The translations under genes and the position numbers were made by a program. Under the pieces are notes generated by a model. It was not told where the DNA came from, made no database searches, and was given only the letters and a program-made list of their open reading frames with translations. A stretch of 64,000 nt of DNA, from assembly GCA_003524085.1 (NCBI GenBank), contig DOEC01000006.1, forward strand, positions 1,146 through 65,145, in the 5' to 3' direction. Shown here piece by piece: positions 1 through 64,000 of this stretch. Numbering within the stretch: position 1 is the stretch's first letter; each line of letters begins with the position of its first letter. The DNA comes from Bacillota bacterium (GTDB lineage Bacteria; Bacillota_I; Bacilli_A; RF39; UBA660).

Positions 1-607
1 CAGTGACTACCCCATGAAATTATACCAAAACTTAAAAATGCAATTGCAGCTAGTCCTCCAGCAAGTCCGTCTTCTCCATCAGTTATATTAACCGCATTTG
101 ATGAGCCTACTAAAAGGAATAATATAAAGAAGCCATATGCCCATTTAAGGTCAATATCTAAGTTTAAACTTGTTACTATTAAATGAGTACTTCCACCATC
201 TTTCATATAAATATAAAAGAAAACTATTGCTATTAATATTTGTACAATTAACTTTTGTACAACAGTTAATCCATCATTATGATGCCTTTTAATCTTCTTT
301 AAATCATCTGCTAGTCCAAGTAGACTATAACTAATAAATACAAATAGTATAATTATAAGTGAAGACGATATTTCAAGTGATCCTCTTATATAAAGAAGTA
401 ACATTGCAATTATAGTAGGAATTATAAATATAAGTCCCCCTATAGTTGGAGTTCCTTCCTTTTGTAAGTGTCTTTCTGTAATCATTGTACAGATAGTTTG
501 TCTAAAATTTAATTTTTTCAATAATGGTAAAAGAATTAAGCCTGCGAATACTGATAAAAAGAAACCAAGCATTAACCCCAAAATTGATTTTGCTAGTATT
601 AACATTG
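1..607 (-). CDS. mraY: Phospho-N-acetylmuramoyl-pentapeptide transferase MraY, partial (gene continues beyond the window start)
   Basis: The minus-strand translation starts at the ATG at 605-607 and reads MLILAKSILGLMLGFFLSV...GLADDLKKIK...GSSNAVNITDGEDGL. It aligns along its length with B. subtilis MraY. It is missing from the ORF track because it is truncated by the window edge. Confidence 0.8.
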
Positions 608-678
608 TGTCTTCCTCCTTACTTCTAATTATACACTACTAATCACTATTATTTCAAATGTTTTAGTATAACTAATCA

Positions 679-2598
679 TTAATTTAACATTAATTTTACA
701 ACCGACCCTTCTTTTACACGTTTCCCACTTTCAGGATTAGTCATTATTACAGTTTCACCACTTCCAGAATATTCTAGTTTAAAACCATTTAATAGTTGTT
801 TTGCTTCTTTTATAGTTTTTCCCCTTACATCTGGTACTGTGGTATACTTTGTCTCATACCAAAAGTATTCTCTTGGCATACCTTCAGTTGTTGATTCTAA
901 GTTGTGTAGGTTAATTATTCCGTTAAATACGTTTCTTGCAATCGGAGCTGAAGTAGAGCCACCATATTGTGTTGCGCCTTTTGCTCCATCTACTCCGATA
1001 TAAACAATATATTCTGGATCGTTAGCTGGCATAAAGCCTATAAATGACAAAATGTAATTTCCAATCATGTATCTTCCATCACTTCCAACTTTTTGTGCTG
1101 TTCCAGTTTTTCCGCCTATTCTATATCCTTCAATGTATGCATTATGTCCACTTCCATTTGCAACAACGCTTTCTAGTGCGTATTTGACTAAGTTGCTTGT
1201 TTCTTTTGTAATTAAATTTTCTTTTTTTAATGTAGGATATATTTCTTTTATGATTAGTCCAGTTTCTCTTTCACTAATGCTTTTCATTACATATGGTGTA
1301 TACATATTTCCGTCATTTATTATACTACTTACGGCTAAGACTTGCTGCATTGCCGTTACTGAGACACCTTGACCAAAACTAGTTGTCGCAAGTTCTAGTG
1401 GTCCTACTTTATCTAAGGGAAATATAATTCCTTTGCTTTCTCCATTTAGATCTATTCCAGTTTTCTTACCAAAACCAAATTTATCTATGTAGTTAAAAAG
1501 CACATCTTTCCCAAGTTTATTACCAAGAACTACAAAACCGGGGTTACAAGAGTTTTCTACTACTTCTAAAAACGTTTCTTCACCGTGACCTCCTGCTTTC
1601 CAACAATGTAAAGTACTACCTGCTACTTTTATTTTTCCTGTGTCATAGTACTTATCTTCAAATAAATTAACCTTTCCCTCATTTATGGATGCGGCTAGTG
1701 TTAAAATTTTGAATGTTGAACCGGGCTCAAAGCTACTCCAAATAGCTAAGTTTCTATTTATTACTTCTACACTATAACTCTGGTATTTCTCTGGTTCAAA
1801 ACTAGGACGACTAGCCATTGCAAGTATTTCTCCAGTTTTAGGTTTCATAACTATTCCAATTGCGCCTTCCATGTTGTACTTAACCTCGGCATTATCAAGT
1901 TCACTTTCTAACATTAGTTGTAAATCTAAATCAATTGTTAAATTTATATCTAAACCTGATACTGGACTTGCGTATACTTCAGGCACTGAAAGTTTTTTAC
2001 CTTTGCCATCACTATAATATTTAATACTTCCATCTGTACCTGTCAAGTATTTGTCATACATTAACTCTAGCCCACTTAAACCTTGATTATCTATTCCAAC
2101 ATAACCGATTACATGGCTAAGTGTTTTACCGTATGGATAATTTCTTTTAGTTTCTTTAAGTAAATATACTCCGTCATAGTTTAGTTCATTAATTTTTGAT
2201 GCGATTTCGTAACTTAAATCTCTTCCTTCTGGGTGTACTCTTTCTATTGATGTTTTTTTAGAAACGTGTTTATACATATCTTCATAGCTTACTCCAAGAA
2301 TTTCACTAATATTTTTTGCAACAGTTTCTTTATCTTTAATCTGTGCTGGAATTAATATAAGGCTAGAAGTTGTTACGTTTCCTGCTATTACTTTCCCGTT
2401 TCTATCAAGTATTCTACCACGGTCAGCTCCAACGGGTAAGTTTCTACTCCATAAACTATTAGCGAGTGTATTTAATTTTCTGTATTCTATAACTTGTATG
2501 TAAAAAACTTTAATAATGACTATTAAAAATATCGCTATTACTATTAGAAAAACCAATTTAATTCTACTATTTTGCGTATTTTGAAACATATAATTCAC
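679..2598 (-). CDS. Class B penicillin-binding protein (FtsI/SpoVD family transpeptidase) with a C-terminal PASTA domain
   Basis: It has an N-terminal TM segment and the SxxK (GSTFK), SGN-like and KTGT motifs. A C-terminal PASTA-like segment is present. It lies immediately upstream of mraY. Confidence 0.9.
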   Translation of the reverse strand: MNYMFQNTQNSRIKLVFLIVIAIFLIVIIKVFYIQVIEYRKLNTLANSLWSRNLPVGADRGRILDRNGKVIAGNVTTSSLILIPAQIKDKETVAKNISEILGVSYEDMYKHVSKKTSIERVHPEGRDLSYEIASKINELNYDGVYLLKETKRNYPYGKTLSHVIGYVGIDNQGLSGLELMYDKYLTGTDGSIKYYSDGKGKKLSVPEVYASPVSGLDINLTIDLDLQLMLESELDNAEVKYNMEGAIGIVMKPKTGEILAMASRPSFEPEKYQSYSVEVINRNLAIWSSFEPGSTFKILTLAASINEGKVNLFEDKYYDTGKIKVAGSTLHCWKAGGHGEETFLEVVENSCNPGFVVLGNKLGKDVLFNYIDKFGFGKKTGIDLNGESKGIIFPLDKVGPLELATTSFGQGVSVTAMQQVLAVSSIINDGNMYTPYVMKSISERETGLIIKEIYPTLKKENLITKETSNLVKYALESVVANGSGHNAYIEGYRIGGKTGTAQKVGSDGRYMIGNYILSFIGFMPANDPEYIVYIGVDGAKGATQYGGSTSAPIARNVFNGIINLHNLESTTEGMPREYFWYETKYTTVPDVRGKTIKEAKQLLNGFKLEYSGSGETVIMTNPESGKRVKEGSVVKLMLN

Positions 2599-2662
2599 CG
2601 CTTAAGTATATGTTGCTTTTATAAATTTATAACTTTAGATAGGATAGTCTCTTTTTGATTCC

Positions 2663-2747
2663 TTAAAATCTTACGGTTAAAAGTCTTAAAATCTTACGGT
2701 TGAAAATCTTAAAATCTTACGGTTAGAATTCTTAAAAGTGTACGGTT
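2663..2747. repeat. Four tandem 23-bp direct repeats (core TTAAAATCTTACGGTT plus a 7-nt spacer), iteron-like
   Basis: Read directly from the sequence. Copies 1-3 have a perfect 16-bp core and copy 4 is TTAAAAGTGTACGGTT. The array sits just upstream of a TTGAAA-N17-TAAAAT promoter. Confidence 0.8.
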
Positions 2748-2800
2748 ATTATTGAAAATATGCTTATTTTATGGTAAAATTAATACAGGAGATGAGATAT

Positions 2801-4072
2801 ATGACTTTAACAAAAGAAGGATATAAAGATAGATTAATTGATAAAAAAATTAATGAGTGTTTGAAAGTTTTTGGGGCTGTTTCTATAAATGGACCTAAAT
2901 GGTGTGGGAAAACTTGGACTAGTTTAAATCACGCTAAAACAGTTAAGTATATTAATACAAACGATAAAAAATTATTTAATCTAGCTCAAATGGATGTTAA
3001 TCAAATACTTGTAGGTGATTATCCAATACTAATAGATGAATGGCAATTAATTCCACAGATATGGGATAGTGTTAGAAGAAAATGTGATGAAGATAAAATT
3101 AAAGGAAAATTCATTTTAACTGGCTCAGCTGTAGAAAAAGAAAATACAGTAGACCACTCAGGTGCTGGAAGAATATGCAAGTTAAATATGAAAACAATGT
3201 CTCTTTATGAATCTGGTGACTCAGATGGTTCTGTTTCTTTAAATGATTTGTTTAAAAATGCTGAAATTAAAAATCAACCTACTAGGGAATTAACACTTCT
3301 AGAAATATCAGATTTAATATTAAAAGGTGGTTGGCCTGAAAATACTGATAAATCAGCGAAGGACTCACAATTGATAGCTAAAAGTTATATTGAAGATATT
3401 TTAGATAAAGATATTAACGAAATAGATGGCGTTCAAAGAGATAGAAATAAGATGGAAATGTTGTTAAAGTCTCTTGCTAGAAATGAGTCAACATTAGCTT
3501 CTAACGAAACTTTAATAAAAGATATTATAGAGAATGAATATGACTCAATAAATAAAGAAACTGTTGGAGAATATTTAAATGTTTTAGATAAATTATTTTT
3601 AATTGAAAACCAACAAGCTTTTAATCCAAACGTCCGTTCAAGAGATAATGTAGGAAAAACTGCAAAGAGACACTTGACTGACCCTTCTTTAGCTTGTGCT
3701 TTACTTGGCTTAAACTATAATAAATTAATTAACGATTTAAATACTTTTGGTTTCTTGTTTGAAGCTCTAGTTGAAAGAGACTTAAGGATTTATTCAGAGT
3801 ATAATGACGGGGAATTAAGACACTTTAGAAATAATGTTAGTGGTTTAGAAGTTGACGCTATTGTAATTAACGAAGATGGAGAATATGGTGCTGTTGAAAT
3901 TAAGTTAGGTGCTAACCAAATTGAGGAAGCTAAGGAAAACCTTTTAAAATTTTATGAAAAAGTTGATAAGAAACCCAAGTTTATGTGTATCATATGTGGT
4001 TTATGGGGAAATGTAGTTAAGGACCCTGTTAGTGGAATTTATATATTACCTATAACTTCATTAAGACCTTAA
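2801..4072 (+). CDS. AAA+ superfamily ATPase (COG1373 / DUF4143-type)
   Basis: The Walker A motif is GPKWCGKTW and an hhhhDE Walker B motif (ILIDEW) is present. Start was chosen at MTLTKEGY, which has an AGGAG RBS. The upstream promoter is TTGAAA-N17-TAAAAT. Confidence 0.8.
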   Translation: MTLTKEGYKDRLIDKKINECLKVFGAVSINGPKWCGKTWTSLNHAKTVKYINTNDKKLFNLAQMDVNQILVGDYPILIDEWQLIPQIWDSVRRKCDEDKIKGKFILTGSAVEKENTVDHSGAGRICKLNMKTMSLYESGDSDGSVSLNDLFKNAEIKNQPTRELTLLEISDLILKGGWPENTDKSAKDSQLIAKSYIEDILDKDINEIDGVQRDRNKMEMLLKSLARNESTLASNETLIKDIIENEYDSINKETVGEYLNVLDKLFLIENQQAFNPNVRSRDNVGKTAKRHLTDPSLACALLGLNYNKLINDLNTFGFLFEALVERDLRIYSEYNDGELRHFRNNVSGLEVDAIVINEDGEYGAVEIKLGANQIEEAKENLLKFYEKVDKKPKFMCIICGLWGNVVKDPVSGIYILPITSLRP

Positions 4073-4124
4073 AATGTGATTAAACAAAATCGCATTTTTT
4101 TATGTCATAAAAAAAGCATTTGAA

Positions 4125-4640
4125 TTAGTTACATTCAAACACTTTATCACCAAACACATATACATTATCACTTTTTTTAGCAGTGTATTCTTTATCTTTA
4201 TACTTAAAAGTTATTTTCTTTCCTTTAATCTTACTAATTGTAACGTCTTTTTTTAGATTATCCATTAATGTATCATCTATTTGATAATCTAATATACATC
4301 CACCTGTTCCTGTAGTATAAAGTTCTGCATCTATTTCTCTATATTTTCTAGCTAAAACTTTGTTTAACTCTTCATTTAATTTTCCAGTAAATACTGAATT
4401 TATAGTATCCTCTATTTTTTCATAACTGTTATATGTACTATTAGCTGTTTTATACCAATTAACATCTTTTAATGTGACTTTTGAGTCTTCATAAACAGGT
4501 AACCCTACTCCTTCAGTAATATAAATTGACGCATAAGCTTTTTCTAATGAGTCATAAAACATTGTAGTTTTTTCTTCATCAGTTGTTCCGCATCCAGTTA
4601 ATAACACAAGTGATAAAATAACAATAATAATCTTTTTCAT
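4125..4640 (-). CDS. Lipoprotein of unknown function
   Basis: A signal peptide is present with the lipobox LLTGC. Confidence 0.6.
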   Translation of the reverse strand: MKKIIIVILSLVLLTGCGTTDEEKTTMFYDSLEKAYASIYITEGVGLPVYEDSKVTLKDVNWYKTANSTYNSYEKIEDTINSVFTGKLNEELNKVLARKYREIDAELYTTGTGGCILDYQIDDTLMDNLKKDVTISKIKGKKITFKYKDKEYTAKKSDNVYVFGDKVFECN

Positions 4641-4698
4641 TTCTTCATACTCTCCTTTATATTAATAATTTTATCATATTTTTTTATATTTTTATAGA

Positions 4699-6612
4699 CT
4701 ATTTTAACAATTTTTCTATTTTTTCTAATAGTAAGTCAAAATCAAATCCACTAGTTTCTAATACTTCTCTTTCTCTATTAGAATATACATAATCATTTAA
4801 AGTTATTAAATATTTATCACTATAAACAAATTTATTCCAAATATTATCACTACTCATTTCAATAGCTACCACTTTAGCGCCTACTGGAAATAACTCTTGC
4901 TTATACTCTTTTTCATTCTTTAAATATAAGTTAACGCTTGGCATTGATACTACTCTTGTAAATAAGCCTCTGTTTTCTAATTCATCACTTATTCTTAAAG
5001 ATAATTCTACTTCATTACCTGTTGAAACTATTACACCACCAAGTCTACCTTTTTCTTTCTTAATGATGTATGCTCCTTTACTTACTTCATTGATAGAAGA
5101 ATTATCTAACATTCCTTTATATTTTTTAGTTATAATTAATGCACTTGGTATTTTTTTATTTATAATATAGTCCCAAGAACCAACTAATTCATTCACATCA
5201 GCAGATCTCATTACATTTAAATTAGGAATACTTCTTAAATCGCTTAATTCATTAACTACTTCAGTATATTTATTATTACTTGTATCTATAAAAGTATCGT
5301 TAACAAAGATATAACTTACTGATTTTTTAATTATACTAGACATTTTAAGTGAAGACTTCATGTAGCTAGAATTACTTAAAGTTGTTTCTATTACTGGTTT
5401 TAAGTTTAGTAAAGACATTCCATTTGCTATCATACCACCTGATAAATATTTAGTACCTAAATATATAGTTTTATCTTTATCAAATTCTATTTTAGTTTCA
5501 TTTTTATTATATAAATCAATATTAATCATTAACGGGCACATACTAGAAATAGCATTAAGTAAATTATTATTTGTTTCTCTTAAGTCTTCTTGCATATTTT
5601 CATCAAATCCAACTTTGATATTTTTAATATTCATTTTAAAGTTATCTTCTTCTAATAAACTTATTATTTTTTTCTTTTCTTCATTCACTTCAATAATCTT
5701 ATTATATGTACTTACCCATTCATTATAGTAAGTGTTATTTTTTTCTAAGATATTTTTAAATTCATTATATGAACTTGCTGATATGTGATATGGCACTTGT
5801 GTAATACTCATTTTTTCTTTAACTAAAGCTAAATCGTTTTCACTTATTACATACTCATGACCCTTTGGACTTGCTTGCATACTTGTACCTATTGCTATCA
5901 TTGTTTTAATTTCAATTATGCTAGGTTTACCACTTTCTTTAGCTCTTGTAATAGCTTTATCTATTAAAGTATAATCTTCTGCATTAGTTACTGTTTCAAC
6001 AAAATAGCCTAGGCTTTCTAAATATTTAAGTTTGTTTGTGTAGCTAGATGTATCTTTTTTACCATCCACTGTAGTTTCAAATGAATTATATAAAATAATT
6101 AGATTATTTAAGTTTTCTTTAGCAGCTACTTCTAAAGATTCCATTGCTACAGGACTAGAGATGCACTCATCTGTTACTAATGTATAAGTGTAGAAATTAA
6201 TTAGTTCTTTACCAAGCAACTTTTGCATGTATTTACTACCAAGTGTAACTCCTACAGCCAAAGACAACCCTTCACCATTTTTTCCAGTTGTACTTTCAAT
6301 ACCAATACTAGGGTTAAGTTCAGGATACACACTTAGTTTACCACTTCCATAATTTTTAACATCTTCTAGTGTTATGTTGTAGCCTGAATATAAAAGTATA
6401 CTATATAATAAAGGTGCAGCACCTGGTGTGGACAATATAAATCTGTCTCTATTTATCCAAGTTGGATCAGTACTTACAAAATGCATGTGTTTTGTAAATA
6501 CCGTATATATTGTCGGTGCTAGAGAAAGCGTTAGTCCAGCGTCACCTAGTCCCCTATTATAAATCATGTCTACACTCAAACTTCTTAAAGAATTAATTAA
6601 CTTAGTATCCAT
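4699..6612 (-). CDS. Transketolase-family protein with degenerate catalytic and TPP-binding residues (putative pseudoenzyme)
   Basis: It aligns over its full length with transketolase, including the shared RDRF(V/I)LS and RVVSMPS blocks. However the motifs SGHPG, GHGS, HSKTPGHPE, GDG...N and DGPTHQ are all replaced. Confidence 0.7.
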   Translation of the reverse strand: MDTKLINSLRSLSVDMIYNRGLGDAGLTLSLAPTIYTVFTKHMHFVSTDPTWINRDRFILSTPGAAPLLYSILLYSGYNITLEDVKNYGSGKLSVYPELNPSIGIESTTGKNGEGLSLAVGVTLGSKYMQKLLGKELINFYTYTLVTDECISSPVAMESLEVAAKENLNNLIILYNSFETTVDGKKDTSSYTNKLKYLESLGYFVETVTNAEDYTLIDKAITRAKESGKPSIIEIKTMIAIGTSMQASPKGHEYVISENDLALVKEKMSITQVPYHISASSYNEFKNILEKNNTYYNEWVSTYNKIIEVNEEKKKIISLLEEDNFKMNIKNIKVGFDENMQEDLRETNNNLLNAISSMCPLMINIDLYNKNETKIEFDKDKTIYLGTKYLSGGMIANGMSLLNLKPVIETTLSNSSYMKSSLKMSSIIKKSVSYIFVNDTFIDTSNNKYTEVVNELSDLRSIPNLNVMRSADVNELVGSWDYIINKKIPSALIITKKYKGMLDNSSINEVSKGAYIIKKEKGRLGGVIVSTGNEVELSLRISDELENRGLFTRVVSMPSVNLYLKNEKEYKQELFPVGAKVVAIEMSSDNIWNKFVYSDKYLITLNDYVYSNREREVLETSGFDFDLLLEKIEKLLK

Positions 6613-6672
6613 ATTTTCACCTTCTTATTATAATTTAATTATAACACATGAGAAAATACTAAGCAACTATTT

Positions 6673-6828
6673 TTATGCGTAGTAAACTTCTACCTCTATT
6701 GGAGTTTTCACATTACTAGCATTTACATCTTCTATCTTTTTAGTAAGCATAAATGCAAGTATCGCTATAATAAAATAGAATAACAATATACCTTTCATAC
6801 TATTAAATAATTTTTCAACTTTTTCCAT
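6673..6828 (-). CDS. Small hydrophobic single-TM protein (51 aa), not in the ORF track
   Basis: The ATG at 6828 is preceded by AAGGAGAG at 8-nt spacing. The translation is MEKVEKLFNSMKGILLFYFIIAILAFMLTKKIEDVNASNVKTPIEVEVYYA. Confidence 0.35.
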   Translation of the reverse strand: MEKVEKLFNSMKGILLFYFIIAILAFMLTKKIEDVNASNVKTPIEVEVYYA

Positions 6829-6900
6829 TTCATTCACTCTCCTTATGCACCTATTTTATAACATATATTAGTTTGTGTCAATATTAAATCGCAAAAATGT

Positions 6901-6929
6901 TTGACAAATTTACATTTGTGTGTTAAACT
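6901..6929 (+). promoter_or_regulatory. Putative lexA promoter (TTGACA-N17-TAAACT) with an inverted repeat ACAAAT-N4-ATTTGT in the spacer (candidate operator)
   Basis: The hexamers and the inverted repeat at 6904-6919 are read directly. No canonical GAAC-N4-GTTC Cheo box is seen. Confidence 0.35.
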
Positions 6930-6952
6930 ATTATCAGAAAGGATGTGAAACT

Positions 6953-7570
6953 ATGGAAAAATTAACTAAAAAACAAGAAGAAGTCTTGACAGTTATTAAA
7001 AAATACATAGCTGAACACGGCTATGCTCCAAGTGTAAGAGAAGTTTGTGAACTTATGAATTTAAGTTCAACTGCAACTGTATTCGTACATATGAGACATC
7101 TTATGAAGAAAGGATATTTAAAACAAACAGATAATAAATTTAGAACACTAGAAGTTTTAGTACCAAACGAATACTTAGAAAAAAATGAAGACGTTGTAAA
7201 CGTTCCACTACTTGGAAAAGTTACATGTGGTAACCCTATTGAAGCTATTGAGTTTCCTGATGAATACATAGCTTTACCAGCATTCATGATACCTAAGAAA
7301 GAAGAAATATTTACATTAAAAACTGAAGGAATGAGCATGAAGAACGTTGGAATATATGATGGAGATATAGTTATAGTAAAAAGACAAAAGAATGCAAAAA
7401 ATGGAGATTATGTTGTAGCACTTGATGAAAATGGATTTACTACATTAAAGACATTTTATAAAGAAAATGGATATTTTAGACTACAACCAGAAAACGAAAC
7501 TATGGACCCTATTATACTTGATAAAGTTGAGATACTTGGAATTGCAATAGGTCTATATAGAAAGTTTTAG
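6953..7570 (+). CDS. lexA: LexA repressor (S24 peptidase)
   Basis: The N-terminal wHTH and the C-terminal Ser/Lys dyad region (GMSMKN...IVIVKRQ) are present. It aligns along its length with B. subtilis LexA. Start was chosen at MEKLTKKQ. Confidence 0.9.
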   Translation: MEKLTKKQEEVLTVIKKYIAEHGYAPSVREVCELMNLSSTATVFVHMRHLMKKGYLKQTDNKFRTLEVLVPNEYLEKNEDVVNVPLLGKVTCGNPIEAIEFPDEYIALPAFMIPKKEEIFTLKTEGMSMKNVGIYDGDIVIVKRQKNAKNGDYVVALDENGFTTLKTFYKENGYFRLQPENETMDPIILDKVEILGIAIGLYRKF

Positions 7571-7616
7571 TAAAAAAATATAGAAGCTAACTGATAACTT
7601 CTATATTTTTTTATGT

Positions 7617-8156
7617 CTAGCATTTGCTAATTTGAACTAAATCTACTTCTACTGGTGTTTCTTGTCCAAATAAATCTATTAAAACATTTAACTTTTCGTT
7701 TTCTAAATCAATACTTTGAACTTTACCAAACATTCCATTAAATGGTCCATCAACAATTTTAACTGAATCGCCTTCTTGTAAGTCTGTTTCAATGTCAAGT
7801 CTACTAAGTCCTTCACTAGCTAGAATTTTATCTATTTCTTGTGGAGATAATGGAATTGGTTTAGCACCCTTACCACTACTACCGATAAATCCAGTAACTC
7901 CTGGAGTATTTCTAACTGCATACCAAGCTTCGTCACTCATAATCATTTCAACAAGTACATAACCTGGAAACATCTTCTTTGTTTTTTCTTTCTTAATGCC
8001 ATCTTTAATTTCAACTTCTTTAGTTTCTGGAACAATAACTCTAAAAATATTATTTCCCATACCCATTGAGTCTTTTCTCATAAGTAAGTTTTCTTTTACT
8101 TTACTTTCATGGCCTGAATAAGTATTAACAACATACCATAACTTTTGATTTTCCAT
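7617..8156 (-). CDS. nusG: Transcription termination/antitermination factor NusG
   Basis: It is collinear with B. subtilis NusG, with the NGN and KOW domains (WYVVNTYSG, FPGYVLVEM, VDGPF). Confidence 0.9.
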   Translation of the reverse strand: MENQKLWYVVNTYSGHESKVKENLLMRKDSMGMGNNIFRVIVPETKEVEIKDGIKKEKTKKMFPGYVLVEMIMSDEAWYAVRNTPGVTGFIGSSGKGAKPIPLSPQEIDKILASEGLSRLDIETDLQEGDSVKIVDGPFNGMFGKVQSIDLENEKLNVLIDLFGQETPVEVDLVQISKC

Positions 8157-8159
8157 AAT

Positions 8160-8339
8160 TTATCCCACGATTCCTTTCAAGAAAGTAAATAATACATCTA
8201 GTAAGTAAAAATATCCACCAAAGAACACCATTAAAGTAAGAACCATTACTGAATACTTAAATAAATCTTTACCACTAGGCCACCTTACCATCTTTTTTTC
8301 TTTACTAACACCTTTAAAAAATGCCTTGATTTTTTTCAT
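8160..8339 (-). CDS. secE: Preprotein translocase subunit SecE
   Basis: It starts at MKKIKAFFKGVSKE with a GGAGGG RBS and has a single TM. It lies directly upstream of nusG. Confidence 0.8.
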   Translation of the reverse strand: MKKIKAFFKGVSKEKKMVRWPSGKDLFKYSVMVLTLMVFFGGYFYLLDVLFTFLKGIVG

Positions 8340-8418
8340 AAGTCCCTCCATAAAAAAAACACTTACGTGTTTCAGTAATTTAAATATACTACAAATTAAA
8401 GAAAAATACAAGTGTTTT

Positions 8419-9105
8419 TTAAACTTTCATTAAACTTTTTAGCCTTTTTATAGCTTTTTTTTCAATTCTTGAGATATAGCTTTGACTTATACCTAACATA
8501 TCAGCTACTTCTTTTTGAGTATATTCTTTTTGATTATATAAGCCATACCTAAGTGTTAGTATTTCTTTATCTCGTTTATTTAAGTTTTCTATTTCTTTAA
8601 TTAGAAGTTCTTTATCAACAATACTTTCATATTCCTTTTCTACTATATCATCAGGTGTTCCTAAAACATCTTCTAAATGTAGTTCGTTACCATCTTGATC
8701 TAAATTAATAGAGTCTTCAAATGAAATTTCAACTTTCCTTCTTTTATTCTTTCTTAAAAACATAAGTATTTCATTATCAATACATCTACTAGCGTATGTT
8801 GCTAGTTTTATGTTCTTGTCTAGTTTATATGTCTTAACTCCTTTGATAAGCCCGATTGTACCAATGCTAACTAAATCTTCTAAGTCATACATTGTATTAT
8901 CATACTTTTTAGCAAGAAAAACTACAAGTCTTAAGTTGTGCTCGATTAGTTTGTTTCTTGCATGCATATCTCCATTATTACTCTTAATGACTAGCTCTTC
9001 TTCCATGCTTTTTTCTAAAGGTGGTGGAAGTATATCGGTACTTCCTAAGTAAAAAACTTTTTCTTTATCCTTAAACAAACTACTTATAAAATCAAATATT
9101 TTCAT
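8419..9105 (-). CDS. sigE: RNA polymerase sporulation sigma factor, pro-sigma-E type
   Basis: The pro-sequence has the ILPPPL motif. The body resembles B. subtilis SigE (HARNKLIEHNLRLV, SIGTIGLIKG, ISQSYISR). It sits directly after spoIIGA. Confidence 0.85.
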   Translation of the reverse strand: MKIFDFISSLFKDKEKVFYLGSTDILPPPLEKSMEEELVIKSNNGDMHARNKLIEHNLRLVVFLAKKYDNTMYDLEDLVSIGTIGLIKGVKTYKLDKNIKLATYASRCIDNEILMFLRKNKRRKVEISFEDSINLDQDGNELHLEDVLGTPDDIVEKEYESIVDKELLIKEIENLNKRDKEILTLRYGLYNQKEYTQKEVADMLGISQSYISRIEKKAIKRLKSLMKV

Positions 9106-9106
9106 G

Positions 9107-9895
9107 TTATCCCTCCATTAATAAATAATTTAATAAAACTTCTACTTTGTTAGACTTTAACTTATCTTTTACTACACCTACTACTATATTCTTTTTTACT
9201 CCAATACCTTCTATAAATATTTTCTTAACTTTGTAACACCTCAACAATCCACCCTCATTAATACTTTGGTATGGTATATAGAAAAATGGAGTGTTTTTAA
9301 TTATACTTTCAAACTTTTTAGAATTAGTTATGATAACTGGTCTATTTGTATATGGATCTATTAAAGTGTTTCCTGTGTCCATGTAGCCTATGAGTTCTAG
9401 TTTACTTTCATTAATATAGATATCCACTTTATAATATAAACTATTAATTTCACGAATAACTTTCATTTGTTTATAATAGATATACATTATAATTGGAGTA
9501 CATATTAATATAAAGATGTAATTAATACTTATGCCTTTATGAAAAAATACCATACCAATATTCTTATAACTAAAGCTTACGTTTAAATAATATATAAACC
9601 CTCCTAAGATTATGCTTATTAAATAAAAATATACCAAGTTAGTTATAAAATACTTAAAGTCAGAATAACCAAATGTTATGAGTATTATCAAAACTGATAA
9701 AAATACCTTAAGTAAAAAGAGTGTTAAAGTAGTTAAGGGCACGAATAAAACAATGATAGTTATACTTCCTAGTAAAGAACCCAATACTATTTTTTTAATA
9801 GAAGTTCTTCTTTTAAGGACAATACTTGTAGTAAGTAAAAGTATAAAATCAAAAAAGAAGTTTAAAAATATTATTAAGTCAACATACACTTTCAT
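9107..9895 (-). CDS. spoIIGA: Sigma-E processing peptidase SpoIIGA
   Basis: It is a polytopic membrane N-terminus with a C-terminal aspartic protease DTGN motif (GYMDTGNTLIDP). It is adjacent to sigE. Confidence 0.8.
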   Translation of the reverse strand: MKVYVDLIIFLNFFFDFILLLTTSIVLKRRTSIKKIVLGSLLGSITIIVLFVPLTTLTLFLLKVFLSVLIILITFGYSDFKYFITNLVYFYLISIILGGFIYYLNVSFSYKNIGMVFFHKGISINYIFILICTPIIMYIYYKQMKVIREINSLYYKVDIYINESKLELIGYMDTGNTLIDPYTNRPVIITNSKKFESIIKNTPFFYIPYQSINEGGLLRCYKVKKIFIEGIGVKKNIVVGVVKDKLKSNKVEVLLNYLLMEG

Positions 9896-9954
9896 GTAAC
9901 CACCAATACAAGTATAATAAAAACGACAAGCATATTTTGTCGTTTTATAGTTTT

Positions 9955-10761
9955 TTATTTTCTTTTTAATCCTTTAGAATATAATTCGTTATATGACCCA
10001 TCCATTAAAGCTATTTGCATGTCTTCATAAATAGACTTTAATTCTTCTAAAGCAATATCTTTAAACATAGTCTGTCCATATATTTCTTCATTAACAGGCT
10101 CTAAAATATTTAAGTGACTCTTTAAAGTACTAGCTATTAATCTAAAGTTAAAGTAATTAAACTTACCTTTTTCATTGATAAACTTATGATAGAAATCAAT
10201 TAATGGACTAATAGATACTAATGTAGGATCATTATATTTTAGTGAGTCTCTTAAACATCTAAGTAAATCAAACTCATCTATACTGTCTCTTGAAGATGAC
10301 ATTATTTCTTTGCTTTTAATTAAGCTTTCAATATATTTTATGTCTCTTGAGTTTTCTCTAAGAGTTTTTTCTAACATTCCTCGGTTTAACAAATCCTTGT
10401 CTTTCTTATAAAATATTGGAAGTGTTCTAACATCTTTTTTAGCACGATACATAATTACTAATTTATGATTATTTCTTAAGTCAACGTCATAGTTAGACTT
10501 TAGTTCAAAGTCATTATTAAATCTAGTAGTAAAATTATCAATTTCTTCTAGTGTTGAAGGCATGGTTACTTTTAAATATTTAGTAAATTCTGCATAGCCT
10601 TCACTATAATGAAAGACTAAATTTCCAAGAAAATACTTGTTTTTAGCATCATCATTATATTTAGCAATTAACCTTTTAATTTCAGAAGTACTATACTTTT
10701 TAAAACTTCTAGTTTCAACCCCAGCCTTAATTCCAATACTATATCTATTAACTTTACCCAT
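9955..10761 (-). CDS. Hypothetical protein
   Basis: This is a long ORF with coding-like composition. No recognisable motif was found. Confidence 0.45.
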   Translation of the reverse strand: MGKVNRYSIGIKAGVETRSFKKYSTSEIKRLIAKYNDDAKNKYFLGNLVFHYSEGYAEFTKYLKVTMPSTLEEIDNFTTRFNNDFELKSNYDVDLRNNHKLVIMYRAKKDVRTLPIFYKKDKDLLNRGMLEKTLRENSRDIKYIESLIKSKEIMSSSRDSIDEFDLLRCLRDSLKYNDPTLVSISPLIDFYHKFINEKGKFNYFNFRLIASTLKSHLNILEPVNEEIYGQTMFKDIALEELKSIYEDMQIALMDGSYNELYSKGLKRK

Positions 10762-10845
10762 AAGACACCCCTTATCTAGTTAAAATTATACCATATTTTG
10801 TACAATATGTCAACTTTACACATAAAGGTACTTTATTTGAATATG

Positions 10846-10932
10846 ATTAATTTATGATAATTCTTAGCTGCTACTTTAGCATTTTCATTTATTATTTCAG
10901 TCTTTATATTACTTAAATATTTTTCTTCCATA
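10846..10932 (-). pseudogene. 5' remnant of a further DUF1016/YhcG-like gene copy
   Basis: The minus-strand translation MEEKYLSNIKTEIINENAKVAAKNYH then breaks off. The nucleotides are near-identical to the 5' ends of the downstream paralogs. Confidence 0.5.
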
Positions 10933-10943
10933 AGCTTTTCCTC

Positions 10944-11852
10944 CTAACTAATTTGCACAGTTTTATTTATTTTAAATTCTACTATAGTTACTTGATTATC
11001 TTTTACGTAATGAGCTTCAAACTTATTTACTGACTTTGTTATAATTATTCCAATAGTACTATTTTGAGTTATATTTTTTAAGTGTTCGTCAATATAGTTC
11101 ATATACGTTTTTATTTGACCATAGTCACTTTTCTTATATTCTCTTGATTTTATCTCTACTACACAATATCTACTTTCAACCACATTATAAAATAGATAGT
11201 CTATATAATTCTTTTTGTCTCCAATGTTAAGTTTATATTCTCTTCCGACGTAAAAATATCCACCGCCTAATTGTTTCATAAAACTATCTAAGTTTTCATA
11301 AATAATTTCTTGTAATATTTTTTCAGTATAAACTTCATAACTTTTATTAGGTGTTAACACTATTGGACTGGGGACACTTTGAATTAAAGAAAGTTCTTCT
11401 TTATTTAAAAGACTTTCTTTTGCTTCAGTTGAGAGTCTACCATACTCATTACTCTTTATTCTTTCAGCTAATGCTCTTTTACTTAAATTATCTCGTTTAG
11501 TAATATGAATATAATACTTAATTTCTTTGATATCTCTTAGTGATAATAAAATCTTGTAATGACTCCACGTCAATTGTCGCTCCAGTGGAGCGACTTTTTG
11601 AATTAATAAATAAAATTGTTGTATCTTATATAAATCTTTTTCCTTATATCCACTTCCAAATTCCTTAGTTAAAATACTTGCATATTTTTTTACTATTCCT
11701 TCTCCATAGTGTTTACCTGCTTCTACTAGTTCCCTTCCTATATTATAATTCATTGTAAGTTTTACATTATTTATCTGATAATTCTTAGCTACTACTTTAG
11801 CATTTCCATTTATTATTTCAGTCTTTATATTACTTAAATATTCGTCTATCAT
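10944..11852 (-). CDS. DUF1016/YhcG-family PD-(D/E)XK nuclease-like protein, tandem paralog 1
   Basis: The N-terminus has DUF1016_N hallmarks (LTWSHY, KRALAERI). The C-terminus has a PD-(D/E)XK-like D...EIK block (NYIDYLFYN...CVVEIKSREY). Confidence 0.75.
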   Translation of the reverse strand: MIDEYLSNIKTEIINGNAKVVAKNYQINNVKLTMNYNIGRELVEAGKHYGEGIVKKYASILTKEFGSGYKEKDLYKIQQFYLLIQKVAPLERQLTWSHYKILLSLRDIKEIKYYIHITKRDNLSKRALAERIKSNEYGRLSTEAKESLLNKEELSLIQSVPSPIVLTPNKSYEVYTEKILQEIIYENLDSFMKQLGGGYFYVGREYKLNIGDKKNYIDYLFYNVVESRYCVVEIKSREYKKSDYGQIKTYMNYIDEHLKNITQNSTIGIIITKSVNKFEAHYVKDNQVTIVEFKINKTVQIS

Positions 11853-11864
11853 AAATTTTCCCTC

Positions 11865-12773
11865 CTAACTAATTTGCACAGTTTTGTTTATTTTAAATTC
11901 TACTATAGTTACTTGATTATCTTTTACATAATGTGCTTCAAACTTGTTTACTGATTTTGTTATAATTATTCCAATAGTATTATTTTGAGTTATATTTTTT
12001 AAGTGTTCGTCAATGTAGTTCATATACGTTTTTATTTGACCATAATCGCTTTTTCTATATTCTCTTGCTTTTATTTCAACTACACAATATCTACTGTCAA
12101 CTACATTATAAAATAGATAATCTATATAATTCTTTTTGTCTCCAATGTTAAGTTTATATTCCCTACCAATAAAAGCGTAGCCTCCACCAAGTTGATGCAT
12201 AAAATCTTCTATATTTTCAAAGATTATTTCTTGTAATATTTTTTCAGTATAAACTTTATAACTTTTATTAGATGTCAACACTATTGGACTTGGGACACTT
12301 TGAATTAAAGAAAGTTCTTCTTTATTTAAAAGACTTTCTTTTGTTCCATCTGAAAGTCTATCATACTCATCACTTCTTATTATTTCAGCTAATTTTCTAT
12401 AACTTAAATTATCTCTTATAGAAATATTAGTATAATAATTGATTTTATTGATATCTTTTAAAGGTAAAAGTAATCTTATGTGTTCCCAAGTCAATTGGTG
12501 CGGCAATGCCGCACCTTTTTCAAAAAGAACATAAAATTGACGCATTCTCTTTAAATTAGATACAGAATATCCACTTCCAAATTCCTTAGTTAAAATACTT
12601 GCATATTTTTTTACTATTCCTTCTCCATAGTGTTTACCTGCTTCTACTAGTTTCCTTCCTATATTATAATTCATTGTAAGTTTTACATTATTTATCTGAT
12701 AATTCTTAGCTGCTACTTTAGCATTTCCATTTATTATTTCAGTCTTTATATTACTTAAATATTCGTCTATCAT
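11865..12773 (-). CDS. DUF1016/YhcG-family PD-(D/E)XK nuclease-like protein, tandem paralog 2
   Basis: It has the same architecture as paralog 1. The N- and C-terminal thirds are near-identical to paralog 1 and the central region is divergent. Confidence 0.75.
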   Translation of the reverse strand: MIDEYLSNIKTEIINGNAKVAAKNYQINNVKLTMNYNIGRKLVEAGKHYGEGIVKKYASILTKEFGSGYSVSNLKRMRQFYVLFEKGAALPHQLTWEHIRLLLPLKDINKINYYTNISIRDNLSYRKLAEIIRSDEYDRLSDGTKESLLNKEELSLIQSVPSPIVLTSNKSYKVYTEKILQEIIFENIEDFMHQLGGGYAFIGREYKLNIGDKKNYIDYLFYNVVDSRYCVVEIKAREYRKSDYGQIKTYMNYIDEHLKNITQNNTIGIIITKSVNKFEAHYVKDNQVTIVEFKINKTVQIS

Positions 12774-12785
12774 AAATTTTCCCTC

Positions 12786-13694
12786 CTAACTAATTTGCAC
12801 AGTTTTGTTTATTTTAAATCCTACTATAGTTACTTGATTATCTTTTACATAATGAGCTTCAAACTTATTTACTGATTTTGTTATAATTATTCCAATAGTA
12901 CTATTTTGAGTTATAGTTTTCAAGTGTTCGTCAATGTAGTTCATATACGTTTTTATTTGGCCATAATCGCTTTTCTTATACTCTCTTACTTTTATTTCAA
13001 CTACACAAAAACAGTTCATTTTGTAATTGTATAAAAGATAGTCTATATAATTCTTTTTATCTCCAATATTGAGTTTATATTCTCTACCAATAAAAGAGTA
13101 TTCTCCACCAAGTTGATGCATAAAATCTTCTATATTTTCAAATATTATTTCTTGTAATATCTTCTCATTATAAAATTCATAGCTTTTATTTGGTGTCAAT
13201 ACTATCGGACTGGGTATGCTTTGAATTATTGAAAGCTCTTCTTTGTTTAAAATACCCTCTTTCGTTTCAGTTGAAAGTCTGCCATACTCATTACTTCTTA
13301 TTCTTTCAGCCAATGCTCTTTTGCTTAAATTATCTCGTTTAGTAATACTAATATAATACTTGATTTCTTCTACATTTTTTAATGGTAAAAGTAATTTATA
13401 ATGAGACCAAGTCAAAAGTTGCCCCACTGGAGCAACTTTTTGACTTAAATCATAAAATTGCTTCATTCTTGTTAATTCTGTAAAAGTATATCCCTTACCA
13501 AATTCTACCGTTAATTCCTTTGCATATTTTTTTACTATTCCTTCTCCATAATGTTTACCAGCTTCTGCTAGTTCCTTACCAATATTATAGTTCATTGTAA
13601 GTTTTACATTGTTTATCTGATAATTTTTAGCTATTACTTTAGCATTACCATTTATTATTTCATTCTTTATATTTTCTAAATAATTGTCTATCAT
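12786..13694 (-). CDS. DUF1016/YhcG-family PD-(D/E)XK nuclease-like protein, tandem paralog 3
   Basis: It has the same architecture as paralog 1. It is preceded by the conserved about 90-bp leader. Confidence 0.75.
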   Translation of the reverse strand: MIDNYLENIKNEIINGNAKVIAKNYQINNVKLTMNYNIGKELAEAGKHYGEGIVKKYAKELTVEFGKGYTFTELTRMKQFYDLSQKVAPVGQLLTWSHYKLLLPLKNVEEIKYYISITKRDNLSKRALAERIRSNEYGRLSTETKEGILNKEELSIIQSIPSPIVLTPNKSYEFYNEKILQEIIFENIEDFMHQLGGEYSFIGREYKLNIGDKKNYIDYLLYNYKMNCFCVVEIKVREYKKSDYGQIKTYMNYIDEHLKTITQNSTIGIIITKSVNKFEAHYVKDNQVTIVGFKINKTVQIS

Positions 13695-13696
13695 AA

Positions 13697-13790
13697 ATTT
13701 TTCCTCCTAATATATTTATTCGACAAAAAACGCGAAAAGTCTTTTTTTTATTTTGACTTTACGCGAAATTCGACGTGTTTTTTTACATGT
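13697..13790 (-). promoter_or_regulatory. Conserved leader element (copy 1) upstream of paralog 3; it contains paired ACGCGAAA and TCGAC motifs
   Basis: It is near-identical to 26205-26300, as read directly from the sequence. Confidence 0.5.
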
Positions 13791-13925
13791 TTTGTGTAAA
13801 CTAAGTTATAAAAAAAGAAAGGATAAACAACTTATAAAAGCTATTTGCTCCTTCCCCATAAAAATTGATGCTTTAGCAAAAGTAAGCATCAATTATTTTT
13901 TATTTTTTTTTGATTATTTGATTTT

Positions 13926-15368
13926 TTAAACAATTGAGAATAACATCAATACTAAAATGTTTACTATTGCAATTGTTATAACTACTTTTAATGCCCATTT
14001 GAACCAAGTTGAATAGTCTACTTTAGCAAGAGCAAGTCCTCCCATTATTGCTCCACAAGTTGGAGTTATTAAGTTTACTAATCCATTTGCACTTACAATA
14101 GTCATAGCCGCTACTTCAGTTGAATAACCTAAGCTTGCAGCAAGTGGTCCAGTTATTGGAGTTGAAAGTGTTGCAAGTCCACTACTTGATGGTACTAAGA
14201 ATGATAACACTATATGTAGTAAGTAGTTTAGTGGAACGAATACTAATTCTGGTAGTTTACTTAAATGTTCAGTTGCATTATAAATAATGTAATTGTCTAA
14301 GTAAGTTTGTTTCATTAATACAGAAGCTCCTCTTGCTACTGCTATTACTAAGATAACACCTATCATATCTTTTGTTCCATCAATAAATGTATCTACAAAC
14401 TCTTTTTCTTTGTAACCATTGATTAAAGATATTACTATACTCATTAAGAAGAACCAAAGTGCAGACTCGTAGAAGTACCAGTTACCTAAACTAGAGCCTG
14501 TAAGCCATCCAGTAAATCCATCAAAGAAAGTTATGTCAAATTCTCCCCATGGAATAAATCCTATAATCATTATTAAGAATGTTAAAGCAAAAACACATAA
14601 AGTTATTTTTTGTTTTGTAGTTAAAACTTCTTTTTGCTTTGATTTTTCCTCAAATTTACCAAATTCTTTTTCAGCTTCTTCTTGCTCTCTTAAAGAAAGT
14701 ATAGTTGAACCTTTATCTTTTTTAACTTTACTTGCATAAGCTAACACAAACAATGTTGATATTAGGTAAGCTAATAACCATAAGATTATGCCTATAAATA
14801 ATACAGTTCCTTGATTATATTCTACACCAGCTGCTCTTAAAGCAGATAATACAGCTCCTGTTGCAAATGGGTTAACTGTTGAACCAAGAACACCAGTACC
14901 AGCACCTAATAAAACTACTGCTGCACCTACAAGTGGGTCCATTCCTGCGGCAAACATCGTAGCTGCTAGAAGTACGTAGAAGCCAACTGTTTCTTCAAGC
15001 ATTCCATATGTTGTACCACAAATTGAGAAGATAAACATTAATATTGGTATTAACCATAATTCTTTACCTTTTAATTTTTGTACTAAAACTTTGATACCTG
15101 TTTCTAAAGCCTTAGTTTTGTCTATTATTTTAAGGAATCCTCCTAAAATAAGTACGAATATTGCAACATCTACAGCATTTTCAAATCCCAATATTGGTGC
15201 TAGTAAGATTTGGCTTAATTTAGCCCCTACTGTACCACTTCCATTTACTATTTCTTCACCAACGAATTTAGCATCTGGTAGTAAATGTGAAAGAATTCCA
15301 AGTACTACTATAACTATCATTATAATAGTATATGCTGATAACATGCTTCTATTCTTTTTCTTTGTCAT
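13926..15368 (-). CDS. Polytopic membrane transporter, YfcC/DcuC-like anaerobic carrier family; putative arginine/ornithine exchanger of the ADI operon
   Basis: About 12 TM segments are present. It is co-oriented with and immediately upstream of arcC-arcB-arcA. The family assignment is from overall character, not from a diagnostic motif. Confidence 0.55.
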   Translation of the reverse strand: MTKKKNRSMLSAYTIIMIVIVVLGILSHLLPDAKFVGEEIVNGSGTVGAKLSQILLAPILGFENAVDVAIFVLILGGFLKIIDKTKALETGIKVLVQKLKGKELWLIPILMFIFSICGTTYGMLEETVGFYVLLAATMFAAGMDPLVGAAVVLLGAGTGVLGSTVNPFATGAVLSALRAAGVEYNQGTVLFIGIILWLLAYLISTLFVLAYASKVKKDKGSTILSLREQEEAEKEFGKFEEKSKQKEVLTTKQKITLCVFALTFLIMIIGFIPWGEFDITFFDGFTGWLTGSSLGNWYFYESALWFFLMSIVISLINGYKEKEFVDTFIDGTKDMIGVILVIAVARGASVLMKQTYLDNYIIYNATEHLSKLPELVFVPLNYLLHIVLSFLVPSSSGLATLSTPITGPLAASLGYSTEVAAMTIVSANGLVNLITPTCGAIMGGLALAKVDYSTWFKWALKVVITIAIVNILVLMLFSIV

Positions 15369-15369
15369 A

Positions 15370-16305
15370 TTATTTTCCTCCTTTTATGACTGTACCATTT
15401 TTATATTCTAATGCGTCACTAGCGCATTCTAGCGATGTAATTATTGCAGTTTTATTTCTGTTTTCTACAAAATTTATACATGCTTCTATTTTAGGCAGCA
15501 TACTTCCAGGAGCAAACTGGTTATCACTTATATACTTTCTTGCTTCTTCTACTGTGATAGTATCTAACCCAGTCATATTTTCTTTATTGTAGTTTAAGTA
15601 TACTTTATCAACAGCAGTTAATATAAGTAACACATCAGCATCTACTTCTTTAGCAAGTAAACTAGCTGACTTATCTTTATCAATTACTGCATCTACTCCT
15701 TTTAGAAGATTATTTTCCATTATAACTGGAACTCCTCCACCTCCAGCACATATAACAATTACATCATCTTCAACAAGTTTTTTTATAACTTTGTCATTTA
15801 GTATTTTTTTAGGTATAGGAGATGGTACTACTCTTCTATATCCACGGCCTGCGTCTTCTTTAAAAATGTAACCTTTTTCACTTTCTATTACACTGGCTTC
15901 TTCTTTAGTGTAAAACATTCCAATAGGTTTAGTAGGATTTTTAAAACATCCATCATTTTTATCAACTAAGACCTCTGTTATTAAGGCTACTATAGATTTG
16001 TCAATGTCTCTTTTGTTTAGTTCATTCATTATTGACTGTTCTATATGGTAACCAATATAACCTTCACTCATACTACCACACTCTGCAAATGGCATTGATG
16101 GAGTAGCAGCACTTCCATTACTAGCATACTCCATTGCAAGAGAGATTTGCCCAACTTGCGGTCCATTTCCATGTGTAAGTATTACTTTGTTACCTTTTTC
16201 TATAAGGTCCACTATTACTTTAGAAACACCCTCTAGAATAGATAATTGTTCACTAGGAGTCTTCCCTAGAGCATTTCCTCCTAGAGCTATAACTATTTTA
16301 CTCAT
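15370..16305 (-). CDS. arcC: Carbamate kinase
   Basis: The N-terminus is [13 protein letters not shown] and the protein is about 310 aa, typical of carbamate kinase. It lies in the ADI operon. Confidence 0.9.
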   Translation of the reverse strand: MSKIVIALGGNALGKTPSEQLSILEGVSKVIVDLIEKGNKVILTHGNGPQVGQISLAMEYASNGSAATPSMPFAECGSMSEGYIGYHIEQSIMNELNKRDIDKSIVALITEVLVDKNDGCFKNPTKPIGMFYTKEEASVIESEKGYIFKEDAGRGYRRVVPSPIPKKILNDKVIKKLVEDDVIVICAGGGGVPVIMENNLLKGVDAVIDKDKSASLLAKEVDADVLLILTAVDKVYLNYNKENMTGLDTITVEEARKYISDNQFAPGSMLPKIEACINFVENRNKTAIITSLECASDALEYKNGTVIKGGK

Positions 16306-17297
16306 TACTCTTCCCTCATTGTTAGATATATTACAGCTTTAATTGTATGTAATCTATTTTCAGCTTCATCAAATACTTTTGATTTTGGACTATTAAATAC
16401 TTCGTCAGTTACTTCCATTTCTTTTAGACCAAATTTTTCATATATCTCTTTTCCAATTGTTGTATTTAAATCATGAAATGATGGTAAGCAGTGTAAAAAT
16501 ATTGCGTTTTCGCTTGCATTTGACATAACACTCATGTTTACTTGATATGGACTAAGTAATTTAATACGACTAGCCCATACTTCATCTGCTTCTCCCATTG
16601 AAACCCATACGTCAGTATATATTACGTCAGCACTCTTAGTAGCAACATTTACGTCTTCTTCTAAAGTTATAGTACACCCATTAGTACTAGCAATTTCCTT
16701 ACAAGTATTAACTAACTCTTCTTGTGGCCATAATTCACGTGGAGCACATGCTACAAAGTTTATTCCCATTTTAGCACATACTACCATAAGTGAATTTGCA
16801 ACGTTGTTTCTAGCATCTCCCATAAATACTAACTTTAAGCCCTTTAAATATCCAAAGTTTTCTTCAATAGTCATAATATCTGCAAGCATTTGTGTTGGAT
16901 GAAATTCTGTTGTAAGTCCGTTCCATACAGGTACTCCAGCATTTTTGGCTAACTCTTCTACTATTGTTTGACTGTATCCACGATATTCTATTCCATCATA
17001 CATTCTACCTAATACTTTAGCAGTATCAGCAATACTTTCTTTTTTACCCATTTGACTAGCATTAGGATCTAAATACGTCACTCCCATACCAAGGTCAAGT
17101 GCAGCAACTTCAAAAGCACATCTTGTTCTAGTTGAAGTTTTTTCAAATAAAAGTACAATGTTTTTATTTGGTAAATATTTATGTTCAATATGTAATTTCT
17201 TTTTTTCTTTAAAATCTTTAGATATGTCTAGTAAAAACCTTATTTCTTCAGGTGTATAATCTAATAATTTTAAGAAATGTCTTCCTGTTAAATCCAT
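16305..17297 (-). CDS. arcB: Ornithine carbamoyltransferase (catabolic)
   Basis: The STRTR and HCLP motifs are present. It lies between arcA and arcC. Confidence 0.9.
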
Positions 17298-18541
17298 TAT
17301 ATATCCTCCCTAACTAGTGGCATACTCATACATCTTGGGCCACCTCTTCCACGTGATAATTCAGCACTTGGCATTTCAAGAACTTTTATTCCGTGTTCTC
17401 TTAGTATATTGTTAGTCATGTTGTTTCTATCGTATACTACTACTACACCAGGCGCTATACAAAGAGTGTTTGTTCCGTCATTCCATTGTTCTCTTTCACT
17501 AGATATTTTTTCTCCTCCAGCACATGGAATAAGTGTAATTTTCTTTCCAAGATATTTTTCTAATATTTCTTCTAAACTACCTTCTACTTTTTTAACATTT
17601 AAGTCTTCAAATGTAGTTGGATCATCTCCTTCAGTAATTTCGTAAACTTCTAGAGTGTTCATTATTCCTGGATGGTATGTAAACTTATCATAATCTATTT
17701 GTGTAAATACAGTGTCTAAATGCATAAATGCACGACTTTCTGGTATTTTGAAAGATAGTACTGTTTCTACTTCACAAGTAGGTTCTTTAAATAAGTTTTT
17801 AGCAAGTTCATCAATTGCGGCAGGCTCTGTTCTTTGTGAGATACCTACAGCAATAACTTTATTACTTATGTTTAATACGTCTCCACCTTCAATGTGGTAA
17901 GGTAGGTTTCTACTATAGTACCTTTTTACTTTACCCTTGAAGTCAGGATGATACTTGAATATAAAGTCAGCATATATAGTTTCTCTATTTCTAGTAACTG
18001 AATACATTCTATTTAGTATTGCCCCGTTACCACAGCTTGCGAATGGGTCTCTTGTAAAGTAGAGGTTTGGTATTGGGTCAGCTAAGAAGTCACTCTCATC
18101 ACTTACAAAGTCAACTAAGCTTTTTTCTACTTCTCTTTTTCTTAATGGTATTTCTTCTATTTTTATACCACTCATTGTTTTTAATACTAATTCTTTTTTA
18201 TCAGTAAAGCTATGTAAGTAGTCATATACTAGAGTTCTATATTTAGGAGTAGTTATTCCAGCTTCATAGATAAATTCTTTTAGAAATTCGTCTAGTATTT
18301 CTTCACTAATACTTAATACTTCACTAACTAGGTCTTCTAGATATACTACTTCTATACCATTTTCTTTTAGAATTCTTGCGAATTCGTCGTGTTCAGCTTG
18401 CGCGACTGGTAAGAAAGGTATATCATCAAATAAAAGTCTTCCTAATGTATCTGGAGTTAGATTAAGCAGTTCATTTCCAGGTCTATGAAGAAGTACTTTC
18501 TTAAGTGGACCTATTTCACTTTTAACATTAATTCCTTGCAT
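17297..18541 (-). CDS. arcA: Arginine deiminase
   Basis: It is a typical ADI of about 410 aa with the C-terminal catalytic Cys context ([11 protein letters not shown]). Confidence 0.9.
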
Positions 18542-18908
18542 AAATCATTTCCTTTCTTTTGTAGTGTTCCTACTATAATAAGTATACCAGTAAAACTTAA
18601 GTTTTTCAACTAAAAAAACATATAAACTATTATTAATTTATATATTTTAATTTTAAATTATTTATTATATTAATGCACTCTGTAAGTTGACAAGAAGTTT
18701 TCTTTTTTCTTACAAAACGCAAGAAAGAAAGACGTCTATCTGTTAGTATTAAGATAAATGTTAACAAATAACCAAAGATTGGCGTCTAATCACTAAACGT
18801 TCCTTACGTTTATATTGTATACTATTTTTTGTTTTATGCAAGTATTTTTACTATTATGTTAATTATTTCATCTTTCATTGCATTGTAATTTAAATCATGA
18901 TGTTTATG

Positions 18909-19430
18909 TTATACTACTACATAACAATAATTATCTACTAGTCCAATAATTATATGCACTTGTTCATTAATATGATATTCATTAAATCCATTATTTAAAA
19001 GTATTGTACTTATTTTTTCAGTTATCAATTGTTCTCTACTTTTAAATATATCACTTATTTCTGGGTCTAAGTGACTCATTGCCATTAATTCTTCGTGAGC
19101 TTCTTTTTTTATATTGTGTACACTAATAAACTTTTCTATTATTTTACTTAGTAGTAAATTAATACTAGTTTTATCAATTATTACATTGTCTATTATATCT
19201 ATCATTGGAAACATTATTTTATCAGTATAATCTTTTACTCCATGAATAAATATTTCTCTTTTATCTTTAAAATACTGATATATTATTCCAGTAGAAAAAC
19301 GTGCATATTTCGCAATATCAACACATGTTACATTATGGTAAGCTTTTTAACACATTAATAAAAAACCTTTTTCAATAATTGTTTTTTTCTTTTTTATTTA
19401 AGTCTTTTTTATAGGTTCATGTACATTCAT
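18909..19430 (-). pseudogene. TetR/AcrR-family regulator interrupted by two in-frame TAA stops
   Basis: The frame starts from an RBS-preceded ATG at 19430 and reads MNVHEPIKKT*IKKKKTIIEKGFLLMC*KAYHNVTCVDIAKYARFSTGIIYQYFKDK. The TetR HTH is intact and runs on into the 101-aa C-terminal ORF. The stops are at 19398-19400 and 19347-19349. Confidence 0.65.
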
Positions 19431-19440
19431 ATGAACCTCC

Positions 19441-20370
19441 TTATATTTTAGTATAGCATTTGGTTTTCAAAAAACTTTTAATTTCTTTTATATTTTTACT
19501 TTCATAATAATTAATTAAAAGAAGTTTAAATTCATCAGTTAATTCTGAAGGTATACTAATTATTCCTAAACCATTTTTAATAAGATAATGATTAGCAAAT
19601 ATAACTGCAGTTCTTTTGTTACCATCTACATATATTTGTTTTTTCATCGTATATAAAAGTAGTTCTATTGCTTTGTCAACTTTATTATTTTTTTTATTTA
19701 TAATTTTGTTAAGTTCGTCTTTAACATCACTTTCAATGGGTATACCAGGCATCCAAGAAGTTCCACCTATTTTAACTGGAACGCTTCTTATTTTGCCAGC
19801 TGTGCTATAAAATCCTTCTATACATAGTTTATTAATTTCACAAAGTAAATTATAGTCTGTTGGTGAAAGTAATACTCCTTCACTTAGAACAAATTCCCAT
19901 GCATGTTTTAAATCAAGAACTTTTAAAACGTCAGTAGAAGATATTCCACTTACTTCCCCACCTTCAATTATTGTTTCAGTAAGAGCAAAAGTTGTTGATA
20001 TTCCTTCTAAGACTGCTTGTTTGTAAATTGTATCAACTAAATTTCTTTTTGCAAAGTCAACATTTAATTTAACTTTATCGCTAAGAACAAAATTATCTAC
20101 ATTTTCTTCTTTTAAAATATTATTTAATCTTTTTATCTCTTTTTTTAATTCTTTAACTTTTATATTATTATTTAGTATTAGGTTATATAATTCATCACTA
20201 TATTCTCCTACATATCTACTTATTAGTTTTCCATTATCTCTATAGTGAACATAAATATATTTATTACATTCCTTATCTCTAACTTCAATTGAGCCATGTA
20301 TAATAGAAGAAACTTGAGTTTCTAATCTTTTTTTATCATCTAACATACCAATTAATTCAACATTTTTCAT
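19441..20370 (-). CDS. Fic/Doc-family protein with a Doc-type DGNKR motif in which the motif His is replaced by Gln
   Basis: The C-terminal motif reads QIYVDGNKRTAVIFANHYL, against the Doc consensus HxFx(D/N)(A/G)NKR. Confidence 0.45.
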   Translation of the reverse strand: MKNVELIGMLDDKKRLETQVSSIIHGSIEVRDKECNKYIYVHYRDNGKLISRYVGEYSDELYNLILNNNIKVKELKKEIKRLNNILKEENVDNFVLSDKVKLNVDFAKRNLVDTIYKQAVLEGISTTFALTETIIEGGEVSGISSTDVLKVLDLKHAWEFVLSEGVLLSPTDYNLLCEINKLCIEGFYSTAGKIRSVPVKIGGTSWMPGIPIESDVKDELNKIINKKNNKVDKAIELLLYTMKKQIYVDGNKRTAVIFANHYLIKNGLGIISIPSELTDEFKLLLINYYESKNIKEIKSFLKTKCYTKI

Positions 20371-20469
20371 ACTATATCTCCTTTATATACATTATAACAC
20401 ACCTTTAAAAAAATGTGAAACATTTTAAGTGTTTTTTCACTGATTTTGTTTCACATTTTGTTATACTAA

Positions 20470-21480
20470 TTATTTATTACTTTTTATTTCATTAACTAAG
20501 TCTTTAATTGTATATTTAATACTTCTTGTTTGATAATCTAAATCTTTTTTTGCTTTAGCATTTGTAAAGTTAGAATTAGCATTTAATGTATACAATGAAT
20601 ACCTAGTAAATAATGGTGTTGTTTTTCTAAGTCTATAATATAATTCAAATAAAAACGCAATATTTTTAACCATGTTTATTGAAATAACTTTTTTTATTGG
20701 TTTAGCTTTTCCATACTCACAAACCAAATCAGCTATTTTTTTAATAGTTACATATTCACCTGATAAAATATATCCTTCTCCTTTTTTACCTTTAGTACAA
20801 GCATTAATAACACCTCTAGCAACATCTCTTACATCAACAAAGTCATACCCACCCTCAGTTAATAAAGGAACTTTTTCATTTAAGATTTTTTTTATTAAAA
20901 CTGTCATATTAGTATTGGTAAAATCATTTACCCCTAATAAACCTGAGGGGAAAACAACACAAGCATTTAAATTATTGTTTTTAACTTCATTAAATACATA
21001 CCTAGTTGTTTCAGCTTTAGTCTTTGCATATAAACCAACAATTTTATTTGGATCAAAACTTGCATTTTCATCCATTACTTCATGATTTAATTTTTCTTCT
21101 ATTGCATGTACACTACTAACATAGATTAGTTTAGCATTTATTTCTTTGGCTTTTTTTATAATGTTTTTAGTACCTTCAACATTAACTTGATATACTCTTT
21201 CGTTATATTTACTATCAAGGTATACTATTGAAGCACAATGAATAACATAAATATTTGTTTTTTCTTTAACACTTTCATCAATATTAAATATATCCTTTAA
21301 TGTTTCTATCTTTGTTACATCACCAAGGAATTTTTCGCATTTAAGCCCTTTAAGAGCATCTATTTTATCGTTAGGCAAAACTAATGCTCTTATTTCATTT
21401 TCATTATTTTTTTCTAGTAACCTTACAATATTATTTCCAAGAAAGCCATTAGCGCCTGTTATTATATAAATATTTTTCAT
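20470..21480 (-). CDS. NAD(P)-dependent epimerase/dehydratase-family oxidoreductase (extended SDR)
   Basis: The N-terminus has a Rossmann GxxGxxG motif (ITGANGFLGNNIV) and a YxxxK motif is present. Confidence 0.75.
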   Translation of the reverse strand: MKNIYIITGANGFLGNNIVRLLEKNNENEIRALVLPNDKIDALKGLKCEKFLGDVTKIETLKDIFNIDESVKEKTNIYVIHCASIVYLDSKYNERVYQVNVEGTKNIIKKAKEINAKLIYVSSVHAIEEKLNHEVMDENASFDPNKIVGLYAKTKAETTRYVFNEVKNNNLNACVVFPSGLLGVNDFTNTNMTVLIKKILNEKVPLLTEGGYDFVDVRDVARGVINACTKGKKGEGYILSGEYVTIKKIADLVCEYGKAKPIKKVISINMVKNIAFLFELYYRLRKTTPLFTRYSLYTLNANSNFTNAKAKKDLDYQTRSIKYTIKDLVNEIKSNK

Positions 21481-21641
21481 ATATTACACCACCATTTCCT
21501 TATAAATTTTTCTAGAAATACCACCCCATCATAGTGTTCTTGTTCAAATATTAGTAATATATTTGAAATCTATTATTTAAATTCTTAGTAGACCTTTATA
21601 ACCAATTTAATATACAATATTTATTATTACACGTATTTTAT

Positions 21642-22364
21642 TTACCTTTTATGACTTTTCATAAAATCTTTTATTCTTTTATTTTTAGTTGTTTTTAATT
21701 CTTCACTTGTTCCATTAAATATAATATTACCATTTTCTAAAAACAATACTCTCGTTGATACTTCAGTTACAAATCTCATTTCATGACTTACTATAATAAG
21801 AGTCATTTTTTTATTTGCAAGTTCTTTTATTAAATCAAGTACCTCTTTTACCATTTCCGGATCAAGCGCACTAGTGGGTTCATCAAACAAGATTACTTCA
21901 GGTTTCATAATTAATGCTCTTACTATTGCTACTCTTTGTTTTTGACCACCTGAAAGTTCAGATGGATACGCATCTTTCTTATCAAGTAAACCAACACTTT
22001 CTAAAAGTTTTAATGCTTCACTAGTAGATTTTCCTTTACTCATAATTTTTAAATTTATAGGTGCTAAAGTAATGTTTTCTAATACTGTTAAATGTGGAAA
22101 CAAGTTAAAACTTTGAAATACCATACCCATTTTTTCTCTTACATGACTTACATTAATATTGTTTTTAGTTATATCCACTTTATGAAAAAGTATTGTTCCA
22201 TCATCAGGCTTTTCTAATAAATTTAAACATCTTAAAAGTGTTGATTTACCACATCCACTTGGACCAATTATACTTATAACATCTCCCTTTTTAACATCAA
22301 AAGAGACACCTTTTAGTACTTCTAAAGAACCAAAGCTTTTCTTCAAATTCTTAATTTTTAGCAT
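21642..22364 (-). CDS. Amino-acid ABC transporter ATP-binding protein
   Basis: The Walker A motif is GPSGCGKST, the signature is LSGGQKQR and the Walker B motif is ILFDEPTSALD. Confidence 0.9.
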   Translation of the reverse strand: MLKIKNLKKSFGSLEVLKGVSFDVKKGDVISIIGPSGCGKSTLLRCLNLLEKPDDGTILFHKVDITKNNINVSHVREKMGMVFQSFNLFPHLTVLENITLAPINLKIMSKGKSTSEALKLLESVGLLDKKDAYPSELSGGQKQRVAIVRALIMKPEVILFDEPTSALDPEMVKEVLDLIKELANKKMTLIIVSHEMRFVTEVSTRVLFLENGNIIFNGTSEELKTTKNKRIKDFMKSHKR

Positions 22365-23031
22365 TGTTTAGTCTCCTTTCCATTAGGTTTACTAATTTAG
22401 AAAGACCTAAAGTCATTATTAAATATATTATTGCTACAATTATAAGTGGGAAAAAGTAGTCATATGTTCTAGAAGAAATTATGTCCGAAGCTTTTGTTAG
22501 TTCTAAAATTCCAATATATGCTCCTACTGATGTTTCTTTTAAAAGTGTTATAAACTCATTACCTAATGCTGGAAGTATATTTTTTATAGCTTGTGGCAAG
22601 ATTATTAACTTCATAGTCTTATGATAGTTTAATCCTAAACTTAAACCTGCTTCTAATTGTCCGTTGTCTATGCTATTAATTCCAGAACGGATTATTTCAC
22701 TTACATAAGCACCCGAATTTATTCCAAAAGCTATTATCCCAACTAATGTTATATTAATGTTTACACTTTTAAATATTACATAATAGATTATCATTAACTG
22801 AAGTATTACTGGAGTTCCCCTTATTACATTAACATAAATTTCACATATTTTATTTAATATTTTTCCTTTTTTATTTACTTCATAATTATTTCTTATTAAT
22901 GAGACTAACGTTCCAATTATTATACCTATTATAACAGCAAAAAAAGCAATTATAACTGTAGTTGTTAATCCACTCAAAATATATTTATATCTATCATCTA
23001 CAATTAATGTTTTATATAAACTATCTTTCAC
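22351..23031 (-). CDS. Amino-acid ABC transporter permease
   Basis: It is a polytopic membrane protein with an EAA-like loop. It is translationally coupled to the ATPase. Confidence 0.85.
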   Translation of the reverse strand: MKDSLYKTLIVDDRYKYILSGLTTTVIIAFFAVIIGIIIGTLVSLIRNNYEVNKKGKILNKICEIYVNVIRGTPVILQLMIIYYVIFKSVNINITLVGIIAFGINSGAYVSEIIRSGINSIDNGQLEAGLSLGLNYHKTMKLIILPQAIKNILPALGNEFITLLKETSVGAYIGILELTKASDIISSRTYDYFFPLIIVAIIYLIMTLGLSKLVNLMERRLNNAKN

Positions 23032-23044
23032 TCTTTACTCCTTT

Positions 23045-23761
23045 TTATTTTGTATGATTAATTATATATTCTTCTATTTTCCCACTACTTTTTAACTCTT
23101 CTAAACACTCATTAATACTATTAAGTAATTCAGTATTTCCTTTTCTAACTATCATTCCATAAGAGTCAGTTACTAAGTAACCTGGTAATATTTTAAGTTC
23201 TGTATTTTCTTTTACAATTTCTTTAGCTGGTAACTCATCCATAACTAGTACAGTAACTTTTCCTCTTTTTAAGTCCTCTACTGCACTTAAATATTTCTTT
23301 TGTCTTACTATTTCAGTATCTTTAAAGTTTTTTGTTACATAAGAGTCAGCAATTGTACCTAGTTGTACTGCAATTTTTTCTTTTGAAATATTGTTTATAC
23401 TTTCTATATTGCTATCAGTTTTCACTAATACAACCTGTTTAGATGTAACATAATTTATGCTAAAGTCTACTTCTTCGTCTCTTTCAGGAGTATAACTAAT
23501 TCCTGCTGCAGCAAAGTCTGCCTTTTTAGTTTTCACTTCATTTATAAGTGAGTCAAAAGCCACATCCTTAATTACTAATTTCTTGTTTAATTTTTCAGCA
23601 ATATATTTAGCTATGTCAACATCTACTCCTACAATTTCCCCGTTTTCATAATATTCATAAGGAGCAAAACCTGCTTCTGTAACCATTACTAATTCATCAC
23701 TATTTTTAGTACATCCACATAGAATAAAAGTTATAACAATTAACACAAAAATTTTTTTCAT
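23045..23761 (-). CDS. Amino-acid ABC transporter substrate-binding lipoprotein
   Basis: A signal peptide is present with the lipobox LCGC. It has the size and composition of a family-3 SBP. Confidence 0.8.
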   Translation of the reverse strand: MKKIFVLIVITFILCGCTKNSDELVMVTEAGFAPYEYYENGEIVGVDVDIAKYIAEKLNKKLVIKDVAFDSLINEVKTKKADFAAAGISYTPERDEEVDFSINYVTSKQVVLVKTDSNIESINNISKEKIAVQLGTIADSYVTKNFKDTEIVRQKKYLSAVEDLKRGKVTVLVMDELPAKEIVKENTELKILPGYLVTDSYGMIVRKGNTELLNSINECLEELKSSGKIEEYIINHTK

Positions 23762-23835
23762 AATATACCTACTTTCTTAATAATAAATATACCACAAATT
23801 AGTTTCTTTTACAATAAAAAAAGTTAGACTTAACA

Positions 23836-25248
23836 CTAACTTTCTATATATTTTCCATTTAAGCTAAAACTATGAGCTTCAGTAATTATAACATCTACTA
23901 TTTGTCCGATTAAATCTTTATCACTTTCAATATTAACTAGCTTCATATTTTCAGTATATCCCATGTATTTTTTAGGATCTTTTTCGCTTGGAGAAACAAC
24001 TAGGCATTTAACAACTTTATCTACCATTTTTAAGTTACTCTCTAGGCTATATTTATTTACTAGTTCATTTAATTTGTATAGTCTACTTTCTTTTTCTTCT
24101 TTTGGAGTATCATCAGGTAGTTTCATAGCTGGTGTACCCACTCTTGGACTAAATATAAATGTGAAAGCTCCATCAAATTTGCAAGTGTTTACTACGTCAA
24201 GTGTCTCATTAAAATCACTTTCTGTTTCGCCTGGAAATCCAACTATTATATCAGTTGTTATACTTACACCTTTTACTTTAGTTCTTATTTTGTTATATAA
24301 AGTAAGATACTCTTCTTTTGTATACTTTCTTCCCATAAGTTTTAATATTCTATCGCTTCCACTTTGAATTGGTAAGTGCACGTATGGCATAACGTTATCA
24401 TATTTACTTATCACATCTATCATTTCATCAGTAAAGTCCCAAGGATGTGACGTAACAAACCTAATTCTCTCAATATTAGTTTTTGCTACATCTATAAGCA
24501 AGTTTGCTAAAGTATAGTCTTCATACAAGTCTTTTCCATAAGCGTTTACGTTTTGTCCAAGAAGAGTTACTTCTTTGTAGCCTTCACTTTTAAGTTTTTT
24601 TATTTCTTTAATGATGCTTTCCTTTTTTCTACTTCTTTGAGTACCTCTAGTGTAAGGGACTATACAGTATGTACAGAATTTATCACAACCTAATTGTATA
24701 TCTACCCATGCAGAATACTTGCTTTCTCTTTTTTCAGGTATTCCCTCACATATATTACCTTCTATACTATATACTTCTACGTTTTGTTTACCAGTTTTTA
24801 TAGAGTTATTTATTACATTAACCATATTATCTAAGTTGTGTGTTCCAAATACAAAGTCTACATATTTATATTTAGACATAATTTCATTTACTACACTTTC
24901 TTCTTGAGCCATACATCCACATATTCCAAGTAGTATATCATGATTTTCTTTTAATTTTTTAACTAGACCTAGAAAACCAAAGACTTTGTCATGGGCATTT
25001 TCTCTAATAGCACAGGTGTTTAAAATAACTATGCTTGCTTCTTCAATATTGTCAGTTTCAACCATTCCATTTTGTGATAATACTCCTTTTACTCTTTCTC
25101 CATCGTGGACGTTCATTTGACATCCATAAGTTCTTACATAGTATTTTTTCCCTATTAAACTTTCATCTAAACTTACATCTTTATATTCATAATTTATTGG
25201 TTTACTATTGTTTCTTTTTTTTGCTTCTAACATATTAGGTACTTGCAT
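23836..25248 (-). CDS. miaB: tRNA (i6A37) methylthiotransferase MiaB (radical SAM)
   Basis: The N-terminal MTTase block is TYGCQMN, the radical-SAM motif is CDKFCTYC, and a C-terminal TRAM domain is present. Start was chosen at MQVPNM with an AAGGAAG RBS. Confidence 0.85.
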   Translation of the reverse strand: MQVPNMLEAKKRNNSKPINYEYKDVSLDESLIGKKYYVRTYGCQMNVHDGERVKGVLSQNGMVETDNIEEASIVILNTCAIRENAHDKVFGFLGLVKKLKENHDILLGICGCMAQEESVVNEIMSKYKYVDFVFGTHNLDNMVNVINNSIKTGKQNVEVYSIEGNICEGIPEKRESKYSAWVDIQLGCDKFCTYCIVPYTRGTQRSRKKESIIKEIKKLKSEGYKEVTLLGQNVNAYGKDLYEDYTLANLLIDVAKTNIERIRFVTSHPWDFTDEMIDVISKYDNVMPYVHLPIQSGSDRILKLMGRKYTKEEYLTLYNKIRTKVKGVSITTDIIVGFPGETESDFNETLDVVNTCKFDGAFTFIFSPRVGTPAMKLPDDTPKEEKESRLYKLNELVNKYSLESNLKMVDKVVKCLVVSPSEKDPKKYMGYTENMKLVNIESDKDLIGQIVDVIITEAHSFSLNGKYIES

Positions 25249-25384
25249 AAATTCACTTCCTTTCAAGTAGTTACAAATATATCACTAAATGTGGTTATTG
25301 TCAATTATTTTAGGTGTTTTATAAGTTACAAAATTAAGTGAATTCATTGGAAAACCTTTAACAAAACTAAAGGCAGCTAAATCT

Positions 25385-25483
25385 TTGATTTCTGTCAAAA
25401 AGGTGTGACAGTTTCGCACTTTTTTGAAAACATCTTATATGAGCCATTTAAATTTCCAACCACTGGTTGGAATTTTTTTGAAA
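25385..25483 (+). other. Two strong hairpins followed by a T-run: CTGTCAaaaaggtgTGACAG and TTCCAACCAcuGGTTGGAA+TTTTTTT, a terminator-like structure with no upstream plus-strand CDS
   Basis: Both structures are perfect inverted repeats read directly from the sequence. Confidence 0.3.
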
Positions 25484-25559
25484 TTTGTTAGATGGTATTA
25501 TTATAGTACTAGGTACCATTTCTTTTGCTTGAGTTTCTGTTTTTTTCTTTTAATTTGAT

Positions 25560-25997
25560 TTCTTGTTTTCAAAGATAATTTATCGTATTCATTAATTTTT
25601 ATTTTTTTCTCTAAGTGCACGCTCACTTAAATTACCTCGTTTAAGTTATATTAATGTAATACTTGATTTCTCCTAAGTTTTTTAAAGGTAAAAGTAATTT
25701 ATAATGTGACCAAGTCAATTGGTCATCCAATGGATGACCTTTTTCAATAAAATTATGGAATAATCTCATGTATTTAAGATTTGTAATCCCGTAATTTGTA
25801 CCAAATTCTTTTGTTAATTCTTTTGCATACTTTTTAACTATACCTTCGCCGTAGTGTTTACCAGCTTCTGCTAATTCCTTTCCAATATTATAATTCATTG
25901 TTAGTTTTACATTGTTTATCTGATAATTCTTAACTATTAATTTAGCATTACCATTTATTATTTCACTCCTTATATTCTCTAAATAATTTTCTTCCAT
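25560..25997 (-). pseudogene. Fourth DUF1016/YhcG-like copy, frameshifted and 3'-truncated
   Basis: The intact 118-aa N-terminal ORF (MEENYLENIRSEIINGNAK...LTWSHYKLLLPLK) stops at 25638-25640. At that point a 1-nt insertion is present relative to paralog 3. Similarity decays downstream. Confidence 0.7.
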
Positions 25998-26204
25998 GAT
26001 TACATCCTTTCACCATTACAATTGCGTCTGTTTTAAATCTAGTGACAAAAATATTTTGTTTTAATATTCACGTATGTTTTCAAAATTAGTTTTCTCATAT
26101 TTTAAATATGAAATATAAACTTAGATAAATTCTTAATAAGAAATCTACTAGTTATCTTAAAAAATAATCTCATAATTTACTCTCCTTTCTAGGAAAGGCT
26201 TTTT

Positions 26205-26300
26205 AACCCTCCTAATATATTTATTCGACAAAAAACGTGAAAAGCCTTTTTTTATTTTAACTTTACGCGAAATTTAACGTGAAATTTTACACAAAAATGT
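26205..26300 (-). promoter_or_regulatory. Conserved leader element (copy 2), about 200 bp upstream of the truncated fourth copy
   Basis: It is near-identical to 13697-13790. The short TTACA...TGTAA segment is inverted relative to copy 1. Confidence 0.5.
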
Positions 26301-26372
26301 AAAATTTACTAGTGTTTTTATCATTGTCACTTAGTTGTCACTTTATATGTGATAAAATGACATAAATTTAGT

Positions 26373-26401
26373 TGATAAGTAAATTGATTTTTGCTATAAT
26401 A
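26373..26401 (+). promoter_or_regulatory. Sigma-A-type promoter of the Dlt-like cassette (TTGATA-N17-TATAAT)
   Basis: The hexamers were read directly. An AAGGAAG RBS lies before the ATG at 26430. Confidence 0.5.
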
Positions 26402-26429
26402 TTGATGTTTAAAAAAGGAAGTAAGAAGT

Positions 26430-27926
26430 ATGAAACAAGTATTAGAATATTTAGAAAAAAATGACAAAAATAAAACAGCAGTTATATGTGAAAATGAATC
26501 TATTACATATGAAGAGTTAATTAGTAAATCCAAACTAGTTGGGTCTAACCTTATAAATAAAGTTAAAATTAATGAACCAGTAATAGTTTTTATGGATAAA
26601 GGTATAACTACACTAGAAGTATTTTTTGGTATTTTATATAGTGGTGGGTGTTATAGTTTAGTAAATCCAGAGTTTCCTCAAAATAGAATTAAATCTATTT
26701 TAAATACTCTTGAAGCAAAATGCGTTATTACAAATATAGAAAACTATGAAAAAGCTAAAGAAGTTTTTAATGGAATAAATATAATTAAGTGTGAAGATTT
26801 AGTTAGTGGTAGTATTTTAGAAAGTGAATTAGAAAACATTAGAAGATCTAAACTAGACATAGACCCAGTATATATTAATTTTACAAGTGGTAGTACTGGG
26901 GTACCAAAAGGTGTTGTAGTAAGTAATAGAAGTATAATTGATTTTATTGATGTATTTACTAACCTATTTGATATTAAAGAAAGTGACATAATTGCAAACC
27001 AAGCACCATTTGATTTTGATGTTTCAGTAAAAGACATCTATAGCGCACTTTGTAAAGGTTCTACTTTGTTAATAGTACCAAAGAAATTATTTAGTAGTCC
27101 TGCTAATTTGCTTGATTACTTAGTTATAAACAACGCTACTACACTTATCTGGGCAGTCAGTGCATTATGTTTAATTACTACATTCCACGGCCTAGACTAC
27201 AAAGTTCCAACAAGTGTTAACAAAATAATCTATAGTGGTGAAGTAATGCCTCTTAAACACTTGAAAATATGGATGGATAAATTACCTAATGTAAGAGTAA
27301 TTAACGTATATGGTCCAACTGAAATAACTTGTAATTGTACATATCATGAAGTTGACAGAAGTAGAACTTATGTAGAAAATATTCCTATTGGTAAAAGTTT
27401 TCCTAATGAAAAAGTTTTCTTACTTGATGAAGAAAACAAACTAGTTAATACTCCTAATATTTCTGGAGAAATATGTGTAAGTGGAACTTGTCTTAGTTTA
27501 GGATACTATAATAATAAAGAAGTTACAGATAAAGTATTTATGCAAAACCCACTAAACAATAAATACATTGAACCTATTTATAAAACTGGAGACCTAGCAA
27601 TGTATGATGAAAATATGGACTTGTTTTTTAAAGGAAGAAAAGACTTTCAAATTAAATATATGGGCCACAGAATAGAGCTTGAAGAAATAGACACAGAAGT
27701 ACTTAAGTTAGATGGTGTTAAAAGATGTCTCACATTATTTGATGAAAAGAAAAGTAAACTTTGGTGTTTCTATGTAGGAGAAGTTACTAAAGAGGATATT
27801 ATATCTTTCTTAAAAGTAAATGTTCCAGAATACATGGTGCCTACTAAGTATGTTAAGTTAGAAGAGTTTACTCTTACTAAAAATGGTAAAATAGATAGAA
27901 ATGTATTAAAGGAGATGATTAAATGA
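26430..27926 (+). CDS. DltA-like carrier-protein ligase (adenylate-forming enzyme, AMP-binding superfamily)
   Basis: The AMP-binding motif is FTSGSTGVPKGV and YGPTE is present. The size (498 aa) and architecture match D-alanine--D-alanyl carrier protein ligase. Confidence 0.8.
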   Translation: MKQVLEYLEKNDKNKTAVICENESITYEELISKSKLVGSNLINKVKINEPVIVFMDKGITTLEVFFGILYSGGCYSLVNPEFPQNRIKSILNTLEAKCVITNIENYEKAKEVFNGINIIKCEDLVSGSILESELENIRRSKLDIDPVYINFTSGSTGVPKGVVVSNRSIIDFIDVFTNLFDIKESDIIANQAPFDFDVSVKDIYSALCKGSTLLIVPKKLFSSPANLLDYLVINNATTLIWAVSALCLITTFHGLDYKVPTSVNKIIYSGEVMPLKHLKIWMDKLPNVRVINVYGPTEITCNCTYHEVDRSRTYVENIPIGKSFPNEKVFLLDEENKLVNTPNISGEICVSGTCLSLGYYNNKEVTDKVFMQNPLNNKYIEPIYKTGDLAMYDENMDLFFKGRKDFQIKYMGHRIELEEIDTEVLKLDGVKRCLTLFDEKKSKLWCFYVGEVTKEDIISFLKVNVPEYMVPTKYVKLEEFTLTKNGKIDRNVLKEMIK

Positions 27927-29083
27927 ACTATGAAAATATTTTAAGTAAGTACTCTACTCCACTTTTTATCTATGACTGTGATAAGTTAGAACAAAGAGTT
28001 AATTACTTAAAAAATATGTTAGATACTGATTTATGTTATGCAATTAAAGCTAACTCATTTGTTATAAAAGAAATTGAACCATTAGTATCAAGAATTGAAA
28101 TATGTTCTTATGGAGAATACATGATATGTAAAGATAATGGTGTTAAAAATGATAAGATGGTATTAAGTGGGGTTAATAAAAACTATGATGAGTTTGAAAA
28201 AATTATAAAAGAAGAAAATAATATATTAAGATACACCATTGAAAGTATTACTCAGTTTAATATGTTAAAAGAGTTATCTAGTAAATATAAGAAGAATATT
28301 AATATACTACCTAGAATTACAAGTGGTAACCAGTTTGGAATTACAAAAGAAGAACTATATTATATAATAGAGAACTTAACAGAATTTATGACTTTAACAG
28401 GTATAGAATTCTTTAGTGGAACACAAAAACACAGTATTAAGAGAATTGTTAATGAGTTTACTCTAGTTAATGAGATATTTGATTATATAGAAAACACTTA
28501 TAAACTAACTGATTTAGAGTTAGAGTATGGTCCTGGGTTACCTGTTTACTATTTTGAAGAAGAGAGTTTTAATGAAGAAGAATTTTTAAATGAAGTTAAA
28601 AACAATATTCATACATTCTTTAAAGGTAGAAAAGTTATTCTTGAAATTGGAAGAAGTTTAGTAGCAAATTGTGGTGAATATATTACTAAAGTTGTTGATT
28701 TAAAAGAAAATAAGACTGGAAAATACGCTATTATTGATGGTGGAATTAATCATTTAGTATATTATGGTGGCACGATGGGAATGATGAGACCAAAGTTTGA
28801 AATACTAAACAAAAGTAATACCAAAGAAAATATATACAACATATTTGGGTCTCTTTGCACTATTAACGATATAATTGTTAAGAATGTAAGCTTGCCTGAG
28901 TTAGAAATAAATGATACATTTGTGTTTAAGAATACTGGAGCTTATTCAGTAACTGAAGGAATTAACCTATTTTTAAGTAGAGATATGCCTAAAGTGTTAC
29001 TGCTAAAAAATAAGAATGTGTTATTAGTAAGGGACAACATTAACACATATAAGCTAAATAGTCCTAATTATGGAGGTAAATAA
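27923..29083 (+). CDS. PLP-dependent fold-type III decarboxylase (Orn/DAP/Arg decarboxylase family 2, LysA-like)
   Basis: The PLP-lysine motif is YAIKANSF. An EIGRSLVANCGEY (EPGR) block, a DGG motif and a C-terminal GAYS block are also present. Confidence 0.75.
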   Translation: MNYENILSKYSTPLFIYDCDKLEQRVNYLKNMLDTDLCYAIKANSFVIKEIEPLVSRIEICSYGEYMICKDNGVKNDKMVLSGVNKNYDEFEKIIKEENNILRYTIESITQFNMLKELSSKYKKNINILPRITSGNQFGITKEELYYIIENLTEFMTLTGIEFFSGTQKHSIKRIVNEFTLVNEIFDYIENTYKLTDLELEYGPGLPVYYFEEESFNEEEFLNEVKNNIHTFFKGRKVILEIGRSLVANCGEYITKVVDLKENKTGKYAIIDGGINHLVYYGGTMGMMRPKFEILNKSNTKENIYNIFGSLCTINDIIVKNVSLPELEINDTFVFKNTGAYSVTEGINLFLSRDMPKVLLLKNKNVLLVRDNINTYKLNSPNYGGK

Positions 29084-29084
29084 A

Positions 29085-29315
29085 ATGGAAAAATTATTAG
29101 AAATATTAGAGGAAATCAAGCCTGGTGTAGACTATGAAAATATTGATACTTTAATTAATGACCACTACTTAGATTCACTTTCTATACTTTCTTTAATAAG
29201 TGAACTAGAAGATGAATTTGATATTGTTATACCAACAGTTGAAATAATACCAGATAACTTTAATTCAGTTAAAAGTATGATGGCTCTAATTAACAAATTA
29301 AAAGAGGAAGATTAA
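29085..29315 (+). CDS. Carrier protein (DltC/ACP-like, phosphopantetheine attachment site)
   Basis: The attachment motif is LDSLSILSLISELE and the protein is about 77 aa. An RBS GGAGG lies 8 nt before the ATG. Confidence 0.75.
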   Translation: MEKLLEILEEIKPGVDYENIDTLINDHYLDSLSILSLISELEDEFDIVIPTVEIIPDNFNSVKSMMALINKLKEED

Positions 29316-29317
29316 TT

Positions 29318-30883
29318 ATGCAATATAGTGAGTTATCTTACTTTCTTTTTTTACCTTTAGTAATGTTACTTTACACTTTTACTCCTAAGAAATTTAGATA
29401 CATTACTTTACTAGTAGCAAGTTTATTCTTCTTTTATACATTAAGTGGAAAATTATTAATTTATGTCGTATATAGTACTCTTATAATGTACTTTGCTTCT
29501 TTATTAATTGACCACTTTAATGAGTTAGAAGATAATATAAACGAAGAAATGCCTAAAGAAGAAAAGAAAGCTTTAAAATTAAAATATAACAAATATAAAA
29601 AAATAACTTTAGTAATTAGTATACTCTTGCTTTTGTCTACACTACTACTAACTAAATATTTGAACTTCTTTATTACAGTAATAAATGATGTATTTAAAAG
29701 TGGTTTATCTTTAACACGTATTCTAGCGCCTATTGGAATTAGTTTTTATACTTTTGAAGTATTGTCTTATTTAATAGATATATATCATAAAAAATATAAA
29801 GCTAATAAAAATATTTTGAAATGTGCCTTGTATATAGTGTTCTTCCCAACTTTAATGGAAGGACCAATTGCAAGGTATGAACAAATTAAAGATAGTTTAT
29901 TTAGTGGAGAAACAATTAATTATACTAATATGTGTTTTGCTCTTCAAAGAATAGTATATGGTCTTGGTAAAAAGCTTATTATTGCAGACAGATTAAATCC
30001 TATAGTAAAAATGATATTTAATAATTATAGTAACTATAATGGTGGAGTTGTTTTATTAGGTGGAATACTTTATACCATTCAGTTATATATGGACTTTTCT
30101 GGAATTATGGACATTGTAATTGGTAGTGGGCAGATATTTAATATTAAATTACCTGAAAACTTTAAACAACCATTTTTTTCTAAAAATATAAGTGATTTTT
30201 GGTCTAGGTGGCATATCACTCTTGGAACGTTTTTTAAAGACTATATCTTCTACCCTATTTCATTATCTAGAATTTCTAGAAATATTACTAAAATCCTAAG
30301 AAAAAAACTTGGTAGTCATTTTGGACCTTTAGTAAGTGGTTCAATTGCTTTATTAGCAGTTTGGCTAAGTAATGGTTTATGGCATGGAGCAGGATACCAA
30401 TACATCTTATTTGGAATGTATCACTTTGTACTAATCTTACTTGGTAATATATGTATGCCATTAATTAATAGATTTTATGATAAGACAAAAATAAATAAAG
30501 AAAGTGTTTTTGTTAAGTGTTTTAGCATTTTAAGAACTACTATATTAGTAATATTTGGAGAAATAATATTTAGATCAAACTCTGTAAAAGATGCATTATC
30601 TATGATTAAAAGAATATTTACTAACTTTAGTTTTGATATAGTTAAACCTTTAAATAAGATAGGACTAGACATATACGATATGATTATTATTTTAGTTACT
30701 CTTATTGTTATAGTGGTTATTAGTATTTTAAAAGAAAAGAATATTAACGTTAGAGAAATTATTAGTAAAAAGCCTATCTATATTAGATGGATAATCTATT
30801 ATGCTCTTATATTATATGTTTTAATCTTTGGTGCTTATTTGGGTCCATATATTCCGGTTGACCCAATGTATGCTAATTTTTAG
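29318..30883 (+). CDS. MBOAT-family membrane O-acyltransferase (DltB/AlgI-like)
   Basis: It is a polytopic 521-aa protein with a conserved His-containing MBOAT core (WSRWHITL, WHGAG). Confidence 0.8.
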   Translation: MQYSELSYFLFLPLVMLLYTFTPKKFRYITLLVASLFFFYTLSGKLLIYVVYSTLIMYFASLLIDHFNELEDNINEEMPKEEKKALKLKYNKYKKITLVISILLLLSTLLLTKYLNFFITVINDVFKSGLSLTRILAPIGISFYTFEVLSYLIDIYHKKYKANKNILKCALYIVFFPTLMEGPIARYEQIKDSLFSGETINYTNMCFALQRIVYGLGKKLIIADRLNPIVKMIFNNYSNYNGGVVLLGGILYTIQLYMDFSGIMDIVIGSGQIFNIKLPENFKQPFFSKNISDFWSRWHITLGTFFKDYIFYPISLSRISRNITKILRKKLGSHFGPLVSGSIALLAVWLSNGLWHGAGYQYILFGMYHFVLILLGNICMPLINRFYDKTKINKESVFVKCFSILRTTILVIFGEIIFRSNSVKDALSMIKRIFTNFSFDIVKPLNKIGLDIYDMIIILVTLIVIVVISILKEKNINVREIISKKPIYIRWIIYYALILYVLIFGAYLGPYIPVDPMYANF

Positions 30884-30894
30884 GAGGTAATGTT

Positions 30895-31818
30895 ATGAAA
30901 AATATATTAAAATCCACATTATTTTTAAGTATACTTTTAGTTATCATTATATATATGGGAAAAATCTTTACTCCTAAAGATAACACTTTAGAAAGTGGGA
31001 TGAATGAAGTAAGAGCTAATGGAATACTTGGAGAAAAAGATGATATTGATGTTATTATAATTGGAGACTCTTTAACATACAGTTCATTTATACCAATTGA
31101 GATGTATAAAGAATACGGGTTTACTTCATATGTAATGGGTACTCATGCACAAAGAAGTCATGATACTTATAAGTTACTTAAGAATGCTCTTAATTATCAA
31201 AAACCTAAAGTTGTAGTACTTGAAACTAATCTTTTATTTAGAAAATATAGTTTTAATAGAGATATGCTTAGTAAGCTTGAAACAATACTACCTTTCTTTG
31301 ATTATCATAATAGATGGAAAAATCTAAGTTTTAAAGATTTTACTAGTGAAATTAATTATACTTACACTGACCCGACTAAAGGATATATGTTAAAGAAAAG
31401 TGTTAAAAGTGGAAAGACTTATAATTATATGAAAAAAGATAGTAAAGTTACTCATATAGTTAATAGAAATTATGTTTATTTAGAGAAAATAAAAAAGTTA
31501 TGCAGTGAAAATAATATCAAGCTAATTTTGGTAAGCGCATCAAGTGAAAGGAATTATAACTTTAGTAAACATGAAAGTATTGAAAAATATGCAACCAAGA
31601 ATAAAATAGACTATATTGATTTAAACTTAGAAGATGTTAAAATTGACTGGGAAAAAGATACTACTGATAAAGGAGATCATTTGAATTATTTGGGAGCTTT
31701 AAAAGAAAGCAAGTTTTTTGGTAATATTTTAAAAGATAGGTATAATCTGGTAGATAAAAGAGGTACACTAGAAAGTTGGGATAAACTAGAAATGGTGTAC
31801 AATAAAAAAGCTAGATAG
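30895..31818 (+). CDS. Extracytoplasmic SGNH/GDSL-like protein (DltD/AlgJ-like partner of the MBOAT)
   Basis: It has a signal-anchor N-terminus and GDSL block I (VIIIGDSLTYSS). Confidence 0.6.
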   Translation: MKNILKSTLFLSILLVIIIYMGKIFTPKDNTLESGMNEVRANGILGEKDDIDVIIIGDSLTYSSFIPIEMYKEYGFTSYVMGTHAQRSHDTYKLLKNALNYQKPKVVVLETNLLFRKYSFNRDMLSKLETILPFFDYHNRWKNLSFKDFTSEINYTYTDPTKGYMLKKSVKSGKTYNYMKKDSKVTHIVNRNYVYLEKIKKLCSENNIKLILVSASSERNYNFSKHESIEKYATKNKIDYIDLNLEDVKIDWEKDTTDKGDHLNYLGALKESKFFGNILKDRYNLVDKRGTLESWDKLEMVYNKKAR

Positions 31819-32170
31819 TATAACATACTACACTAGCTACTGCATAAACTTCATCATGCGTAATTGAAAGGCTAAATTTTAGTCTTTCTTTTTTTATGTA
31901 TTCACTTAGTTTTCCATAGAAATTAAAGTAAGGCATGCCATTATTATGTAACACTTCTATATCAAGGATACTATATACGCTTAAATTTACTCCTAAGCTT
32001 TTTAAAAGAGCTTCTTTGGCAGCGAATACTCCCGCCTTTGTTTCTATGCTTTTATGACTAGCAAAATACTCTAATTCACTACTTGTAAACACACTACTTA
32101 ATTTTTTTATTTTGTTTATACTTTCAACCCTGACTATATCTATTCCATTAGTTATCATTTTTTTCCTCAA
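31811..32170 (-). CDS. acpS: Holo-[acyl-carrier-protein] synthase (4'-phosphopantetheinyl transferase)
   Basis: The GIDIVRV and FAAKEALLKSLG motifs are present and the protein is about 119 aa. Confidence 0.85.
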   Translation of the reverse strand: MRKKMITNGIDIVRVESINKIKKLSSVFTSSELEYFASHKSIETKAGVFAAKEALLKSLGVNLSVYSILDIEVLHNNGMPYFNFYGKLSEYIKKERLKFSLSITHDEVYAVASVVCYTI

Positions 32171-34127
32171 GAGTACTTTCTTTTTGCGCTACTTTTTTAA
32201 AGTAGTCTGTTTTTAATGTTAAATCATTCTTCTTTATTAATTCACTTATATAGTGGTTCATGTTTTCTAAGTCAGTTATATTTATCCATTTACCATTAGT
32301 TACTTCTCCACCCTCAACATAAACTTTTCCGTTATACCAAGAGTAATCACTAAAGAATACGTATCCATTATAATTTTTAGATAGAGCATTAGTACCTATA
32401 TAATTATTAGAATTATAGTCTATCCCATATAAATTAAGTATTGTTGGAAGTATATTTAACTGACTTGTTACATCAGTAACTGTCTTTTTACTCTTACCAT
32501 CATATATAAAGAATGGTGTATGATTTATCAAGTTATTTGATGTTTCCTTGTATTTATCTAGTATAGTTTGGTCACTTAATGTATATAAGTAATGATCAGT
32601 AAATACGACTATTGCTGTGTTAGACATAAGATTTTTTTCTTCAAGTTTATTTAGAAGAAGTTCTACCATATAGTCTGTTTCTTTTGCTTGTCTTAAAGCA
32701 CATTCTTCTTCTGTTAATGTAGGTAATTTATAGTCTTTTGGAAGTTTGTCAACATTCAAGTTTTCTAAAGCATCTAATTCTACTAATCTTTTACATACAC
32801 CTTTTTCAGTACTAAATGGTAAGTGACTACTATAAGTAATGATATAGTCTACAAATTTTTTTTCACTAAACATTCTATTACTAAAGTCCTCATTTAAAAT
32901 TAGTTCTCTATCTAACTCATATTCTTTATTTTTATACTCATACATATCAACTAGACCATAATAGTTATCATATCCCCAGTTTTTATAGTTAACTCCCCTA
33001 CTATAGAATTCGCTTGTATTCATGTGAAATGCATTAACCGAATAGCCTAAGTTCTTAAATAGTTTTGACAAAGTATAAGGAAATGTGTTTTTACTAAATG
33101 AATAAGCGTTTTGTGTATAACTTAGTGGTGTTATAAAACCAGTATTAACAGCAAATTCACTATTAAAAGTACTTCCTCCACCATTATAATATGAGTAATG
33201 ATTTTTAAAGTTTATTCCTTTATTCATTAGTTTATATAAAGTTGGAGTGTTTTCTTTAGTTAACATCCACGAGTCTACACCTTCTAATTGAAGTATTATT
33301 AAGTTTTTGTCTTTTAATAAACCAGTGTACCTATCTGTAGTTTTTTCATCTTCCATGTTATAAATACCATCTAAAAATGACATTTCTTCTTCGCTAGTTG
33401 TTTTTTTAGGTTTTAAGAATGTTACATAAAAATTTCTTACATTGTATTCATAAAATCCACTTATTCTCATACTTTTATTGTTATCATTAAAGCTTATGTA
33501 AATGTTTCTAGGATTACGCCAGGTTGACCAAGTAAGTTCTTTGTCAGATTTTCCGTACACTAGTGGTGTAAGAGTGTGTCCTACTAAGAAGATTACTAAA
33601 ATTACTGCTAGTTTTTTATATCTATTTTTTTCTACTTTTGGATAAAATTTAAATAAGTATATAGTTAAAGATAATATTAAAAGCATAAGTATGTAAACCC
33701 ATATGTTACAGTTAATAATCGCATCCATGAAGTAGCCTGAGCCTTCTCCTGCAAGTAATACTAGAGAAAAATCAAAGAATGTATCTGTCATACTATAGTA
33801 GACATTGTTTACTGTAAACAAGGCAAAACTAAGGATAAAAAATACTACGTATATAGATTTACCTATTTTTCCCTTAAATGAAGTACTAAGTCCAATTATT
33901 AGAGTTACCCATAATAAAGTAAATAAATTTGGGGCTAATCTATATATGCCATAAAAGTTTATTTTATATCCTAAAATTCTTGTAAACAAGTCCATCAATA
34001 TAAATGGAATACTTATTAATATTATACTTTTATTTCTTATAAAAAAGGCGATTATCTTTTTAAATATGTTATCTTTTTCTTTTATATTTTTCTTTTTTTC
34101 TTTCACATCTTTTTTCATTTTAATCAC
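32148..34127 (-). CDS. LtaS-like lipoteichoic acid synthase family protein (5-TM N-terminus plus extracellular sulfatase/alkaline phosphatase-like domain)
   Basis: It has an N-terminal polytopic segment followed by a large extracytoplasmic domain. Its size is 659 aa. Confidence 0.75.
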   Translation of the reverse strand: MIKMKKDVKEKKKNIKEKDNIFKKIIAFFIRNKSIILISIPFILMDLFTRILGYKINFYGIYRLAPNLFTLLWVTLIIGLSTSFKGKIGKSIYVVFFILSFALFTVNNVYYSMTDTFFDFSLVLLAGEGSGYFMDAIINCNIWVYILMLLILSLTIYLFKFYPKVEKNRYKKLAVILVIFLVGHTLTPLVYGKSDKELTWSTWRNPRNIYISFNDNNKSMRISGFYEYNVRNFYVTFLKPKKTTSEEEMSFLDGIYNMEDEKTTDRYTGLLKDKNLIILQLEGVDSWMLTKENTPTLYKLMNKGINFKNHYSYYNGGGSTFNSEFAVNTGFITPLSYTQNAYSFSKNTFPYTLSKLFKNLGYSVNAFHMNTSEFYSRGVNYKNWGYDNYYGLVDMYEYKNKEYELDRELILNEDFSNRMFSEKKFVDYIITYSSHLPFSTEKGVCKRLVELDALENLNVDKLPKDYKLPTLTEEECALRQAKETDYMVELLLNKLEEKNLMSNTAIVVFTDHYLYTLSDQTILDKYKETSNNLINHTPFFIYDGKSKKTVTDVTSQLNILPTILNLYGIDYNSNNYIGTNALSKNYNGYVFFSDYSWYNGKVYVEGGEVTNGKWINITDLENMNHYISELIKKNDLTLKTDYFKKVAQKESTLEEKNDN

Positions 34128-34252
34128 GTATATATTGTACCAAATATCTTACTGTTTGTCTAGATGGTCTTAACATATTTAAATATAACTAGTATTATTT
34201 TTTTCTAAATAAAAAGAAAAAACTTTAGTTAATTTTTATTTACTTTTAATAA

Positions 34253-34570
34253 TTATTTGACTAACTTTATATCAATTATATCTTTAATGTCTATTACTTC
34301 GTTGTTTATTGTTAATAATTTAGTTTTATCCCTAGCTATTAAAGTGCAAGATTTGTCTCCATTTTTTGTGGTTACACACACATTTACTTTATATATAAAG
34401 TTGTTACTTGAAAATATATCGTTAATCTTTTTTCTTATTAGTATTTCTTTCATGTTATCATCTATTATTTTTGTTTCATTTAAATTATCTTTTCCATAGT
34501 AAAATTCTTCATTGTTTTTTATTATTCCAGTATTTTTATTTACAAATATATTAGGTAGTTTTTTATTCAT
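34253..34570 (-). CDS. Hypothetical small protein
   Basis: ORF only. Confidence 0.35.
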   Translation of the reverse strand: MNKKLPNIFVNKNTGIIKNNEEFYYGKDNLNETKIIDDNMKEILIRKKINDIFSSNNFIYKVNVCVTTKNGDKSCTLIARDKTKLLTINNEVIDIKDIIDIKLVK

Positions 34571-34625
34571 AGTTTCCCCCTAGTAAAGTGTATGATTATT
34601 TTTTTATTTAATTCCATAATTTAGC

Positions 34626-34656
34626 AGTTGACTATACAAACAAAGACGTGTTATAC
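34626..34656 (+). promoter_or_regulatory. Sigma-A-type promoter of the Y-family polymerase operon (TTGACT-N17-TATACT)
   Basis: The hexamers were read directly. The spacer and downstream region contain AACA/TGTT inverted repeats but no canonical Cheo box. Confidence 0.45.
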
Positions 34657-34684
34657 TTAATGCGAACAAAGGATGGTGTTTGTC

Positions 34685-35929
34685 ATGGAAGAAAGAAATA
34701 TTTTATGTATTGATTTAAAGAGTTTTTTTGCTTCAGTTGAATGTATTGAAAGAAATTTAGACCCGTTTACTACTCCCTTAATTGTTGCTGATCCATCTAG
34801 AAAAGGTGGGGCGATTACTCTTGCAGTTACTCCATATATGAAAACTCTTGGTGTACCTTCTCGTGGAAGAGTTTTTGAGATACCTAAAGGAATTAAATAT
34901 ATTACAGCTACTCCTAGAATGAGTTTGTATGTTAAGAAAAGTAAAGAAGTTATTAATTGTTTTTTAGATTTTGTAAGTAAAGAAGATATGCATGTGTACT
35001 CTATAGACGAAGCGTTTTTAGATGTTACTGATTATTTAAAGTTATATAAGATGGATGATGTTACTTTAGCTAAAAACATAATGGCTAGAATTAAAGAGAA
35101 GACAGGACTTACTAGTACGTGTGGAATTGGGCCCAACTTACTTCTTGCTAAGGTTGCACTTGATATTGAGAGTAAACATAGTCCTGACTTTATCGCTAAG
35201 TGGACTTATGAAGATGTGAAGACTAAGTTATGGAATATAACACCATTAGACGAGATGTGGGGAATTGGATCTAAAACTATGAAAAAACTAAATGATCTAG
35301 GAATATATAAGGTTGGAGATATTAATAAGTATGGTAAAGAGTTTTATAAGAAAAGATTTGGTGTGTTAGGCGAAGAGTTGTATTTGCACGCGAATGGGAT
35401 AGATTATAGTAATATTAAAAATGATAGATATGAAGTTAAAAATAAAAGTTATGGACTTAGTCAGATATTATATAAAGATTATACTCCTAGTGAAGTTATT
35501 TTAATTGTTAAAGAGATGTGTGAGACCGCTACTAAAAGACTTAGAAGTAATAAAAAAGCATGCGAAGTAGTTGGTTTTGGTATTGGATACTCTAGAAGTG
35601 TTGGTGGTGGGTTTTATCATTCTAAGAAGTTATCTTCTCCTACTGATAAAGATAGCGTTATTTATGAAGTGTGCAAAAGTATACTTGATGCGTATATTGA
35701 AGAACTTCCTATTAGAAAGGTAAGTATTTCTCTTGGTAAATTAAGTGATAATAATTATGTACAGTTAAATTTATTTGATACAAACGAAGAAAGTTATGAT
35801 GAGACTATGAAAACAATTGACGAGATAACTAAGAGATTTGGGGATAATGCTATTTTAAAAGCGTCTAGTTTACTTGATTATAGTACAATTAAAATGCGTA
35901 ATAAGAAGATGGGTGGACATAATAAGTAA
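34685..35929 (+). CDS. Y-family DNA polymerase (UmuC/DinB-like, YqjW/UvrX-type)
   Basis: The N-terminus ILCIDLKSFFASVE is a palm-domain motif. The start chosen has an AAGGATGG RBS. Confidence 0.85.
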   Translation: MEERNILCIDLKSFFASVECIERNLDPFTTPLIVADPSRKGGAITLAVTPYMKTLGVPSRGRVFEIPKGIKYITATPRMSLYVKKSKEVINCFLDFVSKEDMHVYSIDEAFLDVTDYLKLYKMDDVTLAKNIMARIKEKTGLTSTCGIGPNLLLAKVALDIESKHSPDFIAKWTYEDVKTKLWNITPLDEMWGIGSKTMKKLNDLGIYKVGDINKYGKEFYKKRFGVLGEELYLHANGIDYSNIKNDRYEVKNKSYGLSQILYKDYTPSEVILIVKEMCETATKRLRSNKKACEVVGFGIGYSRSVGGGFYHSKKLSSPTDKDSVIYEVCKSILDAYIEELPIRKVSISLGKLSDNNYVQLNLFDTNEESYDETMKTIDEITKRFGDNAILKASSLLDYSTIKMRNKKMGGHNK

Positions 35930-35939
35930 TGGTGATATT

Positions 35940-36245
35940 ATGTATAGAAAAATGATTAAATGGAAACCATTTAATACCTTACTTAAGTATAAAGATATTT
36001 TAGAAATTGATAAAAATAGACAGTTAGTTGATAAGCCTGTTATTATGGAAGACAGGATATATGAAATTAATGATGTGTTAAAGAGTGTGAATTCTTCTAC
36101 TTTAGTTAGAGTAAAATATTTTAATAAAGGAATGCTATTATATAAAGAAGGATATGTTAGTAAAATTGATACAATAGAAAAATATATTCTAATAGATAGA
36201 TTTAGAATATATTTTAGGGAACTTATTAAAATTGAAGTTATTTAG
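35940..36245 (+). CDS. YolD-like protein (UmuD-like accessory partner of Firmicutes Y-family polymerases)
   Basis: It is small (about 100 aa), has an MIKWKPF-type N-terminus and lies immediately downstream of the polymerase. Confidence 0.55.
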   Translation: MYRKMIKWKPFNTLLKYKDILEIDKNRQLVDKPVIMEDRIYEINDVLKSVNSSTLVRVKYFNKGMLLYKEGYVSKIDTIEKYILIDRFRIYFRELIKIEVI

Positions 36246-36759
36246 TTAATGAATGTACGACCATGTTGTCTTGATATTCTACTAAGTCTGGATATATTTT
36301 AAATAGAGTGTCTAAATCTTTCTTCTCTACTACTCTGTGTCCTAGAGTGTTAAAGTGAGTGGGATTTCCCATTACTGCTAGTGAAGTATCTATTACTACT
36401 TTCTTGTTATTAAGTACTGTTTCTACTACCCAGTGGCCGCCGAAAGAGCTACCCTCCGTACCTTTGAAGTGTGGGTTTACTACGTACACGGCTTCACTAT
36501 ATATTCCAAGTTTATCTAGTAAAAGAACAAGTTCATATGAACAGGTTTTGCATCTTCCACCAGTTAAGCCTAGTCTAAAAAGGTCAATAAATGCAAGAGG
36601 GCCATACCCAGTTATTCTAATTGGTGTTTTGTCTTTTGAAATTATATCCCATAAAAGCTCGTCAAACTCAGTTAGTTTGTTTTTACTATAAAGTTCATTA
36701 AATACTTTTTTAAATTCTTTATTGTTTCTTAATAACTCTTCTCTAAATACATTTTTCAT
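36238..36759 (-). CDS. Hypothetical protein with conserved Cys/His (possible Cys-His hydrolase fold)
   Basis: ORF only. The GRCKTCSY and GGHWVVE elements are noted. Confidence 0.35.
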   Translation of the reverse strand: MKNVFREELLRNNKEFKKVFNELYSKNKLTEFDELLWDIISKDKTPIRITGYGPLAFIDLFRLGLTGGRCKTCSYELVLLLDKLGIYSEAVYVVNPHFKGTEGSSFGGHWVVETVLNNKKVVIDTSLAVMGNPTHFNTLGHRVVEKKDLDTLFKIYPDLVEYQDNMVVHSLTK

Positions 36760-36793
36760 TTGTTTTCTCCTAGAAATATTGTATCAATAAATT

Positions 36794-37102
36794 CTATAGT
36801 TTTAAAGTCTTTTCTTTACCTTTAATGATAATGTTGTTATTTTGTGTAAATGACATGTCATATTCCTTAAAGTTTATCTTATCTAAAATTTGTTTTGGAA
36901 TTTTTATTTTGTTACCTACTTTTTCAACACTATAAGTATTTGCTAGTATTATTCTATAAACTTTTCTATTTTGACTAGTCATACTTAAATTTATGTTTTG
37001 TTTTAAGTTTGAAAGGATAAGAGTGTTTTCGTCTATCAAAGTAATGGATGTGAAATTTAAGTTTTCTGGTATTATCAAAAAATTATTTTTTATTTCAAAC
37101 AT
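36794..37102 (-). CDS. Hypothetical protein
   Basis: ORF only. Confidence 0.3.
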   Translation of the reverse strand: MFEIKNNFLIIPENLNFTSITLIDENTLILSNLKQNINLSMTSQNRKVYRIILANTYSVEKVGNKIKIPKQILDKINFKEYDMSFTQNNNIIIKGKEKTLKL

Positions 37103-37220
37103 AATGTAGCCCCCTTAATTACTATAATTATACCATATTTGGTACTGTTTTGTCAAAAATTTGTGCTTTTATTTTTTAGGGTTAATTGATATAATTATAA
37201 TAGGTAAAGGTAGGGATTAT

Positions 37221-39230
37221 ATGGACAACGTTTTAAGTGAACTAGTGAAAAAACTAGAAAAAGGAGAAAGTGTAAGTAATTTAGTCAGTGAATTTAAAAT
37301 CAGTGAGTTTGAGCTTTTTGGTTATGTAAGAAAGTTAAAGGAAACTGGTATTAATGTTATTAGGACTGAAAAGAATAATGAAGTTAGACTAATAATTAAT
37401 CACCATCCTGATTATACAAAAGAAAATGTATATAATATTAATGTGGACGTAAACTTGAATACTAAGTTTGCTGTTATAAGTGATACTAGATTTGGTTCAA
37501 CAAACGAGCAAATTGCTATTTTAAATGACTTATATAAAAAGTTTTTAGAGTGTGGTGTTACATATGTAATTGTAGCAGGAAATTTACTTGAAGGCGAATA
37601 TAAAAACAACGATGTTTATGAATATGGTAAAAGTTTAATTAGTAATACTAGTATTGGGCAAGCTAATCATTTATTAGAGTTTTATCCTAAGGTAACTGGT
37701 ATTACTACTCTTTTTATTACAGGAAAAACTGACCATACTTGGAGTAAAGAGTTAAATGTTGGAGAATATATTAGTAGTAACAGAGATGATTTAATTTATT
37801 TAGGGCCTAAAAGTGCAACTATTAATTTTAATAAAGTTATGTTTAGGGTTGAGAATTTGAAAAAGCAAGGAGAAAGCTATACTATCGCATATCCACCACA
37901 GAAGTATTCTAGAAGTATGCCTAGTTATGAAGATTATGACGCGATATTTTTAGGTGGCACATTGACTGCACAGGAGTTTCCCACAATTAGAGATACTAAG
38001 ATGTTTGCAATACCTTCTGTAGTTGCTAGAACTCCAAAGATGAGAAATTTAAGTCAACAAAATACTATAGGTGCGTATGTTTTTGATATTAGTTATACTA
38101 AAAATGGAAAATTAAAGAGTATGAAGTCTACACTTATTCCCTACTACGTTCCTAGTAAAGAAAACTATATTACAATAAAGCCTCTTATAATAAGTGATAG
38201 TAAAGATAATGTTAAAGTTAAGCCTGTTAAAGATAATATGACTAGTATGTTAGATAGAATATATAGAAATATTAAGAAGGAAGAGAGTTTTAGTGATTTG
38301 ATGAATAGACTTTCAATTAATGAAAATGAACTTTATGGCGTGATTGACCTACTTCAAGAAAGAGGAAGAGATATTGGTATTAGTGAAATTGATGGGGTTC
38401 TTGTCGTTAGAAAAAATGTTAAAAAAATTAGAAAGACTGAGATAAAGCTACCTAAAGAAGAATTACATAAAAAGGTGTTTCTAGTTGTAAGTGATACGCA
38501 TTACGGAAGTATTTATAGTCAGCCTTCTATGGTAAATACATCTGTTTATGAAGCTTATAACCGTGGAATTACTGATATATTTCATGTTGGAGATATTACT
38601 GATGGAGATTATAGTAGAATTAGGCCAATACATAATTATGAAGTGTTTTTATATGGTGCGACTGGACAGCTTGAGTACACCTTAAATACTTTGCCTAAGT
38701 TTCCTGGAATGAAGTGGCACATTATTACTGGAAGTCATGATCAAACTCACCTATTTAATTATGGAGTCGATATTGGAAAAGAATTAGAAAAAAGAAGAGA
38801 CGATATTGAGTTTCTTGGGCAAGACAGAGGCTTTTATTATTTTGACAACTGCAAGATGGAGCTATTTCATCCAGGTGGTGGGACAAGCAGAATACTTTCT
38901 ACAAAGCCACAGAACGGAATTGATCAGATACCAAGTCATACTAAACCTAAAATCAGTTTAAGAGGACATTACCACAAGTCTTATTATATGTTTTATAGAA
39001 ATGTTCACACTTTCTTGTGTCCATGTAATGTTGATACATCTTCATTTATGATGAAAAATGAGATACCTAATTTGATGGGAAATTATTTCATTACTATTTG
39101 GTATGACGATAATGGAGATATTGAATATTTAGAAACTGAACCTATGATTTTTACTAATGAAGATGTGACTTACAGAGATTTTGAAAATCCTAAAAAGTTT
39201 ATAAAAAGCAAAATTAATAAAAAAATTTAA
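37221..39230 (+). CDS. Internally duplicated protein: two tandem modules, each an HTH-like domain followed by a calcineurin-like metallophosphatase domain
   Basis: Module 1 has VISDTRFGS...VIVAGNLLEG. Module 2 has LVVSDTHYGS...FHVGDITDGD. Each is preceded by a similar roughly 70-aa helical segment. Confidence 0.65.
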   Translation: MDNVLSELVKKLEKGESVSNLVSEFKISEFELFGYVRKLKETGINVIRTEKNNEVRLIINHHPDYTKENVYNINVDVNLNTKFAVISDTRFGSTNEQIAILNDLYKKFLECGVTYVIVAGNLLEGEYKNNDVYEYGKSLISNTSIGQANHLLEFYPKVTGITTLFITGKTDHTWSKELNVGEYISSNRDDLIYLGPKSATINFNKVMFRVENLKKQGESYTIAYPPQKYSRSMPSYEDYDAIFLGGTLTAQEFPTIRDTKMFAIPSVVARTPKMRNLSQQNTIGAYVFDISYTKNGKLKSMKSTLIPYYVPSKENYITIKPLIISDSKDNVKVKPVKDNMTSMLDRIYRNIKKEESFSDLMNRLSINENELYGVIDLLQERGRDIGISEIDGVLVVRKNVKKIRKTEIKLPKEELHKKVFLVVSDTHYGSIYSQPSMVNTSVYEAYNRGITDIFHVGDITDGDYSRIRPIHNYEVFLYGATGQLEYTLNTLPKFPGMKWHIITGSHDQTHLFNYGVDIGKELEKRRDDIEFLGQDRGFYYFDNCKMELFHPGGGTSRILSTKPQNGIDQIPSHTKPKISLRGHYHKSYYMFYRNVHTFLCPCNVDTSSFMMKNEIPNLMGNYFITIWYDDNGDIEYLETEPMIFTNEDVTYRDFENPKKFIKSKINKKI

Positions 39231-39310
39231 AAAATATTATAAAAAGTATTGACATAGGCACTAATTTTATGGTACACTTTTAATGCTTGATTTAATCAAG
39301 TGCCTACCGT

Positions 39311-39387
39311 GGGGAATTAGCTCAGTTGGCTAGAGCACCTGCCTTGCACGCAGGGGGTCGCGGGTTCAAGTCCCACATTCTCCACCA
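39311..39387 (+). tRNA. tRNA-Ala (UGC)
   Basis: A cloverleaf can be drawn by eye. The anticodon loop is CUUGCAC, the G3:U70 Ala identity pair is present, the CCA is encoded and there is one T-stem mismatch. Confidence 0.85.
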
Positions 39388-39395
39388 AATATATC

Positions 39396-39430
39396 TATAG
39401 AAGTCCTTTTTTCTAAGGACTTTTTTTGTT
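39396..39430 (+). terminator. Rho-independent terminator after tRNA-Ala
   Basis: AGTCCTT-ttttct-AAGGACT followed by TTTTTTT. Confidence 0.5.
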
Positions 39431-39504
39431 ATACTACTAGTGAAGTGTTAATTAATTTAGTTAAAGATACAAAAGACGTTAAAGTAAAAACTATGAGACT
39501 TTGA

Positions 39505-39540
39505 TGTCTTTTTTTAAAGAAAAAAAAGAACTATTTGGTT
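39505..39540 (-). terminator. Rho-independent terminator after yvcK
   Basis: AAGAAC-tatttg-GTTCTT preceded by an A-run on the plus strand, which is a T-run on the minus strand. Confidence 0.4.
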
Positions 39541-39544
39541 CTTC

Positions 39545-40489
39545 TTAGTATTTAAAGACTTCTACAAATATGTTAAAAGCTACTTTAAGAGCGTCATGTC
39601 TTACCATGCCATTATCTATTATAAAATAGTTGTCTTCTATTACAGTGATGTCTTTTAAGTTTTCTTTATCTAGTAAGACTTGGTCTTTTTGTTCACTAGT
39701 TTGATATTTTTCTAATATATTTTTATCTATCTTTTTATTGTTTGCAAGTACTACGTCTACTTTTCTTTTGCCTAAGTATGAGTTTAATAAATTTACGTGG
39801 TCGCTTACTTTAAAGTTATCTGTTTCGCCTGGTTGAGTAACCATGTTTGATACGTATATTATTTTGGCATTTGACTCGTCTATTGCGTCTATGATTTCTT
39901 TGTTTATTAAATTTGGTATGATACTTGTAAATATGCTACCCATGCTTAGTATGATGGCGTCTGCATTTTTAATTACTTTTATTGCTTCAGGTGTTATTAC
40001 TGGTGCTTCCTTATAGAAAACTTTTTTTATTTTCTTTGGACTTAGAGATATTTCTTTTTCGCCTTCAACAATTGTTTTATCTTTCATCTCTGCCATTAAT
40101 GTAACGTTATCTTCTGTTAATGGAACAACTTTTCCTTTCAAGTTAAATACTTTTGATAAAGCTTCTATTCCATCACTTAAATTGCCAGTTATTTCTTTTG
40201 CAGCTGTTAATATTAAATTCCCTACTGCGTGACCATTTAAATCGCTATATGTGCTGAACCTGTAATTAAATAGTTTTTCTACGAGTGGCTCAGTTTCACT
40301 TAGTGAAATTAATACTCTTCTAATGTCGCCTACTGCTGGCGTTTTAAATTCTTCTCTTAATTTACCAGTTGAAGAACCATTATCGCATACACTTACTATT
40401 GCAGTTATGTCTAACGGAAATTTTTTAAGGCCCTGTAAAAGTACAGAAAGGCCTGTTCCTCCACCTAGTACTACTACTTTTTTATTCAT
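39545..40489 (-). CDS. yvcK: Gluconeogenesis factor / YvcK (CofD-like, UPF0052) family protein
   Basis: The N-terminus is VVLGGGTGLSVLLQGLK and the family size is typical. Confidence 0.85.
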   Translation of the reverse strand: MNKKVVVLGGGTGLSVLLQGLKKFPLDITAIVSVCDNGSSTGKLREEFKTPAVGDIRRVLISLSETEPLVEKLFNYRFSTYSDLNGHAVGNLILTAAKEITGNLSDGIEALSKVFNLKGKVVPLTEDNVTLMAEMKDKTIVEGEKEISLSPKKIKKVFYKEAPVITPEAIKVIKNADAIILSMGSIFTSIIPNLINKEIIDAIDESNAKIIYVSNMVTQPGETDNFKVSDHVNLLNSYLGKRKVDVVLANNKKIDKNILEKYQTSEQKDQVLLDKENLKDITVIEDNYFIIDNGMVRHDALKVAFNIFVEVFKY

Positions 40490-41443
40490 TTATCCCCCAT
40501 AATTAATATAATATTCATAATATTCATCAAATGTTATATTCTCATTATGTATAATTCTTGCAGCATTTGAGCCAACATATCTTAGTCTCCATGCATCATA
40601 TGAGAATCCTGTTATGTTTTCTTTATCCTTTGGATATCTTAAAATAAAGCCATATTTGTAAGCATTTTCCAAAATCCATGTGTGTTCTGGACTGTTTTCC
40701 ATGTCTGAGCCTTCTGTATAAAGTGGCTTTACTACAACACTTAGACCAGTTTGATATTCTGAGTGACCAGGACGTGCTGCAACTTTATCGGCATAGTCTA
40801 CACCACTACTTGCTTCAATATCATTATATGCTTCTTCTTGATCAGCATAACTTCTATATCCTTGACTTACTACTAAATTATATCCACTTTCTTTAGCAGC
40901 GTCTAGCATATTTGTAAGACTATCATACATCATTTTACTTACTTGTTTTCCTTCATATGCATAGCTTAAACTAACGTCTACTAAATCACTTGGCACGTAG
41001 GTTTCTGATAGCTTGTAAAATTTATTTACTAACATCAATTCTCCTTTTGAAGTGTCTGTATCTGCTATACTTTTGTACCAGCCTAAAGATGCTTTTGTGT
41101 TTACTTTAGCTACTATATCAGTTAAATTACCATTATTTTCATTTATATAATCCAAGTATTTATCTAAGTTTGCAAATATAAACTTTTTTTCTTTCATTAG
41201 TTTTGTTATGTTTACATTGTATTTATGATTTAGTAATGTGTTAATCTCGTCTTCTTTTAAAGTCTTAATGTATTCTATTTCATTATCAGAATAGCCTACT
41301 TCGCCCAGTTTGTATTCTATGGTTTTTCTCAAATTGCTTTCATCTATTAAAGATTTAATACCTATTATAACTACTACCAAAATTACTACAACAATACCTA
41401 CAAATACTCCTAATTTTTTAACATTTAATTTTTTCTTTGTCAA
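40490..41443 (-). CDS. Membrane-anchored D-alanyl-D-alanine carboxypeptidase (VanY / M15B family)
   Basis: It has an N-terminal TM and M15-like SxGYRS (SQGYRSYADQ) and H..E (PGHSEYQTG) blocks. Confidence 0.65.
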   Translation of the reverse strand: MTKKKLNVKKLGVFVGIVVVILVVVIIGIKSLIDESNLRKTIEYKLGEVGYSDNEIEYIKTLKEDEINTLLNHKYNVNITKLMKEKKFIFANLDKYLDYINENNGNLTDIVAKVNTKASLGWYKSIADTDTSKGELMLVNKFYKLSETYVPSDLVDVSLSYAYEGKQVSKMMYDSLTNMLDAAKESGYNLVVSQGYRSYADQEEAYNDIEASSGVDYADKVAARPGHSEYQTGLSVVVKPLYTEGSDMENSPEHTWILENAYKYGFILRYPKDKENITGFSYDAWRLRYVGSNAARIIHNENITFDEYYEYYINYGG

Positions 41444-41513
41444 ATCTTATCACCTTAAGTATATTATACAAAAAAACTTCAAATTTCTCAATATTAAAAG
41501 AAGACTTTTTAAA

Positions 41514-42242
41514 CTAAGTTGTTAAAATTAGGTCTTTTAATTTTTTTAGTTTATCTTTGTCTTCTTTTGATACTCTAAATGAGTCATTCACTTTGCTTGT
41601 TGCTTTTCTTACAATAAAATCCGGTAATTTAGTGTTTTTTATAAATTCGTAAGTGTCACTTGTAAACTTTACGTATAGTTCACAAAGTAGCCACGATATT
41701 GCCATGTCTACGTAATAAGCATGTGTTGTCTCTTTTTTTATTAAATCAAATATGACGCTTAAATTTTCTTTTTTTAAATAATGGTCTAATATTATAACGT
41801 AGCCAAATCTTTTTGTAAATTCATGAGAACTTTTTAGAAAATTGAATGAATATTCAATAGTTGTGTTATCTAATATTTTTGAAGAATTGCTAATCATGTC
41901 AGTAAAGCTCCACGAGTCCATTTTCTTTGTATAATTCTTTATGTATTTGGTATACTCTTTTAAATCTGACATGTTTGAAATCACTAATCCTGACAAAATT
42001 TGTACTTCATATATATTAGAACTATTTGCAAAAGTTATGAAATCCAAGTAATTAGTTTTCATTATTTCCTTTGAAATTTTTTTCAAAACTGGAATACGCA
42101 AACCTAGAGTTTTGTAACTGGTATTAATTATTTTATCGTTAAAGTTTTTGTATTTTTCATCACTCAATGTTTGTAAATAATTGGTTAACTCAAGAAAGGT
42201 TTGTTCCTTCCATTCATTACACATTAATATTGTATTCCCCAT
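41514..42242 (-). CDS. DNA alkylation repair protein (AlkC/AlkD HEAT-repeat family)
   Basis: It is about 240 aa with a composition and pattern typical of DNA_alkylation proteins. This is a moderate call. Confidence 0.6.
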   Translation of the reverse strand: MGNTILMCNEWKEQTFLELTNYLQTLSDEKYKNFNDKIINTSYKTLGLRIPVLKKISKEIMKTNYLDFITFANSSNIYEVQILSGLVISNMSDLKEYTKYIKNYTKKMDSWSFTDMISNSSKILDNTTIEYSFNFLKSSHEFTKRFGYVIILDHYLKKENLSVIFDLIKKETTHAYYVDMAISWLLCELYVKFTSDTYEFIKNTKLPDFIVRKATSKVNDSFRVSKEDKDKLKKLKDLILTT

Positions 42243-43645
42243 ACCACTACTTCTTTAGCTGGTCTACCACATATTGCACATTTTCCTGTTATTTTTTCTT
42301 CATTTTCAAGTATGCATCTAGATTTTATGCCTGTTTTGTCCTTTAGTTTAATTTCACATTCAGTATTTCCACACCAGTCTGCTTTTATAAACCCCGGATG
42401 TTGTTTAATAATTGATGACATTTCATCCATATTTGTAGCAGTGTATGTTAGTGTATTCATTCTTTCTAGAGCTTTTTTGTATAAGTTATTTTGAATGTCT
42501 TCTAATAAAAATTCTATTTTGTTTAAAAGTTCTTCTATTTTTACTGTTATTTTTTCTCTACTATCTCTTCTTACTAATGTGACTTCGTTATTTTCTAGAT
42601 CTCTTGTACCCATTTCTATTCTAATAGGTGTGCCATTAACTTCACTTTCGGCAAATTTGAAACCTGGTGATTTTTCTGAGTCATCCACTCTAAATGTTAT
42701 GTTATTTTCTTTTAATTTAGTTTTTATTATTTCTAGAGCACTACTTACAGAAATGTCACTGCCAATCGGAATTATATCAACTTTTATTGGAGCTACTTTT
42801 GGTGGAAGAACAAGTCCATAATCATCTCCGTGTACCATAATAACTGCACCTATCATTCTATTTGATGAACCCCAAGAAGTTTGATATGCATATTCATAGT
42901 TGTTGTCTTTATTTAAGAATTTTATGTCGTAAGCTTTGCTAAATTTTTGTCCAAAATAATGTGACGTTCCACTTTGAAGGCATATTCCATTATACATTAA
43001 CGCTTCAATTGTTAAAGTGTATTCTGCACCTGCAAATTTTTCTTTTTCTGTTTTTCTTCCTGACATAACTGGTACTGCTAGATAGTCAGTAAAGAACTTT
43101 TTATAGATATTTAGCATATCGTGTGTTTCTTTTTCAGCTTCTATTTGTGTTGCATGTACTGTGTGACCTTCTTGCCAAAAAAATTCTCTACTTCTTAAAA
43201 ATGGCCTTGTTTCCTTTTCCCATCTTACTACACTGCACCATTGATTGTATTTAAGTGGTAAATCTCTATATGATTTTACTACATCGTGGTAGTAATCGCT
43301 AAATAACGTCTCACTTGTTGGGCGAACAGCTAATTTTTCTTCAAGTGGTTTCGAACCACCTATTGTTACCCAGGCTACTTCTGGTGCAAAACCTTCTACT
43401 AACTCGCCTTCCTTTTTTAGTAAGTTTTCTGGTATAAACATTGGCATCATGACATTTTTATGTCCAGTTTCTTTAAACATTTTATCCATGTTTTCTTTAA
43501 TACTTTCCCATAAAGCACATCCATTTGGTTCAAAAATTGTGCAACCTTTCACATTTGAATATCTTGCTAAATGAGCTGCGTTAACTACATCTGTGTACCA
43601 AGCTGCAAAGTCAACATCTCTACTTGTTATTTTGTTATTTTTCAT
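42224..43645 (-). CDS. proS: Proline--tRNA ligase (archaeal/eukaryotic-like class II ProRS)
   Basis: Class II motifs are present and a C-terminal zinc-binding Cys cluster is seen. Start was chosen at MKNNKITSRD with an AGGAGG RBS. Confidence 0.9.
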   Translation of the reverse strand: MKNNKITSRDVDFAAWYTDVVNAAHLARYSNVKGCTIFEPNGCALWESIKENMDKMFKETGHKNVMMPMFIPENLLKKEGELVEGFAPEVAWVTIGGSKPLEEKLAVRPTSETLFSDYYHDVVKSYRDLPLKYNQWCSVVRWEKETRPFLRSREFFWQEGHTVHATQIEAEKETHDMLNIYKKFFTDYLAVPVMSGRKTEKEKFAGAEYTLTIEALMYNGICLQSGTSHYFGQKFSKAYDIKFLNKDNNYEYAYQTSWGSSNRMIGAVIMVHGDDYGLVLPPKVAPIKVDIIPIGSDISVSSALEIIKTKLKENNITFRVDDSEKSPGFKFAESEVNGTPIRIEMGTRDLENNEVTLVRRDSREKITVKIEELLNKIEFLLEDIQNNLYKKALERMNTLTYTATNMDEMSSIIKQHPGFIKADWCGNTECEIKLKDKTGIKSRCILENEEKITGKCAICGRPAKEVVVWGIQY

Positions 43646-43654
43646 AAAATCTTT

Positions 43655-43850
43655 CCTCCTAAAATAAAAAGGACAGCATAAGGAGTGCAAAAGTGCACGG
43701 TGCCATCCCTTGTTTTTCTTTATTATTTATAACGGTTTTTAGCCGGGAATACTTTTATATTCCACTTTAGAAAGTAGGAAAATTTATTCTTATTATTAGT
43801 TTTCACCAAACACTAACTCTCTATAAATAAAAAGATAAATTCATTCTTTC
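43655..43850 (-). promoter_or_regulatory. T-box riboswitch leader of proS (candidate Pro specifier CCU)
   Basis: On the minus strand there is an AGAGAG stem-I element and a CCU-A candidate specifier. The T-box sequence AAGGGATGGCACCGTG is followed by a GTGCA-cttt-TGCAC hairpin and a U-run. Confidence 0.55.
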
Positions 43851-43876
43851 ATCACAAGTTTTACATTGTTATTTTA

Positions 43877-44641
43877 TCATTTTTTTCTTAAAGTTGCAAC
43901 ATAATTGTATGAGTTTGTGTCCTGAACAGCGTCAACTTTATCAATAATATAGCCGTTTTCTTTAAAACCAGTGAAAAAGTCACTGTATTCATGCCACACA
44001 TAGTTTGCCTGAACTTCGCCAGTTTCGTTTAAATGTGTAAAAACATTCTTCATAATTTCGTTGTACTTCGTCACATCTATTCCTAAAAATGAATAAATAT
44101 TTGACAATAAGATTAAATCATAGTCATTAGTTATTTCATTTAATATATTTGGAAATACTCCTATAATGAAGTTTGGAAGTGGCTTGATGTGCAATAGTTC
44201 TTTTAACTCATTGTAGTTATTTTTATCTAAATAAGGTATTACTCTTCCAGACATAGTGTTTACTTTATTGTTAAATCCGATTACAATATATGTTAGTTTG
44301 TTAAGTCCACGCTTGTAAGCAAAATCAAAGAAAGTTTTTACATCTTTTGGTAAATGTTTTCTTAGTTTTTGATATATAGCTTTGTTTTTCATATTTGATT
44401 TAATAAAAAATTCTACAAATTCTTCATATGTCAAAACTTTAATTGCAATGTATTTAAAAATTAAATAGTACTTTGAAGGAGCGAACATATCAAAACAGGT
44501 AACTTCTTCTGCTCCATATAAAATGCTTGAAAAATACTGATCTCCACTGCCTATTACACTCAAGACTTTCTTGTTTTTGAAATCGTATAAATCTTGATAA
44601 CTCGTTAAGTTTTCGTTACTAAATCTATATAATTTATTCAT
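43877..44641 (-). CDS. Hypothetical protein (possible Rossmann-like SAM methyltransferase, weak)
   Basis: ORF only. VLSVIGSGDQ is weakly motif-I-like. Confidence 0.35.
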   Translation of the reverse strand: MNKLYRFSNENLTSYQDLYDFKNKKVLSVIGSGDQYFSSILYGAEEVTCFDMFAPSKYYLIFKYIAIKVLTYEEFVEFFIKSNMKNKAIYQKLRKHLPKDVKTFFDFAYKRGLNKLTYIVIGFNNKVNTMSGRVIPYLDKNNYNELKELLHIKPLPNFIIGVFPNILNEITNDYDLILLSNIYSFLGIDVTKYNEIMKNVFTHLNETGEVQANYVWHEYSDFFTGFKENGYIIDKVDAVQDTNSYNYVATLRKK

Positions 44642-44656
44642 ACCAAGACCCCATTT

Positions 44657-45145
44657 TTATTTTCTGACTGCATTTTTTTGAAATTCAGGAAATTTGTCAT
44701 AGTCTAATTTGTTTATTATTTCTATTGTTGGCTTTTTATTAGAATATGAACTAAACCTTGTATAGTTACCATCCTCATATGAAAAACTTATAATTTCGCC
44801 TAATTCTGTTGTGGTTGTAATGTTGTTGTACCTCGTTATATTAAACAATAATATCACTTCACCATTTTTAAATTTTATAGTTCCAGTGATATCTCTATTT
44901 TCTATGATTTCTCCATCTGTTACATAATATATGCCACTTATATACCCATATTCTTTTCCTTCAGGTGTAACTTGTAAACCCATTAGCACACTTTTGACAG
45001 GTTTACTACTAATTTTTAATTCAGTGTCTGTAAACTCTTTACTGTTTAAAATAACGCGTATTATATTGTTCAAATCAAGTCCACTATTTATGTTGTCTTT
45101 GCTAAAGCAAAAGAAATTTTCAAACAAAATATTATATTCATTCAT
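44657..45145 (-). CDS. Hypothetical protein
   Basis: ORF only. Confidence 0.35.
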   Translation of the reverse strand: MNEYNILFENFFCFSKDNINSGLDLNNIIRVILNSKEFTDTELKISSKPVKSVLMGLQVTPEGKEYGYISGIYYVTDGEIIENRDITGTIKFKNGEVILLFNITRYNNITTTTELGEIISFSYEDGNYTRFSSYSNKKPTIEIINKLDYDKFPEFQKNAVRK

Positions 45146-45278
45146 TTTAACTCCCCCTCAATCAAAATAATTATACCATATTTGGTACAAAAAAGTCAAA
45201 TTTTAAATTAAATTATTAATAAGTAAAAACATTTTAACTATTGGTTATTTAAATAAAAGTCTTATTTATAAACATTCA

Positions 45279-46043
45279 CTAATGAGTTTTTTTGGTTTTC
45301 TGCTTTTCTTTAAAGCCTTTAATATCATTTTCTGGAGATACCCATTTGACACATACTTCATATCTGTCTTTTGTCTTATTTTCAGTTGTTAAACATCTCT
45401 TTTTAGGGCCAATTGTTAAACAAGAAATATGAGGAGTTTTATAATTCAAACATTTTTTATCTAAAAATAAATCATATAAATCATATTTGTTAATCCAAAC
45501 ATATTTGTCAGGTGTTCCACAAATTAAAGCATCAATATCGTATTTTGAATTTCTTCCTCTTATAACAAATCTATCAACCATTTCTATTATTATTTTCGTC
45601 TTATTAATATATTTGTTAAATATATCTACTTCGTCTTGATATAATAGGCGATAATCTTCAGAACTTAATTTTTTACTGTAATCACGAGTTCCATCACTAT
45701 TTCTTCTATAGCCATAATGAAAACTTAAATAATAATCTATCACTTTGTATGGGATATTTAAATTAATCAAAAACCTTTCAAACTCTTTAACTGGTTCTTG
45801 ACTAACTGAATTATAATGTCCTGATTTTATGCTAATACCTTTAGTATATTTTTTAAATTGAATAAATATATCAGCTTTCTGAAGTTTTTTGTTTTTATAG
45901 CAAATTATTGGTTCACTATTATCAATGGTGCCATCAAATATATTGGTTAAGAATTCTTGAGTGTTAGAATCAAATTCATATAAATATTTTTTATTAAAAA
46001 AATTTACAAAATCTCTTTCGTTTTTAAAACCATTATTGCGCAT
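45279..46043 (-). CDS. Hypothetical protein
   Basis: ORF only. Confidence 0.35.
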   Translation of the reverse strand: MRNNGFKNERDFVNFFNKKYLYEFDSNTQEFLTNIFDGTIDNSEPIICYKNKKLQKADIFIQFKKYTKGISIKSGHYNSVSQEPVKEFERFLINLNIPYKVIDYYLSFHYGYRRNSDGTRDYSKKLSSEDYRLLYQDEVDIFNKYINKTKIIIEMVDRFVIRGRNSKYDIDALICGTPDKYVWINKYDLYDLFLDKKCLNYKTPHISCLTIGPKKRCLTTENKTKDRYEVCVKWVSPENDIKGFKEKQKTKKTH

Positions 46044-46130
46044 TCAACACCTCCTTTATAAATTGAAAATCAATACCTAAATAGAACCTAAAAAAATAAA
46101 ACCCCGTAAACATGGAGTTAAATTACTAAA

Positions 46131-46207
46131 TGGTCGGGAAGACAGGATTTGAACCTGCAACCACTCGGTCCCAAACCGAGTGCTCTACCAAGTTGAGCCA
46201 CTTCCCG
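46131..46207 (-). tRNA. tRNA-Pro (UGG)
   Basis: A cloverleaf can be drawn by eye. The anticodon loop is UUUGGGA and the CCA is encoded. Confidence 0.85.
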
Positions 46208-46212
46208 ATAAA

Positions 46213-46289
46213 TGGCGTCCCCAAGAGGAGTCGAACCCCTAACCTTTTGATCCGTAGTCAAACGCTCTATCCAGTTGAGCTATGAGGAC
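46213..46289 (-). tRNA. tRNA-Arg (ACG)
   Basis: The anticodon stem-loop UUUGA-CUACGGA-UCAAA is identical to B. subtilis tRNA-Arg(ACG). The CCA is encoded. Confidence 0.85.
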
Positions 46290-46332
46290 AGCCTGTCCAA
46301 AATATATATAAGCTCCGGCTGGCTTTTAAAAA

Positions 46333-46408
46333 TGGTGGCTTCAGTTGGAATCGAACCAACGACACCAAGATTTTCAGTCTTGTGCTCTGCCAACTGAGCT
46401 ATGAAGCC
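46333..46408 (-). tRNA. tRNA-Phe (GAA)
   Basis: The anticodon loop is CUGAAAA and the 5' end is GGCUUCAUAGCUCAGUUGG. Confidence 0.85.
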
Positions 46409-46412
46409 ACAA

Positions 46413-46488
46413 TGGCGGTTCCGACGGGAATTGAACCCGCGATCCCTCGCGTGACAGGCGAGTGTGATAACCGCTACACCACGGAACC
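46413..46488 (-). tRNA. tRNA-Asp (GUC)
   Basis: The anticodon loop is CUGUCAC. Confidence 0.85.
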
Positions 46489-46495
46489 TTATTTT

Positions 46496-46572
<77 letters not shown>

Positions 46573-46590
46573 ATGTTAGTTTTTTAATTT

Positions 46591-46683
46591 TGGCGGAGGA
46601 AAAGGGATTTGAACCCCTGCGCCGCTTTCACGACCTCCTGGTTTTCAAGACCAGTCCCTTCAGCCAGACTTGGGTATTCCTCC
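46591..46683 (-). tRNA. tRNA-Ser (UGA)
   Basis: It has a long variable arm and the anticodon loop CUUGAAA. The acceptor is GGAGGAA/UUCCUCC. Confidence 0.85.
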
Positions 46684-46690
46684 AACAAGA

Positions 46691-46779
46691 TGGTGCCTCG
46701 GGCCGGACTTGAACCGGCACGGTATTTAACTACCGAGGGATTTTAAGTCCCTTGCGTCTACCAATTTCGCCACCGAGGC
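46691..46779 (-). tRNA. tRNA-Leu (UAA)
   Basis: It has a long variable arm and the anticodon loop CUUAAAA. Confidence 0.85.
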
Positions 46780-46803
46780 GTGTCACAATTTTTTATTAAA
46801 AAA

Positions 46804-46879
46804 TGGTGACCCGCTGGAGATTCGAACTCCAGACCCCTTGATTAAAAGTCAAGTGCTCTACCGGCTGAGCTAGCGGGTC
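46804..46879 (-). tRNA. tRNA-Lys (UUU)
   Basis: The anticodon loop is CUUUUAA. Confidence 0.85.
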
Positions 46880-46891
46880 AATATTATAAAT

Positions 46892-46967
46892 TGGTTGCCT
46901 CGGCGGGATTCGAACCAGCGAAATGCACGAGTCAAAGTCGTGTGCCTTACCACTTGGCTACGAGGCA
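46892..46967 (-). tRNA. tRNA-Gln (UUG)
   Basis: The anticodon loop is CUUUGAC and U1:A72 is present. Confidence 0.8.
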
Positions 46968-46974
46968 ATCTAAG

Positions 46975-47058
46975 TGGTGGAGAGACATGGATTCGAACCA
47001 TGGAACCCGAAGGAACAGATTTACAGTCTGCCGCGTTTAGCCTCTTCGCTATCTCTCC
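46975..47058 (-). tRNA. tRNA-Tyr (GUA)
   Basis: The anticodon loop is CUGUAAA and the variable arm is extended. Confidence 0.8.
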
Positions 47059-47065
47059 AAAAAAA

Positions 47066-47141
<76 letters not shown>

Positions 47142-47147
47142 AAATTA

Positions 47148-47224
47148 TGGTGGGCGACGAGAGACTCGAACTCCCGACCTCCTGCTTGTAAGGCAGATGC
47201 TCTAACCAACTGAGCTAGTCGCCC
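47148..47224 (-). tRNA. tRNA-Val (UAC)
   Basis: The anticodon loop is CUUACAA. Confidence 0.85.
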
Positions 47225-47284
47225 ATGTCACTGCTGACATGATTAAGTGTACCATTTTATTTTTAATATGTCAACATTTTTTCG

Positions 47285-47647
47285 TTAATTTTCTTTGTTT
47301 TTTTTTATTTCTTTTATTTTTTGGTTTGTCCAGTTCTTCAAATTAGCATGCAACAGTCCAAAACCACTGCCAGATTCCGGTATCATTGACAATTGTTGCT
47401 CAACTTTGTAGTCTATTTTCTTTATAGAAAGTTTGACTTCTCTTTTATCCTCATTAATATCTAAAACCTTAACATTTATTATATCTCCAATGCTAAACAA
47501 ATCGTTAAGATTTTTAACAAATTGGTTTGAAACCTCAGAAATATGAACTAACCCACTATAATCATCTTCCAAGCTCACAAAAACACCATAAGGGGTTATA
47601 CCTGTTACCTGACCTTTCACAATATTGTTAAGTTTAATACTATTCAT
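47285..47647 (-). CDS. S1 RNA-binding domain protein (general stress protein 13 / YugI-like)
   Basis: There is a single S1 domain (VKGQVTGITPYGVFVSL...HISE). Confidence 0.7.
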   Translation of the reverse strand: MNSIKLNNIVKGQVTGITPYGVFVSLEDDYSGLVHISEVSNQFVKNLNDLFSIGDIINVKVLDINEDKREVKLSIKKIDYKVEQQLSMIPESGSGFGLLHANLKNWTNQKIKEIKKNKEN

Positions 47648-47689
47648 ACGACATCACATGTACATTATACCAAATTTTTGTTATTTAGT

Positions 47690-48592
47690 CTACATATTTT
47701 CTAACCATTCTACTTTGGGTATGTTATATTTTTTGTTAATCATATTAAACACATCAAATAATAGTATTTCATAATCCCTAGACTTACTTATAAACTTCAT
47801 AAGCGTTTTCTCATCAACTTCTTCTTCTAAAATTAATTTAACCTGGTCGAAATAATATACCGGATACAGTAATCTAGAAAACAATAATCTTAAATTTACA
47901 CGATTAAATTTTTTTAACGTTTCAACAACTTCCTCTAAATCCAATGTCCCATCAAAAAATTTTGTTTCAATATAAAGCGCTGTATCTCTTATTTCATAGT
48001 CAAATGTAAAGTTAATCGCGTTGTTAATTAAACCACTTAAAACATATTTGTTTAGTCTCTTATGGCCTAATGAAACCTTAGCGTCGTTCATATTTTCAGT
48101 TTCTTTTATATCAACATAGTAACTAATTGCGTTTTCAGCTAGGCCTACATAATAATCAAATGATTCTTGAATAAGTGGATAGTCTATGTTAAGGTCTGCC
48201 ATTTCACTTTCAAACACATCTATTTTCTTGCCCCATAGAACATCATAAGGTACGACATTATTGTTTTTTAGTATTAATAAATTATTAAAGTATATTAAAT
48301 CTTTTAACGAATATTTATCATTTTCTAGTGAATTTACCCTTAATAATACATATATCTTATCATTTAGTGCTACATAGAAAGTCTTGTTTTTATTAATTAT
48401 AAATGTGTCCACGAATATATTTCTTTTATATAACGAATTTGTTACTTTTACTAAAAATTCTATTTCTTCTATAGATTTTGACGTTTCTACAAAGTAATAT
48501 TTAAAGTCATTAAAATAAAAGTAGCAACCATTGTTAATTTCTACTATTTTACTAGGATAAATATTGTAATAATAGTTTATTGTTTCTTTCAT
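47690..48592 (-). CDS. Hypothetical protein (possibly CotS/YutH-like kinase-fold spore protein; weak)
   Basis: ORF only. The suggestion rests on family-level resemblance. Confidence 0.35.
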   Translation of the reverse strand: MKETINYYYNIYPSKIVEINNGCYFYFNDFKYYFVETSKSIEEIEFLVKVTNSLYKRNIFVDTFIINKNKTFYVALNDKIYVLLRVNSLENDKYSLKDLIYFNNLLILKNNNVVPYDVLWGKKIDVFESEMADLNIDYPLIQESFDYYVGLAENAISYYVDIKETENMNDAKVSLGHKRLNKYVLSGLINNAINFTFDYEIRDTALYIETKFFDGTLDLEEVVETLKKFNRVNLRLLFSRLLYPVYYFDQVKLILEEEVDEKTLMKFISKSRDYEILLFDVFNMINKKYNIPKVEWLENM

Positions 48593-48628
48593 AGTATCAC
48601 TAGTAAATTATATACAAAAAAACTGCAA

Positions 48629-49621
48629 TTATGCAGCTTGTTTATATGATAATGTTTGGTCAGGCATTGATTTTTGGTAATTCATGTTCTGTGCACTTTC
48701 CAACTTTTTTATTTTAGCTTGAAGTTCAGCTATTATTTCGTCTTTTTTCATTAGCTCTGCTCTTATTCTCTCAAAGCATATTTCTACGGCGTCTTTTTGT
48801 TTTTCTGTCTTTTCTTCTTGTTTGTATAATTCTTGTGGTGTAACAAGTTTTTCACTGCTTACTTCAGGCATATCAAATGCAGGCTCAGACACTGGTCCTG
48901 ATGTGACATCAACTACTGGTTCATTAGCAGATTCAGGTATAGGTGTTGATGTTTCTGTAGAAGGTACATCTACAACTGGTTCAGAAATAGCTGGCATTGC
49001 TGAAACTTCTGGGGTTACAGGTACAACTGGTTCTGCTGGACTAGCAGCTGCGATTTGGTCAAATATATTAGTACTTTCTAATGCAGGTTCAGCTTCTGCT
49101 GGTTTTACTTCTTCTTTTGCTTCTGACACTACTGGAGTTGGTTCTTGTACTGGTGCTGGTTCAGCAGGTGTTTGTACTATTGTTTCAGGGGTAACAGCAG
49201 GTTCTGGTGTTACACTCACTTCTGGTGTTTCAGAAGGAGTTTCAATTGTAAATGAGCTTTCCAAAGAAATACTTGCAAATTTTTCTTTATCAGTATCTTT
49301 TATTCCAATTACTCTTGAACCTAATAATTCTACAACACCACTTATATTCTTTGAACTATCCATTTTATTTCCTTGAATAATTGATTTCATAGCTGCTTTT
49401 ACATTATCCCATACGCTTTCATCAGTTATAGCAACAAATTTAAATAACCCTGGAGTTTCTTCAGTTACTTCAGAAATATAAACTTTACTCATTCCTTCTT
49501 TTAATCTCTCATTTTTTGATATTATAGCAAATGTCTTATTTAAATCTTTTATATCAAAATAATATACTATTTCTACATTTTCATTTGTTCCATCTAAATT
49601 TTTAACAGTGATTGTTTTCAT
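48629..49621 (-). CDS. Protein with a structured N-terminal domain, a Pro/Thr/Glu/Val-rich low-complexity linker and a C-terminal coiled coil
   Basis: The linker is 48850-49260 and is locally GC-enriched. The C-terminus is heptad-like. Confidence 0.5.
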   Translation of the reverse strand: MKTITVKNLDGTNENVEIVYYFDIKDLNKTFAIISKNERLKEGMSKVYISEVTEETPGLFKFVAITDESVWDNVKAAMKSIIQGNKMDSSKNISGVVELLGSRVIGIKDTDKEKFASISLESSFTIETPSETPEVSVTPEPAVTPETIVQTPAEPAPVQEPTPVVSEAKEEVKPAEAEPALESTNIFDQIAAASPAEPVVPVTPEVSAMPAISEPVVDVPSTETSTPIPESANEPVVDVTSGPVSEPAFDMPEVSSEKLVTPQELYKQEEKTEKQKDAVEICFERIRAELMKKDEIIAELQAKIKKLESAQNMNYQKSMPDQTLSYKQAA

Positions 49622-49693
49622 TATCTCACTCTCCTACTATTAACATCATACCATAAAAAAACATTTTTTACAAATGTTTTTTGAATTTTTTAG

Positions 49694-49990
49694 CTATTTT
49701 TTTTCTAAAATGAAGTATTTACAACCATAAGCACAATTTTCTTCTATATATTTATCTATTTTTTGATAGTCATTTATGCTATTATTAATCTTGTTTTCTT
49801 TTTTTGTAAATCCTTTTAGTCTTAATTTTGAATAAGCATAATCTCCCACAATATAATCGTAATCTTTAAAGTAATCAGTTACCAATTGTGTTACTTCTTC
49901 AATATCAAAACATTCACCTTTATCTTTTATTAATTTATATTCTTGCTCTAATAAGGTCATCATTTTCCTCCTAATAAAATTATACAACAA
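49694..49990 (-). CDS. Hypothetical small protein
   Basis: ORF only. Confidence 0.35.
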   Translation of the reverse strand: MLYNFIRRKMMTLLEQEYKLIKDKGECFDIEEVTQLVTDYFKDYDYIVGDYAYSKLRLKGFTKKENKINNSINDYQKIDKYIEENCAYGCKYFILEKK

Positions 49991-49997
49991 ATTTATA

Positions 49998-50726
49998 CTA
50001 ATTGCTACTAGTAATTGGACTAGTTACTGCATAAGACCCACCGTACACGTTTGGAATTTTACCCTGTATTATTTTTACCACTAACGGAATACTATTATTT
50101 ACTAATACGTCTTTTGAAATAAGTGGTAACATAAATCTCATATTTACTGTCACGTCAATGTAAACTTTTAGTAAAGAGTTGTTTATTCCATATGATGACA
50201 CTTCTGTTTTAATATTGCTTACTATACTACCTATTACTTTAGCTTTTAGTGGAACTTTTGGGCCAATATTTGAAAGTGTATAGTTTCCTGTAATATATCC
50301 CAATGGTATTTTGTATATTAAGTCCTCTGTTTCAATCTCGGTATCTTCAAGTTTATATCTTCCGTTTTCAAATGATTTTAAATCTTTGTATACTGCTTTA
50401 TTTAATTTCACTAGGCTTTTATTTATTTTAGCTGTGTTAAAGTCTACGCTTATTACTTCATCATTCTTATTTGTAAGTGTATTAAAAAAAGACATTGTTT
50501 CTTCTTCAGAAAATGAAATACTTTCTACAGCGTCACTTATTATTAATGAACTTATCTTTTTTACTTCGTTTTCGGCATACACTTCTAATGGTGGCACAAT
50601 TTTCGTATTTATGTATTTAAAGGTTAAACTGACTATTAGTAAAACTAGAAATGTCACAATTAAAATGGTATCTTTTTTTGTTAGTTTTATTAACAAATTT
50701 CGTTTTAATCTCATTTTCTTTTTCAT
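49998..50726 (-). CDS. yunB: Sporulation protein YunB-like
   Basis: It has an N-terminal signal-anchor and the C-terminus IIQGKIPNVYGG typical of YunB. Confidence 0.55.
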   Translation of the reverse strand: MKKKMRLKRNLLIKLTKKDTILIVTFLVLLIVSLTFKYINTKIVPPLEVYAENEVKKISSLIISDAVESISFSEEETMSFFNTLTNKNDEVISVDFNTAKINKSLVKLNKAVYKDLKSFENGRYKLEDTEIETEDLIYKIPLGYITGNYTLSNIGPKVPLKAKVIGSIVSNIKTEVSSYGINNSLLKVYIDVTVNMRFMLPLISKDVLVNNSIPLVVKIIQGKIPNVYGGSYAVTSPITSSN

Positions 50727-50760
50727 ATTAAATTATATAATAAAAATAAAAGAACTATTA

Positions 50761-51672
50761 CTAAAATAGTTCCAAATCAAACACGTAGTTACCTATTATT
50801 ATTAGTGAAGCCACTATTGATAAAATAAGTATTATTATCAAGAATGTTTTTATAAATGAAGACTTTTTCACACTTTTTTCTAATTCATCAAAACCTTCAA
50901 AATCATCTTTACTAAATGTCATTGAGTTTGTGTAAAAGCTCTTGTCTAAGTCACTCATTTTTTCTTTTAGGTTAACTAATTCTTCAGTTTTTTGTTCTTG
51001 TAAACTTTCAGTTTCTTTAGTCTCAAGCTTTTTAGCGTCAATGTACTCGCTTATTTCATTTGTTAAGTCTTTTTTACTTTGTTCTTCTTCAATTGGTCCA
51101 GTTGTATCTCCGCCTGCCATTAATTCTTCTAGTAAGTTTACGTCTCCTTTATGTATTGTTACAGTGTTTATTAAATCCACTATTGTTCTTTCGTCTGTAT
51201 TCAAAGTTGCTGTTGGCTCATCAACGTCATCGTTGTCTATCTCTTTATACATCTTTATTTTGTCAAGAATATCATATTCACTACTTCTTACTTGTTTATA
51301 TCTTTCTTCACTATATTCAATACTTCTATTTTCTCTTGCTTTTTCTAAAACGGAATTAATGTCATAAACTTTTTTAACTTCAGTTTTTGGTAGCGAAGTT
51401 GGTTCTTCTTCAGGTAAGGAAATCATTTTTCTTCTAACTTTATTTTTTTCGTTATTTTCATTAATGTATTTTTTAATTTTTTCTAGGTCAATTGTTTTAC
51501 CAGTTTGCTCAATTATTTTAACATTTGAATTATTGTTTACACGTGAAAGCTCACACTCTTTTACTTCGTCATATAAAGCAATATTTTTGCTTACTCTACT
51601 TTGAGTGTTTTCTACTTGCTCATTATTTAAATAATTATATTTTTCCATTCTAGAACTCATATTTTTCACCAT
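50761..51672 (-). CDS. Hypothetical acidic protein with a C-terminal TM anchor
   Basis: ORF only. The C-terminus is hydrophobic. Confidence 0.4.
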   Translation of the reverse strand: MVKNMSSRMEKYNYLNNEQVENTQSRVSKNIALYDEVKECELSRVNNNSNVKIIEQTGKTIDLEKIKKYINENNEKNKVRRKMISLPEEEPTSLPKTEVKKVYDINSVLEKARENRSIEYSEERYKQVRSSEYDILDKIKMYKEIDNDDVDEPTATLNTDERTIVDLINTVTIHKGDVNLLEELMAGGDTTGPIEEEQSKKDLTNEISEYIDAKKLETKETESLQEQKTEELVNLKEKMSDLDKSFYTNSMTFSKDDFEGFDELEKSVKKSSFIKTFLIIILILSIVASLIIIGNYVFDLELF

Positions 51673-51757
51673 ACTAATTTTATCATATTTTTTGCGAAAA
51701 TAGAAGTATATTAATTGATTTTCTTTAAATTTAATTATATAATATTTTTAGGAGGAA

Positions 51758-51961
51758 ATGAAAATGGAAAAGATAGAAATTAATAAGGATGCGTGTATCG
51801 GATGTGGAATGTGTGTGCATGACCACCCAAATTATCTAATTTTTGATGAAAACGGGCAAGCTGAGCCTGTTGGAAAGGAAGTTAAACCAGAGGACAAGAA
51901 AAGCTTTTTAGATACAATTGAAAGCTGCCCTACAGAAGCTATTTCAATAGTTCAAGAATAG
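51758..51961 (+). CDS. Ferredoxin (single [4Fe-4S] cluster type)
   Basis: The motif CIGCGMC...CP is present and the protein is 67 aa. Confidence 0.8.
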   Translation: MKMEKIEINKDACIGCGMCVHDHPNYLIFDENGQAEPVGKEVKPEDKKSFLDTIESCPTEAISIVQE

Positions 51962-51991
51962 AAATAAAGTCTTACATAATGTAAGGCTCTT

Positions 51992-52702
51992 TTATTTTAG
52001 ACTGTATAATTTTTTTACTTCTTTTAAAGATAACTCTCTATATTCTCCACTTTTTAATCCACTTAAATCTAAAAATGCGTACTTTTCTCTTTTTAATTTT
52101 TCTACGTCATAATTTAAAGCGTTAAACATATCTTTTACTTGATGGTTTCTACCTTCAGTTATTACAACTTTAACATAACTTACGTCTGTTTTTTTGTCGT
52201 ACCTATCTAATTTAAAGATAGCTTTCTTTGTTTTTTTACCATTTAAAAGTATTCCACTACTTAAAGTAAGAGCGTCTTCTTTTTTAAAGAAACCTTTAAC
52301 TTTTGCGTAGTACTCTTTTGTAACATCATGTTTTGGATGAGTTAAAATATTAGATAGTTCTCCATCATTTGTAAGTAAGATTATGCCTGTTGTATCATAG
52401 TCAAGTCTGCCAACTGAAAACACTCTTTTTTCACTTTTTACTAAATCGCAAACTGTTTTTCTTCCCTTATCATCTGTTACTGAACTTATTACGCTGCGTG
52501 GTTTATAAAGAAGAAAATATGAGTGATCCTGTTTTCTTAAAATTTGATTATCTATTTCTATTAAATCTGCGTCAGTTACTTTAGTACCAAGCTCTTTTAC
52601 AACACTTCCATTTACTTTTACTTTTCCTTTTAAAATTAATTCTTCAGCTTTTCTTCTGCTAGTATAGCCGCATTCACTTATATATTTTTGTAATCTTTCC
52701 AT
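51992..52702 (-). CDS. rRNA pseudouridine synthase (RsuA/RluB family)
   Basis: The S4 domain N-terminus is RLQKYISECGYTSRRKAEELI and the catalytic Asp is in GRLDYDTTG. Confidence 0.85.
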   Translation of the reverse strand: MERLQKYISECGYTSRRKAEELILKGKVKVNGSVVKELGTKVTDADLIEIDNQILRKQDHSYFLLYKPRSVISSVTDDKGRKTVCDLVKSEKRVFSVGRLDYDTTGIILLTNDGELSNILTHPKHDVTKEYYAKVKGFFKKEDALTLSSGILLNGKKTKKAIFKLDRYDKKTDVSYVKVVITEGRNHQVKDMFNALNYDVEKLKREKYAFLDLSGLKSGEYRELSLKEVKKLYSLK

Positions 52703-52726
52703 AAATAACACCACTTACATTATAAA

Positions 52727-53782
52727 TTATTTTTTCCAAAAAAACAACTTACTTTTTAGTGAATGTTCTTTTTGATGTTTAGAAATTATAAATATATTAG
52801 CTTCTGTTACATATTTATTGTCAACATAAACTATGGCTTTTCCTATTACTTCTTTATCTTTTACTTTCTTCTTTTTTATAATATCTATATCTATTTTGAT
52901 CTTGTCTCTTTCATCTTTTTTTAGCATTACTTCCACGTCTTCATTGATATATAAATGGTAACTCTTATAATATTCACTTTTTACATTAAATGTTTTTTTA
53001 TTCAATATTTTATAACTATCATACTCTTTAAAATATTCTTCATATAACTTTTTGTGAGTATTAAATCTATCTTTTTCTTTCATTGTTACTACAATTAAGT
53101 TTTCTCCTGCTTTAGTTGCACTTGAAACAAACATATACCCTGCTTTTTCTGTATAGCCAATTTTTCCACCTGTTAAAAATTTATAACTTCTTAATAGTTC
53201 GTTTTTGTTATACCAAATGTGAGCTTCTATGTTCGAAGTAAGCATATACTTTTTTAATTTTGTAATTTCCATAAATGTCTTATTTGTAGTTGCATATCTC
53301 ATTAGAAGAGCTAAATCATGGGCAGTGCTTATATTTTCTGTTTCATTATCTAGTCCATGCGGATTTTTAAAATTGGTAGATGTCATTCCTAGCTTATTTG
53401 CAAGGATATTCATTTCTTTTATAAAGTTATCATACCCAATAGTCTCTGTAGCTATTACCATTGCCGCGTCATTACCACTTCGTAAGTTGAGTCCAACCAG
53501 TAAATCATATAAAGTCATGCATTCTCCAATATCTAAATAAATCATTGAACCGTAGACACTTAGTACTTCTTTTCCAGCACAAAGTACGTCAGTAGTGCTT
53601 GCGTTTTCTAAAGCCACCAAAGACGTCATTATTTTTGTAGTACTTGCAATTAACATCTTTTCGTCCATGTTTTTTGAAGACAAAATTCTAGAACTTTTAG
53701 TGTCCATTACAACGTAACTTTCTAGTGCATCAATTTTTAAAATTGGAATTAATAAAATAACAAATAATATAATCTTTTTCAT
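52727..53782 (-). CDS. Serine-type D-Ala-D-Ala carboxypeptidase (PBP5/DacF-like, S11)
   Basis: A signal peptide is present with SxxK (ASTTK), SGN (RSGND) and KTG-like motifs. Confidence 0.85.
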   Translation of the reverse strand: MKKIILFVILLIPILKIDALESYVVMDTKSSRILSSKNMDEKMLIASTTKIMTSLVALENASTTDVLCAGKEVLSVYGSMIYLDIGECMTLYDLLVGLNLRSGNDAAMVIATETIGYDNFIKEMNILANKLGMTSTNFKNPHGLDNETENISTAHDLALLMRYATTNKTFMEITKLKKYMLTSNIEAHIWYNKNELLRSYKFLTGGKIGYTEKAGYMFVSSATKAGENLIVVTMKEKDRFNTHKKLYEEYFKEYDSYKILNKKTFNVKSEYYKSYHLYINEDVEVMLKKDERDKIKIDIDIIKKKKVKDKEVIGKAIVYVDNKYVTEANIFIISKHQKEHSLKSKLFFWKK

Positions 53783-53817
53783 AGCAAATTTTATGTTTTA
53801 AATAAAGAAAAAAGAAC

Positions 53818-54363
53818 TTATTCTTGTTCATAATTATAAGTTCCATGTATTTTTTCTAATGTGGTTTTGTCAAGTGGCGACACTTTCCAACTACCATCTT
53901 CTTTAGTTAAATTTATTTCTATTGTGTATTCTACTCGGTCAGTAGTGTTTTGCATAGATTTAAGTTTGTAATCCATAAATTTGTCGTTATCGTATGAGTC
54001 ATTTGTTAAAAATTCACTTTCATGAGTACTCTTATAACTTTCAGCATCTTTTTGTGCTTTATAGAAATCGTACACAGTAATTTTAGCTTTAACCGTTGCA
54101 TCGTCACCATTTACTGTTTCGTCTTCTATAGTATACTTTAAGTCTGAGTACTGCATTTTCATAATATTAGTGTATGTAGTTTTTTGATAATCAGTTGTTA
54201 ATGTTGTTCCTTCTACAACTAATTCTAAATCGTCTAAAACTGCATTATCTAGATTTTGATATTTTTTAAATAACTCTTCTACTTTCTTTGTTGGAGTATT
54301 TTTATTTAGACTACACCCTACTAATAAGAACACACTTAAACATATAACTAAAATTTTCTTCAT
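53818..54363 (-). CDS. Lipoprotein of unknown function
   Basis: A signal peptide is present with the lipobox LLVGCS. Confidence 0.55.
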   Translation of the reverse strand: MKKILVICLSVFLLVGCSLNKNTPTKKVEELFKKYQNLDNAVLDDLELVVEGTTLTTDYQKTTYTNIMKMQYSDLKYTIEDETVNGDDATVKAKITVYDFYKAQKDAESYKSTHESEFLTNDSYDNDKFMDYKLKSMQNTTDRVEYTIEINLTKEDGSWKVSPLDKTTLEKIHGTYNYEQE

Positions 54364-54408
54364 TATTCCACCTCTAGTTATAGATTAACCAAAAATTTCT
54401 AATATATA

Positions 54409-55041
54409 CTATTTTTTTACAGTTAACATATTTAATAGAGAATAGAATTCACGATGTTTATCTGTATAATCTTTTTTTATAGATTTTACTAGCAAAGTGT
54501 AGGCATTTATTGCTGCTTCTTTATTAAACCATTCATAATATAAATAATTAATTTTTTCTTCATCTAATTTTATAATTTCTAATTCTTCTAGTATTTTGTC
54601 GACTAAACTGTTTTCGTCTCTTAGCATTTTGTTTTTAGTGATATTATTATTAATTACATTATATGCTAAAGCAGTCATTCTCATTGTTTTAGACATATTA
54701 GATATTTCTACTTCTTCATTAATTAAAAACTTACTTTTCTTAATAACTAAACCCTTTTTATCAACTAGCACCATAAGGCTATTTATTCCATCAGTTACTA
54801 TAAATGAATACTCTAGTGTTTCTACATTTTTGGATGTAAAGACCTGGGTTTTATCTTTTACTACACTTAGAAACTCTTTATCTATTCTTACTTTTTTGTA
54901 TGTCAAATCTCCTAAAATATTAGTTTTCACCTTAAATAATGGGCACCTTCTTACGTGATAAAAATCGTCTGTTGTTTTCCAGTCATAAAAATCATAAAGC
55001 ATATCATTAAAATTTACTAATATATCGTACACATATACCAT
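54409..55041 (-). CDS. Hypothetical protein
   Basis: ORF. The start chosen is MVYVYDIL with an AAGGAAAGG RBS. Confidence 0.4.
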   Translation of the reverse strand: MVYVYDILVNFNDMLYDFYDWKTTDDFYHVRRCPLFKVKTNILGDLTYKKVRIDKEFLSVVKDKTQVFTSKNVETLEYSFIVTDGINSLMVLVDKKGLVIKKSKFLINEEVEISNMSKTMRMTALAYNVINNNITKNKMLRDENSLVDKILEELEIIKLDEEKINYLYYEWFNKEAAINAYTLLVKSIKKDYTDKHREFYSLLNMLTVKK

Positions 55042-55043
55042 TG

Positions 55044-55244
55044 TTATTTTCCTTTCCTTAAAGCATAAATTATTAAAAGTACTCCAGGAATTATAAGTAA
55101 GCATTCCCACCTTCTAGATATATAGTTTACATAATTTATAAAAGTATACCCGATGCTTAATAAATTTATGTATATTATAATGAATGTTAAACTAAATCCA
55201 GTTAGAAGTATTCCTATAATTAAAGTTAAAAATTTGAATAACAT
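55044..55244 (-). CDS. Small two-TM membrane protein (66 aa), translationally coupled to the downstream ORF
   Basis: ORF only. It is hydrophobic. Confidence 0.3.
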   Translation of the reverse strand: MLFKFLTLIIGILLTGFSLTFIIIYINLLSIGYTFINYVNYISRRWECLLIIPGVLLIIYALRKGK

Positions 55245-55313
55245 ATTTACACTCCCTACTTAAATAGTATTTATTTATCACAAGTTTTAGTATATAATTA
55301 TATTGGTGATATT

Positions 55314-56117
55314 ATGAAAGAAATATTAATTTATGTATTTTTGGGAATTGTGCAAGGTTTAACCGAGCCATTACCAATTAGTTCAAGTGGACACGTTTTT
55401 GTTTTGAAGAAACTTCTTGGAATTACCGCAAGTGACTTAAACTTTGAAATTGTTGTTAATTTTGGTAGTTTACTTGCAATTTTGCTTATTTATAAAGACG
55501 ATTTGATTAGACTTATTAAGAATTTCTTTATGTATTTTAAGGTAAAGAATGAAGAAACTAAAAGAGATTTTAAGTATTGCTGGTTAATTGTACTTGGTAG
55601 TATTCCAGTTGGTATAATGGGATTATTATTTAAAGACATGATAGAAGAAAAACTTAATAATATGACAATTGTAGGAATTGCATTTTTAGTTACAAGTTTA
55701 TTTTTACTTTTAGTTAGTAACATCAGAGGTAAAAGAAAAGAAAGTGATATGAACATAATGGACTCAGTTGTTATTGGACTTACTCAAGTTGTAGCTTTAA
55801 TTCCTGGAATTAGTAGAAGCGGTTCTACACTAATTGGTGGCTTATTTAGAAAACTTGATAGAGAAACAGCATTAAAATACTCATTTATGCTTTATATTCC
55901 AGTCAGTGTTGGTACTACACTACTTGGTTTCAAAGACTTATTAGAAACATCTAACTTACACGACATCGTACTTCCTTATGGACTTGGATTTATTGCTTCA
56001 ATGGTAGTGTCATACTTTACTTTAAGATGGTTTATAGGCGTGGTTAAAAAAGGTAATTTAAAATATTTCAGTTTATACACTTTAATACTTGGAATTTTAA
56101 TTCTAATATTTATGTAA
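55314..56117 (+). CDS. uppP: Undecaprenyl-diphosphatase
   Basis: The GLTEPLPISSSGH motif is present along with a polytopic BacA architecture. Confidence 0.9.
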   Translation: MKEILIYVFLGIVQGLTEPLPISSSGHVFVLKKLLGITASDLNFEIVVNFGSLLAILLIYKDDLIRLIKNFFMYFKVKNEETKRDFKYCWLIVLGSIPVGIMGLLFKDMIEEKLNNMTIVGIAFLVTSLFLLLVSNIRGKRKESDMNIMDSVVIGLTQVVALIPGISRSGSTLIGGLFRKLDRETALKYSFMLYIPVSVGTTLLGFKDLLETSNLHDIVLPYGLGFIASMVVSYFTLRWFIGVVKKGNLKYFSLYTLILGILILIFM

Positions 56118-56179
56118 GCAAAAGAAAACTCTAGAATAATATCTAGAGTTTTTTAATAAAAAAAGCCTTATTTAGGCTC

Positions 56180-57715
56180 TTATTCAAAATAATCAATATC
56201 TTCTAGAAAGTCGTCGTCAGTATTTTCTTCTTTGGTTTCTTGTTCTTCACTACTATTTACTTTTTTCTCAGTTGTATTTTCAATTTCTACAGGCTCTTCA
56301 CTAGATGTTTCTTGAGTCTCTACAGAACTACTTTCTTTAGTTTCTTCTTCGTCTTCATCATACATTGAAGTTTTAACTAATTCTTCTTTTATTTTAGGAG
56401 CTTTATTTGTTTGTGTGTCGTCTCCTCTAGACCAAATACTTTCTATTTCTTCTTTTATAACATCAACGTTAACATATAAGTATTGTTGTTCATTATATAA
56501 ACTATTTATTCTGTTAGTGTATTCAAGTTGTTTAATCTTGTCTTCAAATTTACTTAAAGTATCTACTCCATCATTTTGAATTCTATCGTTAAGTATCTCT
56601 AGACTTCTTTCTTCTTTAATTATTTCGTTATGTAAGTTATTGTAGTTTATATCCAAGTTTCTTAACTCTTCATTAAAGTTTTCTATATCTAGTTCATACT
56701 TATTTTCTAAGAATTTATCACTATTTATTTCGTCGTTTAATAAATTTATGATACTAGCATATTCGCTTTCTAAGTTGTTTAAATTTGACTCATTAAATAA
56801 TAATTCTTCAAGAGTTTTAAGCTTTTCTTCTTTTTTAAGTCTTTCAATTCTAGTACTAAGGAAAAGATTTTTTGACTCGTCAATAAGAGTATTTAACTCT
56901 TCTTTTCTTTTTTCTATTCCAGTAATAGTACTTTTAAATGTTTCAATTCTTTTGTTATGATATTTAGTTTTCTCAAATAAACTTTCTTTGATTTCGTCAC
57001 TTGAGTAATTATTTTTTTCTAAAACGTTAGTTATATCATTTTTCTTGTTGTTGTATAGATCAATTAATTCAAAGATATTGCTACCTTTTATTTCATCTAA
57101 AGTACGTTCGTAATTATTTTTAGCACGTTCTGTTAAAGTATCAAGTAAGTCTTTTACTTCCACTAAAGATCTATTGTTTTTAAAAGCACTAAGTAGTTCA
57201 GTTCCAATTAATATAGAATTCTTTTCTTTGTTATCAAGTGCTTCATTTACTAAAGATAATTCTCTTTCTAAAGTGTTAAGATAAACTTCATCCTTACTTT
57301 TGTCTGAATCATCAGTATAACTTAAATTATCAAGTTTGTAGTTTACTACTTCTATTAGTTCTTCAACACTATTAAGTTCTTTAGTAATAACTTCAATGTC
57401 GCCAGTAGTTTTTGCTTTAACTTTGCATTTTAAAGTTTTATCATTTAGCTTAAGTTCTAATTCACTCTTCTGATTTTTTAAATTGTTTAATGTTTCTGTT
57501 AAGTATTTTTTTTCTTCTTCGTCTTTAATCTTCTTATCTTTGTCAATATAGTCGTGAGTGTCTAGCTTACTTTTAATACTATCTATTTCTTCAGTTAAGT
57601 AGTTCTTTCTTGACTCTAGATAGTCAGTATCTTCTAGTACTCTTAAGTCAGTTATTTTGTAACCACTCTTTTTGACAAGTATACCAATTAAGTCTTCTAA
57701 TGCACGATAGTTCAT
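56180..57715 (-). CDS. Long coiled-coil protein with an acidic C-terminal tail (paralog A)
   Basis: It is heptad-rich throughout. Its N-terminus is LVKKSGY-like, similar to the neighbouring gene. Confidence 0.5.
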   Translation of the reverse strand: MNYRALEDLIGILVKKSGYKITDLRVLEDTDYLESRKNYLTEEIDSIKSKLDTHDYIDKDKKIKDEEEKKYLTETLNNLKNQKSELELKLNDKTLKCKVKAKTTGDIEVITKELNSVEELIEVVNYKLDNLSYTDDSDKSKDEVYLNTLERELSLVNEALDNKEKNSILIGTELLSAFKNNRSLVEVKDLLDTLTERAKNNYERTLDEIKGSNIFELIDLYNNKKNDITNVLEKNNYSSDEIKESLFEKTKYHNKRIETFKSTITGIEKRKEELNTLIDESKNLFLSTRIERLKKEEKLKTLEELLFNESNLNNLESEYASIINLLNDEINSDKFLENKYELDIENFNEELRNLDINYNNLHNEIIKEERSLEILNDRIQNDGVDTLSKFEDKIKQLEYTNRINSLYNEQQYLYVNVDVIKEEIESIWSRGDDTQTNKAPKIKEELVKTSMYDEDEEETKESSSVETQETSSEEPVEIENTTEKKVNSSEEQETKEENTDDDFLEDIDYFE

Positions 57716-57719
57716 ATTA

Positions 57720-59045
57720 TCACCAATCCAATTCTATTCTTTTATTTTTCTTTTCTTCTGCTTTTACTTCTTCTTTAATAACTTCTTTAGTTTCTTCTTT
57801 TACAGGTTTTTCTTCTAAAGCTAGTTCTTCTTTTCCTAAAATTTCTTCTAAACTTTTAACAGGTTCAGCTTTAATAACTTCTGGGACTATTTGTTTAGTC
57901 TCTTCTATTACTTCACTAGGTATTTCTTCTTCACTGCTAATAACTACTTCTTTATCAACATTTTTTTCTGTAAAAGTATCACTTTCTTTAAAATCATTGT
58001 TAACAACTTCTTGTTTATCCACATTTATTTTTGTGTTTGACCATTCTTTTATAAGTTCTTCTTTAACTTTACTAGCGTCAACATAGATTACATCTTTTTT
58101 ATTTTTTAAATAATCTATTTCAAGTCTAATCTTTTCTTTCTCATTGATGTCTATTATTCTTTCCGTCGTGTTAACGTAATTATCTTCTTTTAGTTTGTTA
58201 GATACATTATTCATTTTTGTAGTACATTTATCAAGCTCGTCTAGTAAAATTTCTTTTTTATTATTATTGTTAGTTCTGTTATTTCTAACATTTTCTAACA
58301 TCTTTTCTGCTTTTTCTAATGTATCTTTATTTCTTTCTTGTTTGCTTTCTAAATCATTTTTTGCATTTTCTAGTCTTTCGTATACTTCAAATGAGATGTC
58401 TGTATTTACTCCTTCATTAAGAACTCTGTCTATTCTTGTAAGGTCTTTATCTAACTTATCAATGTAATCTTTTATCTTATTAACAATGTTTACATCTTTT
58501 AACTCTACTTCTCTTAATTCGTCTAATTCCTTATTAACTGTTTTTAATTCAGCATTAAGTGAGTCTATTTTGTTGTCAAGATAAGCTTTGTATTTCTCGT
58601 CCATTTCTCTTTCTTCAGTATTCTTGTATTCGTAAGTATTAATTTTATCATTTAGTTCATTATACTTACTTTCAAGTTCATTAAGTCTTGTGTAAAGATT
58701 ACCAGCACTTAAGTTTTCTGTTCCTTTACTTGCAAGATTACCAAGAAGTTCTATTCTAGCTTTAACACTTGTATACTCTTTCCCTTCTTTATATGCATTA
58801 AGTAAGCTTTTACCAACTATTTCAGCGTTGTTTTCCCAATTTGCTTGTCTTAGTTTTAATGCATCTATTATTTTACTAAGAGTTTTTTGATTATTGCTAC
58901 CTTCTTTTTCACTTTGTAATTTCTTTATACTTTCTTTTGTCTTAGCAAGTTCTTCTTCACTATAGTTACTGTTAATGTCAAATCCAGCTTTCTTTACAAG
59001 TAAACTTACTAAACTTTTTATTGCTTCAAAATTATTGTTCATCAC
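57720..59045 (-). CDS. Long coiled-coil protein with an acidic/lysine-rich C-terminal tail (paralog B)
   Basis: Its N-terminus LVKKAGF is similar to paralog A. Confidence 0.5.
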   Translation of the reverse strand: MMNNNFEAIKSLVSLLVKKAGFDINSNYSEEELAKTKESIKKLQSEKEGSNNQKTLSKIIDALKLRQANWENNAEIVGKSLLNAYKEGKEYTSVKARIELLGNLASKGTENLSAGNLYTRLNELESKYNELNDKINTYEYKNTEEREMDEKYKAYLDNKIDSLNAELKTVNKELDELREVELKDVNIVNKIKDYIDKLDKDLTRIDRVLNEGVNTDISFEVYERLENAKNDLESKQERNKDTLEKAEKMLENVRNNRTNNNNKKEILLDELDKCTTKMNNVSNKLKEDNYVNTTERIIDINEKEKIRLEIDYLKNKKDVIYVDASKVKEELIKEWSNTKINVDKQEVVNNDFKESDTFTEKNVDKEVVISSEEEIPSEVIEETKQIVPEVIKAEPVKSLEEILGKEELALEEKPVKEETKEVIKEEVKAEEKKNKRIELDW

Positions 59046-59178
59046 TAACCACCTTATTTTCCTATTAATATGATATCATAATTATTTGTCAATTACAATT
59101 TTCATTTTTTAGACAATGAGTTTACAAAAAAAGCTAGACAAAGTGTCTAGTTAAAATGTCTTATTTTTGTAAATTATA

Positions 59179-60177
59179 CTATAATGTTTTCGTTTCATTA
59201 TTAAGTTCAGTTTTGTATGAAGTGATAGCTTCTTTTAAATCACTTTCTATTTTATATATTCCTAATGCTTTAGAAAAACTTTGTAAGTCAGTCCTGTAAG
59301 GTATGGAGAATGCTTGGTAAATGTTGTTTATATATGCTTTATCACTCTTTAATTTATCATACATATAATAACCATACACACATCCGAAAATATAATATAA
59401 ACTTCTTTGTGGGTGTAAGTCTTCTATTTCACTAGCAAAATAATCTTTTATTTTTGATAACTCTCTGTTATAGCTTTCTTCAGTCATTTTCCCGTATAGT
59501 TTTTTATAACTATCATACTCGAAGTCTCCAAAAGTAAAGTAAACATTAATGAATGCCATAATACGTATTAAATAACTTTTATTTAAAGTGTTCTTAAACC
59601 TTAGTTTTCTAACATACTTCATTTCTTCATTGTATCCCATACTGGATAACTCGTCTTCCATCAAGAATTCAGTAAATATTGCTAGGCTTTCACTCACCAT
59701 ATGGTCAGTTGTATTTTCAGGTATTCCAACAGTGTAATGAGCTAGTTCATGGGCAAATATTACTGCGTCAGTTATGTATCCTGAGTTTGGTATAGAGATA
59801 AATCTAAAATCGTCTTTTATTCCTGCACATCCAGCAACTATACCTTCATGTATACTTGGTAAATAGTCTTTATCATACTCATATTCTCTAAAATCAATTG
59901 TACCATCAGATAATATTTTATCAATTGTTTCATTACTTATTGGATAGTTATACTTTTTAAAAATTTTTTTAACTAAATCTATTTTTGTAAGTAAATCAAG
60001 TCTTTTATAATTTTCTAAGTCAACTTTGCTAAACTTTACATCAGCTAATTCTTCTTTTAGGTCTAAATATAATTCACTTATTTTAATAATTAAATTCAAG
60101 TTAGCTAATGTAATACCACTTAGTTTATTTTTAGATAAAAATTCATCTAACTTTATCTTTAATTCTTCGTTAGTCAT
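59179..60177 (-). CDS. Putative HExxH...E (gluzincin-type) zinc metallopeptidase, family uncertain (paralog 1)
   Basis: It carries AHELAHY, then ESLAIFTEF about 18 aa downstream. It is paralogous to 60958-61959. Confidence 0.5.
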   Translation of the reverse strand: MTNEELKIKLDEFLSKNKLSGITLANLNLIIKISELYLDLKEELADVKFSKVDLENYKRLDLLTKIDLVKKIFKKYNYPISNETIDKILSDGTIDFREYEYDKDYLPSIHEGIVAGCAGIKDDFRFISIPNSGYITDAVIFAHELAHYTVGIPENTTDHMVSESLAIFTEFLMEDELSSMGYNEEMKYVRKLRFKNTLNKSYLIRIMAFINVYFTFGDFEYDSYKKLYGKMTEESYNRELSKIKDYFASEIEDLHPQRSLYYIFGCVYGYYMYDKLKSDKAYINNIYQAFSIPYRTDLQSFSKALGIYKIESDLKEAITSYKTELNNETKTL

Positions 60178-60922
60178 TCTTTTTAGTCAATCCTTCTATT
60201 GCTTTTAATACTTCAATAGGAAGTGCAAATATTACTGTGTTACTTTGATCACTACTTAAATCGTTTAGAGTTTCAAGAGTTCTTAAATGTAAAGCACCAG
60301 GCGCCATGCTTAAGTTTTCTGCTGCCTTTTTAAGGTTCTCACTTGCTTCTACTTCACCGTGGGCTTTTGTGATAACTGCTAGTTTTTCTCTTTCAGCTTC
60401 TGCAACACGAGCAATTACTCTTTTCATTTCTTCAGGTAAACTGATATCTTTTAATTCTACGTTTTCAACTTTTATTCCCCATGGGTCAGTTGCCTCGTCT
60501 ACTATTTTACATATTTCAGTACTTATTTTATCTCTTTCACTTAATAATTCGTCTAGGCTTACACTACCAACTGCATTTCTCATTGTTGTCTGCGCTAGTT
60601 GACTTACTGCATAATTAAAGTTTTCAACTGCAAGTATTGCTTTAGATGCATCAAATATCTTATAGTATAATACTGCATTAATTTTAATTGATACGTTATC
60701 TTTTGTAATTGCTTCTTGTTCTGGTACGTCCACTGCTTTTGTTCTTATGTCAACTTTTTTAAATGAGTCAATAACCGGTAAGATTAAATTCCAACCTGGG
60801 TTCATTATCTTTTTAAACTTACCAAATCTAAATTTTATTCCCCTTTCATATTCGTTAATTTGTCTTATAGAACTAAATATTACAATTAGTACTATAACTG
60901 CTACAGGTATTAACAATTCCAT
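60170..60922 (-). CDS. SPFH/band-7 (stomatin/prohibitin-like) domain protein
   Basis: It has an N-terminal TM, an SPFH core and a C-terminal coiled coil. Confidence 0.8.
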   Translation of the reverse strand: MELLIPVAVIVLIVIFSSIRQINEYERGIKFRFGKFKKIMNPGWNLILPVIDSFKKVDIRTKAVDVPEQEAITKDNVSIKINAVLYYKIFDASKAILAVENFNYAVSQLAQTTMRNAVGSVSLDELLSERDKISTEICKIVDEATDPWGIKVENVELKDISLPEEMKRVIARVAEAEREKLAVITKAHGEVEASENLKKAAENLSMAPGALHLRTLETLNDLSSDQSNTVIFALPIEVLKAIEGLTKKND

Positions 60923-60957
60923 ATTCTTCTCCTCCTTTATTTTAACGGTACTATTTT

Positions 60958-61959
60958 TTACCTTATTTTTTCATGTCTATTTAATTCATCTATTGTGTCA
61001 GCAACCTCTTTTTTTAAATCAAACAACGTTACTTCTATTGCTTTTAAAAACTCAATTAGATCGTATTCACTATACTTATAAGACTTTTTAATTACATTAA
61101 TATACGACTTATCACTTATAAATCTTTTTGCAATATTTCTACCTACTAGACATCCAATTAAGTATCTCATTTTAATTGTAATGTTAGTTCTTCTATCATA
61201 TGCATCTTCTGTTTCATTTTCTCTCTTTTCTAGAAAATACTTTACATCATTTATTATATAATCATATTCTTCAAAAGATAACCCAGGAAACAATCTAGAC
61301 ATTCTTTCTTTTGAAATATCTTTAAAAGCCATATATGTTTCTAAAACGTATAATGTGTTATAGATTTCTTTAGTGCAGCTATATGCATTAGCAACTCTTA
61401 TTTTTGTAAATAAACGTGTATCTTTTTGATAGCCCATTTTATCAAGATTTTCAAGCATTAAACTTTCTACAAAAATTGCATATATTTCTGACTTAAATGT
61501 GTCGTTATAAGATTCTGGACAACCATAAATGTAATGTGCTAGCTCATGTGAAAGCATTACTGCATCTGTAACTTTGCCATTGTTTGTTATAGTTACTTTG
61601 GGAGTTTCATTCCAAACCACACTAGTAGAACCAATAATTTTATCATAGTCACTTCTACTATTTGATGGGTCATTAAATACAATTACACCATTATTAATTA
61701 GCTTATCTATATCAATATTTTCAAGCTGCACACAATATTTAGAAAACAATTCTTTAGTTAACTTAATTGAACTACTAATATCCATGTCACTTATTTGTCT
61801 CATATTAATATCTTTATATTTAAAATCTATTAAATATGGTCCTAATTTAATATACTTTTTGGCTATTTGTATAAATGCGCCTAAATCATTTAATAATTCT
61901 TCGTCGTCTATTTTATCAACTAGTTCTTTTACTTTTTCTTTTAGCTCATCATCACTCAT
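60958..61959 (-). CDS. Putative HExxH...E zinc metallopeptidase, family uncertain (paralog 2)
   Basis: It carries SHELAHY, then EIYAIFVESL. Its size and architecture match 59179-60177. Confidence 0.5.
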   Translation of the reverse strand: MSDDELKEKVKELVDKIDDEELLNDLGAFIQIAKKYIKLGPYLIDFKYKDINMRQISDMDISSSIKLTKELFSKYCVQLENIDIDKLINNGVIVFNDPSNSRSDYDKIIGSTSVVWNETPKVTITNNGKVTDAVMLSHELAHYIYGCPESYNDTFKSEIYAIFVESLMLENLDKMGYQKDTRLFTKIRVANAYSCTKEIYNTLYVLETYMAFKDISKERMSRLFPGLSFEEYDYIINDVKYFLEKRENETEDAYDRRTNITIKMRYLIGCLVGRNIAKRFISDKSYINVIKKSYKYSEYDLIEFLKAIEVTLFDLKKEVADTIDELNRHEKIR

Positions 61960-61963
61960 TTAT

Positions 61964-63049
61964 TCACTCCCCTATTTCTTTATTTTTCTCTATATTAACA
62001 CTACTAATCTCGTCAAATCTTTTGCTTATTTTATCAGTAGTAATATGGATATCTCTAACATCTTTGTTAACTGTCTCCATGTGTTGACTAAGTTTATCCC
62101 ACCTTTCTTTATAACGCATAAATTCTTCTCCTAGTTTATTTAATTCAGTGTGAATAATACTTGTATATTTATCTCTTTCCATACCCATTAAAATTGCTTG
62201 AACAAGTGTAAGTAAACTCATTAATGTAGTAGGACTTGCAATATAAACGTGCCTTGAATAGGCGTAGTTGATAAGGTTTGGATGGTATGCATTTATTTCA
62301 GCAAATATAGCTTCAGCTGGTAAAAACATTATTGCTTCATCTGATGTTTCTCCACTTATTATGTACTTACTTCCAATTGCATCAATATGTTTTTTCACAT
62401 CACTTTCAAACATCTTTTCTCTTCTTATTCTTTCTTCATCTGTTATTCCTTTTTCTAGCATATATCTATAGTTCTCCAATGGAAACTTTGAGTCAATACA
62501 AATTCTACCTAATGGAGATGGTGCAAAAACTATCGCGTCAGCAATAACGCCCGTACTTAAAGAATATTGTAAACTATAAACTTTATCATTCTTATCTCCG
62601 AAAACACTAGATAATATTTGATGCAAATTAACTTCTCCAAAAATACCACGACTTTTCTTATCCGTTAACACTGACTGTAAACTCACTATATCATTAGATA
62701 GCCCATCTATTTTCTTTTGTGCCTCGTCTATTTTAGCAAGACGCTCTAAAACTGACGCAAAAGTCTTGTTAGTCTTTTCAAAATTCACATCAAGTCTTTC
62801 ATTAACTTTATCATTAATCATATTAAGTTTGTGCTCTATTCTATCATTTAGTTTATCAAAGTCACTAGTTAAATCTCTAGAAAAATTTAACTTAAAATCT
62901 CCAATTTCCCTTATAATATCTCCTTCTACCTTACTTAAAGAAATATCATTTTCCTTATTCTTTTTAATATTTAATAACACTATAATTAACAATATTACTA
63001 CTAATACAACTAAACCTAATATTACATACTCCATACTATCACTCCTCAT
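61964..63049 (-). CDS. rmuC: DNA recombination protein RmuC
   Basis: It has an N-terminal TM, a coiled coil and the RmuC core ICIDSKFPLENY. Confidence 0.75.
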   Translation of the reverse strand: MRSDSMEYVILGLVVLVVILLIIVLLNIKKNKENDISLSKVEGDIIREIGDFKLNFSRDLTSDFDKLNDRIEHKLNMINDKVNERLDVNFEKTNKTFASVLERLAKIDEAQKKIDGLSNDIVSLQSVLTDKKSRGIFGEVNLHQILSSVFGDKNDKVYSLQYSLSTGVIADAIVFAPSPLGRICIDSKFPLENYRYMLEKGITDEERIRREKMFESDVKKHIDAIGSKYIISGETSDEAIMFLPAEAIFAEINAYHPNLINYAYSRHVYIASPTTLMSLLTLVQAILMGMERDKYTSIIHTELNKLGEEFMRYKERWDKLSQHMETVNKDVRDIHITTDKISKRFDEISSVNIEKNKEIGE

Positions 63050-63314
63050 AATTCAATTTTAACATAAGCCAATTACATTGTCAACCTTTTGTTCGCTAAT
63101 TTTGTAATAAAAAAATTCTACTACAAACATCTTTCACTTCTCATATTTAAATAACAAATATAAAACAGTAGAGTTTTAGTTCTACTGCTTTATATTGGTA
63201 AATACCTAGATCCGTTATTTACTCTGTTTCGGGTTTCCTACTAAAGAGTAAGGACTGACATTTACTGTATTCAAGTTATTTCTAACTTAGGAAATAAACT
63301 TGTTTCTCTACATC

Positions 63315-63572
63315 TTAGTCTACTATAACATTTGTTATGACTTTTCTTTTAAATTTAAACTCATTAACGAAATAATTTTTACAATATATTTCAAGCTTAA
63401 CTCTAGAGAAGTTGGCGGGACGCACGGCGTTAGTGTTGTCCACGTTGTTGTTGTTCAAATTCGCATTGTCGGAATTCCAGTTCCACACGTTCGCGTTCCC
63501 ATTGTTCCAATTGTTAGGAGACAAGGACCACACGAGTAAGGCAAGCTGAAGCCACGCGTACTTTATAGCTTA
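63315..63572 (-). pseudogene. Truncated copy of the C-terminal segment of the gene at 63741-64000 (DUF1566/Fib_succ_major-like tail)
   Basis: It encodes ...YAWLQLALLVWSLSPNNWNNGNANVWNWN...NAVRPA, parallel to the downstream copy. In-frame stops lie immediately upstream. Confidence 0.3.
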
Positions 63573-63740
63573 TTCCTATATCAAAAGTGTTTTCACACTT
63601 GATACCAAAATTAAATTTTCACAACTGGCACTCACGCGCCAGAAAGTATTAGTCTTTCTAGCACAGGTTAGTCAGTATTCATTTTTTTGCTTACCACCAA
63701 CTTACGTCGGTGGAGCCGTCCGGATTACAAGAGTCTCAGT

Positions 63741-64000
63741 TTAGCATCCACTTGAAGTTTCCACTATTTCATATGGTGTCTCATATGTCCCATCTCCTGT
63801 ACTATATTTGATACAAGATTTGAGAGAAATGGCGGGACGCACGGCGCTTGCGGGGCGGACGCGGCGGTAGTCCAAGTACACATTGCCGGAAGCCCAGTAC
63901 CACACGTACGCGCTAGACCCATACCATTGAATAGGCGACAAGGACCACCAATATGTTGATACTTGAGAACCAGTACTATTACTAATAAACCATGCATATG
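63741..64000 (-). CDS. C-terminal part of a protein running off the window end (Trp/Tyr/Gly/Asn-rich tail resembling DUF1566 / Fibrobacter-paralogous domain)
   Basis: The minus-strand frame reads ...YAWFISNSTGSQVSTYWWSLSPIQWYGSSAYVWYWASGNVYLDYRRVRPASAVRPA... and is open to the window edge. It is locally GC-rich. Confidence 0.35.
   Translation of the reverse strand, partial: YAWFISNSTGSQVSTYWWSLSPIQWYGSSAYVWYWASGNVYLDYRRVRPASAVRPAISLKSCIKYSTGDGTYETPYEIVETSSGC

Follow-up and report, generated by a model that had tools for sequence, protein, structure and literature searches.

What does a Dlt-like carrier-protein cassette do with a PLP decarboxylase in its middle? The question was raised by a conserved, uncharacterised operon in DNA of an uncultured human-gut bacterium, which was analysed in a window of 64,000 nucleotides. 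On balance, the cassette probably decarboxylates an acidic amino acid while it is tethered to the carrier and exports the amino-acyl product through the membrane to a surface polymer. In the literature searched, no description of this gene combination was found.

The cassette consists of five tightly packed genes on the same strand, which encode a ligase, a PLP decarboxylase, a carrier, an MBOAT, and an SGNH protein, and a convergent LtaS-like/AcpS pair lies downstream (Table 1). The gene order and positions claimed by the sequence-only reading for the cassette, AcpS, and the LtaS-like enzyme were confirmed, with all open reading frames in place and domain matches in agreement, and the motifs that it had quoted (YAIKAN, EIGRSLVANCGEY, GAYS, and DSLS) were all present in the translations. 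Every junction within the cassette was either a 4-nt overlap or a gap of at most 11 nt. The consensus promoter that had been placed before the ligase matched 11 of 12 positions and had the top score within 25500-35000, but such sites were not enriched in the region (69 found versus 65.7 expected from shuffles). The scan of the region found no terminator-like site inside the cassette and a single one past its end, and the five genes are probably co-transcribed.

Table 1. Positions of the cassette genes, their neighbours, and associated elements in the window.
Feature	Position	Strand	Remarks
Sigma-70-like promoter TTGATA-17-(TG)TATAAT, extended-10 TG	26372..26400	+	30 nt before the ligase start codon; putative function
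Stand-alone adenylating ligase, 498 aa, ANL/NRPS A-domain type	26430..27926	+	AMP-binding 3e-59
Fold-type III (alanine-racemase-fold) PLP decarboxylase, 386 aa	27923..29083	+	4-nt overlap with the end of the ligase gene
Carrier, 76 aa, phosphopantetheine-attachment Ser31 in LDSLS	29085..29315	+	PP-binding 3.7e-05; alternative ATG 29070
MBOAT, 521 aa	29318..30883	+	MBOAT 9.3e-15; conserved His299 (RWHITL) and His356 (LWHGAG)
Putative acyl-shuttle motif P-M-Y518-A-N-F (FxYxxF type), MBOAT C-terminal hexapeptide	30863..30880	+	
Type-II membrane protein, 307 aa, N-terminal TM helix and extracytoplasmic SGNH domain	30895..31818	+	Invariant G57-D58-S59 and H262
Terminator-like hairpin and T run	31866..31888	+	48 nt past the last cassette gene, within convergent acpS
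AcpS-type 4'-phosphopantetheinyl transferase, 119 aa	31811..32170	-	ACPS 7.5e-11; TIGR00556 59.2 bits, above the cutoff of 45.35
LtaS-like enzyme, 659 aa, five N-terminal TM helices and sulfatase-fold domain	32148..34127	-	Sulfatase 1.1e-28

The carrier had been described as a 77-aa protein with a DSLS motif. The protein and the motif were found, but its length is most likely 76 aa, as judged from the GGAGG located 8 nt upstream of ATG 29085, with 77 aa and the 81-aa reading frame from 29070 (29070-29315) being less likely. DSL was conserved in the carrier homologues, and the matches to the AmcB, AsbD, and DltC models were weak and all under their cutoffs.

Conservation of the cassette was analysed in a sample of 80 metagenome loci with 38-100% identity, in which the denominators differ by feature. 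The ligase gene was directly upstream of the decarboxylase gene in 65 of 68 loci and the carrier gene directly downstream in 75 of 76, a nearly constant triad. The view of the cassette as a carrier-protein-dependent acyl-transfer system was supported. The MBOAT gene came next after the triad in 54 of 68 loci, with three more having an MBOAT pair upstream, and the SGNH partner was present in 48 of 60. Independent sampling through the SGNH partner instead of the decarboxylase recovered full cassettes in 6 of 9 cases. An orthologous OmpR-type two-component system was found directly upstream in 22 of 58 loci, which recalls the envelope-stress control of dlt.

The association with AcpS and the LtaS-like enzyme, which had also been proposed, held for the present locus, where both genes are convergent downstream, but it was only partial across the sample. 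AcpS was next to the cassette in 14 of 58 loci (convergent also in L003-L009), and the LtaS-like gene adjoined it in 5 of 58, all close relatives; the latter is a lineage-specific neighbour and no conserved part of the cassette. The last 8 nt of acpS lie within the SGNH gene, and acpS is co-oriented and overlapping with the LtaS-like gene. The LtaS-like enzyme scored 95 bits against the LtaS model (cutoff 970), and its PDB matches were LtaS/LtaP ectodomains only, with the catalytic Thr, Glu, and Asp-His aligned. A VanY-type D-Ala-D-Ala carboxypeptidase is encoded in the window as well.

The ligase scored 311 bits against TIGR01733, and its closest PDB matches were the LgrA A domain (203.6 bits, best single domain) and then DltA (about 182 bits). 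Prediction of its specificity pocket, which had been put forward as a check, gave the residues D197, V198, K201, W241, I267, S269, V293, C301, N302, and K487, and the code DVKW[LIM]S[LVI]CNK was kept without exception in 67 unique ligases with identities as low as 45%. In the Stachelhaus code DAKDLGVVDK of Glu-activating A domains, the Lys at position 239 binds the side-chain carboxylate. Asp235 in the ligase pocket suggests that the substrate bears an amino group. The substrate is most likely an amino acid with a second, acidic group, with L-Asp or L-Glu activated via the side-chain carboxyl as the best candidates. Of the acidic or dibasic amino acid suggested earlier, the acidic option is favoured and the dibasic one disfavoured because of the invariant Lys at position 239. 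One locus (L093) contained the same cassette without the decarboxylase and with an identical ligase pocket, so that the presence of Lys239 is not strictly tied to a decarboxylase in cis.

The decarboxylase matched Orn_DAP_Arg_deC (3.5e-14) and Orn_Arg_deC_N (4.9e-12), and the family residues were retained, including the PLP Lys42 in YAIKAN, E241-x-G243-R244, C312 in CTIND, and G339-A340-Y341. LysA was still the top NCBIfam match, but the score against the lysA model TIGR01048 was 174.8 bits, well under the cutoff of 297.9. The profile and structure searches proposed earlier gave a divided answer. A family profile built from 32 sequences placed BtrK at the head of the PDB matches (147.6 bits, E 4.4e-42), followed by SbnH (140.4 bits), with LysA structures at 136.5 bits or less, a small lead of about 11 bits for BtrK over LysA. 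The single-sequence search reversed this ranking (LysA 99 bits versus BtrK 86), and Foldseek gave TMq of 0.84-0.86 for LysA and BtrK alike, with LysA structures on top. Comparison with the PDB sequences showed that the distal-carboxylate motif RPxLY and the substrate-binding motif CESGD, both features of LysA, were replaced in the cassette enzyme, while DGG[IM]xH and C-T-x-x-D were common to it and BtrK. The subfamily of BtrK and SbnH uses side-chain-conjugated amino acids (PMC7857480).

Decarboxylation on a carrier had been said to have an established precedent, and the literature supplied four biochemical cases, BtrK, CtaF, FlvO, and VinO (PMC11350588, PMC7183216, PMC11284099). BtrK, CtaF, and FlvO remove CO2 from Glu or Asp linked to a carrier via the side chain (PMC11350588), and VinO decarboxylates 3-methylaspartyl-VinL (PMC11284099). 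The carrier is loaded by the ATP-grasp enzymes BtrJ and CtaD (PMC7183216) or by the adenylation enzymes FlvN, in the FlvO system, and VinN (PMC11284099). Free Asp is no substrate for CtaF, an enzyme of clostridial origin (PMC7183216).

Alternatively, the decarboxylase could work on free amino acids (yielding, for example, beta-Ala from Asp, GABA from Glu, or Lys from DAP), and the ligase would then load the product onto the carrier for transfer by the MBOAT and SGNH proteins. We regard this as unlikely, although most members of the Orn/DAP/Arg family use free substrates, LysA led the single-sequence search, and the identical pocket of the locus without a decarboxylase is most simply explained if the ligase uses one substrate in both cases. 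In the four precedents, the genes for the decarboxylase, a free-standing carrier, and a loading enzyme lie in one cluster and the decarboxylase works on the tethered substrate; CtaF does not use free Asp, and RPxLY is missing here. Moreover, the invariant Lys239 argues against a Lys substrate and has no obvious role with beta-Ala or GABA, and the decarboxylase gene lies between those of the ligase and the carrier, overlapping or abutting them, in nearly all loci.

The MBOAT and the SGNH protein had been regarded as DltB and DltD of unusual size. This half of the cassette is instead of PatA/PatB-type and not DltB/DltD-type architecture. The MBOAT retains the catalytic His residues and scored 153.6 bits against the DltB model TIGR04091 (cutoff 375), and DltB structures aligned only to residues 134-389, with about 130 residues extending past the DltB-alignable core. 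In this C-terminal extension, a hydropathy scan located two extra hydrophobic helices (452-470 and 491-509), which end in the hexapeptide PMYANF, and a motif of the form xYxxF or [PF][ILM]Yxx[F] was found within the last 20 residues of 61 of the 62 unique cassette MBOATs. PatA and DltX use the Tyr of the C-terminal FxYxxF-type motif as a shuttle that becomes acylated (PMC12148441). The Dlt shuttle motif sits on DltX, whereas the cassette MBOAT, like PatA, would carry it fused at its own C-terminus, which would explain both the large size of the MBOAT and the missing DltX, since no DltX-like reading frame was present at the cassette. The SGNH partner showed a confident SGNH fold, a TM anchor, and an invariant GDS and His.

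Another reading divides the cassette into two functionally separate modules, with the MBOAT and SGNH proteins acting as an O-acetyltransferase that draws on acetyl-CoA, like PatA/PatB, and the triad feeding a different acceptor in the cytoplasm, for example a sugar nucleotide, a lipid, or a small molecule. Acetyl-CoA is indeed the donor for those MBOATs with a fused shuttle motif that have been characterised (PMC12148441), the MBOAT/SGNH pair stood on its own in two loci (L010/L011), and the triad occurred without the MBOAT in 11 of 68, for example inside the sugar-nucleotide cluster of L077/L078. Such a division is nevertheless rather improbable, in view of an MBOAT that directly follows the triad on the same strand with gaps of a few nucleotides in most loci over the whole range of identity, a cassette encoding no further transferase to which the carrier-bound group could go, and the precedent of DltB, an MBOAT able to take an acyl group from a carrier protein (PMC12148441).

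It is decidedly improbable that the cassette is the dlt equivalent of the lineage, installing D-alanine or another plain alpha-amino acid with the PLP enzyme as a racemase, epimerase, or accessory. In favour, ligase, carrier, MBOAT, and SGNH protein follow the dlt logic, the VanY-type carboxypeptidase implies that D-Ala metabolism exists, and the PLP enzyme weakly matched Ala_racemase_N (23.1 bits, cutoff 24.1). All four Dlt equivalog models were missed by wide margins, however, including two DltA models for the ligase (299.8 versus 476 and 285.9 versus 559.85). The ligase pocket, with its Lys239, differs from the DltA code, and the PLP enzyme, with its decarboxylase-family motifs, scored far better on decarboxylase than on racemase models.

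That the PLP enzyme is an ordinary LysA, a diaminopimelate decarboxylase that only happens to lie among the cassette genes, is very improbable and was rejected, in keeping with the earlier reading, since despite the top rank of LysA in NCBIfam and in the single-sequence PDB and Foldseek searches, the score was far below cutoff, RPxLY and CESGD are missing, BtrK led the profile search, and the strict synteny with ligase and carrier over deep divergence would be unexpected for a housekeeping gene of lysine biosynthesis.

In the reading that we prefer, on-carrier decarboxylation coupled to export, AcpS would convert the carrier into its holo form, and the ligase would adenylate L-Asp or L-Glu and thioesterify the side-chain carboxyl to the carrier. 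The PLP enzyme would then strip the free alpha-carboxyl from the tethered substrate, giving beta-alanyl-S-carrier or 4-aminobutyryl-S-carrier. The beta-alanyl product is favoured because 4-aminobutyryl thioesters and esters are prone to cyclisation, against which the cassette offers no second, protecting ligase. On the cytoplasmic face, the MBOAT may relieve the carrier of its acyl group and pass this group via His356 to its own Tyr518 on the outer face, from which Ser59 of the SGNH protein would take it to esterify a surface polymer, for example a teichoic-acid-like one. The net outcome would be akin to D-alanylation, a protonated amine on the envelope, reached by the overall logic of Dlt with different chemistry and machinery. 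If this reading is true, the cassette joins two known mechanisms into one cell-envelope amino-acylation pathway.

The five plus-strand genes of the cassette and the two convergent genes downstream lay exactly where the sequence-only reading had placed them, and their AMP-binding, Orn/DAP/Arg decarboxylase, PP-binding, MBOAT, ACPS and sulfatase domains were confirmed with Pfam and NCBIfam. The carrier, read earlier as a protein of 77 aa, is a carrier, and only its length has to be corrected since the likely start behind GGAGG gives 76 aa. Adjoining cassette genes overlapped or had gaps of no more than 11 nt, the best promoter-like site of the region preceded them and a hairpin followed the last gene, but promoter-like sites in the cassette region were not enriched over shuffles; co-transcription of the five genes is therefore likely, though inferred. 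The Rfam scan found no riboswitch ahead of the cassette, the tRNAs being its sole matches, and the paralogue search of the 64-kb window gave no further copy of the ligase, MBOAT, carrier or decarboxylase. The G+C content of the window was about 27%, and contigs from MAGs of uncultured human-gut Bacilli and Eubacteriales showed 93-95% protein identity to it. On another contig, with 99% identity to the window, the MBOAT was split into two ORFs of 211 and 353 aa (L013:8396-9960), owing to either a frameshift or an assembly error.

Features of the cassette, its expression signals and its neighbors
Feature	Position	Strand	Basis or remark
Adenylating ligase	26430-27926	+	ORF; AMP-binding domain (Pfam, NCBIfam)
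PLP enzyme	27923-29083	+	ORF; Orn/DAP/Arg decarboxylase domains (Pfam, NCBIfam)
Carrier ORF	29070-29315	+	PP-binding domain; likely start ATG 29085 behind GGAGG, 76 aa
MBOAT, 521 aa	29318-30883	+	Pfam MBOAT
SGNH protein, 307 aa	30895-31818	+	AlphaFold2 model and Foldseek
AcpS	31811-32170	-	ACPS domain (Pfam, NCBIfam)
LtaS-like protein, 659 aa	32148-34127	-	Sulfatase domain (Pfam, NCBIfam)
Promoter-like site TTGATA-17-TG-TATAAT	26372-26400	+	Best of region
Terminator-like hairpin	31866-31888	+	3' of last cassette gene
Two-component pair 5' of ligase (related loci)	L006-L009, L020, L031-L068, L092-L094, L096, L097	same strand as cassette	

Precedents for decarboxylation on a carrier, together with the acyl-shuttle mechanism of MBOAT/SGNH pairs, suggest a pathway for the whole cassette. 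The ligase would load Asp or Glu through the side-chain carboxyl onto the holo-carrier, and the decarboxylase would convert it there to beta-alanyl-S-carrier or 4-aminobutyryl-S-carrier. The MBOAT would then take the acyl group onto its own Tyr518 at the outer side, from which Ser59 of the SGNH protein would pass it to a polymer. We favor this pathway, from loading to polymer, with modest confidence. Between the two products the beta-alanyl group is favored, by inference, because 4-aminobutyryl esters lactamise readily and the cassette has no protecting ligase.

In four reconstituted cases, a PLP enzyme of the Orn/DAP/Arg family acts on a carrier-tethered amino acid (PMC11350588, PMC7183216, PMC11284099). 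BtrJ/BtrI/BtrK of butirosin biosynthesis convert Glu to GABA after loading by an ATP-grasp enzyme (PMC11350588, PMC7183216), and CtaD/CtaE/CtaF of closthioamide biosynthesis, also with an ATP-grasp loader, convert Asp to beta-Ala, free Asp being no substrate (PMC7183216). FlvN/FlvL/FlvO of the macrolactam fluvirucin convert Asp to beta-Ala (PMC11350588, PMC11284099), and VinN/VinL/VinO of another macrolactam convert 3-methylaspartate to 3-aminoisobutyrate (PMC11284099), both with adenylation loaders. The amino acid is linked via its side-chain carboxyl in butirosin, closthioamide and fluvirucin (PMC11350588). As in the cassette, the loader, the stand-alone carrier and the decarboxylase are clustered in all four; the cassette ligase is an adenylating enzyme, as are VinN and FlvN, whereas BtrJ and CtaD are ATP-grasp enzymes. 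These thiotemplated triads supply the assembly lines of secondary metabolites (aminoglycoside, polythioamide, polyketide), whereas the cassette triad adjoins an MBOAT and an extracytoplasmic SGNH protein and, unlike them, is encoded with no second ligation or protecting step. The exosortase-A-associated pair (TIGR03098, TIGR03099) likewise combines an AMP-forming ligase with a DAP-decarboxylase-like PLP enzyme, but the window proteins scored 170.3 and 158.8 bits, far under the cutoffs of 592.35 and 478.45, and the window contained no exosortase or PEP-CTERM genes. We know of no functional characterization of that pair.

The specificity pocket of the ligase was read at the Stachelhaus positions, which were mapped by HMMER alignment to LgrA and by the known GrsA motifs. 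The code was D-V-K-W-I-S-V-C-N-K (residues 197, 198, 201, 241, 267, 269, 293, 301, 302 and 487). Among 67 unique ligases of cassettes, with identities as low as 45%, it held as DVKW[LIM]S[LVI]CNK; the D, K, W, S, C, N and K never varied. This invariance suggests that the cassette triads share one and the same ligase substrate. The pocket Asp indicates a substrate with an amino group. In Glu-activating A domains (code DAKDLGVVDK), Lys239 binds the side-chain carboxylate; the Lys at this position of the cassette ligases is consistent with an acidic substrate and speaks against a dibasic amino acid, so that of the "acidic or dibasic" substrate first proposed the acidic half is retained and the dibasic half is disfavored. 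The same Lys could be taken as an argument for loading before decarboxylation, but the argument is weakened by L093, a related locus without the decarboxylase, whose ligase (64% identical to that of the full cassette L094) has the same pocket code as the full cassettes. L093:2532-9863 carries in order a two-component system, ligase, carrier, an MBOAT ending in PVDPLYAQF, the SGNH partner and an extra GDSL lipase. Decarboxylation of a free precursor appears rather unlikely in view of the four enzymes that act on tethered amino acids.

The linkage of the triad with the MBOAT/SGNH pair was followed in a metagenome scan with the decarboxylase family, which gave 80 loci (38-100% identity) of at least 530 relatives; the counts cover loci with enough flanking DNA. 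The decarboxylase was genetically linked to a loading enzyme and a stand-alone carrier, with the ligase directly upstream in 65/68 loci and the carrier directly downstream in 75/76. The MBOAT came next after the triad in 54/68, with three further loci having the MBOAT pair upstream, and the SGNH partner was present in 48/60. The occurrence of carrier and ligase with the MBOAT argues for the carrier as the MBOAT donor. Nine look-ups through the SGNH partner, independent of the decarboxylase, returned six full cassettes, the decarboxylase-less L093, one MBOAT/SGNH pair alone (L010/L011) and one lone SGNH gene (L095). On the same strand and just ahead of the ligase, an orthologous OmpR-type response regulator and histidine kinase were found in 22 of the 58 loci with enough upstream DNA; this pair is absent from the window. 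The cassette is widespread in gut Bacillota and common in their uncultured human-gut members.

The two halves were also found apart. In the contigs L010 and L011 (both 7330-9933), an isolated MBOAT (45% identical) and SGNH partner (47% identical) lay beside a ribosomal-protein operon, with no ligase, decarboxylase or carrier within 7-9 kb. The triad lacked the MBOAT in 11/68 loci of varied context. In L077:674-7899 and L078, it was inside a sugar-nucleotide modification cluster with oxidoreductase-like, hexapeptide acyltransferase, DegT-family aminotransferase, glycosyltransferase and UDP-GlcNAc 2-epimerase-like genes, which suggests an amino sugar as a possible acceptor of the same acyl group there. 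In L084:4660-9248 a type II thioesterase preceded it and an Rce1/CPBP-like membrane protease came after it, and in L076:5255-10122 (also L083, L087, L088, L090 and L091) a 254-aa protein with a weak match to FliD_C came after it; L076 and its relatives also had a protein with a SEC-C-motif-like C-terminus 3' of the triad. The triad thus acts as a self-contained module, which in most cases supplies the MBOAT/SGNH pair. That the halves of the cassette are functionally independent, as such separate occurrences might suggest, is distinctly unlikely given how regularly the MBOAT follows the triad.

In logic the cassette resembles Dlt. Both combine a small phosphopantetheinylated carrier and an adenylating ligase of the stand-alone kind, which act in the cytoplasm, with an MBOAT for the relay across the membrane and a membrane-anchored extracytoplasmic SGNH protein for the last transfer; the Dlt transfer chain runs from Tyr-ester to Ser-ester to polymer (PMC12148441). 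However, the cassette failed every Dlt equivalog test. The ligase scored 285.9 bits with TIGR01734 (cutoff 559.85) and 299.8 with NF003417 (cutoff 476), both DltA models, and was about equally similar to NRPS A domains and to DltA in PDB and NCBIfam comparisons, the A domains being at least as close. The carrier, with its DSL serine and a generic PP-binding domain, reached 28.2 bits against a cutoff of 68 with the DltC model NF003464 and 16.2 against 52.35 with TIGR01688, and the MBOAT reached 153.6 bits against 375 with the DltB model TIGR04091. A plain Dlt equivalent carrying D-Ala or another alpha-amino acid would share the overall logic of the cassette, but after these scores it is very improbable.

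The membrane half differed from Dlt in architecture as well. The MBOAT scored 55.2 bits with the Pfam model (cutoff 27), and its motifs RWH299ITL and LWH356GAG, with the conserved His, were kept in homologues. DltB is an MBOAT of about 400-420 aa, shorter than the 521 aa of the cassette protein. Two solved DltB proteins aligned to residues 134-389 only, and about 130 further residues lay beyond, in which the hydropathy scan located hydrophobic helices at 452-470 and 491-509, followed by the C-terminus PVDPMYANF with the hexapeptide P-M-Y518-A-N-F. An xYxxF motif was present in the last 20 residues of 61/62 unique cassette-linked MBOATs, usually as P[ILM]YA[NDG]F; the first position of the hexapeptide was Pro, not Phe, in most close relatives, and distant relatives had the canonical FIYAQF or FIYGNF. 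Bacterial MBOATs except DltB have a further pair of TM helices that leads into an acyl-shuttle hexapeptide, FxYxxF; its Tyr is acylated and passes the group to the SGNH partner, whereas DltB has no such element and relies on the microprotein DltX (PMC12148441). No DltX-like ORF was found in 25900-32300. The size anomaly, which had been noted from the sequence, can thus be attributed to the two predicted C-terminal helices and the shuttle motif, as in non-DltB bacterial MBOATs.

The same features are shared with the PatA/PatB type, including AlgI/AlgJ/AlgX, WssH/WssI and the secondary cell wall polysaccharide acetyltransferases, whose MBOATs have about 500 aa or more, two added C-terminal TM helices and the xYxxF hexapeptide; NgPatA ends in FIYANF and the cassette MBOAT in PMYANF. 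In both, the SGNH partner is a separate protein. By its sequence features the membrane half is thus assigned to the PatA/PatB type and not to the DltB/DltX/DltD type, and of the likeness to dlt proposed earlier for these two proteins the difference in size has stood while the kinship with DltB and DltD has not. The PatA/PatB type has been described without a carrier and with acetyl-CoA as the donor, whereas in most loci here the triad stands ahead of the MBOAT within one operon; a carrier-fed PatA-type MBOAT would be a departure from the family as described (PMC12148441) and a new combination.

The identity of the 307-aa protein was resolved by structure prediction only, since nothing meaningful was found in Pfam or NCBIfam even at E up to 10. 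It was aligned with 47 homologues (48 sequences), and the AlphaFold2 model then obtained had a pLDDT of 95.9 and showed an N-terminal TM helix (2-25) and an SGNH hydrolase fold, which Foldseek matched to GDSL enzymes (probability 1.00, E about 1e-6). G57-D58-S59 and H262 were invariant in the 48 sequences, providing the Ser and His of a separate extracytoplasmic partner; the sequence around H262 reads D258-K-G-D261-H262 against the classic DxxH, and the catalytic Asp is not assignable. The protein is thus an SGNH protein, as first read, but not a specifically DltD-like one. The SGNH-partner family comprised 3,091 clusters at 50% identity. Its 924-aa representative P0244 had two matched stretches and is possibly a fusion protein, and the homologue P0197 carried a precomputed Pfam match (PF27429.1) that was not in the Pfam copy searched, so a newer Pfam release may already define the family. 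In L006:11008-12920 (the same as L020), two tandem SGNH-partner paralogues of 316 and 314 aa followed the MBOAT.

Both decarboxylase domains of the PLP enzyme were above the Pfam cutoff. K42, E241, G243, R244, C312, D316, G339, A340 and Y341 were invariant in the family, covering the Lys for PLP, E-x-G-R, the loop with the Cys, and GAY; the enzyme retains the catalytic residues of a PLP decarboxylase of the alanine-racemase fold. The lysA model TIGR01048 scored 174.8 bits (cutoff 297.9), and the LysA motifs RPxLY and CESGD were replaced by NHLVYYGG and CTIND, the family forms being [NH][HQ][LM]VYYG and CTIND. These resemble DGGMHHH and CTPED of BtrK, with DGGxxH and C-T-x-x-D in common. BtrK is the L-glutamyl-[BtrI] decarboxylase, and the subfamily of BtrK and SbnH decarboxylates side-chain-conjugated amino acids (PMC7857480 for the subfamily). 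A 32-sequence family profile searched against the PDB gave 147.6 bits for BtrK, 140.4 for SbnH and at most 136.5 for LysA structures, while the single-sequence search gave LysA as the best match (99.2 bits) and 86.2 for BtrK. The AlphaFold2 model (pLDDT 87.6) superposed equally on LysA and BtrK (TMq 0.84-0.86), so the fold fails to discriminate between them and Foldseek was dropped for this purpose. A lead from the literature, PMC8336468, proved false, as btrK there names an unrelated transporter cluster. The affinity with BtrK is suggestive, not decisive. The family motifs and the lysA score indicate that the enzyme is not an ordinary LysA, in agreement with the first reading, and a merely co-located LysA is extremely improbable despite the single-sequence match.

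The AcpS gene overlapped both its neighbors; with the LtaS-like gene it probably shares a transcript. AcpS was found in 14/58 metagenome loci and recurred convergently beside the cassette in several divergent lineages, which fits a role in priming the carrier without proving it. The LtaS-like protein has five N-terminal TM helices and an extracellular sulfatase-fold domain, and its catalytic residues (the Thr of STF, the Glu of LEG, the Asp and His of DHY) aligned to S. aureus eLtaS. LtaS and LtaP were its only PDB matches, and the NCBIfam LtaS model scored 95.3 bits against a cutoff of 970. Both genes are present in the window as first described, but the LtaS-like gene was linked to the cassette in only 5/58 loci, all close relatives, and its adjacency was rejected as a general clue to the acceptor.

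Elsewhere in the window, three tandem 302-aa paralogues of the YhcG/DUF1016 PDDEXK nuclease lay at 10944-13694, and a 118-aa YhcG/DUF1016 fragment with the N-terminal domain only, probably a gene remnant, lay just upstream of the cassette (25641-25997). A Y-family DNA polymerase with IMS domains and an overlapping YolD-like gene formed a typical translesion-synthesis pair (34673-36245). On the minus strand, 12 tRNA genes form an array (46134-47224) that explains a local peak in G+C of 0.40, and one isolated tRNA was on the plus strand (39311-39384). A VanY-type D-Ala-D-Ala carboxypeptidase (40490-41443) points to an organism that makes D-Ala-containing peptidoglycan, and a DcuC-type carrier (13926-15368) is a possible route of C4-dicarboxylate uptake. 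The 689-aa ORF at 37161-39230 had a weak sub-threshold match to calcineurin-like phosphoesterases and was otherwise unannotated.

The literature searched on this theme contained no description of the ligase-decarboxylase-carrier-MBOAT-SGNH combination, and the cassette is therefore rated a new combination of known kinds: the Dlt logic, the PatA/PatB architecture and the thiotemplated triad apparently occur together in a way not previously described. We propose tentatively, at a confidence short of even, that many gut Bacillota place a non-proteinogenic omega-amino-acyl ester (beta-alanyl or 4-aminobutyryl), made by decarboxylation of carrier-tethered Asp or Glu, on an envelope polymer, through the first known carrier-dependent PatA-type MBOAT that acylates its own C-terminal Tyr, as a new charge-modifying decoration parallel to D-alanylation and, in many lineages, under a dedicated two-component system. 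In Gram-positives, surface charge, cationic-peptide resistance and host interaction depend to a large extent on the D-alanylation of teichoic acids, and the cassette would serve a similar purpose by means of another acyl group. If this is true, MBOATs with a fused shuttle motif would not be confined to acyl-CoA donors, thiotemplated decarboxylation, known from antibiotic biosynthesis, would be joined with MBOAT/SGNH polymer acylation, two fields separate so far, and there would be a new envelope decoration to seek in gut commensals.
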